Made by a program: the position numbers and the translations under genes. The notes beneath the pieces were generated by a model. That model was not told the DNA's origin. It made no database searches and saw only the letters and a list, made by a program, of their open reading frames with translations. Shown here one piece after another: positions 1-64,000 of a DNA stretch of 64,000 bases (its first letter is position 1; each line of letters begins with the position of its first letter). Origin of the DNA: Octopus sinensis (Eukaryota); contig NC_043003.1 of NCBI RefSeq assembly GCF_006345805.1, forward strand, positions 100,316,001 to 100,380,000. The letters are read 5' to 3'.

Positions 1-670
1 CTTCAAGCATTCACCACATCTCATCTCCCTGCTCCTTTCACCCAAAAACCACCCCTCCTTGACACACATTACATCCCCTAGTTTTTTGTACTGCCAGTTC
101 CTTCCTTCTCTCCACTTCCAGCTTTCATTCTTATTATCATCCTTTCTCACATGCTATTCCTCCTCTTCTTTTCTTCTGCCATCTTCATCTTGAATCTACT
201 ATCATTCCCAGTGCCCTCTTTTGACCTTCACTATGCCTATTCACTATAGCTACCCCTTACGTACCTCTACATCTCCCTCCCCACTGTTCCTATACCTTGC
301 TCATCGTCTCTCCCCGAACTATCATCCCTGAGCCACTCTTATCTCTTTCTTCTTTCCCCCTCCCATATTGATATTTCCCATCAAACTGCACCTCCATTCC
401 TGTCCATCACTCTCTACCTTCTGCTCTACCTCCATCTGTCGCTATCCCCTCTTGATCCACCACCTGTATCATCTCTTGCTTCTTAAATAACATACAGCAT
501 AGTGCTTGTGCAGATCTCTCTCCCTCTAGCTGTTACAGCTTGGATCTCCTACTGGGCCAGGCTACTAGTCATCCTCAGCCATATTAGTTATGTTTAATAC
601 AACCTTCCCTTCATGCCCTCCATGCTTACAAAACAGGAATAAAAATGCATTGTCGTTTTTGTGAATTCAG

Positions 671-786
671 GAGCCTCGCCGTAGTCCAACACCAGAAAGG
701 AAACGAGGGAGTCACAAAGAAGATAAAAGTTACAGAAGCCCATCCCCACGAGGGAGAAGAAACAGAAGTCGCTCTCCACACAGAAG
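671..786 (+). CDS. PRPF38A: Coding exon of an RS-rich splicing factor (probable PRPF38A), internal exon, phase 0 to 2
   Basis: Acceptor ttttgtgaattcag|, donor AG|gtactg. The 116 nt read EPRRSPTPERKRGSHKEDKSYRSPSPRGRRNRSRSPHR and join in phase with 8523. Resembles the KPRRSPT.. RS region of vertebrate PRPF38A (from memory). The N-terminal PRP38 domain lies outside the window, so the symbol is tentative. Confidence 0.75.
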
Positions 787-1323
787 GTACTGCTTGTCAT
801 TTGTTGACTACAGATTTTTAGATTGGAAAATAAATTTGAATTCCTAACCAGAGGAATTAAGTTCAGTTATGTGGCTTCTTAACCTCAAAGCTAGATTAGG
901 TCTCCTCTGGGTTAACATTATGTCTGTGTGCACAGGCTTAAGCAAGTTTTAAAAGAATTTTTTTTTTTTCTATATTTGAAGATTAGCAGTTGCCTACACT
1001 AGCAAGTCTCCACTCCTCCCAACAGAATTGTCACTGCTTTTGGGTTGCTACAACTACTGTTGTTACAGTAGTTGCTATCAAAACACAAGGGCTACAACAG
1101 ATACCACAACGTATCTTGCCTAGTACTCTAACAGTTCCATCAATTCACTACCCTAGGTCGGTGATTTATTTTTTTATTCCTCAATCTACAAAAGGGCAAA
1201 GTAACCAGTTTAATATCAACAAGGGATGTTAACATCATAAAACTAAGTTTCACTCAAGTACTGACTGCTGTGGAATATCAACTTTCATACACATGCGCAC
1301 ATGTATACATACACACATATACA

Positions 1324-2200
1324 TATCATCGCCATCATCATTATATCATCATTTAACGTCTGTTCTCCATGCTGGCATGGGTTCGATGGTTTGACAGAAG
1401 CTAACCAGCTGAAGGGCTGTTCAGGTTTCATGCCTATTTTGGCATGGTCTCTACAGCTGGATACCCTTCCCAATGCCAGCCACTTTACAAAGTGTACTGG
1501 GTGCTTTTATGCAGCACCAACACAGGTGCTTTTTACATGCCACCAGCACCTATGAGCCCTCAAGATTAGAGATGCTCAACTGGGAAGGTTGCAGGGGACA
1601 AGGCTGTATGCAAGGGCAACCACACTTTTACTTAGCTTGATGTCTTTTCTAGCACAGCAAGCCACCAGGTGTCTTAATCCTCTGTCATCCTTGCTGTGAG
1701 TCCCAACACCTGTAGATCCTTTCTCACCACTTCATCCCACTTCTTCTTGAGTCTGCCTGTTCCACATGTTTCCTCTACAATTAGAGATAATGACCTTTTG
1801 ATGCAATTGTCTTCATTCATATGCATTACATGGCCATACCAGCGCAGTCTTCTCTCTTGCACACTACATCTGATTCTGATTATACCCAGTTTTTCTCTCA
1901 GATCACTTACATTCTGTTGTATATGCACACTGACATTACCCATCCAGCGAAGCATACTAGCTTCATTTCTTTCAAGTCTTCACATTTCCTCAATAATCAC
2001 AGCTCATGTCTCACTGCCATGTAGCATAGCTGTTTGTACACAGGCTTCATACAATCTGCCTTTGATTCTAAGAGAGAGGCCCTTCATTATTAATGAGGTA
2101 GTAGCTCTCTGAATTTCACCCAGTCTATTCTTATTCTAGCAGCTATGCTTTTGGAACAATCACCCCAACTACTAATTTGGTTGCCTAATTAACGGAAACT
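1324..2200 (-). mobile_element. RTE-clade LINE, 3' fragment with 3' UTR and (ATG)n tail
   Basis: ORF 1674-1955 (MLRWMGNVS..RRLRWYGHVMHM..GTGRLKKKWDEVVRKDL) is an RTE ORF2 C-terminus. The tail matches that of the copy at 42118-43498. Confidence 0.8.
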
Positions 2201-2589
2201 ATCTACTACTTCTAGAGATCCCCCCTCCTCGGTATATGAGGAAGTCTTTTTTTTGTACATTCCTGGTGTTTAATGTTATTGTTAATTTTATTATTATGCA
2301 AATAAAATGAATTACAAAAAATATAGGTATATTATATACTAAAGGAAATTATAGAAAATATATTGAAAGAAAGGGAGGTGTCAGGAGATTTGGAGAAAAT
2401 GTGGGTCATGTAATTATTAGAGGGAAGAGTCAAACAAATATATATCACAATATAGTGTAAGATAATATGATGTGCAGAGGATGTGATGAGTAATCGAATT
2501 CCATAGAAAGAGTTAATGTATAGAGATATTTTTTAAAAGATCAAGATATTAGAAATAGGAATGTTAGTAAAAAATTCAAGGGGTTGGGT

Positions 2590-3290
2590 AAGAATTATTT
2601 GAGCTTAATAGAAAGGTATTTGCTCATGTGTTTACATGAAAAAAACTTTTCATCCCTAGTATTAACCAGATGTCCATTCATTCTCATATTGTAGCTTTCT
2701 CCCAAACATAACCTACAAATTTTGTTATTATATCTATAAGAGGGAGCAGAAGATAGGGATTTTCTAAGATATTGAGTAATCAATATTGTTTCTTTTGAGT
2801 TGCCAAATTTTTTTAGATAGACCTGTATTATTCTCTTTTCTAGGGTCATTAAATGAAGATCTGTGATTATTGATTTGTGATTTTATAGAATTTTTTGTGC
2901 AACCAATGTATATAAATTTAGGAGTTATGAGTAATAATGATTGCTTGGTATACTACTTCTTTCATTTTGCAATTTCTATCTACTTCACAATTTAAATTAT
3001 TGAGTGGTACTATGTTGTTATGTCTATATTTATTAGAGATAATGGAGTTTTGGTTGTTATTATAATAGTAGTTGTTAGTCATAGAATTATTGGAGTTGCT
3101 AGGTATATTTGGTGAAGTTTTTTTGTTATAGAGTACGTCCAGTTTCTTATTGTTAAAAGAGATTATCCTAAAATGGTTTGAAGAGACTGAAAATCCAAAT
3201 CTGATTTTTTTATTATTAAATATTTTAGCATATTTGGAGTTTTAAAAGTTTTTATTAATTATTAATTTTTTAAAATTTATTTTATTTGCA
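2590..3290 (-). mobile_element. Penelope-like element fragment (GIY-YIG endonuclease end)
   Basis: Degenerate VVYQA..YIG followed by ICRLCLGE...LVNTRDE...SCKHMSKY, typical of a PLE endonuclease C-terminus. Confidence 0.65.
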
Positions 3291-3489
3291 TAATATGTCC
3301 TTAACAAAAAACCTCTTCCACTTACCTATGTTAATACTGTTTTATGCTACTTGCCAATCTACCTGATATTTAATTACATTTTATGCCTGATATATGCAAA
3401 CACATATAATACCTCTTGGTGTCCAACTTGCCTACAACCATGTGTGCATTTCTGTATATTAGTCCTATTTGTCATTGTGTGTGTATATC

Positions 3490-3526
<37 letters not shown>

Positions 3527-3529
<3 letters not shown>

Positions 3530-4697
3530 TAGTTTTATTTTTATAGCGTGCTTTCACTTCACTACCGAGCGCAGCTCTGTGTGCCTTGGGTATGTGCTGT
3601 GATTTGTTGTGATGCTCTGATGGTTATTGTATGGAAAGTGTTCTGCATAGGATGTGTGCAGTGTCTAGTAGTGCAATTTTCTGTATGTTATATGTGTTTG
3701 TAAGTTTTGGTATGTATTTGTCTAAATATTTTTTTATCATGCCTAATGCATCTACTATGACAGGAATTGCTTCTGTTTTTAGATTCCACATTCTGGTTAC
3801 CTCTATTTCCAGGTCTTTGTATTTTGAAAGTTTCTCCATTTCTTTTAGAGACACGTTGTCATCTGCTGGTATTGATACATCAATTAGAAAGCATTTTTTT
3901 CTTCATGATCCCTGACAACTATATCTGCTCTGTTGGCCTTAATTTCTCTATCTGTGTGTATCGGCATATCCCAGAGTATGGTTGCTTTCTCGTTTTCTGT
4001 GACCTTTTCTGGTGTGTGCCTATACCATCTTTTTTCTGTTGTTATTCTGTAATGTTGGCATAGCTTCCAGTGTATGTAGGTCCCAACTCTGTTGTGTCTG
4101 TGAATATATTCCTTCTTAGCCAGGACTGGGCAGCCAGAGATAATATGATTTATTGTTTCTTGTCCATCTCCACATATTCTGCAGTTACTTGTTATATTTC
4201 TTTTCATTACGTGTTTTTGGTAATTTCTGGTGGGGAGGCTTTGGTCTTGTGCTGCAATTAAAAATCCCTCTGTCTCTGCTTTGAGTCCTGAGCTTCTCAA
4301 CTATTGCTGGGATTTTTCTTTGTCTATTTCTTTTGCGTTTAGTTTAGTCCAGTATTTGCCATGAAGGGGCTTTTCTTGCCATCATTTTATCATGGTTCGT
4401 TGCTGTTCTAGTTTTAGTTTAGATTTCATTTGTTTTATAGCTTTTGTTGTTTCTTCATCTTCTTCTTCATATTTGTTAGGTGGCATGATTTCTTGTTTGT
4501 ATTTGTCAGCTTCCTTAAATACTGAGAACAGTTTTTTGTTTTGCTCGTGTTTTGCCACTATTTGTATCAGTTTTCCTTCCTTCTGAAGTAGATATTTTTG
4601 CAGTCCTATGGTGGTTATTTTATTGTAGTTTTCCAGCTGTATAAGGCCTCTACCACCTTCTATACGTTGTATATATAGCCTTTCTATGTCAGATTTT
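3527..4697 (-). mobile_element. R4/Dong-type non-LTR retrotransposon (restriction-like endonuclease), 5'-truncated, ending at (TAA)n
   Basis: GLKAETEGFLIAAQDQSL..CRICGDGQETINHIISGC (CCHC) ..NRADIVV.. (RLE) ..KEMEKLSKYKDL..ALLDTAHIL. The 3' end abuts (ATT)n at 3489-3525. Confidence 0.85.
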
Positions 4698-5167
4698 TCT
4701 TCTTCTTCTTATGTGCTTATATTATGTGCTAAATGTTACCACTAATATGTATTTTTAATACATATACATGTTCCACACATACACACACACACACACATAT
4801 ATATTTACCACTATATATACATACATATAAATATATATATGTGTGTGTGGGGTTTTTTCTCTCTCTCTTTGCACCAGTATGAGTATATTTATTTATTTAT
4901 TTATTTTTTGTACGCTGTTCCTTCTTTCATGTACACCCTCAAATAAAACAACTTGAATACCTATATCTGTGTAAAAAATCAACTAGAATACCTATACCTA
5001 TGTATACTAATTTGCAGATATGTTCTCTTCTAATGTATTAGTATATACTAACAAATTTTTTTCCCTTATATTTTTTTTATATGATATTATATATGAATTA
5101 TTTTGTATACTTATGTGCACCCACTACTCATAAAAAAATTTTTTTGGTATATTCTTAATGCCTATAG

Positions 5168-5420
5168 GCATATGGCATGGTGGTTAAGAGTGTGGGCTAC
5201 TAACCCCAAGATTCCGAGTTCGATTCCAGGCAGTGACCTGAATAATAATAGTAATAATAACAACAACATCGAAAAATACCTTAAGAATGAGAACCCAGGT
5301 TCGAAATTTCCCCAAGACACCTGGTGAAGGCTGGAGGGTATATCAGCCAAAACATGTTAACAACAAACAAAATGAGGACAAATATCCGTCAAATGTAAAT
5401 AATGTAAATAATGTGCATAA
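5168..5420 (+). mobile_element. tRNA-derived SINE
   Basis: A-box-like TGGCATGGTGG and B-box GAGTTCGATTCC, followed by a non-tRNA body. Confidence 0.7.
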
Positions 5421-5839
5421 TTCCTTATCTCTTAAATATAGAACTGAATCTCCTATTACTTCAATATTTATTAATTACATAATATTACTATATACTTCCC
5501 TCTCACTTTATGCCAAACTAGCTTCTTAACTCATACTTTTATTTATACCTAAACATGGTCAATCGATACTTATAATTAAAATTTTTTTTACTACTCTTTA
5601 TTCCTAGCTCCATCATCTCCCCTACATTGTTATTTTCAGTTTGCCTCTAATTAAACCTCTGAACATTCTTTTTAGATATTTATAGCCACAGCAAGTATTT
5701 ATGATCTAAATCTGTACTATTAACAACTAATTTCCTATTTTTTTATTTTTACCTTATAATTAATACATACAAACAAATATTAGTTCTTACACAAACACAA
5801 CTCCATTTTATGTAGCTCTTTAAGCATTTCCACCCCTTA

Positions 5840-6700
5840 ATATTGTTTTCATTGCATTCTAGCAGCCATCCACATACTTAATTCTCAAGTTTAATTTCAT
5901 TATCATGTACAGTTTTTTTAAATACACACCACACCTAGTAATGTTTATAACTGTCAGGTCATATCCTAATTCAAACATAACTATGCTTTTCCATTGGACA
6001 TTTCTATAAAACTTCTTTACATACCTAGCCCTCACACTAAATTCCTTACTGAAGTCGTTGTTGACTCCCACTTTATTTACTGTGTCTTTGTACCTGGTTT
6101 GTTTGGCTCTCACAAACTCTTCCTCAATGCTTAGTTTCCCTAGTGACCACAATATCATTATTTGTGATACCCTTTCAAATGCCTTAACTTGATTAACTAT
6201 TTAGGTGGTAATCCTTTACTGGATATTTTGAGCATCTCTGCAATTATCTCTGATGGGCCTGCTGCTTTCTCTCTGTCTCTCTTCCTGTCCTCGATTGCCT
6301 TAGTTACTTCACTGCTATCAATTTGAATTGCTGGTCTCTCTTTAAGGTCAGCATAAGGTAGTGCCTCATTATCCCAGGCATTCTCCATGCTCTTAACAGC
6401 CTCTCATATTAGCAATTCTATATCACTTTCTTGTCTTCCATAATGATGACATGTATGCCTTCATCATTTCAAATATATTTCTCGCCATTGACATCTTGGT
6501 TCTCTCTCATGTGATTTTGAACACTTCACACCTCTGATCCTCACATTGCAAGACATGCACCAGCCTGTTCCTCTCTGCTTCACTCTTAGTCAACCATACC
6601 GGTCATCCAGTTGTCCTTCTAGTTATTTGGTAATGCTGCCTACCACCTCTTTCCTTCCTTCTTTCCTTCCAAGATCCACTCCCAAATTTTATGAAACTCT
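5840..6700 (-). mobile_element. Degenerate RTE LINE ORF2 fragment
   Basis: ..KAAGPSEIIAEMLK.. and ..LWSLGKLSIEEEFVRA..VGVNNDFSKEFSV.. are RT-region remnants with many stops. Confidence 0.6.
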
Positions 6701-6741
6701 GTATTAGTTGATATTGTTGGAGTTATCTCTTTTATTCATTA

Positions 6742-7369
6742 CTAGCAGCATAGCCCGGCGTTGCCCAGGTATGTAAGAGCCCCTAGTAGGCAACGACTAA
6801 TCCCAATGTAGTCCTTTCCCTCCAGGGAACGAAGGTGCATGTAGACGTTGCAATGTCTTGTCTTCACTCGAATACCTCTGTATATACGATGTTCCTAGCT
6901 GTCCCTTTGGGCGAAAACATGAAAACATCATTGCGCCTCCCAACGTGTGAACAGCCCACGTAGAGTTGACCGTGGGCGAAGCACTGTTCGCCCAAATGTA
7001 ACCCAGCGACTTGTAGCGTTTGGCCTTGGGATTTATTGATGGACATTGCGAAGCAGAGTTTAACAGGAAACTGAGAACGCCTGAAGTGGATTGGTAGGTC
7101 AGAGTTAAAAAGGCCGAGTTGCGCCCCCTAGACAGTCTGTGGTTTGTGTTTCTGATTCTTGACCCCATGTCGAATTTATCAATTTTTTTCAGAACTGGGG
7201 GAACTTTTCAAAATTTTCGCTGCGTTAGTTATGAATTATGACATTGGGCTATGTGTGTATCAAGTTTCATCAGAATCGGTTGAAAGCCGTGGTCAGGGTG
7301 AGGGTACAACCAAACAGACACACAGAAACACACACAGACAAACTGCCGTTTATATATAGAGAGAAGAGA
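6742..7369 (-). mobile_element. Non-autonomous Helitron carrying a PIF1-like helicase C-terminal remnant
   Basis: 5' TC, 3' GC-rich hairpin plus CTAG, between A and T. ORF 6864-7046 MSINKSQGQTL..CFAHGQLYVGCSHV is the helicase C-terminal motif. Confidence 0.85.
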
Positions 7370-8522
7370 TTTTTAGCTTTTAAGACCTTTTGGAGAGAGT
7401 TTAGTTTGCAAAGGGGATTTCAGTTAATGGAAGTTTTTCAACTCACCATATTACATATGTGATACTCTATTGTGCATGTCATACTTACATGAACGGGATT
7501 TTTTTTTCTGAGAGAACAATTTATAGTCAGTATTAGGATGTCTTTTGTACACTACTAACTATTATAGCCATGAATATCTGAAAAAATTATGTTACTACTC
7601 ATGTTGCTGGTTTTGTTTTTATATATAAACAATTGATCATATCAAATAGAGCTGCTAAAGTGAACTGAGTATTTAATATCCATAGAACTTGTAAAAGTTG
7701 TAAAGAAATTTATTTTGCTCAGTAGTCATTGATTAAAAAAAACTTGTAATTTTTGTGTTTCTAGAGCAGACATTGAAATAAGTAATCAGTTAAATAGAAA
7801 AACACGATATAAATAGTGTCATTTAATTTTGTTTGGTGGGTATGTTATTACATTAGATGGGTTAGAATGTGGTCATGGTGTATAATAAACTGTCAGTATG
7901 TTCTGTTTCGTATTGTCTTGCACATCAAAACTTAGATAATTAATTTTCAATCCTGGAGCCTTAATTTATTGTAGTAGTATTAAAAGTAAGGTAGTTATGT
8001 GTGCACTTCTATTTGTGGCCAAAACTTATAGGAAATCATAAAGTTATCATAGTAAGTTAACAAAACACTGATCAGTTTTAAAGTGTTACTGGTAATGTTT
8101 ACAACTGTAAACCATACCACTCCATTTCAACTACTTACCTACTGCAGCTAGGTGATTGAAGTGGTTCTGAGTTAAATAAGTATCTTGGTCATGCTTACAG
8201 TACAGTTCTAGTGACAGAGTATTAACCACAAACTCCATGACTGATGTCTAGAAGCATATAATCTATGACTCTCATTAATATACTTCTACACTATTTCACA
8301 GTAGGGAGCCATTGCACTCTGTAATATATACTCATAATAAAGTAGACAGTACTACTGGGAGTTAAACGCATGTATAGGCCCTCACCTGATACATTTGTTA
8401 CCATATGCCAGGATATAATTTGTTGACTCTTGTTTTTACAGTACCTTACTGTTTTTGTTATCTGTTGCACTAACCAAACCAGAGTATTTTTGTAACAATT
8501 CATTAATTTGTTACTTTTACAG

Positions 8523-8593
8523 AGATAGAAAAAGCCCTGTTAGCAGAAGAAGAAGTAGTTCTAGAAACAGAGATCGCCGCCATCGTTCACCTG
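8523..8593 (+). CDS. PRPF38A: Coding exon of probable PRPF38A, phase 2 to 1
   Basis: Acceptor gttacttttacag|, donor CTG|gtaagt. Reads (R)DRKSPVSRRRSSSRNRDRRHRSP and is in phase with both neighbouring exons. Confidence 0.85.
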
Positions 8594-9109
8594 GTAAGTA
8601 CCTTTTAATGTTTAAACATTTCTTATTAAAGTATGATTATATTTCATTGTTTGCATTTAGAGTTCTAATTAGGTGGAACAGTAGTTTTAAGTAAATAAGT
8701 GCCTTAACCATCAGTCTGAGAAATACTTGTCATTGCTTACACTTTCTTCTTGCACACTTTCATTCAGTATTCTCTCGCTTACTGTCTGGTATCCTCACCT
8801 CTCTCATATGCTATACTTAGTCCTTTTCATGTCAGATGTTATAACACCGTCATGTTAGCCAACCAAATCCATTCGATTGTTTAAAAGCTATGTTTCAGCT
8901 TCTGCTTTTTTCTTCATTTCTTTCTTATCTTTTCTTCTGGAAATGTGTCTTGCTCATCATAGAAGTAACTTCGGAGTTTTACTGGCCATTTTAGAATAGA
9001 CAATGGATTGGCTAAAATCTGAAGCAATAAGCTGTTATGTTATCTACTTTATGAATTCACTTTCAAATTTAAAGATGTTGACTGAAAAATGTTTGCTTCT
9101 GTTTTTCAG

Positions 9110-9134
9110 TTACGAGGCACAGAGATGATGACAG
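9110..9134 (+). CDS. PRPF38A: 25-nt coding micro-exon of probable PRPF38A, phase 1 to 2
   Basis: Acceptor ttctgtttttcag|, donor AG|gtaact. Reads (V)TRHRDDD(R). It is exactly what is needed to keep the RD/HIND frame between 8593 and 10764. Confidence 0.75.
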
Positions 9135-9929
9135 GTAACTAAAACATTAAACTTTATGTTGATTGTTTATTTTTATCTTATGCTTATTTGATGACAATTA
9201 CTTTATCATGTTTGTTAAGCAAAATATTTTTTTACTGTGTGTTTGCTAAGACATGTTTGTTTGTGTTAATACTGTTGAAACAAATATGAGATGGGGTGGG
9301 AGCAAGATTTTAAGTTTGGATAACATTTTCATGAGTGGTAGTGGCATAATAAATACAAGCATTTATTCCATTGATTGTAGAAAGGCCTTCAAACAGTAAG
9401 ATCATTAGCCACAGGTGAGAAAATACTATATTCCACACTAATGTAGTATCTCCATCAGCATTTGGAAAATGGACATACCACTCAAGGGGCCATGAAGTGC
9501 AGATGTGTACATGCATTACTTATTTTATGTACTATATTCAGGATAAGTAGTCCATTACCTTCATAATATTCATTTTGCCATGCAGAAATGAAGCACAAAT
9601 TATATATCTTCTCATATCTGAAGCTCAACATTCTGATTACTTCTTCCTATATCAACCTTGCTCTTCTTTTGATCTGGGAGTCCTTCACTTGACAAGGACA
9701 CCTTTCACTGCCAGCATATTTTACCCAACATGTGTCACCCATACATCATGTGCAGCCAAAACAGTATAGCTGCTTCCTCTTCAACATACATCAAGTTACA
9801 CCTTTTAATGTCCAGCCATTCTTCTCATCTTATTTATGCTGTCTTTGGGCATTCAGTAGATTATACTCTATTCACTTCGCATTGCCAAAGTTTTATTATT
9901 ATTAGTGTTACTACTACTTCTACTGAGGC

Positions 9930-10125
9930 AGCAGGCTGACAGAATCATTAGTATGCTTAGTGGAATTTTTATCCCTCTTTAAGCTCTGAGTTCAAATTTT
10001 ACTTGGATCAACTTTCCCTTTCATCATTTTGGGATCTATAAAATAAGTACCAGTCTAGCAATGGGGCTGATAAAATTGACTAAACCCCTTTCAGGCCTTG
10101 TGCCTATAGAAGAAAGGATTATTAT
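9930..10125 (+). mobile_element. SINE (core gagttcaaat...ctttcatc...aagtaccag)
   Basis: Shares the core with copies at 11170, 21500 and 27435. Confidence 0.55.
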
Positions 10126-10763
10126 TATTACAACACTTTTCACAAAGTCTTTCTTCACAAAGCATCACCTTTCACTTAGGTTTACTGGGTGGTACAACAC
10201 AATATTATTCATTGTATCTGGAGAATAGAAAAAAAAAGTAAAATCAAATTGTGTAATTTCTATATTTGAAAAGGTTAATCAGAAATGTAAATAGTTAAAA
10301 ACAACAAACTAACAATATATATATATCAATACAAATGTTGAGTGAAAATTAATTTTACATTTACATGTAAATAGAATGGAGCTTTGTAGCATACCAAATT
10401 AACAAAAGCCAAAAGACAGGTTACTGGCTTGATTCACTGTAAACTTATTACCTGCTACTAAAGCTTACATACACTCACTCACATTTGCATTTCTCTCCTG
10501 CCTTCACTCTCCCTCTTTCTTACACTCCATCTTTCTTCTATCTCCCCCATTGGCACTTTCTTCTCTTTCCCTCATTTCTCCTTTTTCTCTCATATTCCTT
10601 TCTTCCCTCTCATAACTTCCACTCCTTTTCTTATAATATCTCTCTTTCTCTTTCTATCTACTCGTTCCTCTTTCTCCAACAAAAGCACATATACAGATAT
10701 GCTATATCTAACTTTCTATTTCATATTTTTGCTACTTTTATAAATATTTTCATAAAATTTCAG

Positions 10764-10965
10764 AAAGAAACGCAGTAAGAAAGCCAAACGGGATCACAGA
10801 GAACGCAACCGAGATACTGACAGGCACCGGGATAGAGGCCGTGAGCGTGACCGTGACCGTGATGACAAGAGAGACAGAGACAGAGGTCATAGAGGGGGCC
10901 GAGATGAGATTCGAGAGGCCAATGAACTCAGAGCCAGGCTTGGGATGGCCCCTCTTAGGCCTTAG
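10764..10965 (+). CDS. PRPF38A: Terminal coding exon of probable PRPF38A: RD repeat plus C-terminal HIND-like motif
   Basis: Acceptor aaaatttcag|. Reads (R)KKRSKKAKRDHRERNRDTDRHRDRGRERDRDRDDKRDRDRGHRGGRDEIREANELRARLGMAPLRP-TAG. The four exons total 414 nt (137 aa plus stop). Confidence 0.85.
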
Positions 10966-11043
10966 TGTGAATGCATTCAAGTTTTAGTGTTTGTAAAAAC
11001 ATTAAAACCAAAGTAAACCACTCCGGTTCATCATCTCTTTGTA

Positions 11044-11049
11044 AATAAA
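11044..11049 (+). promoter_or_regulatory. Candidate polyadenylation signal of the + strand gene
   Basis: AATAAA about 80 nt after the stop codon, followed by T-rich sequence. AATAAA is common in AT-rich DNA. Confidence 0.35.
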
Positions 11050-11169
11050 TTCATCTTTGTTATAAACTCATCATTTTTATTAATTCCTCTTTGTTATTAA
11101 TTCATCAACTTTCTATTTTCTCTTTGTCTTAGTTATTAGTACTAGTGACCAAAGGACAGTGGATTGATA

Positions 11170-11660
11170 TAGTTGTTAAAGCATCAGACAAAATACCTTG
11201 TTTCGTCTCTTCATGTTCTGAGTTCAAATTCCACTGAGGTCGACTTACTTTTCATCCTTCTGGTATCAATAAAATAAAGTACCAGTGAAGTATTGGGATC
11301 AAATATTATCAACTCCCTCACCCTCACCCCCATTTGCATATTTTAGAAATAGTTGTTATAAGTTAATTTTGACTTTCATCTTGTTGGGAGTCAAAATAAA
11401 TATTAGTCAACTGTCCCCCATCCCAAATTTTAAGCCTCATGTCTATGGTAAGAAAATATTATTAAGGCAGTATTCTGGCAGAATTGTTAGCATCTTGGAC
11501 AAAATGCTTCGTAGCATTTCTCCTGAGCTTAAACACTGCCAAAGTCAACTTGCCTTTCATGCTTTAAAGATCGATGAAATGAATGAATACCAGTCAAGTA
11601 CTGAGGCTGGTGATATTGATTAATCCTGACCCCTCAAAATTGTTGGCTAAGTGCCAGTTG
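11170..11660 (+). mobile_element. Two adjacent SINE copies
   Basis: gttctgagttcaaattccactgaggtcgact..ataaaataaagtaccagtga at 11215-11290 and a decayed copy at 11480-11660. Confidence 0.6.
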
Positions 11661-11999
11661 TTGTTTTGTTATCAATAACACGTCACTTCAAGTTGCTTGT
11701 AAATTTTGTCTGCTTTAACTATTTCAAAAGACTATGTTTACAACTGTTTACTCTGTGCTTCTTGTAAAGTGACCAAGCTTCTGAGGAGTTCCTCACTTTC
11801 ATTGTACTTTCACCTTTTGGGATAGAATTGTAGAAATATGTAAAAGTGTGAAATTTACGTATTTCTTTTTTAAAAATTTCTAAGCGTCACATTGAAATAT
11901 TCGACAGAAAACCAGAGGAATTTAAACATGGTTTGGAACAGCAATGTTAACACTGCCTTCTACACATTAAACCAAAGTACTGCCTCCACCAGTGCCAAC

Positions 12000-12225
12000 A
12001 GAAATAATCCTTTCTACTATAGGCTCAAAGCCTGAAATTTTGCGGTAGGGGTTGTCACTTACATTAACTCCAGTGTTCAACTGGTACTTATTTCATTGAT
12101 TCCGAAAGGATGAAAGGCAAAGTTGACCTCAACAGAATTTGAACTCAGAACATAAAGATGAACAAAATGCCATTGAAAATTTTTGTCTGGCATGTTAATG
12201 ATTTTGCAAATTCACTGCCTTAGTG
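12000..12225 (-). mobile_element. SINE, reverse orientation
   Basis: Reverse complement of the same core (aactggtacttatttcat..gatgaaaggcaaagttgacctc..gaatttgaactcagaac). Confidence 0.65.
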
Positions 12226-12312
12226 CCAACAGAAATAATAACAATGAAGACGAGAGGTACAAAAACAAAATTAACACACCTGCTAATGATGCTAATGCAA
12301 AAACAATAACTA

Positions 12313-13582
12313 TGAGGGGCGTTCAATAAGTAATGCCCCTGACCCACTTGCAGTTGTTTGATCTAGCTGAAATTTTGCATGTGCACTTATTTATACCTCT
12401 ATAGATTAAGTGGCGAATTACAGCTCTGAACTAATTGTGGTTTCTGATTTACAGGTGTTTGAACTGAGTCAAGTGTGAAATAGAGCCTGTTGAGTGTCGA
12501 GCAGTGATCTGGTTTTTGTATTTGAAAGGACGCACACCACGGGAGACTTTTGATGAAATGAAAGTAACTTATGGTGATGATGCCCCATCATATGACCTTG
12601 TAAAACGCTGGCATTGTGAATCCGAACATAGTCGGAACTCTGTGGAAACTGCTCCCAGATCTGGTCGCCCCCTTCTGCCATTGATGAGACGTCTGTCCGT
12701 CAAATTGAGGCTGCCATTTTGGAAGGTCAACGCATAACTATTCGCCAAATAGCCCATAAGGTCAAGATTAGTACCGGGTCTGTGGAAACTATCATTCATG
12801 ACCATTTGCATATGCAAAAGGTGTCTGCCAGATGGATTTCCAGGTTGCTCACACCTTTCCAGAAGCAAGAACACGTTGAGTGCTCGAGGATGAATTTGGA
12901 GATGTGCCAAGAAGATGAGTCAAAATTTTTCAAAAGACTGATCACACAGGATAAAACCTGGGTCCATCACTATGATCCATAGACCAAAGCCCAGTCAATG
13001 CAGTGAAAGCACCGTGACTCACCTCCTCCAAAGAAGGCAAGGGTGCAGCCCTCTGCTGACAAGGTTATGCTCACAGTCTTCTGGGACCAGGACGGAGTAG
13101 TGATAACAGATTTCCTGGCAAAGGGTACCACAATTACAGGAGCCTATTATGCTTCACTTTTGAGGAAATTAAGAGAAGCTATCAAAATCAAGAGGCGGGG
13201 CAAGATCAGCAAAGGCATCCTCCTCCTGCAGGACAACGCTCCGGTCCACAACTCGCGTGTCGCCAGATCAGAAGCACAGGCGTGCAACTATGAACTCCTC
13301 CCCTTGCACCCTCTGATTTTCACCTCTTCCCAGCCATGAAGTTGATTTTGAAAGGAAAGTATTTCCCAGATGATGCAGCCTTGATTTCTGAAGTCACGTC
13401 GTGGTTGGAGGACCAAGCTGGGGTCTTCTACAAAAACGGTCTTCAGAGCTGCATCAAACGATGGGAGAAATGCGTAACTCTGGGTGGTTCCTATGTAGAA
13501 AAAGACTAATAACTTTGCCAAGTGTCGTTGCTCTACGGCTATGGGAAGTGGGTCAGGGGCATTACTTATTGAACGTCCCTCG
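12313..13582 (+). mobile_element. Mariner (DD34D) transposon, full length about 1.27 kb, pseudogenised
   Basis: 37-bp TIRs (12313-12349 and 13546-13582, 2 mismatches) flanked by TA. Transposase motifs WISRLL, ITQDKTWVHHYDP, QDNAPVH, LAPSDFHLF, with stops and frameshifts. Confidence 0.95.
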
Positions 13583-13599
13583 TACCATCATTACCACCA

Positions 13600-14580
13600 C
13601 CACCAGCATTAACAGTAAAGAAATAAATAATGAAAACAGCATGCCAAAAATATCCATTGGTTGCAATTTTATTGATATCTGCACACAGGAAGAAATTTTT
13701 TGTGTGTGATGACACAGACCATCTTAAGGTTTTCTGTCCACAGCAAAAGAGGGAAGAAGGGAAACCTCCACTACTCCTGATACCATCACCACATCAGCAA
13801 CAGCAACTGTAATGGTAAAATTAGCAGCCATGAAAGCAGCAACAAAAACATCAACAGTTGAAGCAACAACAAAAGAAACACTATTCTCAAGGGCCACCCA
13901 TTACTACCAGAAACAGCAACCGAAATCCACCCAATAACTAGAGAACAAAAAGGCAAGCACCTCCAGAACATTTTCCTCCCAACTTGGAACTATTCAAACA
14001 TGTCATATAGCAAAGGTGACAAGAAAGCAACCAAATTGAAGGAGGCAATCAACAAGCAAAAAGAAAAAGAGACCAAAAAAAGTGGGAAGTTTGAACAGAC
14101 AGAAGAAACATCTTCAACAATACCATCATCATCATCACCATTACTACCACAGTCATCATCAACATTGTAAACACTAGCACAACCTAAAATCCACACTTAA
14201 AGGAACTACTCACATAGTTGTAAGAGGTCCTGTGGCAAGCCCAGCACCTGATAGCTGGACATGATTAAGGAGGACACCCCAGAGGCTTGATGTCACCTTG
14301 GAGGATGCAGAGGAGCTGGCACAAGACTGCCAGCAATGGAGAGCACTGGTGGACCTGGTCGGCTCTACACAATAACTTCTTTAGGACCGGTAACCTGGGA
14401 TAACCCCAGCCCCATCAAGCAGTAGCAAAGAGGGAGAAAGAGAGAGAGAGAGAGAGAACCAACAAGAACAGCACCTGCAAAGAAACATCATACATGACCA
14501 TAAATACAAACAACACAGAACTCATAAACCACATACAAAAACACACTAACATTACTCTCCATGATATCAACACCAATTTT
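13600..14580 (+). mobile_element. Highly decayed Tx1/L1 ORF1 relic interrupted by an RTE 3' fragment (about 14220-14430)
   Basis: RKKFFVCDDTDHLKVFCP resembles the zinc knuckle at 16908. NTELINHIQKHTNIT resembles NEKLVSYIIDNTSTNIT at about 17510. Confidence 0.45.
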
Positions 14581-14749
14581 TATGTGTTGATATTATTTGT
14601 ATAATATCAACACATATTATAATCACCTTGAGATGCCATATTTTTTTGTGATTTCAATGAGCAAATTTTTCTGATTTGTGAGCCTGTTACATTCTTTTGC
14701 CAAAATATATTGCAAAATCACCATTTTGAATCTACTCATTTTTCCATCA

Positions 14750-15488
14750 CATTAGCTTGGTAGTTCTGGGTCACTAAGCTTTGGTCTCAAGCTGCTTGGA
14801 TGAAGCCTTCACTTTCAGCCTTTATCCTTGAGCTTCCTAACCACTGATGGGTGTGATTTTGGTCAACATCAGCTGTTTCAAGACATTTGGCTAGTCCAGT
14901 TGTGGTTTTGTAAGAAATTTCAACTGGATCAAGCTTCAATCTCCTTGGGTTCTGGGAAAGTAAAGACAACCCACATTGGCCTTTGGGTGGTGTATCTTAT
15001 TACAAGCTTGCAATTTTTTTGTTTGTTTTTCCACTGATGTTCCAGTTCAATGCATTGAAACTATAAGTATTAATTGGAACTTCCTAGAAATTTATGATTA
15101 ACATCTTGCTATGTGAATTTAGCTCAGGTTTCAGAACTGCTGGTACCCTCCTATGATATTCCTCCCTGATTTCCCTTTCTTAAAAGTGGTCTTGGCATAC
15201 TTATCAAGACCAAACTCCATCCAATGCTTTCACAGAACATAATAGGCTTTCAAGCTCATCTTTGCCTCTGAGTTTTAAGTCATCCGTATAAAATAGTTTA
15301 TTTTCTTGTCAATTTTATAATCATACCCTGTTCTGTCAAGTTCATTTATGAGGTGCATTAGAGCTATTAAAAAAATTCCAGGTGAAAGTAAGTCGCCTTG
15401 GAAAATGCCACAGCTGATGCTAATATTGCTTGAATCTAGTACTCCATTAGAATGATATAACTGGAAATTATACTTCAGAAAGTTTGAA
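14750..15488 (-). mobile_element. R4/Dong-type RT fragments
   Basis: GIFQGDLLSPGIFLIALMHL..TGYDYKI and WLGSSRIKAESEGFIQAA. Confidence 0.75.
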
Positions 15489-15522
15489 ATTATTATTATC
15501 ATCATCATCATCATCATCATCA

Positions 15523-15555
<33 letters not shown>

Positions 15556-15855
15556 CTTCTCGAGAGGACGGACGTGTGTGAAGCTGCTCTATGGGTTTTG
15601 TGCCAATTTGATTGGAAATTTCTCTAAAACTTTTTATATTTTTCAATATTTGTGTGGCCAAGTCAACTAACTTCTAGCGGAGCTAGTTGGCTCGGCAAAA
15701 TTTTACTCCATTGGGGCTAAAATTACGTTTTGAAATTTGAACATTTTGAATATTATCATCATCATCATCATTTAGCGTCCGTGATGATGATGATGATGAT
15801 GATAATATTCAAAATGTTCAAATTTCAAAACGTATACACGTACATTTCAACAAAC

Positions 15856-17630
15856 ATGGCTATGAAGCGAGCAGTCGGCTGTTCCCTTCTCCCAACACCA
15901 CACCCTCCGCAAACACACACATTGTCAAAAACATTTCCAAACCGCCTACTTCGTGCCATAAAAGGCAACAAAGATCCTCCTTTCGAAGCTCTAAGCATGT
16001 GCAGCATTCAAAAGGAGAAAGAAAACCAGGACGTCACTTTCGACGTCATTGAAGATTTTCCTCCTCTTCCTTCCACCAATGCTCCGGTACCGGAGAAGGA
16101 GGGAAGAAAGAGCGTTCCAAAGAAAAGCGACAACGATGGCGTCACCTTTGACGTCATCGAAGATTTTCCTTCTCTTCCCTCCACCAGTGCTCCAGTACCG
16201 GAGAAGGAGGGAAGGAAAATGACCAGCAACCGCACCGACACCACCACCAGCAACAACACAGCAAGCCATCGTAGCAATTTCGCCTCCGCTGCAAAACAAA
16301 GCTCGGAGGAGGTGAATGTTACGATGGAGGAAATCAAAAGCGCAAAGGAGTTGTTGAGAAAAGAGGGGAACAGTGTTTTCCTCAATACACCTCAACAACT
16401 CATACATGACACTAACAAGAAGACAATATTTTACAAGGTTTTCGACAAGAAAAACAAAAGACTAATTAACACAACACCCCAACAATTGGAAATAGCTCTG
16501 AAGCCCATATGGGGCAAAAAGAGCTATGTCACCAGAGGGAAGCGTTTCGGAACCATGGAGGTTCGCTTCCCAATGGAGGAGGATGCAAGGGCGCATGCCA
16601 TTTCGCCCTTGCAAAATGAAAATTTGTTCCTAGTTCCAACGTACCTCGGCGGAGGGTCACGAAAATAAAAATCGACATAGTACCCGCCGAACTAAATATA
16701 TCATGGCTGGTGGCGGCTGTCCTCTATGGCATAGAGGACACTGCCACTATTCTGGACGTACGAAGAGTGAAGGAAAAAAACTGGTCAGGTATGGGAGTTC
16801 AAATGCTGGTACAAATCCAGCAGGAAAACATTAATGCCATACCTGACTCGGTAAATTTGCCGGACGGCACCAGGCTGCATGTTGCTGTGGAGGGGCGAAA
16901 GCCAAAATGTTACCACTGCAGCAGCAAAAGCCACCTAAAGAGGGACTGCCCTATTTACAAGAAAAGAATGGAGGCAGACGGCAAGAGGCAGCAGCAGCAG
17001 GAACAACAACAACAGCAAGAAACACCAAAGGCTGCCACATCACCAACACCATCACCACCACCACGACGAACGACACCACCTCCAACAACCATTAAACCAA
17101 CACCAACCCCAGCACCAAGAAAGACAACAACAAAAAAGGAAGAAGTATCACCGTCACCATCACCAACAGATACAGCAACACCACCGCTACCAGCAGAACC
17201 AACAATTTTTCACCCTGCTGCTGAAGCAGACCCGACAGCTATCCCCTTTCCGGATCAGGACAGCTCGGATTGTGCGAGCACTGATACCGAGAAAGGTGAA
17301 TGGCACACAGTGCTTCCGAAGAAGAAGAGGAGGAAGAAGCAAAAAGACACACAGGGGAAGCACGAACAAATAGTGCTTCCCAACATCAACAACAACAACA
17401 ACAACACACACTCACAACAACAAACAACAACACTTTCGACACCACTACTGCCACTGCCACACACTCCAACACACACAGACACGATTACAGCCATAAACAG
17501 AAAAAATGAAAAACTCGTTTCATATATAATAGACAACACAAGCACAAACATTACAGATTTCATTATACCTACACACAACACACCACCAGCACACATTCTC
17601 ACCATTAAAATTAACCAAAAAACACAGTGA
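15856..17630 (+). pseudogene. Tx1 ORF1 (gag-like, zinc knuckle), one frameshift near 16652
   Basis: Reading across 16652 gives PTYLGG-RVTKIKIDIVPAELNISWLVAAVLYG. CYHCSSKSHLKRDC (CX2CX4HX4C) at 16908-16949. Confidence 0.88.
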
Positions 17631-17797
17631 CATAAAACAGATATTCCCTAACTATGTCGGATCGCTAGGGAGAAGTTTCTCAAAGAAACTTTATAAAAAT
17701 ATTGTGGAAACACCCGTGCAAAAGCACAAGCCACCCCCACTACCAACAACAGTAAGTAGAGCCTTTTTCTCCTTTTATTTTTTGTCACCTTTGAAAC

Positions 17798-20700
17798 ATG
17801 GCAAAACTTAGAATCGGTTGCTTGAATGTGAAAGGCCTCGGGTCACCTGTTAAACGACCTGAGGTTTCATGATGTGGATGTAGCAGCCATTAGTGAAACC
17901 AGGCTCTCCGACCCGCAGGAACTCGCAGCCCTTTTCGGCGGATACAAGATATTTCTATCTCCGTGTCGGCCGGGAGCGAGCGGTGGTGGTACTGCGGTGT
18001 TGTTTCAGAAGGGCCTGGACTTGAAAATAAGGACAGTCTTCCTAGATCCAGAAGGTAAGTTGGTGGTCCTTGACGTAGACGGTAGTGACGGCGGTGCTTT
18101 CAGACTGCTGGCTGCCTACGCTCCAACAGGAGCAGGACAGTCGGATTATTTCAAACGTCTGGAAGTTTTCCTGGGAACGTCACGCACTCTAGTGCTAGTT
18201 GGGGATTGGAACGCTGTCTTAGGCGAACGTTTCGACTGGGTGGGCAGGGGAGCATCTGATAGGAGAGGGGGTGCAAGAGCCTCGCCAACCTACTCGGACG
18301 CTTTCAGCTGTCCGACAGGTTTCGACTAGACAAGCCGAATGTGCCAATATGGACTTGGACCAATCGCATCGGGTCGTCTAGATCGTACTTAGAGTGTTTT
18401 GTAGGCCAGCGGATAAGGACAGCATAGGGTGTTCACAATTCCACCTAGTCGACTACACGGACCACAAATTCGTGATCTACGGTCGACTTAGATCGGCTAC
18501 ATAGACAGGGACCTGGTTACTGGAAGCTGAACGCATCGTTAACGGCGTGCAAAGCTTACAGAAACCGGATTAGTTTACTAGTTAAGTGGGCGCTCACGGG
18601 GGCAACCATCAACAACAACTGGTGGTTTGCACTCAAGAGAGCAATTAGAGTAGAGTCGATTAGGTTTAGTAAGTCACTAGTGATTGAACGTAGGAAGAGA
18701 GAGCGGGATTTAGTTAAGAAATTAGACGAGGCTCTTGAGACTGGCATCGCGACCGACGTGTTGGCGGCAAGGTTGGCCCTCGACCAACACTTTGACACCA
18801 AACATGAAGGCTGCGTTGTCAGAGCTAAGGCACGTTCGCTAAGCGGGGAGGGGACTAGAGCCGCTCGATGGGCCCGCGTGGTGGAGGTGAAGCAAGGCAA
18901 CAAAGCAACCATTCGGTCTTTGGTGGACCAGAACGGGCACGAGGTTACCGAACCGAAGCAGATGTGTGCGGTGTTTCAGCGGCACTTTGCTCAACTGTTT
19001 AGGACGATCGGTGGAACGGACAACGGTACAGACTTTGGTGTGTACCTGGACGGCCTACCGCAACTCTCGGACAGCGAGGCAGAGTGCAGCGAAGGACCGA
19101 TATCTGCCTGGGAAGTGGAGGAAGCAATGAAGAGTTGCACAAGAGGTAGATCGCCGGGTTTGGATGGTCTGCCCTACGAGCTTTACACTTCAATGCCAGA
19201 CTTGTTTGCGGGCCTGTTGGCAGACGCCTACTGCAAAACGGGAGAATTCCTGCTTTTGTCTGTCGAGGGGCGGTGGCTTTGCTGAGAAAGGACCCAAACA
19301 AGGGGGACGTTATAGGGAATTTTCGGCCCATCACTCTGCTCAATGCAGAGTTGAAGATTTTGGCCAAGGTGCTAGCCAAGAGATTGGCGCTTGTCGTGGA
19401 CATACTGGTTGGCAAGACCAGGTCGATACACGACAACCTCCATCTCATGCACTACATCATAGAGAGGGTGGGTAACGATGCTGGCGCGGGTGAGGCTTTG
19501 ATCAATTTAGATCAGAGTAAAGCCTTCGATAGGGTCGACCATTGGTACCTGACAGCTGTTCTCAAGGCAGCCGGCTTCGGTCCAGTCTTCCGCGGGTGGA
19601 TTGCTACTTTATACAGCAACATCTGCTCGGTGATACGGGTGAACGGTCACCTTTCGGAACCGTTTGACATCTCACGTTCGGTCCGCCAAGGATGCCCTTT
19701 CTCCTCCCTCTTGTACATATTGACTCTCGAGCCATTACTGCGCAAGTTCGAGACTTTGAGGAGTATCCCGCGCGATCTAGGAGGTGGAAACAGCATGTCT
19801 GCCTATGCCGACGACGTCACCGTGATGGTGTCGAGCCACAGGCACATTGACCTGATTGGCGAGACGCTAAACGAGTACGAAGCGGTGACAGGGGCAAAGG
19901 TTAACGCGGAAAAGTCCGTGGGCTTGCAACTGGGCACCTGGAGAGGCAAACCCATGCCGTCCAACAGCGTCGTAGGGCACTGGACAGACGGACCCGTTAA
20001 ACTGCTCGGGGTCTGGTTCGGTCCGGACCTCCAGGTGGATAGAAACTGGGAAGAAGTGACGAGCAGGGTGGCCAATCTCACCCAGAAATGGGCCGAGAGG
20101 AAGCTGTCCCTGAAAGGTCGAGTGGAGGTGGCAAATGCGTATATCGCAACTGTCATCTATTACCGCTTGACCGTCGTCCCTTGTCCCGACCGCTGGTTGT
20201 CCAAGCTGGTACGCCTGCTCTTCGACTTTTTGTGGAAGGGTCAGGTGCCACTGGTCAGGCGATCCATCTGCTGTCAACGACCGCTGAACAGAGGCCTTGG
20301 CATGCTGTGGTTACTGATAGTTTCCAGAGGTCGCTCGCCTGGCAGTGCTACCGAGGGGCTCTGCCTGTTCGGGATAAACTCTACCAGCACGGAAGTGCCG
20401 TCAGCCTGGCCTGCCCGAGGTGTTGCCAGGACGACGAAACCGTTCTGCATGCACTTGTCCAGTGCCTGAGTATTGCTGAACTATGGGTTTATGTCGAACA
20501 GCTACTGTCATGTATAGGACGGATCCGGCTATCAGCTGAATCCATAGTGAAGATTGCCCCGCCGACCTCCTTTAACAAGGAGGGCAAGGCAGTTTTCCTG
20601 TGCCTAGTGGCTGTGGCAAAAGAGGTTGTATGGTGGACCCATTTGAAAGGGCTAAAGTCAGACACTTTCCTCTTTGGTCAAGGCCTCATCAACTTTTTCA

Positions 20701-20828
20701 AGTTTCACTTGAAATGGAAGATGAGGTTAGAGAGGAGAGTGCTGTCCGATAGCAAGTTTTCTGAAAGGTGGGTGAATTGTGCAAGAATGGCCAGTATAAA
20801 TGGACCAATTCTCAGGTTTCGCCTGTAA
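17798..20828 (+). pseudogene. Tx1 ORF2 (APE endonuclease, reverse transcriptase, C-terminal CCHC), several indels
   Basis: MAKLRIGCLNVKGL, AAISET, GDWNA, SPGLDGLPYE, FRPITLLN, SVRQGCP, YADD at 19804-19815, CPRC..ETVLHALVQC. Confidence 0.92.
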
Positions 20829-21145
20829 TTGAAAAAGGTGTTATAAAAGGAGAAAGGGGCTCTCTACCCCCCCCCCCTTTTGACCAGGCACCCGTTGGCT
20901 TTTATGGGTTTTTTCCACCAGGAACCTTTCGTAATGCCTCCCCCTATTGGGGGTTTTTCGTTGTTATATTATTTGATTGTTACACTGATTTTACACGATT
21001 TTTTCACAAACGGACAAAACCCTTTGTAACCTTTCGTCCTGTTTTGTCCCTTTATGTTTTCTAATCATGTGTGTCAGCCCTTGTGGCCAATAAAAAGAAT
21101 TAATTATTATTATTATTATTATTATGATTATTATTATTATTATTA

Positions 21146-21440
21146 GTCATAGTGAGGATGCATGGCCTAGTGATTAGGGTGTTGCACTCATGGCTGTAAG
21201 ATCAAAGTTTCATTTCCTGGACTGGGTGGGGCATTGTGTTCATGAGTAAAACACATCTCAGTTGCTCTGTGATCATTTTTGACACCTGATGCATGGCACA
21301 CCATGCACCTGAACAGGTGGAGTTGATTTAATGGAGGGAGTGAGCCAATATACAGCATATATATTTGATCACTATAAACAAATTATTTGTGCAGGTTGTT
21401 CCACAAAAGCTGAGCATTCATACATTGTCTTTGACAGGAG
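21146..21440 (+). mobile_element. tRNA-derived SINE following the (ATT)n tract
   Basis: A-box-like tggcctagtgattag head, then a non-tRNA body and (ATC/ATT)n tail. Confidence 0.55.
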
Positions 21441-21499
21441 AGTCCCTCATTATCATCATCATCATCATCATCATTATTATTATTATTATTGTGCATGAA

Positions 21500-21625
21500 T
21501 AAGGTGGTGAGCTGGCAGAATTGTTAGCACGCTTGATGAAATGTTTTGCAGTATTTCACCTGTTGCTGTGTTCTGAGTTCAAATTCCGCTGAGGTCAACT
21601 TGTGCCTTTAGTAGAAAGGATTATT
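21500..21625 (+). mobile_element. SINE, internally deleted
   Basis: ggtgagctggcagaattgttagc..gttctgagttcaaattccgctgaggtcaact. Confidence 0.6.
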
Positions 21626-21671
21626 TTTGTGCATGAATGTTCTGCATTCAGAATCAGTTTCCTTGATACCA

Positions 21672-22672
21672 GGTCATAACCAGTTACTTTCAATACTGAG
21701 GACCTTTCGCACAATCCTTGCTGTTCCCAACAGAGCAAATTTCTGAATCAATTCAACTCTTGTAGTTGTTAAGTCTGTTGATGATAGTATGAACCTACAA
21801 TAACAGGGATTACTTATGTAGAATCCCTCCACAGTCATCATATTTCCCCAACCAAATTCTAGTATTTTCTTTTTTTTTTTCTGTTCTTTGATTGCTACAT
21901 TCATGTCTGCAGATATAGCCACATCTATGATGGTACACTCTTTTTTACCCCTTGTCAAGAACCATAATATCTGGTCAACTGGCATGAATTTCACAATCAG
22001 TCTGTATGCTAAAATCCCATAACATCTTATATATTACACTTTCTGGTTGATGTTTGTATCATTTTTTTCCTACTTTAAATCTTTGCCGTAATATGTCTCA
22101 ATGTAATGCCTTGGCCACAGTCATGTCTATGCCTATCTTCCTTCTGTGCCAAAGAACTACAGGAACTTATGTGCATAATAGATTCCTCTTTCTTATTACA
22201 TACTCTGCACTTTGCACTTTTCATGGATTTGTCTGTTTTGGCTTTAGTGATACTTATCCACAACGACTGGCTTTGAGCAGCCATTATGAGCCTTCTGTGT
22301 CTTTAAGCTCTCCATCCTTCAACTATAACCAAGACTTCTCTGCTACAATGTCCCACATTTAGCTGAGATTTGGTCATGTATTTCCTTTCCCCAGACGTTT
22401 CGTTTCCACCCCTGCTTTCTTCTTTTCTAGTATTCCATTGCTGTCTCCACAGCTTCTTTCTGCTCTCCTCTGGCAGCAAAATCAGTCTTTCTGGGTCGCT
22501 CCTCACATACTCTTGTATGTCTTGTTTTGCCATGTCTACACAGTCTTCTATTGATATCAAACTCTTCCCCTCCTACCTCTTCCCATTGTAGGTACAATCT
22601 ATCAACACTGTCTCTGGGACGTAATGACTTGTACATGGACATTATTTTTCTGGTCTTACAATCTATATCTCT
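21672..22672 (-). mobile_element. R4/Dong-type 3' fragment (copy A)
   Basis: ..IIDVAISAD..LIQKFALLGTARIVRKVL; CRVCNKKEESIMHISSC; RDSVDRLYL. Confidence 0.8.
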
Positions 22673-23750
22673 TCTTCTTCTCCTTCCTTAGGTCCATTGG
22701 TTCCTTTGAGCAACACATCGGGCAGTTAGTGATCAACAATTATGTTTGTCTCTGGCCAATTAGTACACATCTTCCCAAATGATGTTCAGTCTGCATAGGT
22801 CTTCTTTGAGGGTACTACACCAGATCTTCCTTGGCTGGCTTTTTTTCTCCTACCTTTTAGGGGCATCCAGCCCATAGCTGTTTTAGCAAGCCTCTCCCCT
22901 GGCAGTCTTAGTATGTGTCCAGCCATTCTCAGTATGCAGGGGCCGCACTCTTGCTGCTTAGAGAATGGCTTCATTTGTCACTCTGTCTCAATAAGTGATT
23001 CTTAGGATTTTTTCAGGTCTCAGCTGCATAAATCTCTATTGGCAGTCTTGCTGTTTGTACAGAGGAATCTTCAGTTCTACACTTATGTTATTGCTACACC
23101 AAAGTGTTGTCAGTCTTCTAAATACTGATGCTGCCTTGCCAATTCTGCATCTTACATCTCTCTCTGCATTGCTATTGCTTGTCACTATGCATCCCAGATT
23201 TATGAAACTTGTAACTTCTTCAACTGGTTCTTGCTCAACTTTCACTGGTACACTTTCTACTTGTTTCCCAACTTACATTACCTTCATTTTTTGACTGCTG
23301 ATTCTCAACCCAGTCTTTGCCACTTCCCTTTCCATTTTTGTTGTCATTTCTTGTAATGTTGGGTGACTCAGCCAACAGGGCAGTGTCATTGGCAAAATCC
23401 AAGTCTATTAGCTAGTCCCTTGTCATCCATGGTATGCCTACAGCTAGTCCCACCATTGATTTTCATATAACAAAATCAATGACCATCAGAAACAATATTG
23501 GTGACAGAAGACAGCCTTGTCTTACTCCAGTGATGATTTCAAGAAAAACCCAGTGTATCCATGCTCTATTTTCATGCAGCAGCTTGAGTTGTAGAAACTG
23601 CTTAGCAGACTGATGTAATTGTCTGATATTCCATACACTTTCACAATCTTTCAGAGGGTTTCTCTGTGCACACTGTCAAATGCCTTTTTGAAATCAATGA
23701 AGTTTATTATTAGTGATCTTTGTTCTACGATCTTATGCAGTGTGAATATG
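22673..23750 (-). mobile_element. RTE LINE RT/3' fragment with (GAA)n tail
   Basis: GVRQGCLLSPILF, LDFANDTALL, VEEVTSFINLG..DVRCRIGKAASVF, MAGHILRLPGERLAK. Confidence 0.8.
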
Positions 23751-23889
23751 AGAAAGGAGGCAGGTTAGGTGTTTGGCTACCAACCTGACCCTGTAAAAAC
23801 TTACAGTGCTAAAGAAATGATCAGTATCACTACAAACAAACGACTGGATGGAGAAGGTTCGCCCCGAGATTTAGTGATGGATCCAGAGG

Positions 23890-24315
23890 ACATTTGAGAG
23901 GTGTCCCAGACCCTGATGAATAGCCAACTGAAATTCCAATACAACCAAGCATTTTTTCTCACACGGAATTTCTAACATACAGTCCACACTGCACACTGTT
24001 CATTCTTCACACCAGGAACAATCATTTTGTTTTGTCAACCAGTTTTTTCAGAGATGTTTATGTTTATGACAGTTTGAATTTACCATACCACAGGAATTAA
24101 CAGCGCAGATAACAATGCTGTACTCCCACAAACAAACATAATTCCTACAGTTCATATTACTAATCCCCAAGTTGGTACATATGATTGTTGTCTTTTTGCC
24201 ATGGCGTATGCATTTGAACGGGTCGTTGGAAACTCTCCAGAGAAGTTTTTATCAGTTAAAAATGTGAGCACATTTAAGATTTTGCCTTGAAAACAATAAA
24301 TTTGTTCCTTTACTG
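23890..24315 (+). pseudogene. Ulp1/C48-like cysteine protease relic
   Basis: Across frameshifts: ILHTRNNHFV..VYVYDSL..QVGTYDCCLFAMAYAFE..GNSPEK..M*AHLRFCLENNKFVP. His (24023), Asp (24068) and Cys (24186) occur in Ulp1 order. Confidence 0.6.
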
Positions 24316-25319
24316 AAAATAGTTTTTCAAATGGATTGTAAGAATCATTATAGGAGCAATGAAATAAAGTACCAATCAAATATTCATTCAATTCAAGTTA
24401 CTAAACCTCCTCTGCAAATTGCTGGCCTTGTGCCTTTTTAGAAATGATAATTGTTGTTATTGTAAATAGAAGTAATGTAGATGAAGATATGAGCAAGTAA
24501 AGAGATTTTGGACTAAAGGACAATAAATTTTCAATTAATATGGTTATTAAATAGATGAAAAGAAAAGGTGGGTGACAAGAGTAAACCAGGTTGATTCTGT
24601 TTTCGAAGGGAAATATTGTGTAAAATAAGCATTATTATGAATGATGGAAGTGTTGTCAATTGACAGAGGTAGTAGAATAGTGGACTAAATGCTGTATAAT
24701 ATTTTGTTCTATTCTTTTCTATTCTAAGTTTAAATCCTGCTAATAGCAACTTTACCTTTTGTGTTTCTGTAGCCAATAATAAAAAGAACATGATTTGAGG
24801 TGTCTATTGTAACAACAGCTTACCCTTTTTCTGAAAGAATTGTGGCATCTTTTCAATGTAAGAACTCATTATAAATAGTTTAAAAGAAGTGATTTGGCAG
24901 ACACATTAGAATGCCAGCCAGGTAAAATGTGTGTATATGTATGTCTGTAATATAATTTGTTTGTGCATTGCACTGGTTGCATAACATTATGCCCACACTG
25001 AGGGAACACTAGTGTTCAGTACAACCTAATTTGCTGACTCCACTAACTTTTGCTATATTTTAACAGCTGTTTTACTTTCTGTTTATCCTGTTTCTTCTTC
25101 CCTAACTGTCACTCTTCTGTTTTAATATTTTGAACAGCAATTGGAAGGTGGCAGTGCAGAAGAAGCAGCAGAGTGCAAGTCTAAAAATGTCTTTCACTTT
25201 TTTAGTTCCATACACCAACTGTTCAAATTCTAATCTTACTATGTCTTGTATTGTGGTTGCCTTCATATAACAAAAGCTTTACAATTGATTATCTGTCAGT
25301 GTGTGTGTGTATCCATCTT

Positions 25320-25730
25320 CTTCACCCACTATTCCTAATGTGAGGGACTGAGGGTAAAGTCCTCAGGCACCTCCTACACAGAGTCCTATCAGAAGCAGCC
25401 ATCAATAGACTTTTCAGCTAGATTCCCAAACAGACCAACTGAGACTATGAATATTATTCAACCATCTCTTTCTTGGTCTACCCTAGGTCTCCTGTTGGTT
25501 GGCTCAGCTTGAAGAATCCATCTAGTCATTCTTTCCTGAAACATTCTAATCAATATCTATTACCAGAGCTGTGGCCTCTCAATGCAGAGAATTAATGGTT
25601 CAACCTGGAGGGAATTGCTGATCTCTGATTTACCCTGTTGAGTAACAACATCTTACCTAGGTGTACTTTTCCTTTCTATTCCTGAAGAGTCAATAAAATA
25701 TTTATCAACTAGGGTTGATTATTACTGGAA
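25320..25730 (-). mobile_element. Decayed RTE 3' fragment
   Basis: RPRGRPRKRWLNNIHSL-like C-terminal motif. Confidence 0.5.
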
Positions 25731-26369
25731 CAATCGAAAAGCAGAAATGGTGGAATGTTGGACAAAATATTTTGTATATAATTGTTTAAGTTCAAATCCT
25801 GTCACAGCATAGTTTTGATATGGGGTTGATAAAATGAATATCAGTCATGTATTAGTATTCTTTCTATTGGTGAATTTGTGGACTTGTACAAATGTCAGAA
25901 ATATTCATTAATCATTTAAGATGGTGGAATATCTGAATTAACAGAGTATTAAACTCCAAGTGAGTATGGGAAGATGTGTAGCTTAAAGGTTAGAATGTTC
26001 AACTTACGTTCAACTCATGAGTTTAATTCCCAGACTGGTTGCCATGTTGCATCCTTGAGCAAGGTACTTTGTTTCATACTGCACCCATCAACACAGGTCA
26101 AAATGAATACCATCCAAGTGCTAGTGTAGCCTTCTGTCTCTTCAACTGTCGTACCTTGGATGTTCTGTTGGATCAAAGGTGAAGAGGTCTGAAAAGGTGT
26201 CTATGTCAGCTTATAGCTACATAGGTACCTAAAATGATTAGTGAAAACATGGTACATGTTACCAAGCCATATTTGTTTGCAGGTGATGGCTGGCTCTAAG
26301 AGTTTGGATAAAAAGAGATTTGTTCATATTCTTATTATGATGCAATTTTTGAAAAGAAGGGTAATTGAT

Positions 26370-26950
26370 TGTACCAACCACAACACTTCACTGGTACTTT
26401 ATTTTAGGATGAAAGGGTGAAAGACAAAGTTGCACCCCTGCCAGATCAACTTTGCCTTTCATGGTCAATAAAATAAAGTACTGTTCAGGTACTGATGTTG
26501 ATGACATTAACTAACACCCTCCTCACAAATTTCAGACCTTGTGCTTAAATCAGTGACAAATATTATTATTATTAGTAGTAGTAGTAGTAGTAGAATGTCA
26601 GACAAAATGTTTAGCGGCATGTTCTGACATCAAATCCTACCAAGGTCAACTTTGCCTTTCGTCTTTTCAGGGTTGATGAACTGAGTACCAGTCGAGCACT
26701 GGGGTCAATGTAATGAACTATCCCAACTGCTGACAGTAGAAAGAATTATTAGAATCATTAGGACATCAGAAATAATCCTTGCCGTATTTGTTCTAGTTCT
26801 TTACTTCTGAGTTCAAATTTGATAGAGGCCAACTTTGCTTTTTACTCCTTCCAGGATTGATAAAATGAGGACCCACTCAAGTACTGGGGTCAATATAATC
26901 AAGATATCCACTGCTCCAAATTTCTGGCCCCATCATCCTAATATAGAAAC
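26370..26950. mobile_element. Cluster of SINE fragments
   Basis: Repeated gtcaactttgcctttc..aagtacc core in both orientations. Confidence 0.55.
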
Positions 26951-26970
26951 ATTATTATTATTATTATTAC

Positions 26971-27020
<50 letters not shown>

Positions 27021-27021
<1 letters not shown>

Positions 27022-27385
27022 CTATCCGAATCGTGGCCGATGCCAGCGCCGCTTCGACTGGCTTCTGTGTTGGTGGCACGTAAAAAGCACCATCCGAATC
27101 GTGGCCGAAGCCAATGCCGCCTCGACTGGCTTCCGTGCAGGTGGCACGTAAAATGCACCAATCCGACCGTGGCCGATGCCAGCCTCGCCTGGCACCAGTG
27201 CAGGTGGCACGTAAAAAGCACCCACTACACTCACAGAGTGGTTAGCGTTAGGAAGGGCATCCAGCTGTAGAAACATTGCCAGATAAGACTGGAGCCTGGT
27301 GCAGCCTTCTGGCTTCTCAGATCCCCGGTCGAACCGTCCAACCCATGCTAACATGGAGAACGGACGTTAAACGATGATGATGATG
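27021..27385 (+). mobile_element. RTE 3'-UTR-only insertion within an (ATT)n tract
   Basis: About 3 units of the 62-65-bp repeat plus the aaaagcacccactac..cggacgttaaacgatgatg tail. (ATT)n lies on both sides. Confidence 0.8.
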
Positions 27386-27416
<31 letters not shown>

Positions 27417-27434
27417 GTAGTAGTAGTAGTAGTA

Positions 27435-27655
27435 AGGCAACGAGCTGATAGAATCGTCAGTATGCCTGGCAGCATGCTTAGCCACATTTCGTCCATCGTT
27501 ATGTTCTGAGTTCAAATTCCTCCAAGGTCAACTTTGCTTTTCATCCTTTCAGGGTCGATAAATTAAGTACCAGTGAAACACTTGGATCAATGTACTCAAC
27601 TAATCCCTTCCCACAAAATTTCAGGCCTTGTGCCTTTAGTAGAAAGAATTATTAT
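27435..27655 (+). mobile_element. SINE
   Basis: Complete core with B-box-like GTTCAAATTCC and (ATT)n tail. Confidence 0.7.
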
Positions 27656-27671
27656 TATTATTAATGCAGCA

Positions 27672-29790
27672 AGAACCATATCTGGTCACCTGCAATGAAT
27701 TTCACTATCAGTCTGTATGCTAAAATTCCATAAAACCTCATGTAGGTCATTCTCTATTACACTTTCTGGTTTGTACCATTTTCTTCCTACTTTAATTTTT
27801 TTTTACTGTAATATGTCCCAGTGTAGTGCCTTGGCCACACAGTAATGTATGTGCCTATATTCCTTCCGTGCCAAAGGACTACAGGAGGGCTCAATAAACT
27901 TTTTTCACAGAGGGCCAGATAACTGAAGGAATGGCGAGTGTGGGCCACGCAACCATTTTGTTCAATACAATACAGTGAATACACAAAAAATAATGACAAC
28001 CAATATATTTATTTACCAAAAAGTTATCAAAGAAGTTGACATTAACAATAAGATAGTTATATCACACCCAGTACACATGTATCTGAATCTCACAAACTAA
28101 GCAGCAAAAATGGTTAGTGAGATTTGTGAAACTGTTTTTTAGATTTAAAGATATCAATATTTGCTTTGGAATTGCTGCATCCAACCAGGAGAATTTCTTT
28201 CAAGTGTTCAATCAACATCATTCGATGTGCTGACTTCACAGATATAAGTTGTTCCAAATACTGATGCCATACCAAAGGCAAGTTTCTTCAAATTTGAAAA
28301 CTCATCATAAGGTAAGCAGCCATAAAATTTAATAAGTTTTCCTTCTCTGTGCATTTCTTTTAATAAATCCTTTGCTTGCAAATCAATGAGCACCAAGTTT
28401 ACAATCAAATGGATTTTGGAACAGAAGAATGTTTCTCTCAATTCTGTCAAGATCTGAAAATCTCTCCAAAAAATGCTTATTTGAATCACAAATAATCTTC
28501 AGGAACTCAAGGTTGACATCTGCAATTCCATCCGTGAGTTGCCAATTCATCTATGATCTGAAAGTCTAAATTAACACCACGAATGAACACAAGAAGTTGT
28601 GACGTACTTGTGAGATCAGTAGGATCTTTCCAGTGCCAGAGAATATCACAAAATGTTCCCAGCTTTCTCGCATATCTGTCGCACTATGTTCTCTCCAAGC
28701 TCTTCTGTTCTCCACAGCTGAACTTGTTGAAAGGCTGACACTTCCATGCAAGTCAGCTTTCTCAGGACGCAAATCATTTGCTGATTCCATCATACACTCT
28801 TTGACGAAGTTGTGGTCAGTAAGTGATTTTCCTCACTCTGCCATCTTACGCACTATTTTTTAACTTGTACGAGAGACGAATTCATTTTCAGCAAACATTC
28901 TCATGAAGAGAATGTTTAAAAACAGCAATGCAAGTTGAAACACAATCACTGCAGGAATGTACTCTTATTGCAGGTACTTACACAAAAGGTACAGTGCAGT
29001 GGCAGGCTGGATGAACTGACCTTGTAGGCCATAGTTTGGTGACCCCTGGACTACAGGAACTTACATGCATAATGGATTCCTCTTTCTCGTTGCATACTCT
29101 GCACTTTGCACTTTTCATGGACTTGTCTATTTTGGCTTTAGTGATATTCATTCACAATGACTGGCTTTGAGAAGCCATTAGGAGTCTTGTTTCTTTCTTA
29201 AGGTATCCTTTCTTCAGCTGTAACCAAGACTTCTCTGCTGCAATGTCCCACATTTACCTGAGATTTGGTCATGTATTTCCTTTCCCCAGACGTTTCGTTT
29301 CCACCCCTGCTTTCTTCTTTTCTAGTATTCCATTGCCGTCTCCACAGCTTCTTTCTGCTCTCCTCTGGCAGCAAAATCAGTCTTTCTGGGTCGCTCCTCA
29401 CATACTCTTGTATGTCTTATTTTGCCATGTCTACGCAGTCTTCTATTGATATCAAACTCTTCCCCTCCTACCTCTTCCCGTTGTAGGTACAATCTATCAA
29501 CACTGTCTCTGGGACGTAATGACTTGTACATGGACATTATCTTTCTGGTCTTACAATTTATATCTCTCAGTTCTTCTTTAATCCAGTTTAAGAAAACAGC
29601 AGAATATCTTATTACAGAGACTGTCCATGTGTTTACTGCCGAGATGCTTTTCCCTCCATTTAGTTTTGAGCTTAGTACCCGTTTTTACTCTCCTGAGATA
29701 TTTGTTTCTCACTCTATCTTTCATTTCTTGGCAGAGGATTCTGTTAGGTGTATTCTCCAATACACCTAGGTACTTGTAATGGTTACATTC
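27672..29790 (-). mobile_element. R4/Dong-type fragment (copy B) interrupted by a hAT
   Basis: Colinear with copy A (21960-22672) once 27885-29056 is removed. Confidence 0.8.
27885..29048 (-). mobile_element. Internally deleted hAT transposon (GTF2IRD2/Charlie-like)
   Basis: 8-bp TSD GACTACAG (27877-27884 and 29049-29056); imperfect 16-bp TIRs (12/16 identical); C-terminal MASVFGTTYICE motif. Confidence 0.85.
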
Positions 29791-29799
29791 ATTTATTGC

Positions 29800-30700
29800 T
29801 CAGATTGATGTCCTATTTAGGAGTTTAATCCCATCTGACTTGGATAATTTCCCTCTCTTTATCACTAGCATTGCACATTTGTCTATTCATGCACATGCAT
29901 CATACAATCTTCCTTTCACTCAGAGAAAGAGACCTTTGATTGTCAACAGAGGTAAAAGCGTTCTGAATTTTGTCCATCATATTATTATTCTACCAATTCC
30001 ACTTTCAGTACATCTTTCTCACCACTAATTAGGTCCCCTAAGTTACAGGGGAGAGTCTCCAGAGCATTTCAGAAACTCAATTTCTTGTGTATCTATAAAT
30101 TTTACGGCTCCTGAGCCTCTTCTACATATAAACACTACTTTCTTTAACTTACCTGTTATTCCACTGCACCTCTTGTGCTTCCATAGTGTGCACTGAGTAG
30201 ACTGTGTAGAATTTCTGCCTACGCTTTTCCTACTTATCATTTACCTAAAGTGGGTAAGGTCCTGCCTGTCTTCTTGTTTAGAAGAATCTTAGTCTTTGCT
30301 AAATCAACCATAAGGCCCTTTGATTTCATGTTTTTGCTTCCACACTTGGAATTTCTTTTCTAGTTCTGTTACAGGATCAGCTATGATAGCAAGATCATCA
30401 GCATATAACAGTTTTCAGGGGCAGCCAGTCTGATATATCCTGGAGAGCAACACTAAATAGAATGAAACAGAAAACCAAATCCTAATGAATGCCTACCTGT
30501 ACACTAAATCCATCACTGTACTCATGGCTAACAGTCACCTTGCTGACAGAATTTCTATACAATGTCTTTACAGCTTTCACAAACCACTTATCTACCCCTA
30601 GCTTCCTCAGAGCCCACCATATCATACAGCAAGGTACTTTGTTGAAAGCTTTCTCCCAGTCAACAAATGTCAAGTACAATGGTTTATTGATTTATTCTCA
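29800..30700 (-). mobile_element. RTE LINE RT fragment
   Basis: FVDWEKAFNKVP, LLYADDLA and a C..C..W.HKRCSGI PHD-like segment. Confidence 0.8.
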
Positions 30701-30809
30701 GCTAAAGTCAACAAACACCAAGAATAATGGTTTTGTGGTCTGTTCAGTTGATTTAGAGAGGACCCAGTTTCTGGAAACTGAATGCATCTTTACTGGCATG
30801 GAAAGATTA

Positions 30810-31190
30810 CCAGGACTAAATTAAGTGGCAGGTGATGGGAACAGTCAACAACCAGTGGTGGGGCATCCTGAAGAGAATGATTAGAGCAGAAGCAATAGTG
30901 TTTAGCAAAGAACTATCAACAGAAAGAAATAGATTAGAGGGAGAACTAGTTAACTTAGAAGAGGTGATTAGTGAAACCAAAGCAAAGGACATATCAAAAG
31001 TGAGAGTGACCCTTAAACATTTTTGAGGTAAAACATGAAGGCTGCATTGTCAAAGCTAAGGCCCATTCATTAAAACATGTAAGAACTAAAGCAGCAGAGG
31101 TGCATGTAGCAACAATACAACCAGGTCCTTGACAGAGTAGGAAATGTATGCAGCTTTCCGGCAGCACTTTGCATGACTGTACAAATTCTT
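30810..31190 (+). mobile_element. Tx1 ORF2 fragment
   Basis: GTVNNQWWGILKRMIRAEAIVFSKEL is homologous to 18600-18700 (GATINNNWWFALKRAIRVESIRFSKSL). Confidence 0.7.
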
Positions 31191-32152
31191 TGGGTTCATG
31201 CCAAAAAAGAAACCTTCATTACATATTCATACTCAATAAAATAATGCACAAATTTACAACGCGTATTAGAGAAGTCAGCTATGTAGTGGCATGCATGTTT
31301 TTTAAAGGTTTTAGTTATATCAGAAGGAGACGGCTTTGAACTTAACAAAGTGTCTATGTTAGGTGTGAAATTAAATCATCGACTCACTTGAACAACAACA
31401 TAATAATTTTATTTCGTTTTTGGATTTGGTTTGCAAGATTCTTTATATGAGTTCGTGTGTTGAGTCAAAACTATTGAAAAGGTTGCAAGACACAATGAAA
31501 ATTTTAGGAAAATAAAAATAAGAAAAAAGTAGAAATTTTACCAGTAAGGCACAAAAAGAAAATGACTCTCCCCAGACACAACAGAATAATAATTTTATTT
31601 GTCATAAATTATATATACAAATAACAAACATTGTAAGAGTAGCAGATTTGGCTAAGTGTGTCAAAGAAAGGCATTTTGGTGTAAGCAGAGAATATATGAT
31701 GATCTGTGTTGAAATATCATAATACAAAACTTACAGTGAATTAATTGAATTTTCATAGAGAAGAAATAATCTTTTTCTTCAGGAATGTGAGAGAGAAAGG
31801 TGCTCAAAAGCATTCAACTGTTGGACAAAAGTTTCCAAGATCTTCTGATGGTTCAACATTACTCATACTTTAGTCACAGTTCTCTCTTCAAGGTACAGTA
31901 GAAACAAATCTTGTTGCCTATCTGTTTTGCAAAAGAACTTTTAGTGACAACATTCAGCAAGGTGCTCCACTCATGCACAGCAGTAGTGTTTTGGTAAACA
32001 GAGCTTTCCACTTCGTAAACACAAACAGTATGTGAAGAAAGGTAGTTAACTCGCTTTGATACATCACCATATTATCCCATGGCAAGCCAATAAGGTGTTA
32101 GGAAAAAAGGGAAGCAATATTGAAAAATAAAGAACAAAATATGCAAACATAC

Positions 32153-32187
32153 TGAGAACAGTAGTATGTTTCCCTTAAAGGTAATTT
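32153..32187 (-). CDS. Possible further exon of the unidentified - strand gene (phase 1 to 0)
   Basis: ctaactctacag| acceptor and |gtatgt donor. Reads (K)ITFKGNILLFS, in phase with exon 50925-51039. Could be a chance match. Confidence 0.3.
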
Positions 32188-32578
32188 CTGTAGAGTTAGT
32201 GTGTAATTTATGACCTCTAAAAACCTATGCACAACTTTACATGAAATAGAAATCACAAAATACAGTGGTCAATAAGTGGTTGCTAGTGCAGGCCTTGATT
32301 ACTAGTAGTGAAGCAGTATCAATGGTACAAGAGTCTCCCACGAAAGAAAAGAAATACATGCAACAAAGGAATGTATAAAAAAGGTAATGTTATAAGTCCT
32401 GTGTGAAAGGAATTTCACACCAATAACAAGAATTTGTCCATATAAATATCACAAAGTTCGTACATTAAAAAAGTGTATGTTGCTGCAGTGTTTATATCAA
32501 AAGAAAAGAGATGAAAGACTAAAGCCATAATAGTATACCACTAAAACAGCCCATCCAGGTGGGTTTTTAGGGAGGGGT

Positions 32579-34367
32579 TCAATGAGAAGGATGAACTTGG
32601 TGAAGTGAAAGTAGCCTCTTAACTTCAGGTTGAATTGTGTTAAGAATAAACCTGAGATCACCATGCTCCATAATTTGGAGTTTACACTGCTGCTTCGTAA
32701 GAAGGCAAATGACTGCACTAAATCCTCTCTCAACCAAACAAGATGTTGGAAAGGCAATGAAAAACAATTTGACTTTCTTCCAAAGCTCCAGATAGCAGTT
32801 GTGGATAGCCTTTTGAAGCCAAAATTCTTGATAGCACTTGCAGAATTTAGGCATCAGTTCAATATCATTTTGAAGAGTTATCAGCTCCTTTTTTAACTCT
32901 CCACTCACTTCTTCACTGATGTCAATGAAGGGGTTGACAATCCAGTCAGGAACTTGAAAAGCAAACAGATCATGAAATCGATGCTCCATATCTTTGTGCA
33001 GTTCAGTGGAGCAGGAGGAGCAAAGGACAAGCAGATCCTTGTCTGCAAGTTTTCTGTCCTTTTCAAAACCAGACAAGCAAGGAAACTGGAAAAACTCCCT
33101 GCGTCCAATATTGTGCTTATACATAACAAGTTTCACTTGAAATGTTGAGATGGTTGACTAAACTTGGATGAGATTAACACCATCTCCTTGCAGCTACTTA
33201 TTCACTTCATTGAATTTAGTGAATAAGTCAGACAAGTATGCAATATCTTTCTTTATACATTTAAGCCTCAAACTATGTTCTGGGACAATGATATCAATGA
33301 ACTCCGTTCATTCAAAGTATTAAAGCGATTCAGACAATTTCCCCATGATAACCACCTCACCTCTGTATGGAGCAGCAAGTTTTGAAAGTCTTCATTGTTT
33401 TTAAAGTAAGTTGTTGAAACAAGCGAGAGTTCAGAGCATGAGATTTTATTTTATTCATGGTATTGATGCTGATAGTGATGAGGGTAGTGATGACTGTGTT
33501 TAGGGAATCATGAAGATGATCACTGAGGTTTCGTGCAACAAGATGTTGGTGAATCATGCAGTGCATCATGAAGACATCAAGTAGACTGACTTTAAGATAA
33601 TTGATGAAGCCATGATGACAGCCAGTCATAGATGGTGCACCATCAGTTGTACAGGCTACAATATTATTCAGTGGGATGTCCTTTTTATCAATAAAGCTCT
33701 TGACCATATTGAAAATGGATTCACACTTGGTATTAGTTTCCAATAGTCCGGCAAAGAGCAGTTCTTGGCATACATTTTCCTTTTTCACAAAACGAACATA
33801 TGGGAGGAGGAGGGAATCGTTACTTAGCAGAGGAGACTCGTCCAACTGCAAGCTGAATTCTGTCTTCTTCAGAACTGTGCAGAGTTGGTCTTTGACATCA
33901 ACCCTTCTCTGGACAGAGCTATCACTCAGAGGAATACCTTTGATAATTGGCTCTGGTGCCTTGTGTAGCACAACTTCAGGACTTCTTTTACAGCTGGCAG
34001 GATTAGCTGTTCCCCTATAGTGTGAGGTTTACTGGACTTTGCAATTAGAAGTGATATGTTATAAGAAGCGTATAAACCATCATTAGACTGACTGGATGAA
34101 CTGGGGAAAAAACTTCTATTGTTTTTCTCATGTGGAAATTATTTTTAAGGGATTGAAAATAATTCAAACTTTTTTGTGCTCTATCAGGATGCATTTTATT
34201 CAAGTGTTCTTGAAGCCTTGATGGTGTCATCGCTTCATTTGTAAAAGTCTTTTTACAGAGTAGACAAAGTGGTTGCTGTTGGTTGTGTGGAGCTGCAATA
34301 AACCCATACTTGAGGTAGTCAACACTGTACTGCCTAGACTTTTTTTTTTATACAAGGTTGATGAAGC
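32579..34367 (-). mobile_element. hAT (Buster/SCAND3-like) transposase pseudogene, near full length
   Basis: YSVDYLKYGFI..PLCLLCKK..MTPSRLQEHL (BED-like), FSLQLDES, ACTTDGAPSM, HCMIH, LLHTEVRWLS, FPTSCLVERGFSAV. TIRs were not found. Confidence 0.9.
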
Positions 34368-35528
34368 CATAGTTTTGATCTGAAAAAATAATACACAGAA
34401 AATCCTCAATTTTACATATCAGATTGGCTTGGCACATGTAAAGAATTAGCTTCCTCCTGATTGGGATCTATTGTGTTTGAAAAACAGATTTTTTTAACTT
34501 TTCAAATTAAGTAAAACTTTTCAAATTTAGTATACTAATGTAATTTTTCACTTTTTCCAGAAAAATTTTAGAAAAATGTTACAGAGGTTTAAAGTTTTAG
34601 AAAAATGTTACAGAGGTTTAATTATTAGCAAATCAGAAAACAAGATCTGGCAAAATAGCAATTTCTACTAAGAATGAAAATTGAGGGAGGGGGAATAGTA
34701 TGAATCGATAAAGATTAAATGAATTTTAATGAGGCATGTAAACAATTGCAAAATTAAAGGAAAACATTACAAAGAGGTAAAATTTATACACAAGGCAGGA
34801 AAATATCAAATATTAAAAAACATAGGCAACAAAAGCACGTGTATGATATGTGTGTACCTTCATTTGTATGTGAGAGTGCGTCCATGTATATATCTACATG
34901 TCATTATATGTACATGTGATGTGTGTTAAAGTGTTTTCATGTATGTATCTATGTGTCACTATGTGTGCGCATGATGTATATATGTGATGTGTGTATGAGT
35001 GTGTGTGTACCTGGTATGTATGAGAGTGAGTATATGTGCATGTTTATGACGTTTGTGTGTGTTATGTTGTATGCATTTGATGAGACTCATACAACCATCA
35101 CCACTATCACATGGTACCATACCCAAAACACAGGAGGTAAAAATTGTTGCTGTTTGTTACTATGGCAACTAGCAGTTATATTTTTCAGCTTGTTTATTGG
35201 TTAAAATTACCCAAAATTTGCATCTTTTTTATGTATTAATTTATAACAAAAAAGAATTTCATTTCCATAATTAGCACACAAAACTATATTGGTACATCAA
35301 ATTTGAGAACAATGGAACAAAATTAGAAGAATTAGAAATCTGTATTCAAACAGAACATATCCCAACTTTACCAAAACATGTTTTGAATTTCTTCAAGATG
35401 CTCGTGGACTAATTTGATACTTCAAAGTGCCTCATATATACTTTGCTAATATATATATATATATATCAATATAAATGAGTATGTATGTGTGTGTGTGTGT
35501 GTATATATATATAATGTGTGTGTATATA

Positions 35529-36200
35529 CATGGGCTGGACAAAATAATGGAAACACCTTGCATTATCATCATAATTTTGAAATATCTATAAAACCGTCAA
35601 AAGCTTGTTTATTTTTGTTTTTTGATTTATTATTAGTGTTGCTTAATATGTTTTGCTAAAATTGCTGTTTCTTTTCAGATAGCATCAGAAAAAGGTAATT
35701 AAAATTCATTAAGATGACAGATCTATTGAACTTTCAAAGAGGTCAAATTGTTGGTGCTCATATGGCAGGCACAAACGTAATGAAAACTGCCAAAATGTTA
35801 GGTGTATCAAGAAGTACTGTCTCGAAAGTAATGACAGCCTTTGAGAAAGAAGGAAAAAAACCTCCTCATCAAAAGAAAACTCCGGAAGAAGACCAAAATT
35901 TTCAGATAGGGACGTCAGACTCTTGGAAATCTGCCAGCCCAATGGTTTCTCTTCATAGCAGAACTATTTAAGCATTTTATCTGATCAAATTCATCCTATG
36001 GTTGCAGAATTGTTTCTGGAGTGAAACTCAGTTTTTCAGGATGATAATGCACCAATTCACACAGCTAAAGTTGTTACTGAATGGCACGAGGAACATTCTA
36101 GTGAAGTTGAACATCTTATCTGGGCCCCACAGTCCCCAGATCTCAATACTATTGAACATTTATGGTGCATTTTAGAAAAACAAGTAAGGAGTTGAAATCC
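35529..36200 (+). mobile_element. Tc1-like transposon, internally deleted and truncated
   Basis: TA-flanked end catgggctggacaaaataatggaaacacc; MTDLLNFQRGQIVGA (HTH); FQDDNAPIH..PQSPDLNTIEHLW. Confidence 0.85.
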
Positions 36201-36421
36201 ACCACCAAATTTAAATTTTAAATTCTATATTTTATATAATATATTATATATTATATTAATTATATTTATTTTTTGTTTTTTATGTTTTGGTTTATGTCTA
36301 TCACTGAGTTGCCTAATAGTGGTTTTATCTCTAATTTAATTTATACTATGAAATTTGATTTAATCCTAAATCTAATTCTTCCCTGTAAGTTTGGATATAC
36401 TCCCTAATCTTATTATTATGC

Positions 36422-36479
<58 letters not shown>

Positions 36480-36482
36480 GTA

Positions 36483-37800
36483 CACTGGTGAAAATAAATT
36501 TAAAACCGATGATAAAAGTTCTATTTCTTACAAAATATTTTGTTACTAACACCATACAAATCATTTTTATTTTTTATACCTTATGCAGAATTTTATTCTC
36601 TTTTGAGTGATGCAGACAATAGCTATTTTTACACAACTTGAAGAATTCTAATGCTAAATTAATATAAATGTTTAAAATTTACCGGCAAAGTTAGTTTAAT
36701 TTTATTTAAAGCTTAAGATTGTAGCAAAAATGAGCAACAAGAACGAAATACATATTAGTACTTTGTGTCGTAGCCTTTATTCTTAATAATGGCTGAACAA
36801 TGCCTTGGCATTGAATTTGCTAAGTGATTTCAAAATCTATGAGAATGTTTTGCCATATTTCATTGATATAATTGAATAATTGTTTTAGATTAGATGGTTT
36901 TTTAGCATGGACTTTTGGAAACATAATTCTACAGGTTCTCGATCGGATTCAGGTCTGGGCTCTGGGGAGGCTGTTCAATTATGTCAATATTATGGTGATC
37001 AAAAAATTCCATAACCTTTTTGGATTTGTGCACAGGACTATTGTCCTGCTGATAAATAGCCCCCCCCCCCCTGGAGGCATTTGGCGAGTCAAATATGGCA
37101 CAACATTATCCTTTATTAGATTCATATAATCTACACTATTTAGCTTTCCATCAACTTTAACTAGAGGGCCAACACCAAAGCTACTGAATGCCACCCACAC
37201 CATCACACCCCCATTCCCCACTTGTGCCGTCTTTTTCATGCATTTTGGATGGAATTCCTCAGTTGGGCGATGTCTGACGTATGTTTTACCATCTGATCCA
37301 AATATACAGAAGCGTAACTTGTCACTCTAAAGGACCCTGCAACAATGTGCGGCAGTCCATTGCGCATGGCTTTTTGCAAAATTAAGGCGTTTGATTCAAT
37401 TTCTTTTGGATATTATTGGCTTTTTCCTAGCGATTCGTCCATGTAGTCCAAATTCTCTCAAACGGTTGCGGACGGTTTGTAGTGTAAAAATAACACCATT
37501 CTCGTTGGACAATTGTTTACAAATGTCAACAGCTGTCAGCATTCGGTTGCCTTCCAAAAGTCGGTGGATTCGACAGTCCAACTGCGCCGTTGTTTTTCTT
37601 GGGGCTCTCATCACTATCACACATGGATAAGAACAGTTAAACATGGATAAGAACAGCTAAACATGAAACTCATAGATCCAACTTCTCTGCTCTTTTTTTA
37701 AGTTCCTATTATTTTTTCTGCACTGATGAGTACTTTGATATTTGCAAATTCTAAACTGAATTTATATTTATGTAATGAAACGATTGTGTGCATGAATAAA
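36483..37800 (-). mobile_element. Tc1-like (DD34E) transposon
   Basis: VRNRLREFGLHGRIARKKP, GGVMVW, QQDNSPVH, PQSPDLNPIENL. One end begins TA-cactggtg; the other end is not clear. Confidence 0.85.
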
Positions 37801-37890
37801 CTTCTTACAAATTTTTAACATTTTATCTCCTCCATTTTTGACAAATATGATTGGATTTGTAGAACTTCATTCAATAAATTAATCATGCAC

Positions 37891-37924
<34 letters not shown>

Positions 37925-37929
37925 TATAT

Positions 37930-38110
37930 ACTTTTATTCTTTTGCCTGTTTCAGTCACTAGACTGCAGCCCCAGGACTTATTTTTGTGTAATGCATGGTA
38001 CTTATTCTATGGGTCTCTTTTGCTGAAACAGTAATTCACAGGGATGTAAACAAACTAACAGCTGTTGTCAAGAGGTGTTAGGGGAGAACCCCAACACAAA
38101 CACACACAGG
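37930..38110 (-). mobile_element. SINE fragment
   Basis: Matches the 51175-51565 family (tgtttcagtc..gactgcagcc..gatgtaaaca). Confidence 0.55.
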
Positions 38111-38928
38111 AAGAAGTCTACAATCTGCTGCCCATTCAAGTTGAAATTTCTCCACTTTGACGAGGATGTGGTGAATCATTTAATGATGTGGGGGAAGGGA
38201 ATTCCTGAGGGGTGGGGGGGAGTTGATTTTCCCATGTTTAAAATATCCATGAATGTCCATTTCAAATCAAGTTAGGTTAGAATCTTAGAAAAAATCTCTA
38301 AAGAATACTCGCACAAATGAAATCCAAAAAAATTTTCAGTCCAAAACAAACGCGAACTTTCAAATTATTAATTTTTGAAAAATAGATGTGAATGTTCTCA
38401 AGGATTTGAATCTCAGTTGAAAAAGCGTTTTTTATAATTCCATATTTCACTGTTAGATGTTGCAATATTTCGATTTATCCAATTGAAATATTGCAACAGC
38501 TGACAGTGAAATATAGAATTAAAAATATAGAATCTGCAATTCAAACTGTAAAGTCAAAGTACCAAAGATACAAAATATGAAGAATTTCCTACCTTTCTCT
38601 GAAATCATAAATGAAAAGGAAAAATAGTACCTTGCAAAATAAAATATCTTGATCACAAATTAGTTCAAACGAATGAACTGAGATGCTTAGTGACAGTGAG
38701 CAAACAATATCTGTATCCCTTTATATATACATAGATAGATACACATACATGCACACACATACACATACATGCATACACACACACAGAGACTTGTCTGTGT
38801 GTGTACGTGTGTGTGTGTGTGTGTGTGCACGCACGCATGCCTTGTTTTGGATACAGAAAGAATTTTATCTCCAGTTTTTATTGCCTTTGGCGGTCAAAGG
38901 CCACTGCTCTTGGTACAAAACTTAACGT

Positions 38929-38976
<48 letters not shown>

Positions 38977-39006
38977 ATATACATATATATATATTTAAAT
39001 ATTTGT

Positions 39007-39454
39007 TGTGCAAGAATTTTTATGTGAAGTCGTGTGTTGAAACAGATATTGTTATATTTCGGAATGGTCATATTGCCAGTTTAGCCGATAAAAACACACG
39101 CACTATATATTTGGTGTTATTTTGCTTCAGTGTTATTTATTTTTTACATTAATCTTAATCTTATTTCGGCCAGAAATATAACATAGATGCACATAGAGAT
39201 ATAAGCATGCGCAAATGAAAACATACAATAGAAATACAAAATGGCTGACGGTTAGTAAGGAGAGACACAAATAAGAAAGAAAAAAACAAAGGACCACTGA
39301 TGCGGTCACAGGAGTGTGATGAAAGAACTCTGGCCAAAATAAGATTAAGATTAATGTAAAAAATAAATAACCCTGAAGCAAAATAACACCAAATATATAG
39401 TGCGTGTGTTTTTATTGGCTAAACTGGCAAAATGACCATTCCGAGATATAACAA

Positions 39455-39457
<3 letters not shown>
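39007..39457. mobile_element. Fold-back/MITE-like element with 129-bp inverted arms
   Basis: 39046-39174 versus 39329-39457, 5 mismatches. A second, deleted copy lies at 63218-63433. Confidence 0.8.
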
Positions 39458-40680
<1,223 letters not shown>

Positions 40681-40878
40681 TCATCATTTAGCATCCGTTT
40701 TCCATGCTAGCATGGGTTGGACGGTTCAACTGGGGTCTGGGGAGCCCGAAGGCTGCACCAGGCCAGTCAGATCTGGCAGTGTTTCTACAGCTGGATGCCC
40801 TTCCTAACGCCAACCACTCCGAGAGTGTAGTGGGTGATTTTATGTGCCACCGACACAGGTGCCAGACGAGGCTGGCGA
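40681..40878 (-). mobile_element. RTE 3'-UTR fragment
   Basis: catcatttagcatccgttttccatgctagcatggg... is the reverse of the tail at 41650-41820. Confidence 0.85.
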
Positions 40879-40924
40879 ACATATATATATATACATATAT
40901 ATATATACATATATATATATATAC

Positions 40925-41037
<113 letters not shown>

Positions 41038-41044
41038 ATATACA

Positions 41045-41078
<34 letters not shown>

Positions 41079-41189
41079 CATATATATATATATTACATAT
41101 ATATATATACATATATATATATAATATATATAATATATATATATATATGGATGTGGTCATTTTTTTATTAAGAATCAAATCAAATCAAA

Positions 41190-41820
41190 TCAAAACAAAT
41201 CAAAATAGATGAACATCAATGGAATTTGTATCTTTGTGGTACCAGTGCTGGTGGCACGTGGCACATAAGAAAACCATCCGAATGTGGCCGTAGCCAGTAC
41301 CGCATCGACTGGCCTCCGTGCTGTGGGCACGTAACAAGCACCATCCGATCGTGGCCGTTTGCCAGCCTCATCTGGCACCTGTGTCGGTGGCACATAAAAA
41401 CACCATCCGAGCGTGGCCGTCTGCCAGCCTCGTCTGGCACCTGTGTCGGTGGCACATAAAAACACCATCCGAGCGTGGCCGTCTGCCAGCCTCGTCTGGC
41501 ACCTGTGTCGGTGGCACATAAAAAACACCATCCGAGCGTGGCCGTCTGCCAGCCTCGTCTGGCATCTGTGTCGGTGGCACATAAAAAACACCATCCGAGC
41601 GTGGCCGTTTGCCAGCCTCGTCTGGCACCTGTGTCGGTGGCACATAAAATCACCCACTACACTCTCGGAGTGGTTGGCGTTAGGAAGGGCATCCAGCTGT
41701 AGAAACACTGCCAGATCTGACTGGACTGGTGCAGCTTCCGGGCTCCCCAGACCCCAGTTGAACCGTCCAACCCATGCTAGCATGGAAAGCGGACGTTAAA
41801 TGATGATGATGATGATGATG
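41190..41820 (+). mobile_element. RTE 3'-UTR copy with about 6 tandem 62-63-bp units (41273-41650)
   Basis: Unit accatccgagcgtggccgtctgccagcctcgtctggcacctgtgtcggtggcacataaaaac; (ATG)n tail. Confidence 0.9.
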
Positions 41821-41872
41821 ATTCCAGATGTTTTTGACTTAGCTGTGTATAGCTGTATTTGTATATATGTAG

Positions 41873-42085
41873 ATCATCATCATCATCATCATCATCGTCG
41901 TTGTTTAACATCCGTTTTCCGTGCTAGCACAGGTTGGACGGTTCGACCGGGGTCTGGAAAGCCAGGAGGCTGCACCAGGCTCCAGTCTGATCTGGCAGTG
42001 TTTCTACAGCTGGATGCTCTTCCTAATGCCAACCACTCCATGAGTGTAGTGGGTGCTTTTTACGTGCCACTGGCACAGGTATCAC
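41873..42085 (-). mobile_element. RTE 3'-UTR fragment
   Basis: Same tail family, opposite orientation. Confidence 0.85.
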
Positions 42086-42088
42086 AAC

Positions 42089-42117
<29 letters not shown>

Positions 42118-42119
<2 letters not shown>

Positions 42120-43498
42120 GCTGAGTCACTATCAGAACTGGAGGACAAGTTTCAGGTGTGGAAGCAAGGATTAGAATCGAAGGGCCTTAGAATCAACCTA
42201 GCTAAAATCAAAGTCCTAATAAGTAGGAAGGTAGACAAATCACAAACGCCTTCAAGTAGATGGCCCTGCTCTATCTGTAGAAAAGGCGTAGGTAGAAACT
42301 CTATAAGATGCACCAAGTGTAAGCTATGGACACATAAGAGGTGCAGCAACGTCAAAGGAAGGTTAACTAGGAAGATAGTTTTGTATGTGGCAGATGCTCG
42401 GGAGCAATAAACACTGAAAATGCACAGAGACCAACTTCCGCCACATTCCAAGGAGAAAAACTAGAAATAGTTGATAGCTTCCATTATCTAGGTGACCAAG
42501 TTAGTTGCGGGGGCAGGTGTGTTGAAAGTGTAACTGCTAGAGTAAGAATAGCTTGGGCAAAGTTCGGAGAGCTATTACCTCTGCTGGTGACAAAAGGCCT
42601 CTCGCACAGAGTAAAAGGCAGACTGTATGACGCATGTGTATGAACAGCCATGCTACATGGCAGTGAAACATGGGCTGTGACTGCTGAGGATATGCATAAG
42701 CTCGCAAGAAATGAAGCCAGTATGCTCCAATGGATGTGTAATGTCAGTGTTCATACTCGACAGAGTGTAAGTACCTTGAGAGAAAAGTTGGACCTAAGAA
42801 GCATCAGTTGTGGTGTGCAAGAGAGACATTTGCGCTGGTATGGTCATGTGGCGAGAATGGATGAGAATAGTTTTGCGAAAAAGTGTCACACCCTAGCGGT
42901 TGAGGGAACCTGTGGAAGAGGAAAACCTGGGACAAGGTGGTGAAGCACGACCTTCGAACTTTATGTCTCACTGAGGAAATGACTAGAGACCGAGACCATT
43001 GGAAGTATGCTGTGCATGAGAAGACCCGGCAGGACAAGTGAGACCATAACCCGTGGCCTCTACCTGGGATGTAGCCAGTCCACTTATGCATACCTTTCCT
43101 TCTTGGGATACAAAACTCTACTTGTGAAGACCTGTTGAGGCAAGTGAAAATCAAAATCGAAATCGATTAACATCAATGGAAATTGTAGCAGTGATACCAG
43201 TGCTGGTGGCACATAAGAGAACCATCCGAACGTGGCTGTTGCCAGTGCTGCCCCGAATGGCCTCCGTGCCGGTGGCACGTAAAAAGCACCATCCAATCAT
43301 GGCCATTGCCAGCCTCGTCTGGCACGTAAAAAGCACCCACTACACTCACGGAGTGGTTGGTGTTAGGAAGGGCATCCAGCCGTAGAAACATTGCCATATC
43401 AGACTGGGCCTGGCGCAGCCTTCTGGCTTCCCAGACCCCAGTTGAACTGTCCAACCCATGCTAGCATGGAAAGCGGATGCTAAACGATGATTATGATA
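42118..43498 (+). mobile_element. 5'-truncated RTE LINE (RT C-terminus, PHD-like finger, 3' UTR)
   Basis: WKQGLESKGLRINLAKIKVL..WPCSICRKGVGRNSIRCTKCKLWTHKRCS..MLHGSETWA..LRWYGHVARM..GRGKP; tail ..ctaaacgatgattatgat. Confidence 0.92.
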
Positions 43499-43921
43499 TA
43501 TATGTTGAAGAGCGTAGGCTCAAAACGTATAAATCTTTCTCACCTTCCCAAGCATCAAACTAATACACCTGCTTGTTGTTTATACAACTGTTTATACACC
43601 TGTTTTTGTCTCTGTAAATTTCAACTATATATATAAATATTTTATAATTATATACACAATTATAACAAGGGGTTGGCTTTATACCTCACCATGCACTGTA
43701 AGAAATAGACAGTAAAGTCTTTTTACTACCTTAAAATCTCTGAGAGTAACACACTTTATTGTAGGCAAGCAAAAGAAAAATAATGAATCAATAAGACTGA
43801 TTAACTATGAATGCATTTCGAACTTAAAGTAAAAAGTAATTTTGCTTACTGTTTCCGCACTGGCTACCTGGTAAAATTATTATTGATTTTACGATTTTAC
43901 CCTTTATTATTAAAATACTAT

Positions 43922-43973
<52 letters not shown>

Positions 43974-45270
43974 GTTCTTGGACGAAAACTGTCTGCACAT
44001 TTTGCTTTGACAGTTAATGGCGGCCAAACCAAGGCTAGGATCAAGCTGAAAATTGGCAGGGATACTAAATGTGTGGTGAGGATGAGACCCTTGATGGTTA
44101 AAATTCACAAGCTATAAAGATGTGGTTGCTATGGCAAAAAGTGTGATTTTTTATCGATTCAAGAGGGGCCAGAGCCCCTCTAGATTTGTGTGATTGGCTT
44201 TTAATGCCCAGTGGCATGCACTGCAGGGTGTTGTGCTTATTAAACATACATTTTGTCGCGAAATTCCAGCTACTAGGAAACGATTTTTCGTTGTGAAAAA
44301 ACAAGTGCTTTTTGCCCTCATTTTCTTTTTAATCTTTTTATAAAAGTGAAAGGATTTCATCTATTTATTTCTGCTCTCCACTTACGACAATGATTCAGTT
44401 GACTAGGAAAATTATACGTGATGAATATCCAATACCAAACTATCTTAGTCTAGATATTGAAACTGCATTAAACTTTGGCAAGCTTACCTTTACCTATTCT
44501 GAGTTACTTGAAAGGTGATGTTTGTTCCCTTCCCTCTCTTCTGATTGTTGATACCTTTTTTTTTACCTTCAATACCGTTGTTGCACTTTAAGGATGCTTC
44601 TTTACCCAGCCATTATGATATTTCGACTGATGTCCATTGTTTCAAATAGGTTTTAGCATTGTCATTCAAGCATTTTTTAAACACTCACATATGATTCGTC
44701 CCAAAGAATCAACCTTTAAATAAGAGTTTTGCTTCCACTAGCAAAAGCTGTATGTATCTTTCAGGAAGCTCCATACCACTTTAACTTTATGCAGCATTCG
44801 CTGTTAGTTTATGTGCACGCTATGTGGGAAGATAGAATAAAGGGGCTTTTGTTAGCTTTTCTCTCTGAAAATAGCTCCCTTTGCTGTTGGAAAAAATAAA
44901 CTCACAGAGGGGAAGTTTCAACATCTTCCTTCAATTTCCTTACACCACACCATTTATGTGGCTGTTTCTGACAAGAAATTTTGCTTTCATGTAAAACAAC
45001 TATATTTTGTAGTTGTTATCCGTAATCTACTCCCAAAACACTTCAGTAGCTCTACTTTACATCACTTGCAAACTTATATATTCTATGATAATCAAAGTGC
45101 AATGATCTCCACAATAACCAGCCTTCAATTTGATTTTCTGTTCCAAGGTTAATCAGAAACAGATTGCCATGCTACACATAAACCTTCTCAGTAGTTCAAT
45201 TATTTGGTGAAAAAAATACCATGAAAGCAACTTAAACCATCCAAAGGATTGGTGCGTTTGCTAGTATATA

Positions 45271-45780
45271 TCTCTATATATATAAAACTGAGAATGTGTG
45301 TGTGTCTGTCTGTGTGTTTCCCTAAAACTTGAGAACTACACAACCAATTTCATTCAAATTTTACACATGCCTTACTTAGGGTCCATGTAGTTTCATGGGC
45401 AAAAAAATGTTCAACTTCTTGCCTAGAGCGAGCCCATAGCGATATCATATCTTCTCCACTATTTCAGTATTACGTGTTAAAAGTGAAACAAAAACATTTC
45501 TCTATTTTATGTCAGATACTTTCACTTTAACAATAAAAATAATAATAACAATTGAATTATATGTTGTAAGTAATAATTAAAATCAAACTAAAGTATAATA
45601 TAATCGTAACATAACAAAAGTAAAACTAGCAATTGGTATAAAATTGCATCAATGACTTGAACTTGAATAAGTGGTTTCACATGAATGGGAATAAATTAAA
45701 AATAAAACTAGCGTGCAGAAATGGAATAGTCCAGATGGAGCTGTACTTTTACATTAGATTATCTGCTAATTAACTAGCAT
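45271..45780 (+). mobile_element. Possible Helitron-associated non-autonomous element
   Basis: Starts A|TCTCTATATATATAAAAC then (GT)-rich sequence, like the other Helitron 5' ends. The 3' end is uncertain. Confidence 0.4.
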
Positions 45781-46139
45781 TAAGTATCTATATGAAGTTT
45801 AGCTGTATGTAATATCTGTTTTCTCGAACAGCCGGTTCTACAGAGTACTGCTGTTGGTTTATTTCTTATACATAAAGGACTAAAGCTTCAACTGCTTACT
45901 GCTTTCTGATTCATTGTAAGGTTTTTTTTGTCATTATTATTACTGTTTAACTATTGTTATCACGTTTGTTGGTCCCTCGTAAAGGAAACATTGTTGTGTT
46001 GCATTTGTTAAATAATTATAAACTGTAACCCTCCCCCTTTGGGAGAAGGAGCTTTGGTTATTGTTTAAAAATTGAATTGTGTCTCTGTTTGGGGAAATTG
46101 ATGATATTTTCACCATTTACACGGAAGCATTTTTGTTAG

Positions 46140-46660
46140 AATGCCTCCAATAGAAGAAAGTCCAAAAATGAATTTCGCTGCAGCCGTCGGTGGGCGCGAA
46201 CTCATTGAAATTAAAATGGAAGAAATATGGATTGATCACCGACAAAGATGGTGAATCTAGGATAACACCACCAAACGAAATAAAAAATTAAATTAAAGAA
46301 AAGACTACTGTCTATAAAGTATACAATGTAGAGAAAAAAAAGATTTGAAGACCTGGAGGAAAGCACCATCGAAAAGTGTCTTGGTGCGACTACGAAATAT
46401 ATCTAACTAGAGGCGGTAAATTCGCCACAATAGAAGCAAGGTTCGAGTCAACAGAGCGTGCAAGGGAGTACTCGACTCGAACCTTGCAAAGTAGAAATAT
46501 TTTATTTTTACCTTTATATCTGGGACATAGGACGTCCCGGATAAAAATTTTAAATGTTCCCCCAGAAGTAGAGGTAGGCTGGATTGTAGTCACACTTCTA
46601 TACAAGAGGGAGGACAAGATACAATTGATCGAAATTGCAAGAGACGGGCCTACAATTCCA
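46140..46660 (+). mobile_element. ORF1 relic of a second, divergent Tx1 family
   Basis: YLTRGGKFATIEARF..FLPLYLGHRTSRIKILNVPPEVEVGWIV aligns with YVTRGKRFGTMEVRF..LVPTYLGGRVTKIKIDIVPAELNISWLV. Confidence 0.75.
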
Positions 46661-46851
46661 GTCTGTTATATATTTTGAGTATTGTTATCACTAGCGATAT
46701 CAAAATATAACTTTGTATTTTGTATTTTATGTGTAGATGTATATATATATAGATGTACATGTAATATGTACACATATATATATACACATATATACATGCA
46801 CTAGCACTATGACCCGGCAACGATGGGTCATAATGCGAGTATATATATATA

Positions 46852-46889
<38 letters not shown>

Positions 46890-47012
46890 TCTAAACAAAA
46901 CTGTCCAATGAATGGGAACGTGAAACTCTAAGTAACAGTTTTTGTGATATTTTTGCTGCTTTTTAATAAAGTATATATATATATAATATATATATATATA
47001 ATATATATATAT

Positions 47013-47135
<123 letters not shown>

Positions 47136-47404
47136 TACATATACATAAATACAAACATACACAGCTAAATCAAAAACATCTGGAATCTTAGTAATATAAA
47201 AAAAAACGATTACATCCATACAACCATTCTCTCTCCCTTACATTAATGAATATGAAAGAATTAAAAAAGCAAGACTTGAAATGTAATTATAATTCTTATT
47301 GGAGAAAATAAAAACAAACATCTGGCCTTCCAATTAAAAAGCTTGAATACAAAATATTCTTTTCCTTCCCCACCTAAAGGTCACTAAAAAAGAAAAAAAC
47401 AACA

Positions 47405-47612
47405 TATTCTTTTCTACTTTGGGCACAAGGCTCGAAAATTTTGGGGAGGGGGCCAGTCGATTAGATTGACCCCAGTATGCAACTGGTGCTTAATTTATCA
47501 ACGCCGAAAGGATGAAAGGCAAAGTTGGCCCACTGCGGAATTTGAAATCAGAACATAAAGACAGACAAAATACTGCTAAGCATACTGCTAACGTTTCTGC
47601 CAGCTCACTGCT
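47405..47612 (-). mobile_element. SINE
   Basis: ggcacaaggctcgaaaattttgggg..aactggt..gaaaggatgaaaggcaaag..ggaatttgaa. Confidence 0.7.
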
Positions 47613-47863
47613 TCATCCTCCCTCTCAAACTTTTTACTTCTTTCTTTTCTCTTCCTCTGCAAACCACTAAAACACTCCTACTTTCTTTTTCCTTCTCTAT
47701 CTTTGCTATATCCCACTCTCTCCTTTTCTATCACCCCTGCACCTTCTATTCTAATTTATTCCTCTCTTTCCCTCCTCCCCATCTCCCTCTCATTTTCTAA
47801 AACACCATCACTTCCAATTTTATATAAAGAGGCCAAGCAAACTGACTATGCAAGTGTGTGTAT

Positions 47864-47965
47864 GTATGCATGTATGTATGTATGTATGTATGTATGTATG
47901 TATGTATGTATGTATGTATGTATGTATGTATGTATGTATGTATATATGTGTATGTATATATGTAT
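47864..47965. repeat. (TATG)n microsatellite
   Basis: Seen directly. Confidence 0.95.
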
Positions 47966-48168
47966 GTACAAACACACACCTTTCATCACCATTGCTTCTT
48001 CTTGTCACTGTTGTGATTGTTGATGTTTCTTAGTTTCATTTTATTTGATCTCTTTCGGTTTTACTTTTATCTCCCTAGGGAATTTGCTAAAAAGTTTATT
48101 TCATTTACTTTCTTGTTTCTGGGCCCTTAAACTCATGGATGTCAAGGCGCCACCCCAGCAGACTGTGT

Positions 48169-48206
<38 letters not shown>

Positions 48207-48779
48207 GGGCTGTGTCCTTATATATATATATATATATATAATATATATATATATATGAGTTTGTATGTGTGTTTGCAAATGCCACAACCAACGCTTGATA
48301 ATTCTATAGAAGCAACACAAAAAAAGTTGCAAAAATTTGATGAATGCCAGCCCTGTTAAATGGAGGAAAGAAAATCAGACAAGTTTTCATACTTGCATGG
48401 ATAGAATGAAACTAACAGCCTCTCCCTTCCTCCCAAAGCCTCCTTTTTTTCTCTACCCCAATCACACCCCACCCTTGGGTACCAACACCCACCTGGGTTG
48501 TCTCAATGCCCACCAGGGGGCAGTAGCACCCACTTTGAGAACCTTTGATTTAGGCCCTGATCAATTTGGATCTGTCAAAATTCAATTGGGTTGACCATTG
48601 TTACTTGAAAATCATCCTGAAATTGGGTGGGTTCAGATTCATTTTCAGAAGTAGGATTGCTGCAATGTACTGTGACACCTACTCAATGGTCAAAGTAAAC
48701 AGTCACTTCTCAAAACAGCTTCACCATGCATGGTCCGGTAGGACTGCCCATTTTCACCTCTTCTGTATATGTTAGCTCT

Positions 48780-50530
48780 TAAGCTGTTGCTGCAGAAGTT
48801 GTAACAGTTGAGTGGAATTCCTTTCTAAGTGGGACATGGGAGTGTCAGGTTGGCATACATGGATGATGTCACCATCATAGTGTTAAAGGTCTCCTAAGTG
48901 GAAACATTTAACACCTTTCTAAAGCAATACAAGATGGTGACAAGGACCAAGATCAACGTTAACAAATTGGTGAGCTTGCAACTGGGTCCTGGAAAGACAG
49001 ATCCATGCTCTTAGACAGCATTGTCGAATGTGGGCTGACAGACCAGTTAAACAGTTTAGGGTCTGATTTGGTCTCAACGTTCAGGGAGACAAGAACTGGG
49101 ATAAGATGACAAACAGAATGGTCAGTCTTATCTAGAAATCAGGAGAAAGAAAGTTGTCCCTGAAAGGACGAAAAGAGGTGGTGAATGTATATGTCGCTTC
49201 TGTTATTGTTTATCACCTGACCATGGTAACTTGTTCCACTACTGCCTGATCAGACTGGTGTCTGTTATTCAGATTTTTGTTGGAGGGACACAGGTCATAT
49301 TGGTCCATCTGCTGCCACCACCCTCTACATGGTGGCTTAAGCATGCCAAGGATGTTGGTTCTCAAACACATGCTCAGGCTGCACCACCTGCAATGATTCC
49401 CAAATAGTAAATATATGTGGGCAATGTTCATGAAACATGTCTTTCTGCCACTCTGCTCTTTTTTTTTTTTTTTTGGAGCTGCTGTCTGGGATGAAGTAAA
49501 GACCAAGACTAGTAATTGTCACCTAGCAGGTGAGGCCCTAGAGATTTTTCAAAGGAAGGGAATACAATTCCAGGAAAAAAGAGCATAATAGCATTATTTA
49601 GAAGGGTGCACTTATTTACTTGAAGGAAGCACATGCCTTGGGTTTGCCCCTACTTAGAATGTTATCAAGGGCTTACTGCTCTCTCTCAGTTGAGAAACAG
49701 GACTAGTGGATGTTCCACTCTAGCAATTTATAGAGCATTAGTGAAAGGAAGAGTGATGTTCTCATGAATGAAAATGAGATGTTTAGTTTGCTCCAGAGGA
49801 CTATCTAATTGGCAACCACCATGGATAAGCTCCAGAAGTCCTTGGCTTGACAGTGCTATTGAGGGTTGCTACCAGTTTGTGGTAAACTCTACAAGCATAG
49901 ATGGGCTTCTTTGAGATGCAGGCAAAGCGACAAACATTTTGCATGCACTCATTATGCAGTATGTCAAACGGTTGCTGTCACATGTGTACATGCCTATCAG
50001 CTGAATCCATAGGGGTGATTGTCACATCATCCTCCTTTATCTAAACAGAAAGGCAGTTTTGCCTTTATCTGGTGGCTACAGTGAAAGAGGTTGAGCGGTG
50101 AACAGGTTAAAAGTTATGAAGACAAAGACATTCCTCTTTGGTAGAGCCCTTATCAACTTTTCAAATTTCATTTGAAGAAGAAAGTGAGGGTGGAGAGGGA
50201 GGTGTATCCATAAGTGAATTTACTGAAAGGTGAGGCAAAGTCATGAAAATGTTAAGAGTAGATAGCACTACTCAGAGATCAGGAGGGCACTTGCTCTTGG
50301 TGGGGTTCCTTGAGTGGCCCTAGAGGTCCTCCTGTATCAGGAAGATCACATCACTATCATATTTTTTCCTACTGATTGATATCAAGTATACTTTTTTTCT
50401 TTTGTTAATATTGTATAACATATGTACTTGTATTTTTTTCTTATGATCCATTCTACATAAATCTCTGCACTTTATGTTTGTCTTTCTATTGACCTCCTCA
50501 TCCATTGCTCTCGTGGAAAATAAAAGAAAT
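48780..50530 (+). mobile_element. Decayed Tx1 ORF2 3' half and 3' UTR
   Basis: LAYMDDVTII at 48850-48879, colinear with 19790-21100. Ends aataaaagaaat(cat/att)n. Confidence 0.8.
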
Positions 50531-50924
50531 CATTATCATTGTTATTAGAATTGTTAGAACAAAATTGAACAAAATACTGTACTGTATTTATCCTGGTTCA
50601 TTGTAGGGCCTGTAGTAATAGCTGTTGTTTGATACCAGATCAGCTCTGAACATATGATCAAAGGCTTTCCAGATGTAGTGTATTTATAACTACATTAGCT
50701 AAATGTATCCTATTTTAAAAATAATTGGATGAAATTTGAAGGAGATTTAGCTGTTAATTCTAGCAGGTTGAATAACTGTAGAGCTTGTACTGTGCTAACG
50801 TGGATCAAATATGTGTGCACAATGGTATATAACAACTATTTTCAATTCTATTCATCAACGTTTACTTTATGTCTGAAACCCAATATCTTTAGGTCTTACC
50901 TCATCATTTCATCCTATGTCTTAC

Positions 50925-51039
50925 TTGGTTTTTCTGTGCTATAAATATCGTCCACTGTCAGTGTCCTACACATTTTCACCAAGCAGGTATAACAATAAAG
51001 GTTTGTTGGATGGCTGAGACTTTCTGGAAAGTTCAGGAC
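50925..51039 (-). CDS. Exon of unidentified - strand gene (phase 0 to 1)
   Basis: catctacag| acceptor and CAA|gtaaga donor. Open frame VLNFPESLSHPTNLYCYTCLVKMCRTLTVDDIYSTEKP, in phase with 59656-59778. Confidence 0.55.
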
Positions 51040-51109
51040 CTGTAGATGTATGTTCATGTTTATACATATATAAATAAACATATGTATGTATATATCTATC
51101 TATGCATAT

Positions 51110-51140
<31 letters not shown>

Positions 51141-51174
51141 TCAATATAAATGTGTGTGTGTGTATGTGTGTATC

Positions 51175-51565
51175 TTTTTATCTTTTACTTGTTTCAGTCC
51201 TTGACTGCAGCCATGCTGGGGCACTGCCACGAAGAATTTTTAGTTAAATGAATCATCCCCAGTATTTTTTAAGCCTGGTACTTTTTCTATCAACCTCTTT
51301 TGCCAAACTGCCAAGTTACAAGGATGTAAACACACCAACATCGGTTGTCAAGTAGTGGTGGGGGACAAACAAAGACGCAAAAACATACGCATGCACACCC
51401 ATGTGTGTATGACAAGATTCTTTCAGTTTCTGTCAACTAAATCCACTCACAAGGCTTTGATCAGCCCAATGCTATAGTAGAAGACTCTTTCTCAAGGTGC
51501 CACACAGTTTGACTGAATCCGAAACCATGTGGTTGGAAAGCAAACTTCTTACCACACAGCCACAA
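51175..51565 (-). mobile_element. Full-length tRNA-headed SINE
   Basis: On -: gtggctgtgtggtaagaag..ggtttcggattcag tRNA-like head, conserved body, simple-repeat tail. Confidence 0.8.
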
Positions 51566-52400
51566 TACATACTCACAGGTTTGTGATCTAGAATAGCTGT
51601 TAATGTGTAAATTAATGAAGCTGTTTACTGAAACGTAAGACCCGTGGAATTTTATGTGACTAGCAAGTGTTATTTTAATTTTGTTGTGCTGTTTTGTGTT
51701 GTTTATTTTCATTTTTTAGTTTTGGTATTTCTTTTCAGTTAATGCCAACCAGAACTATTTATCTTCTTGCTGATATTGGATATCTATCTCTTATTCTATC
51801 CTTGTAACTTTTGCATATACATATTTCATCCTATTTAATTAGATGCAAAAATGGCCATGTCGTTAAGGGTGTTGCTCTGTAGCCACATAGTTCTGAGTTC
51901 AATCTCACTGTGCAACATTTTAAGCAATTATCTTCTATGGTAGTCTTACAAAGAACAATGTTTTTAAGTGTAATTTAGTGTACAAAGGCCATTATGTGTG
52001 TGCATGCACATGTGTGTGTGTGTGTGTGTGTGTGCGCACACGTATATATTAACATTTATTCAGATGCACTTACATAGTGGTAAAAATCTCCAGTGATTTC
52101 AATAATGACCATTCTAGTTGTTCACCCCATTAAATTCCTATTCATGAAATTTTAATGTAAGTAGCTGAGTTTTTTCCATTGACATCTCACTCAATGCAAT
52201 TCTCTGGCCAAATCAATGTAACACAGTCAAACCATTGACTCCAGGCACAATCATAGAAAGGAGAATCAATCTCCATGCTACTACTCTCTTTCAAGAAAAT
52301 CCATTACTATATGTGTTTGTGTAAACCCATGGAAATAATAACTTTTATGGTATTTAACACTTTAGCATTTAAAATAGCCATATGCTATATGTTTTATGTT

Positions 52401-52889
52401 TGTAGCGAGGCACAAGAAGCCAGCGCCATTTTGAATGAAATCTTGCCAGTAGCTATTGCCATGTGTGAGACAAGAACAAGATCTCGCCTGCAACCATTTG
52501 CCATGTGTGAGACAACAACAAGATTCTCGCTGACAACCAGTATTTAAGCAAGAAACCCCGACATTCACTCTCTCACTCCTCTCATGCTCAACACTGAGAA
52601 ACACTGCAAAGCCAACAGCTCACAGCAGACTCTTGTCTCACTCTGACTCCACATGCTTATCTCCAGAGATAATGAACCTCACGTGTACGGAGTTAAAACA
52701 AATCACACGCTGCTATAAAGATGGTCAGTGAGAGCAAACCACACGAACGAGAACTCTGTGAATAAATGGCTATTGAACTGTACTCCACTTGTGAACTTCT
52801 TCGTGTTCCAGATCCTTGAAACTACAAAAATAATTATAATGGAAGAAGGAGATACTCCACAGGTATCATAAACCTTCCATTCCATTATA
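52401..52889 (+). repeat. 5' LTR (489 bp, contains a 42-bp internal tandem duplication)
   Basis: Starts TGTAGC and aligns with 57693-58139. Confidence 0.95.
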
Positions 52890-53539
52890 AAATGGTGACC
52901 CCCCCCCCCACCAAAGATTTTCAGCAACTGAAAGCTTTATTGTTGTAGGCACCTCACCCAAACTGCAGAATGGCAGTCTTTGCTCGCATTCTCAACTAAA
53001 AAATCAATGGACCAACGTCAGGATATCTTCTCTCATTCAAGTGAACTTTTAAAATACACGTTCTTTGCCTTGAACTTGTAACTAGAAGTGAATGCATTCT
53101 TCTTACATGGAAATACATGGTATTCTTTCAAATAATCTCCTTTTGGAGTAATTTCTCCCGCAATATTGATGGTCAACGCTTGATACCAGTAAATACACCA
53201 AATACAACAACAGGAGGACACTTCAAGCAAGCTAGCCATCAACTTCCAGTCATTGTTCCCGTCTACTACCATGTTTGGATGCCTCATGTGTTGAGACAGA
53301 AAATGACCAGTTCGCCCGCCACTTTCTGATGCCTTCTTAAATATAAAAACAAAAATAATGTTTTTTTCAGCGGACTGTAACACAAGTTTGGTGACTAAAC
53401 AAAAAAAATTTTTCATTGCTGCTCACAGTACACAAAAAAAATAATAAAATCAAAAATTTTGTTATGTAATTTTTTTTTTGCATACATGTTACTATTCCAA
53501 CAACACTTTTGTCGGTTCTTTGGTTCTTTTCTTTTCTTT

Positions 53540-54290
53540 CCTCTGTACAAAAGTAGTTTTCCCAGCTTACTCGCATGTCCTGGTGACATCGCACTTTGGT
53601 TTGCTCAATTGGATGCGTATTTTTCCACCCATGCTGTGCCTCACCAGCAGCAGCTAAACCTTTTTCTGTGGGATGCCTTCACCTATTGCACACTCAGTGA
53701 AAGATCTCATCACTGACCCACATCTGGATGTGACTTACGCAGCTGTCAAATCCTAGGTTCTCCATCGGAACACGCAATCCACAGAGAGTAAAAGAGAGTA
53801 AATTCTGGACACTGATGCAGGATGAACATGTGGGGGGATAGGACACCATCTGAGTTTCTTCGTCATCTGCAAGAACTCAGCGTCACTCCATTTGAGGACA
53901 ATCCTCTGCTGAGGAAATTGTTATTCTCTCATTTTCCACCGAATGTCCAATCGATACTGACCACAATGGCCAACTCCAATTCGCTTGATCAGATAGCCAC
54001 CATGAAGTACAAGATCATAGAGTTTACTGTGCAGCCTGCACCTCACCATACTTCTTCGGACCCTATAGTAGCTTCCCCTAATACTGCAAAGTCTCCTAAC
54101 TTGTCACGTGACGACATTTTGGAGAGAGTCAATACATTAACACATTGCATGGACACACTGTGGCAACAATATGCCAGCTCTCATCGTCCTCGCAGCAGAA
54201 GCCATTCTAAGTCACAGTCGTCTAGTTCTACTCCAACAGTTTCCAATCTCTGCTGGTACCATGCCACATTTAAGGGCAAAGCCCATTGAT
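53540..54290 (+). pseudogene. Gypsy gag
   Basis: PGDIALWFAQLDAYF..GDRTPSEFLRHL..LCWYHATF. Confidence 0.8.
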
Positions 54291-54379
54291 GCATCCAGCC
54301 CTGTTTGTTCAAACTGTCAGGAAACTAGTTGTGGAAGATTTGGGCACGTCAAATTCTTCCTGAAATTTTTCATCTCATC

Positions 54380-57290
54380 ATGCATTCTTTGTTAAGGATT
54401 GTGTGTCTAATGAATCATTCATGGTTGACACTGGATCTAGCTGTTCTATTTGGCCTTTGTGTCTTATTTCAGACAGGCCGAAGCAATCTGCCATTAACCT
54501 GCACACGGTAAATCTATCCCTGATAAAAACTTAGTCAGGTCTCATTAAACCTAGATCTCAACCTTTGAAAGGATTTTAGGTTGGTTTTTGTTATAGCAGA
54601 TCTACCATACCCCATTTTGGGGGCAGGCTTCTTAAACCACTGTCACTTGTTAGTAGATGTCAGGCAACAGAGACTCGTGGATGATTCTACATCTTTGTTT
54701 ATGCCTGCTCCGGTTACTACAAATGCTGTTTTCAGCCCGTTGTTTTTTGTTGCCACTGCTGGTGACCAGTTTCACTCCCTTTTGGCTCCTTTCCCAGAGC
54801 TGGTAGATCCAACTTTCAAATCAGTCAAAGTCACACACTTGACTCACCATTATATTACTACTTCTGGACCACCCATCTTTTCACATCCACAGCAACTCAC
54901 CCCTGATTGGCTCAAAAAGACTCAATCTGAATTTGAGCATATGCTTCAAATTGGCCTTATTTGCCCCTCCAGCAGCCCTTGGGCATCTCCTCTACATTTG
55001 GCATGAAAAGGCGATTCAGTAGGGGATTACAGACGTTTGAATGCAGTCACTGTTCCCAATCGCTATTCGATAAGGAGTCTCCAGGATTTTTCTTCAAACT
55101 TGCGTGGTTGTACTATTTTTTCCAAGGTTGACCTCATCTGGGCTTATCATCAAATTCCAGTGAACCCTGATGACATTCCCAAAACTGCTGTTACCACTCC
55201 TTTTGGAAGTTTTGAGTTCTTGTTTATGAGCTTCGGTTTGCAGAATGCAATGAGCACATTCCAGAGGTTTATTGACGAAGTTGTCCATGGACTTTTCACT
55301 TAGTCGATGATTTGCTCATAGCTAGCGACACACGTAAATATCACCTCTAACACTTATCTCAACTTTTTCAGTGTCTTCACACCTACAATGGGCAAATCAA
55401 TCCCAATTAGTGTGTTTTCTCTGGAATTCCTACTTCATTATATTGACTCTAATGGTATCCGACCTCTCTCCTCAAAAGTCGATGCAATTCAATGCATCTC
55501 ACCTCCAACTTCTTTATGTCAACTGCCTCACTTCTTGGGAATTGTCAACTTCTACAGGAGATTCATACTTAAATGTACAAACAAGTTACCTCCCCTGACT
55601 CAACTACTGAATGCAAATAAATCAAAAAATTCTCCTATCACTCTATCAGCCAAGGCATTATCTTCTTTTGAGCTAACCAAGAAGAAAAATAGCTTCTTTT
55701 CCTTTGCTTGCACATCCGGTTCCTGATGTTTGTCTCTCTTTAACAGTTGATGCATGGGATTCTGCTGTTGGTGTTGCTTTACAACATACCATCGATAACC
55801 ACGCTTGACCTTTGGCATGTTTTTTCTCATCAATTAAAGCCAGCTGAACGTCGTTACACTATGTTTGATCATGAACTCTAAACAATCTACCTGTCGGTTC
55901 GTCATTTTCAACATCAACTTGAGGGCTGAGATTTTGTGATTTATACTTATCACAAACCTCTTATGTTTGCTCTGTCATGTAAATCGGACAAACACTCACC
56001 TCATGTTTTTCATCTCCTGGACTACTATTCCCAGTTCACGAGTAACATTCAGCATATACTTGGAACAGAGAACGTACCTGCTGACATACTCTCTTATCTC
56101 CCTGTGTGTTCTCTTTCATATCCTGCTGCAATCAATTTAACTGCCATTGCACAGGATCAGCCAGCTATGGACACATTGGATCTAACTTGTACCAAGTTGT
56201 CCTGTTGCAAGTTTGCCTATCTTCCACTTCCATCTGCTGAAGGCACAATCCTTTGTGACACAGCTACTGGTTCTCCAAGACCGTTTGTACCACCAGTGTT
56301 CCATTTTTGATGCCTTGCATTCATGTCACATTCTGGCATTGCTGCCTCAGTGAAGCTTAATTACGGCTCGGTTTTTCTGGCCTAATATGCACTTGATGAT
56401 CACCGCTTGAGCACGCTTTTGTGTGAAATGCCAGCATTCTAAAATCCACAGGCACATTCACACTCCTCTTGGACAGTTTTCTCTGCCAGAGACTCGCCTT
56501 TGCCATGTCCACATTGATCTGGTTGGACCATGGCCTGTCAGTCATGGTTTCTCTTACATATTGACATGCGTCGATTGTTTCTCTCATTGGCCAGAGGCCA
56601 TTCCAATAGTGGACATTTCCACTGAGTCAGTTGCTCGAGCTTTCATTTCTAACTGGATTAATCATTTTGGTGTCCCAGCTAAAATAACCACTGATCATGG
56701 GCACCAGTTCGAAACTTCCTTATTTCGTGAATTATCACGAATCCTAGGCGTTCATCACATTTGTATGATCAGCTACCACCCAGCCTCCAATGGGATGGTC
56801 GAACGTTTTTACAGGCAACAGAAGGCCACTCTACATGCCACTCCTGATCTGCAGTCTTGGACAGAATTCCTGCCTATCGTTCTTGGTTGCCACACTACTG
56901 TTAAGACAGACTTCAGTTTCTTCTCCACCGAATTCCTTTACGGTACCACCCTGGTACTTCCTGGTACAATGTTAGTGCCAGACAATTCATCACATCCTGG
57001 TCCAACATCGTATGTCACTAGACTTTGCTCATATTTCTTGAGTCTTCCATCCATACATCTGTGTGACCAATCTATTCCTTCTCATGTCCCACCAGACATT
57101 GACAAATGGACTCATGTTTTTGTTCAGGATGATTCTGTCAGAGGATCGCTCATTTCTCCCTATAAAGGATCATTTTGTATGCTATCGTGCACACCCAAAA
57201 CTTTTAGTCTCGACATCAATGGTCGGGCAGAGACCGTGTCAGTCGACAGTCTTAAAAAGGCACATTTTGAGGTTTTCACACCCTTCGATG
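54380..57290 (+). pseudogene. Gypsy pol (PR, RT, RNase H, integrase) with many stops and frameshifts
   Basis: MVDTG (54421), [38 protein letters not shown] (55303), HIDLVGP..TTDHGHQFE..YHPASNGMVERF. Confidence 0.92.
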
Positions 57291-57692
57291 ACACTCCAGC
57301 CACGCCCACTTTTGATTCTTTACAACCACCTACATATCCACCTGCACATGCACCTTTGACCACACCAAACAAACCTTATGTAACCAGTACAGGCCATACT
57401 GTGCATTGCCCAGAAAACTCACCAGAACTATTTATATCTGACAACCTCTTTTGCGTTTCCTGTGACAGACAATTGCTTTCTTGTGTTGCTGAACATTTCC
57501 AATGCTTTGCCATTGAACATTTTGTCAAAATTTTGTGCATGCCCATTTATATTTCTTGTAATTATTTTCTTTTAACTTGTCACATTTTGTACCATATCTT
57601 GTTGTTTGTGATTGGTTACCATCTTTGCTCTTTTCTTGTGCCTGCTCCAGTTATTTTCTATTTACACACTAACATTCTCAGGGGGCAGACCC

Positions 57693-58139
57693 TGTAGCAA
57701 GGCACAAGAAGCCAGCGCCATTTTGAATGAAATCTTGCCAGTAGCTATTGCCATGTGTGAGACAACAACAAGATTCTCACCGACAACCAGTATTTAAGCA
57801 AGAAACCCCGACATTCACTCTCTCACTCCTCTCATGCTCAACACTGAGAAACACTGCAAAGCCAACAGCTCACAGCAGACTCTTGTCTCACTCTGACTCC
57901 ACATGCTTATCTCCAGAGATAATGAACCTCACGTGTACGGAGTTAAAACAAATCACACGCTGCTATAAAGATGGTCAGTGAGAGCAAACCACACGAACGA
58001 GAACTCTGTGAATAAATGGCTATTGAACTGTACTCCACTTGTGAACTTCTTCGTGTTCCAGATCCTTGAAACTACAAAAATAATTATAATGGAAGAAGGA
58101 GATACTCCACAGGTATCATAAACCTTCCATTCCATTATA
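57693..58139 (+). repeat. 3' LTR (447 bp)
   Basis: Differs from the 5' LTR by 3 substitutions and by lacking the 42-bp duplication. Confidence 0.95.
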
Positions 58140-58816
58140 TGTTCAAACTGGTCAGATCTACCCTCTCACACCTAGCCTATAATGTCTTTCTAAGAATAAA
58201 CAATCACATCATCAGAATCTCAAAGCTATGAGATGATGCATGGTTGATTCAAAGCAATGTGAATAAAAAGCATTGCAGTTGACAGAGTAATCTGAATGGT
58301 GGAGGGTTAAGGTAAATAAATCCCTAAAGAGGAATAACTCTCGTGACATTAGCCAGCCACTAGAGATTGATAAATGAACATAGAATGAAGCACTGTGAGT
58401 TAAAGGGTGGTTTGTAAAATCTTTGAAGGAAGTATCAGGGTATGGCTACAATGATAAAAACCAATATAATAAATCTCAGCACCAAAAGTTGATTTAACAG
58501 TATATTTACAATTTTATTATCACATATGTATACATTTCTAGGAAAAGCATGAAAGCCACTTCAATTCATGATTGTTGTTCCTGTATAATCACAGGCCATT
58601 CCAGCCATGTCTCTCTCATCTATTTTTAATTTTTGGATATAATTTATCCAAGATTACACCTATCTACTATTATTCTTTATTTTCCCATTTTATAAATAAT
58701 TGTATGTATAGTTTAAGACAGTCTTTCAAGGATCTTTCTTGCAGGCTGAGTGACTACATAAAGCCTTCACATCATTGGCTCACGTGAAAAATTGAGTAGC
58801 TTTGTGGAAATTGATA

Positions 58817-59590
58817 TCTTCTCTATATATAAAAGGTAGTTTGTCTGCCTGTGTGTCTGTGTGTCTGTCAGGTTGTACCCTTACTCTGACCACGGCTTTC
58901 AACCAATTCTGATGAAACTTGACACACACATAGCCCAATGTCATAATTCAAAACTAATGCAGCGAAAATTTTGAAAAGTTCCCCCAGTTCTGAAAAAAAT
59001 CGATAAACTCGATATGGGATCGAGAATCTAAGCTTATCATATGCAACACATTTTCCGTTGTAGTTTTCACAACTTGCAATCGATTTTCACCAAACTCATG
59101 GTGAAGCTAAGGAACTTAATTCTGACGTTAGTTTTCCATGCAATACCTTACCATCAGAAAAAATCGATAAAATCAGTCCATTTTGGGAAATCGCATTCAA
59201 ATTCAAGATGACATATTTTCGACAATATCTTTAACAAATTGGCAGGAATTTTTTTTGAAATTCACAGCGAGCATCATGTCTGCCCCAAGGAGCTATATGG
59301 CCCTTTTGATTCCAATAGGATACGTTATTACTGGAAAAAATCGGTTAATTACATCATATGTGGCACACATAGCAAACCGATTTTTCTGCGATATTTTTTG
59401 AAAGTTCACATAGATGTTCCCTACTTCTTCATGCATGCAAGGGAACAGTGCCTTGAATGCCTTAATGCCTTTTAGGCTTCATTTTACAAAATAACAGTTC
59501 TATGAGTACAAAAAAGGGTAAAAAGGTAAAGGGCATTGCTTATCGACACAGTTTCTTACATACCCGGGCAACGCCGGGCTATGCTGCTAG
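58817..59590 (+). mobile_element. Non-autonomous Helitron
   Basis: A|TC..cccgggcaacgccggg hairpin..CTAG|T. The first ~230 bp and last ~35 bp are shared with 6742-7369. Confidence 0.85.
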
Positions 59591-59655
59591 TATTGAATAA
59601 AATAAATTTTTTTTCTTTCATATTAGAATGTTAAGTGGCTTTCATTTTTTCCCAC

Positions 59656-59778
59656 CTTTTGCTCATTATGACTGGTTAATCTTATTTTCTCTTTACTGAA
59701 TTCAATAAGAAGTGCTTGCAGTGGATTTGACTTATCAAACAGATTTACATATCTTGCATGAATTACACATTGAAAGAC
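59656..59778 (-). CDS. Exon of unidentified - strand gene (phase 0 to 0)
   Basis: actttgtgttcagttccag| acceptor and AAG|gtggga donor. 41 codons: VFQCVIHARYVNLFDKSNPLQALLIEFSKEKIRLTSHNEQK. Confidence 0.55.
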
Positions 59779-60111
59779 CTGGAACTGAACACAAAGTACT
59801 TGAGTCAATAATACAAGTTTTATTTCTACTTATCTTTAGTATATGAGTATATGTTCATGCATATACACTTTATCACTGTATGGTATGCATGTGTAAGTAT
59901 ACAGAAATATTGTATTTGTTAATTGTGTAGATGTGTGTGAAGTTGCACAAAGAGAGAGAGAGAGAGAGAGAGAGTAAAAGAATATACTTGAAAGCTTACA
60001 TTATCCCAACATAAGCTCAGTTCAAGGATGTTAATCTGCACTTATGTGTAGATCAGATTAAGCAACTATACAACTTGACTGTTAATTGTGATTATATAAT
60101 AATAATTCATT

Positions 60112-60305
60112 CTAATTTTGGCACAAGGCCAGCAGTTTTGAAGGGAAGAGGCAAGTCAATTACATTGACTCCAGTACTTTACTGGTAGTTATTTTATTGA
60201 CCCCTACAAAAGGATGAACATCAACTCCAGTGAAATTGAACTCAAAACTTAAAGCCACTAAACTGTGTGTTTAGTGTGCTAATATTGTCAATTCACTGCC
60301 TTAAT
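60112..60305 (-). mobile_element. SINE
   Basis: Reverse core ggcacaaggccagcag..aactggta..gaactcaaaac. Confidence 0.6.
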
Positions 60306-60444
60306 AATAATGATGATGATATTTTTTACTGGGCTATATAATCTGAAACATATGATACAAAAGGTTATAAAACATTTGATACGAGTGAAGAGGGAGCAAA
60401 TATTATAAGTTTGGGGATCACTGCTCTGGAGCATGCTCCCTCAC

Positions 60445-60470
60445 CTGTAAATGAGGGTTTCTCACATATC
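60445..60470 (-). CDS. 26-nt micro-exon of unidentified - strand gene (phase 1 to 0)
   Basis: tttgcaatcacag| acceptor and CAG|gtgagg donor. Reads (R)YVRNPHLQ. Confidence 0.5.
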
Positions 60471-60680
60471 CTGTGATTGCAAAGTGGAACTTCAGAGGGT
60501 GGAACAAAGAAAAAAAATACATACATTATTTGAATTTACTTTTCAGGATGAAACTTAAGTCTTAAAAATAACTTTATTCCGCTAAGCTCACCAAGAACTT
60601 TATTACTCTAAATATATAGATTTAATCCTTAAGACATGATGACCAACAATTTTGTTTCCACTGTATTTGCAACAACATAC

Positions 60681-60739
60681 TTCTCCAAATGAGGATTTTG
60701 TTCACACTTTTGTCAATTAAGACAAAATGTAGGAATTGT
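60681..60739 (-). CDS. Exon of unidentified - strand gene (phase 2 to 1)
   Basis: ttttgtctgtggattcag| acceptor and |gtatgt donor. The only open frame reads QFLHFVLIDKSVNKILIWR. Confidence 0.5.
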
Positions 60740-60861
60740 CTGAATCCACAGACAAAAATGCTTTTTTGTTTTTGTTTTTGTTTTGATTTTTTTTCCCACT
60801 GACTCAAAAACTTAGTCATTCTATTTTAAAAAAAACAGTTATTAGAAAATTGACCTTTTAC

Positions 60862-61035
60862 GCAAAAAGCACCCACTACACTCATGGAGTGGTTGGCGTT
60901 AGGAAGGGCATCCATCTGTAGAAACACTGCTAGATCAGACTGGAGCCTGGTGCAGCCTCCTGGCTTTCCAGACCCTGGTTGAACCGTCCAACCCATGCTA
61001 GCAAGGAAAACGGACATTAAACAATGATGATGATG
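60862..61035 (+). mobile_element. RTE 3'-terminal fragment
   Basis: aaaagcacccactacactc..ggacattaaacaatgatgatg. Confidence 0.85.
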
Positions 61036-61294
61036 ATATATATATATATTATTATTATATATATATTATATATATTATATATTATATATATATTATTATA
61101 TGATTGAATGCCATCCATCTATTTCCAAGAAAATTTAATCTTAATAATTTTGATGTGACTCTACCTTGTACTGTTCTCTCTCTCCCCCTTTCATTTTCTC
61201 TCTATTCCTTTCTCTAATTCTTTTTCCTCCTCTTCTCCCCTTTTGTTTTTTTCTCTCTCATCCTTTCTCTAATTCTTTTTTCTCCCCTTCACCG

Positions 61295-61356
<62 letters not shown>

Positions 61357-62498
61357 CCTTTACTTTCTTTCTTGCTCACACATGATCATCGTCCATCTTT
61401 CTGTTCCTCACATGATCATCTTTCAGTCTGTCTCACAGACCAGACGCATTCTTATCTGCCTTCTCTTCTATCTTTTCTCTTGTCAAAGACAATATTCCTC
61501 CAGTGTTTGCTACTTTACCTCATCTGGCCTAATAGCCCTCCATGTTTGTTTTCATTTGGTTTATAAATTTACTGCCTCCACAGTCCTGTTTTTATTACCA
61601 ACTTTGACTCTCCACAAAATCCCAAATTTTATTTTGGCTCGCGGAAGCAACTGCCTTTTAAAGCCTCACATTGTCATTAATTGCTTGAAATGGGGAGTTG
61701 ATGGACAGCTGACAACTGATGAAGGGTCGTTCTTTATGTTACTTGCTTTGTTTTCCATTTGTTTCTCCCATTGTTTGCATACCCAAGTTTGTCTTCGTAT
61801 TTCATGTTATTTTTGTATTTCATGTTGTTTACACTTTGTGACAACCTGTACCCATATATGCATATATATATATATGTATGTATATACAAATTGAGATAGG
61901 GGTTGTAAATGCAACCCTCCATGGGATAACATATATCCAATATACTGCTAGTGAAGTACCCAACAAAGTTAAGTACCCAACAAAGTTAAGTACCCAACAA
62001 ATGTTAAGAATTGCGATGCAATTAATTCATTTACTGTATTATATGGGCAAAGGTAAAATGTTTTACCACAAATTAATAATACAAAATAAGAAAATGGAGA
62101 AATACATCTAAGTCAATTATCAACTACCAGATAGTACCCAATCACATACTTTTGACCTATCGCACATGGCTAATATAAGTAAAATGAGACACCCATATCT
62201 GCATGGCCGAAACAGCTGTAAGATGTAGTTTATATTTATATTTATATTTATTTATATTCTCTTATACATATTGTACTTATTGTATCATATTACTCCTTCA
62301 TGTACACTGTTTTGTTCTATGTTATTATGTTTGACCTTAATGTTCATATGTAGTGGTTTAATAAAGTATGTGATTGGGTATTATCTGGTAGTTGATAATT
62401 GATTTAGATGTATTTCTCCATTTTCTTATTTTGTATGTATATATATATATATACACATATATATGTATGCACATATATGTATGTATATATATAATATA

Positions 62499-62550
<52 letters not shown>

Positions 62551-62980
62551 TATATTATATATATATATACAAAGTAAGATATGGGTTATGGTGTAACCCA
62601 CTATGGGATAGTATTTATCCAATATACTGTTGGTAAAGTACCCAGATTCTTAATACGTAATAATGATAATAATATTATTGTTAATATTTGATTATTATTT
62701 ATCTGGTCTTAAGCATAGACATGTTTATATGTTCCAATATATGTATATATATGTATATGATGTGTGGTATATCTACTTGGACCTATTGTTTAATTGTGTT
62801 TATTTATGTATTTTACACTCGTAAAAGTCCATACACTTTGCTTATGTATGTATATGTGTATAAATGTATATGTCTATATGGATATTTGTTCATATTTTAT
62901 ATGTATATATTTATTTACATTAAATAATACATGTATCATGTTTAATGTATTAATATTAATATTTTTAAAGTTCCTTATAA

Positions 62981-63112
62981 CCTCTGACGAGGCCTATGGT
63001 TATATATATAAGTACCATATTTTTAAATGCCTACAACATCATTATGTTGACAACTATAGGCAATAAAAATAAAAATAAATACTTTTAGCCATAGGCTGAA
63101 ACAGCTGTAAGG
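62981..63112 (+). ncRNA. Type I minimal hammerhead ribozyme (Penelope-type) with an enlarged helix II loop
   Basis: cct-CTGACGA-ggcctatggt..gccataggct-GAAA-C-agct-GTA-agg. Both core boxes, a 10-bp helix II, a palindromic helix III loop and a 3-bp helix I are present. Confidence 0.6.
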
Positions 63113-63504
63113 AGTGATTTTAATGATTTCAATAATTTGTATTGATTTTTATAACTTGTATTCTTATCTTATATGTATTGAATTATAAGATATATATGTA
63201 TGCTATTGAGGTTCTCATGTGCAAGATTTTTTATGTGAAATCGTGTGTTGAAACAGATATTGTTGTATTTAGGAATGGTCATTTTGCCAGTTTATCCAAT
63301 AAAACTCTGGCCAAAATAAGATTAAGATTAATGTAAAAAGCAAATAACGCTGAAGCAAAGTAACACCAAATATATAGTGCGTGTGTTTTTATTGGCTAAA
63401 CTGGCAAAATGACCGTTCCTAAATACAACAATATATATATATATATATATACTATTCGTATTATATATCCCTCTCTCTCTCTTTCGGAGAGGCACAAGCA
63501 CCTA

Positions 63505-63672
63505 CACGCACATATACACACACGGCAGTAACTTCCACCTACCGAATTCAATCACAAAGCTCCGGTCAGCTCGGGGCTATAGTGAAAGACACCTACCCAA
63601 AGTGCCACGCAGTGGGACTGAACCCGAAACCATGTAGCTAGGAAGCAAGCTCCCTAACCACACAGCCATGCC
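63505..63672 (-). mobile_element. SINE 5' part (tRNA-like head)
   Basis: gtgccacgcagtgggactgaacccgaaaccatgt..accacacagcca, same family as 51175. Confidence 0.75.
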
Positions 63673-64000
63673 CAAACGTTAAAAAAACACAAACTGGGAC
63701 AAGAACGTGAAACATTTTGAAGACGACAAAAAAACACACAGACGGGACTTTCGAAGCTCTCAGTCATCAGTCAAGAACCAGATCATCTTCGCAATTTCGG
63801 CTCATTAATCTTGAGATTGCTCCAATCTGGGCAGCCCGCCAAGGGAAATCTAAGCCAATCGCATTAGATTCCATACATACACACACACACATTCTTCACC
63901 ACCTCATCCCATGTCTTCCTGGGTCTATCTCTACCACAGGTTCTCTCCACAGTTAGTGATTGGCACTTCTTTACACAACTGTCCTTGTCCATATGCATCC

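What the first reader, a model, noticed from the sequence alone, without database searches (positions are those of the whole stretch)
10903..10962. HIND (Hub1/UBL5-binding)-like motif at the C-terminus of an animal PRP38A-like protein
Seen: the spliced gene ends DEIREANELRARLGMAPLRP*. Established: HIND has the pattern E..N.LR..LG..PL (Snu66/SART1 N-terminus, e.g. IEETNKLRAKLGLKPL), and its Arg contacts Hub1. In yeasts and vertebrates it sits on Snu66/SART1, whereas plants and amoebozoans carry it on the PRP38 C-terminus; human PRPF38A lacks it. Inference: this mollusc-like genome has the plant-type arrangement, a second or alternative way to recruit UBL5 to the tri-snRNP/B complex. The PRP38A identity rests on the RS tail only.
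Basis: partly seen in the sequence, partly recalled or inferred. Interest (0 to 1): 0.75.

Follow-up and report, generated by a model that had tools for sequence, protein, structure and literature searches.

The report
Octopus PRP38A ends in HIND motif
The last 20 codons of the octopus splicing-factor gene PRP38A encode a real, strongly conserved docking motif (HIND) for the small protein UBL5, but nearly all non-vertebrate animals sampled have the same motif and it was already shown in a nematode, so the finding is correct but ordinary.

Summary
Window 10903-10962 (+) encodes DEIREANELRARLGMAPLRP followed by a stop. It closes a four-exon, 137-aa reading frame that matches residues 201-337 of the annotated Octopus sinensis/vulgaris PRP38A exactly. 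The window matches the O. sinensis chromosome at 100% identity, and the PRP38-domain exons lie upstream of the window start.

The motif is a HIND. A profile of 58 invertebrate PRP38A C-termini hits only three sequences in the whole PDB: yeast Snu66 HIND I and II, the 3PLV HIND peptide, and human SART1 117-135. It is the only invariant block in an otherwise fast-drifting tail.

- The motif closes PRP38A in every non-vertebrate animal group sampled: molluscs, a brachiopod, annelids, a nemertean, chelicerates, a myriapod, a nematode, echinoderms, hemichordates, amphioxus, a tunicate and a coral. It is missing from all vertebrates sampled.
- Published work already shows that the C. elegans PRP-38 HIND binds UBL-5.
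- All 23 mollusc SART1 proteins retrieved keep their own HIND. The arrangement is therefore dual, not plant-type.
- Octopus SART1 itself could not be fetched.

Verdict: a new member of a known kind, of low interest.

The parts
671..786 (+). PRP38A coding exon (aa 201-239 of the 337-aa protein; start of the RS/RD-rich tail). First exon of the gene inside the window.
   Evidence: Borders are AG|GAGCCT...CAGAAG|gt. tblastn of P0277 aa 199-239 hits L001 43404-43526, which is window 665-787.
8523..8593 (+). PRP38A coding exon (aa 239-262, RS-rich).
   Evidence: Splice sites. tblastn is 100% identical over aa 239-262.
9110..9134 (+). 25-nt micro-exon (VTRHRDDD plus split codons). It is needed to keep the terminal exon in the HIND frame.
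   Evidence: tblastn of aa 263-271 is 100% identical. The same residues are present in the annotated proteins of three Octopus species and of Argonauta.
10764..10965 (+). Terminal coding exon (aa 271-337 plus TAG): an RD/K-rich stretch followed by the HIND.
   Evidence: tblastn is 100% identical over aa 271-337.
10903..10962 (+). HIND-type motif D318-P337. Core is I320...L335 (10909-10956). The key Arg is R327 (10930-10932). Invariant residues are N324, R327, A328, L330, G331, P334 and L335.
   Evidence: Pfam HIND scores 16.3-18.8 bits, E 0.001-0.006. phmmer hits yeast Snu66 HIND I and II. The reciprocal profile hits only bona fide HINDs in the PDB.
10897..10941 (+). Predicted alpha-helix, aa 316-330, the helical part of the motif.
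   Evidence: In the AlphaFold2 model the C-terminal blocks have the highest pLDDT of the protein (89 and 81), while the tail from about 196 to 315 has no predicted secondary structure and mostly pLDDT below 50. The model as a whole is poor (mean pLDDT 50).
11044..11049 (+). AATAAA 79 nt after the stop codon, a possible poly(A) signal (weak evidence).
   Evidence: The hexamer occurs 142 times in this AT-rich window, so its presence here carries little weight.

Best explanation
The window holds the last four exons of Octopus sinensis PRP38A, a B-complex-specific spliceosome protein. After about 120 residues of disordered, fast-evolving RS/RD-rich tail, the protein ends in a short amphipathic helix plus an LG..PL turn. 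[quoted passage not shown]

It most likely binds the ubiquitin-like protein UBL5/Hub1 non-covalently. R327 would form a salt bridge to UBL5 Asp22. I320, A323, L326, L330, M332 and L335 would pack on the UBL5 surface, as in the solved SART1 and Snu66 complexes. This would tether UBL5 to the tri-snRNP/B complex through PRP38A, in parallel with the HIND on SART1.

Shown here: gene identity, exon structure, motif homology, conservation and distribution. Inferred: UBL5 binding by the octopus peptide. More speculative: because PRP38 is bridged to MFAP1 in the human B complex, and MFAP1 R358 engages the same UBL5 Asp22 there (PMC10943123), a PRP38-borne HIND could deliver UBL5 next to MFAP1 for hand-over. 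The dual HIND state is ancestral for animals, and vertebrates are the lineage that lost the PRP38A copy.
For: Identity:
- The window is 100% identical to O. sinensis CM016865.1.
- The 137-aa model equals the end of XP_029638774.1.
- That protein has Pfam PRP38 at 231.9 bits.
- All 11 tail-only homologues carry PF03371.

Motif homology:
- Profile A1 of the PRP38A C-termini finds just three sequences among 177,635 PDB sequences: Snu66 (E 5e-9, both HINDs), the 3PLV HIND peptide (1.6e-6) and human SART1 117-135 (1.2e-5).
- Against 1.84 billion representatives it finds 260 hits at E<=1e-3. Among the best 149, most of the long proteins are SART1/Snu66 with N-terminal motifs or PRP38 with C-terminal motifs.
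- Seven of the eight SART1 residues that contact Hub1 in PDB 4PYU (L118, I120, T123, L126, R127, L130, L132, L135; PMC4141198) are identical or conservatively replaced. This includes the essential Arg.

Selection: the motif is the only invariant block in the tail across 41 species.

Structure: a confident helix is predicted at 316-330 at the end of a disordered tail.

Precedent:
- GST-PRP-38(HIND) of C. elegans pulls down UBL-5 (PMC7615767).
- The Arabidopsis PRP38 C-terminus binds AtUBL5, and Plasmodium PRP38 binds Hub1 (PMC6857937; PMC4141198).
- HIND transplanted to other tri-snRNP proteins restores Hub1 function in yeast (PMC8431670).
Against: - No binding data exist for any mollusc.
- The octopus motif is below Pfam's curated HIND cut-off (16.3-18.8 bits against 25).
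- The position equivalent to SART1 L118 is Asp in octopods.
- In C. elegans the PRP-38 HIND failed in yeast two-hybrid, bound only in a crude-lysate pull-down, and PRP-38 was not recovered in UBL-5 co-IP. PRP38-type HINDs may therefore be weak binders.
- No complex model could be made with the tools available.
- The hand-over to MFAP1 is pure inference from human structures.
Confidence: 0.78

Rival explanations
1. The C-terminal helix is conserved but serves another partner or purpose, for example another B-complex protein, nuclear import or speckle targeting. On this view it no longer binds UBL5 usefully in animals that also have a SART1 HIND, and is a HIND-derived element with a changed or vestigial role.
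For: C. elegans PRP-38 HIND was negative in yeast two-hybrid, and PRP-38 was absent from UBL-5 co-IP. Most PRP38A-type motifs score below Pfam's HIND cut-off, with a consistent signature (E-A-N instead of E-T-N, A/P instead of K before P-L) that differs from the SART1 type. Vertebrates dispense with it altogether.
Against: A vestigial element would not stay invariant at N, R, A, L, G, P and L from coral to amphioxus inside a tail that otherwise drifts freely. The conserved positions are exactly the Hub1-contacting ones. Plant, Plasmodium and nematode PRP38 HINDs do bind Hub1/UBL5 in at least one assay each.
Confidence: 0.15
2. The motif is an artefact: a chance resemblance in a low-complexity tail, or a wrong frame or exon model, so that the real protein does not end this way.
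For: A direct splice from 8593 to 10764 would read the last exon in another frame. Low-complexity R/D/E/K-rich sequence can produce spurious short matches.
Against: The in-frame micro-exon with canonical splice sites restores the frame. Independent annotations of O. sinensis, O. vulgaris, O. bimaculoides, Argonauta and Acanthosepion end in the same motif. So do orthologues from about ten other phyla. The core pattern is expected 0.01 times in the six-frame translation of the window.
Confidence: 0.02
3. Strict plant-type arrangement in octopus: cephalopod SART1 has lost its HIND, so PRP38A is the only UBL5 anchor.
For: Octopus SART1 could not be retrieved, so this is not directly excluded. No cephalopod appeared among the 120 listed SART1 hits.
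Against: All 23 mollusc SART1 proteins examined (gastropods, bivalves, a chiton) keep a canonical HIND. So do SART1 proteins from a nemertean, a hemichordate, arachnids, insects and fish.
Confidence: 0.05

Closest known systems
C. elegans PRP-38 C-terminal HIND (Kadam et al. 2022, FEBS Lett, PMC7615767)
   Same: An animal PRP38A orthologue with a HIND at the very C-terminus, in a species whose SART-1 also has a HIND (dual arrangement). The nematode sequence retrieved here (Panagrolaimus) ends ...EIQEANALRASLGLKPLEP, the same type as octopus.
   Different: The worm motif has been tested: GST pull-down was positive and yeast two-hybrid negative. The octopus motif is untested. The sequences differ at a few non-contact positions.
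Plant (Arabidopsis) and Plasmodium PRP38 C-terminal HIND (Mishra et al. 2011 as cited in PMC4141198; PMC6857937)
   Same: Same host protein and same C-terminal position. It binds Hub1/UBL5 through Asp22.
   Different: In plants Snu66/SART1 has no HIND, so PRP38 is the sole anchor. Molluscs keep the SART1 HIND, so only Plasmodium shares the dual state.
Human SART1 HIND (aa 117-135, PDB 4PYU) and yeast Snu66 HIND I/II (PDB 3PLV, 5NRL)
   Same: Same motif: a helix plus an LG..PL turn, the essential Arg (R127 in human, R327 in octopus) and the hydrophobic contact pattern. These are the only PDB sequences found by the PRP38A C-terminal profile.
   Different: The host protein differs (tri-snRNP protein SART1/Snu66), and the position is N-terminal rather than C-terminal. 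The SART1 type reads S-L-S-I-E-E-T-N-K, whereas the PRP38A type reads (E-L)-E-I-x-E-A-N-E. Pfam's model favours the SART1 type.
Vertebrate PRPF38A
   Same: An orthologous protein with the same PRP38 domain (about 75-78% identity to the cephalopod protein) and an RS-rich tail.
   Different: It ends ...SKKSHKKSRRGNE with no HIND, in mammals, birds, reptiles, amphibians and fish. Lamprey and hagfish also lack it (they end ...KRSHKGE). No Pfam HIND hit was found in Xenopus.

Membership tests
PRP38 family (PRPF38A orthologue) | N-terminal PRP38 domain (Pfam PF03371) | tested here: met
   P0277 scores 231.9 bits against a cut-off of 22.4. The domain exons lie upstream of the window, at L001 3001-30908. 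The window itself holds only the tail.
PRP38 family (PRPF38A orthologue) | The window's exons belong to that gene | tested here: met
   The 137-aa model equals P0277 residues 201-337. The window is 100% identical to the O. sinensis locus that encodes P0277.
HIND (Hub1-interaction domain, Pfam PF19252) | Sequence match to the curated HIND profile | tested here: inconclusive
   The hit is specific but sub-threshold: 16.3-18.8 bits, E 0.001-0.006, against a cut-off of 25. All 9 invertebrate PRP38A proteins tested hit HIND (13.9-36.6 bits). The orthologous oyster motif passes at 36.6 bits, and Xenopus has no hit.
HIND (Hub1-interaction domain, Pfam PF19252) | Reciprocal recognition of structurally proven HINDs | tested here: met
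   Profile A1 of the PRP38A C-termini hits only Snu66 HIND I and II, the 3PLV peptide and SART1 117-135 in the whole PDB.
HIND (Hub1-interaction domain, Pfam PF19252) | Conserved Arg that forms a salt bridge to Hub1 Asp22, plus the hydrophobic contact residues | tested here: met
   R327 aligns with SART1 R127 and is invariant in 41 species. I320, A323, L326, L330, M332 and L335 align with I120, T123, L126, L130, L132 and L135. Only the L118 equivalent is not hydrophobic (D318).
HIND (Hub1-interaction domain, Pfam PF19252) | Alpha-helical element | tested here: met
   AlphaFold2 predicts a helix at 316-330, and the C-terminal blocks have pLDDT 81-89. This is a prediction only, and the overall model is poor.
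HIND (Hub1-interaction domain, Pfam PF19252) | Resides on a tri-snRNP/B-complex protein (Snu66/SART1 or Prp38) | tested here: met
   The host is PRP38A.
HIND (Hub1-interaction domain, Pfam PF19252) | Physical, Asp22-dependent binding of Hub1/UBL5 | not testable with these tools
   This needs pull-down, ITC or a complex model. Chimeric or multimer inputs are not accepted by the structure tool.
'Plant-type' arrangement (HIND on PRP38 only) | SART1/Snu66 of the same lineage lacks a HIND | tested here: not met
   All 23 mollusc SART1 proteins carry a canonical HIND (PF19252 precomputed, motif listed). Octopus SART1 itself was not retrieved.

The most novel reading that the evidence does not exclude
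On this reading, a HIND on both SART1 and PRP38A is the ancestral metazoan (probably ancestral eukaryotic) state. The PRP38A copy was lost once, on the vertebrate stem after the split from tunicates, because amphioxus and the tunicate Styela have it while hagfish and lamprey do not. Vertebrate spliceosomes, the ones solved by cryo-EM, would then be the derived, single-anchor case for UBL5 recruitment. I found no paper that states this distribution, but Mishra et al. 2011 and its supplement could not be read here.
Probability: 0.7. Interest if true: 0.3.

Novelty: new member of a known kind. Interest (0 to 1): 0.15.

Why it matters
The finding matters little on its own. It confirms that octopus PRP38A follows the common invertebrate design, which has already been demonstrated biochemically in C. 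elegans, plants and Plasmodium.

Two by-products are modestly useful.
- Pfam's HIND model under-calls PRP38-type HINDs. Only 1 of 9 tested passes the cut-off, so automated annotation hides how widespread the PRP38A HIND is.
- The clean phylogenetic pattern (present from coral to tunicate, absent in all vertebrates sampled) is a reminder that human B-complex structures lack one of the two UBL5 tethers that most animals have. That is relevant to anyone studying UBL5/Hub1-dependent splice-site choice in invertebrate models.

Tried and rejected
1. Joining exon 8523-8593 directly to the terminal exon is out of frame. This was resolved by the 25-nt micro-exon 9110-9134.
2. The core pattern was used instead.
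The pad took no part in the scoring.
5. The Rfam scan of the window found nothing.
6. AATAAA after the stop codon is not statistically meaningful in this AT-rich DNA.
7. The AlphaFold2 model of the whole protein is poor (mean pLDDT 50, 41-sequence alignment). Only the local C-terminal helix is used, and no fold search was attempted.
9. Insect PRP38 was not among the listed hits, so insects remain unsampled.

Full report
**What is in the sequence.**
On the + strand, 10903-10962 reads DEIREANELRARLGMAPLRP, followed by TAG at 10963-10965. It lies in a terminal exon that starts at 10764 behind a pyrimidine-rich tract and a tttcag acceptor. The exon encodes KKRSKKAKRDHRERNRDTDRHRDRGRERDRDRDDKRDRDRGHRGGR before the motif.

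Upstream there are RS-rich exons at 671-786 and 8523-8593. Joining 8593 directly to 10764 gives the wrong frame. A 25-nt micro-exon at 9110-9134, with borders tttttcag|TTACG...GACAG|gtaac, restores it.

**Which gene it is.**
The homology tool only considers candidates of similar length. All 11 hits carry Pfam PRP38. They are annotated PRP38A from Argonauta (85% identity in the tail), other molluscs and Lingula.

The Argonauta cluster contains P0277. This is XP_029638774.1, 'pre-mRNA-splicing factor 38A [Octopus sinensis]', identical to O. vulgaris CAI9726213.1. Its last 137 residues are identical to my model.

The encoding locus was fetched from O. sinensis GCA_006345805.1, chromosome CM016865.1. 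It is 100% identical to window 1-13965. The gene spans about 50.7 kb, and exons for aa 1-166, the PRP38 domain, lie upstream of the window start. P0277 scores 231.9 bits on Pfam PRP38.

**Is the motif a HIND?**
- The Pfam HIND model (PF19252) hits residues 324-335 specifically but below the curated cut-off: 16.3-18.8 bits, E 0.001-0.006, against a cut-off of 25.
- phmmer of the peptide against the PDB finds only yeast Snu66, aligning to both of its HINDs.
- I built profile A1 from the window peptide plus 57 distinct invertebrate PRP38A C-termini. Among 177,635 distinct PDB sequences it hits exactly three. These are Snu66 (both HINDs, E 5e-9), the 21-residue HIND peptide crystallised with Hub1 (3PLV, 1.6e-6) and human SART1 117-135 (1.2e-5).
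- Against 1.84 billion cluster representatives the profile gives 260 hits at E<=1e-3. Among the best 149, most long proteins are SART1/Snu66 homologues with N-terminal motifs (32, often two in tandem) or PRP38 homologues with the motif at the C-terminus. The rest are short gene fragments and a few multi-HIND proteins from microbial eukaryotes.
- The published contact list for the human Hub1-HIND crystal (4PYU; PMC4141198) is L118, I120, T123, L126, R127, L130, L132 and L135. These map to D318, I320, A323, L326, R327, L330, M332 and L335, so seven of eight are kept, including the essential Arg.
- AlphaFold2 on a 41-sequence alignment gives a poor global model (mean pLDDT 50). It does place a helix at 316-330, and the C-terminal blocks have the highest confidence in the protein (pLDDT 81-89), after about 120 residues with no predicted structure.

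**Is it more than chance?**
In the alignment of 41 invertebrate PRP38A proteins, mean identity to the octopus residue is 0.84 in the domain, 0.42 in the tail (201-317) and 0.74 in 318-335. Apart from P226, the only invariant columns in the tail (residues 201-337) are N324, R327, A328, L330, G331, P334 and L335. The core pattern occurs once in the six-frame translation of the window, against 0.01 expected.

**How widespread is it?**
A search with the Argonauta protein listed 120 PRP38A clusters. I read their C-termini.
- The motif ...EI.EAN.LRAKLG..PL(R/K)(P) closes the protein in cephalopods, gastropods, bivalves, a chiton, Lingula, annelids, a nemertean, a scorpion, horseshoe crabs, a sea spider and a centipede.
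- It also closes the protein in a nematode, crinoids, starfish, a brittle star, three hemichordates, amphioxus, the tunicate Styela and the coral Acropora.
- It is absent from every vertebrate listed. Most complete vertebrate sequences end ...KKSHKKSRRGNE, and hagfish and lamprey end ...KRSHKGE.
- Outside animals, PRP38 with a C-terminal HIND turned up in Perkinsus and in the green alga Chloropicon.
- Insects were not among the listed hits.

**What the literature says.**
- HIND sits on Snu66 in yeasts and vertebrates, on Prp38 in plants, and on both in Plasmodium (PMC4141198; PMC8431670).
- The Arabidopsis PRP38 C-terminus binds AtUBL5 (PMC6857937).
- Kadam et al. 2022 describe a HIND at the C-terminus of C. 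elegans PRP-38 in addition to SART-1. They show GST pull-down of UBL-5, with yeast two-hybrid negative, and they explicitly note the dual occurrence (PMC7615767).

An animal PRP38A HIND is therefore already published.

**Does SART1 keep its HIND?**
The profile search returned a spider SART1 (P0123). Using its conserved core as the query, the last homology search listed 23 mollusc SART1 proteins. Every one has a canonical SLSIEETN(K/R)LRAKLGLKPL(D/E) about 70-200 residues from the N-terminus. At least 11 of those species also appear in the PRP38A list with the C-terminal motif. Examples are Haliotis rubra, Gigantopelta, Liolophura, Pomacea, Babylonia, Aplysia, Littorina, Patella, Lymnaea and Bulinus. 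Molluscs therefore have the dual arrangement, not the plant-type one.

**Mechanism.**
Best supported: the helix at the end of a long flexible tail binds UBL5 non-covalently, through an R327-Asp22 salt bridge plus hydrophobic contacts. This would give the B-complex protein PRP38A its own UBL5 tether in parallel with SART1.

Yeast work showed that HIND works when moved to other tri-snRNP proteins, so the carrier is interchangeable. In the human B complex, PRP38 is bridged to MFAP1. UBL5 Asp22 contacts MFAP1 R358 there, not SART1 (PMC10943123). A PRP38-borne HIND could thus deliver UBL5 next to MFAP1 for hand-over, but this last step is speculation.

Binding by the octopus peptide is inferred, not shown. 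The weak behaviour of the worm motif in some assays is the main caveat.

**Verdict.**
HIND homology is well supported. The 'plant-type arrangement in this genome' reading is not supported: the feature is the normal invertebrate state, is dual with SART1, and is already described in C. elegans. This is a new member of a known kind, of low interest. The only mildly new point is the clean vertebrate-specific absence.

Noticed in passing
window 16620-20825 (+): A non-LTR (LINE-like) retrotransposon remnant downstream of PRP38A. It has an Exo_endo_phos endonuclease ORF at 17832-18326 and an RVT_1 reverse transcriptase ORF at 19150-20466, in overlapping or broken frames.
   Followed up: partly
window 53816-57694 (+): An LTR-retroelement-like stretch. 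The integrase core (rve) lies at 56411-57694. Upstream ORFs at 53816-56307 look gag/pol-like to me, but the two I scanned (53816-54286, 54569-55003) gave no Pfam hit at E<=0.001.
   Followed up: partly
window 3887-4300 (-), inside the PRP38A intron: An ORF fragment with a zf-RVT hit (27.8 bits), a retroelement remnant within the 7.7-kb intron between exons 671-786 and 8523-8593.
   Followed up: no
window 32582-34028 (-), 42027-42407 (+), 38700-41800, 46650-48020: Two adjacent long ORFs on the minus strand without Pfam hits (possibly a DNA-transposase remnant). There is also a PHD-finger-like ORF, long TA/TATG-type microsatellite tracts, and an inverted pair of similar ORF segments at 40692-41168 (+) and 41193-41795 (-).
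   Followed up: no
P0123 / P0286 (spider SART1; not in the window): Spider SART1 proteins carry three to four tandem HIND-like motifs. Parasteatoda has motifs at about residues 197, 254, 283 and 316, and Araneus has three. Other animals examined have one.
   Followed up: partly
P0122, P0130, P0135 (Rhynchopus), P0149 (Euglena longa), P0165 (representative hits): These proteins of 250-530 aa have three or four strong HINDs (88-118 bits on Pfam HIND) and no significant SART-1 or PRP38 domain hit. They could be divergent or partial Snu66, or separate multi-HIND carriers in euglenozoans and other microbial eukaryotes. They are at odds with the statement that clear HINDs occur only on Snu66 and Prp38.
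   Followed up: partly
Pfam PF19252 versus PRP38A C-termini: The curated HIND model detects all nine invertebrate PRP38A motifs tested, but only one (Saccostrea, 36.6 bits) passes the 25-bit cut-off. Automated annotation therefore hides the PRP38A HIND in most animals.
   Followed up: yes
PRP38A orthologues: The C-terminal HIND is present in amphioxus and the tunicate Styela but absent in hagfish, lamprey and all jawed vertebrates listed. This implies a single loss on the vertebrate stem.
   Followed up: partly
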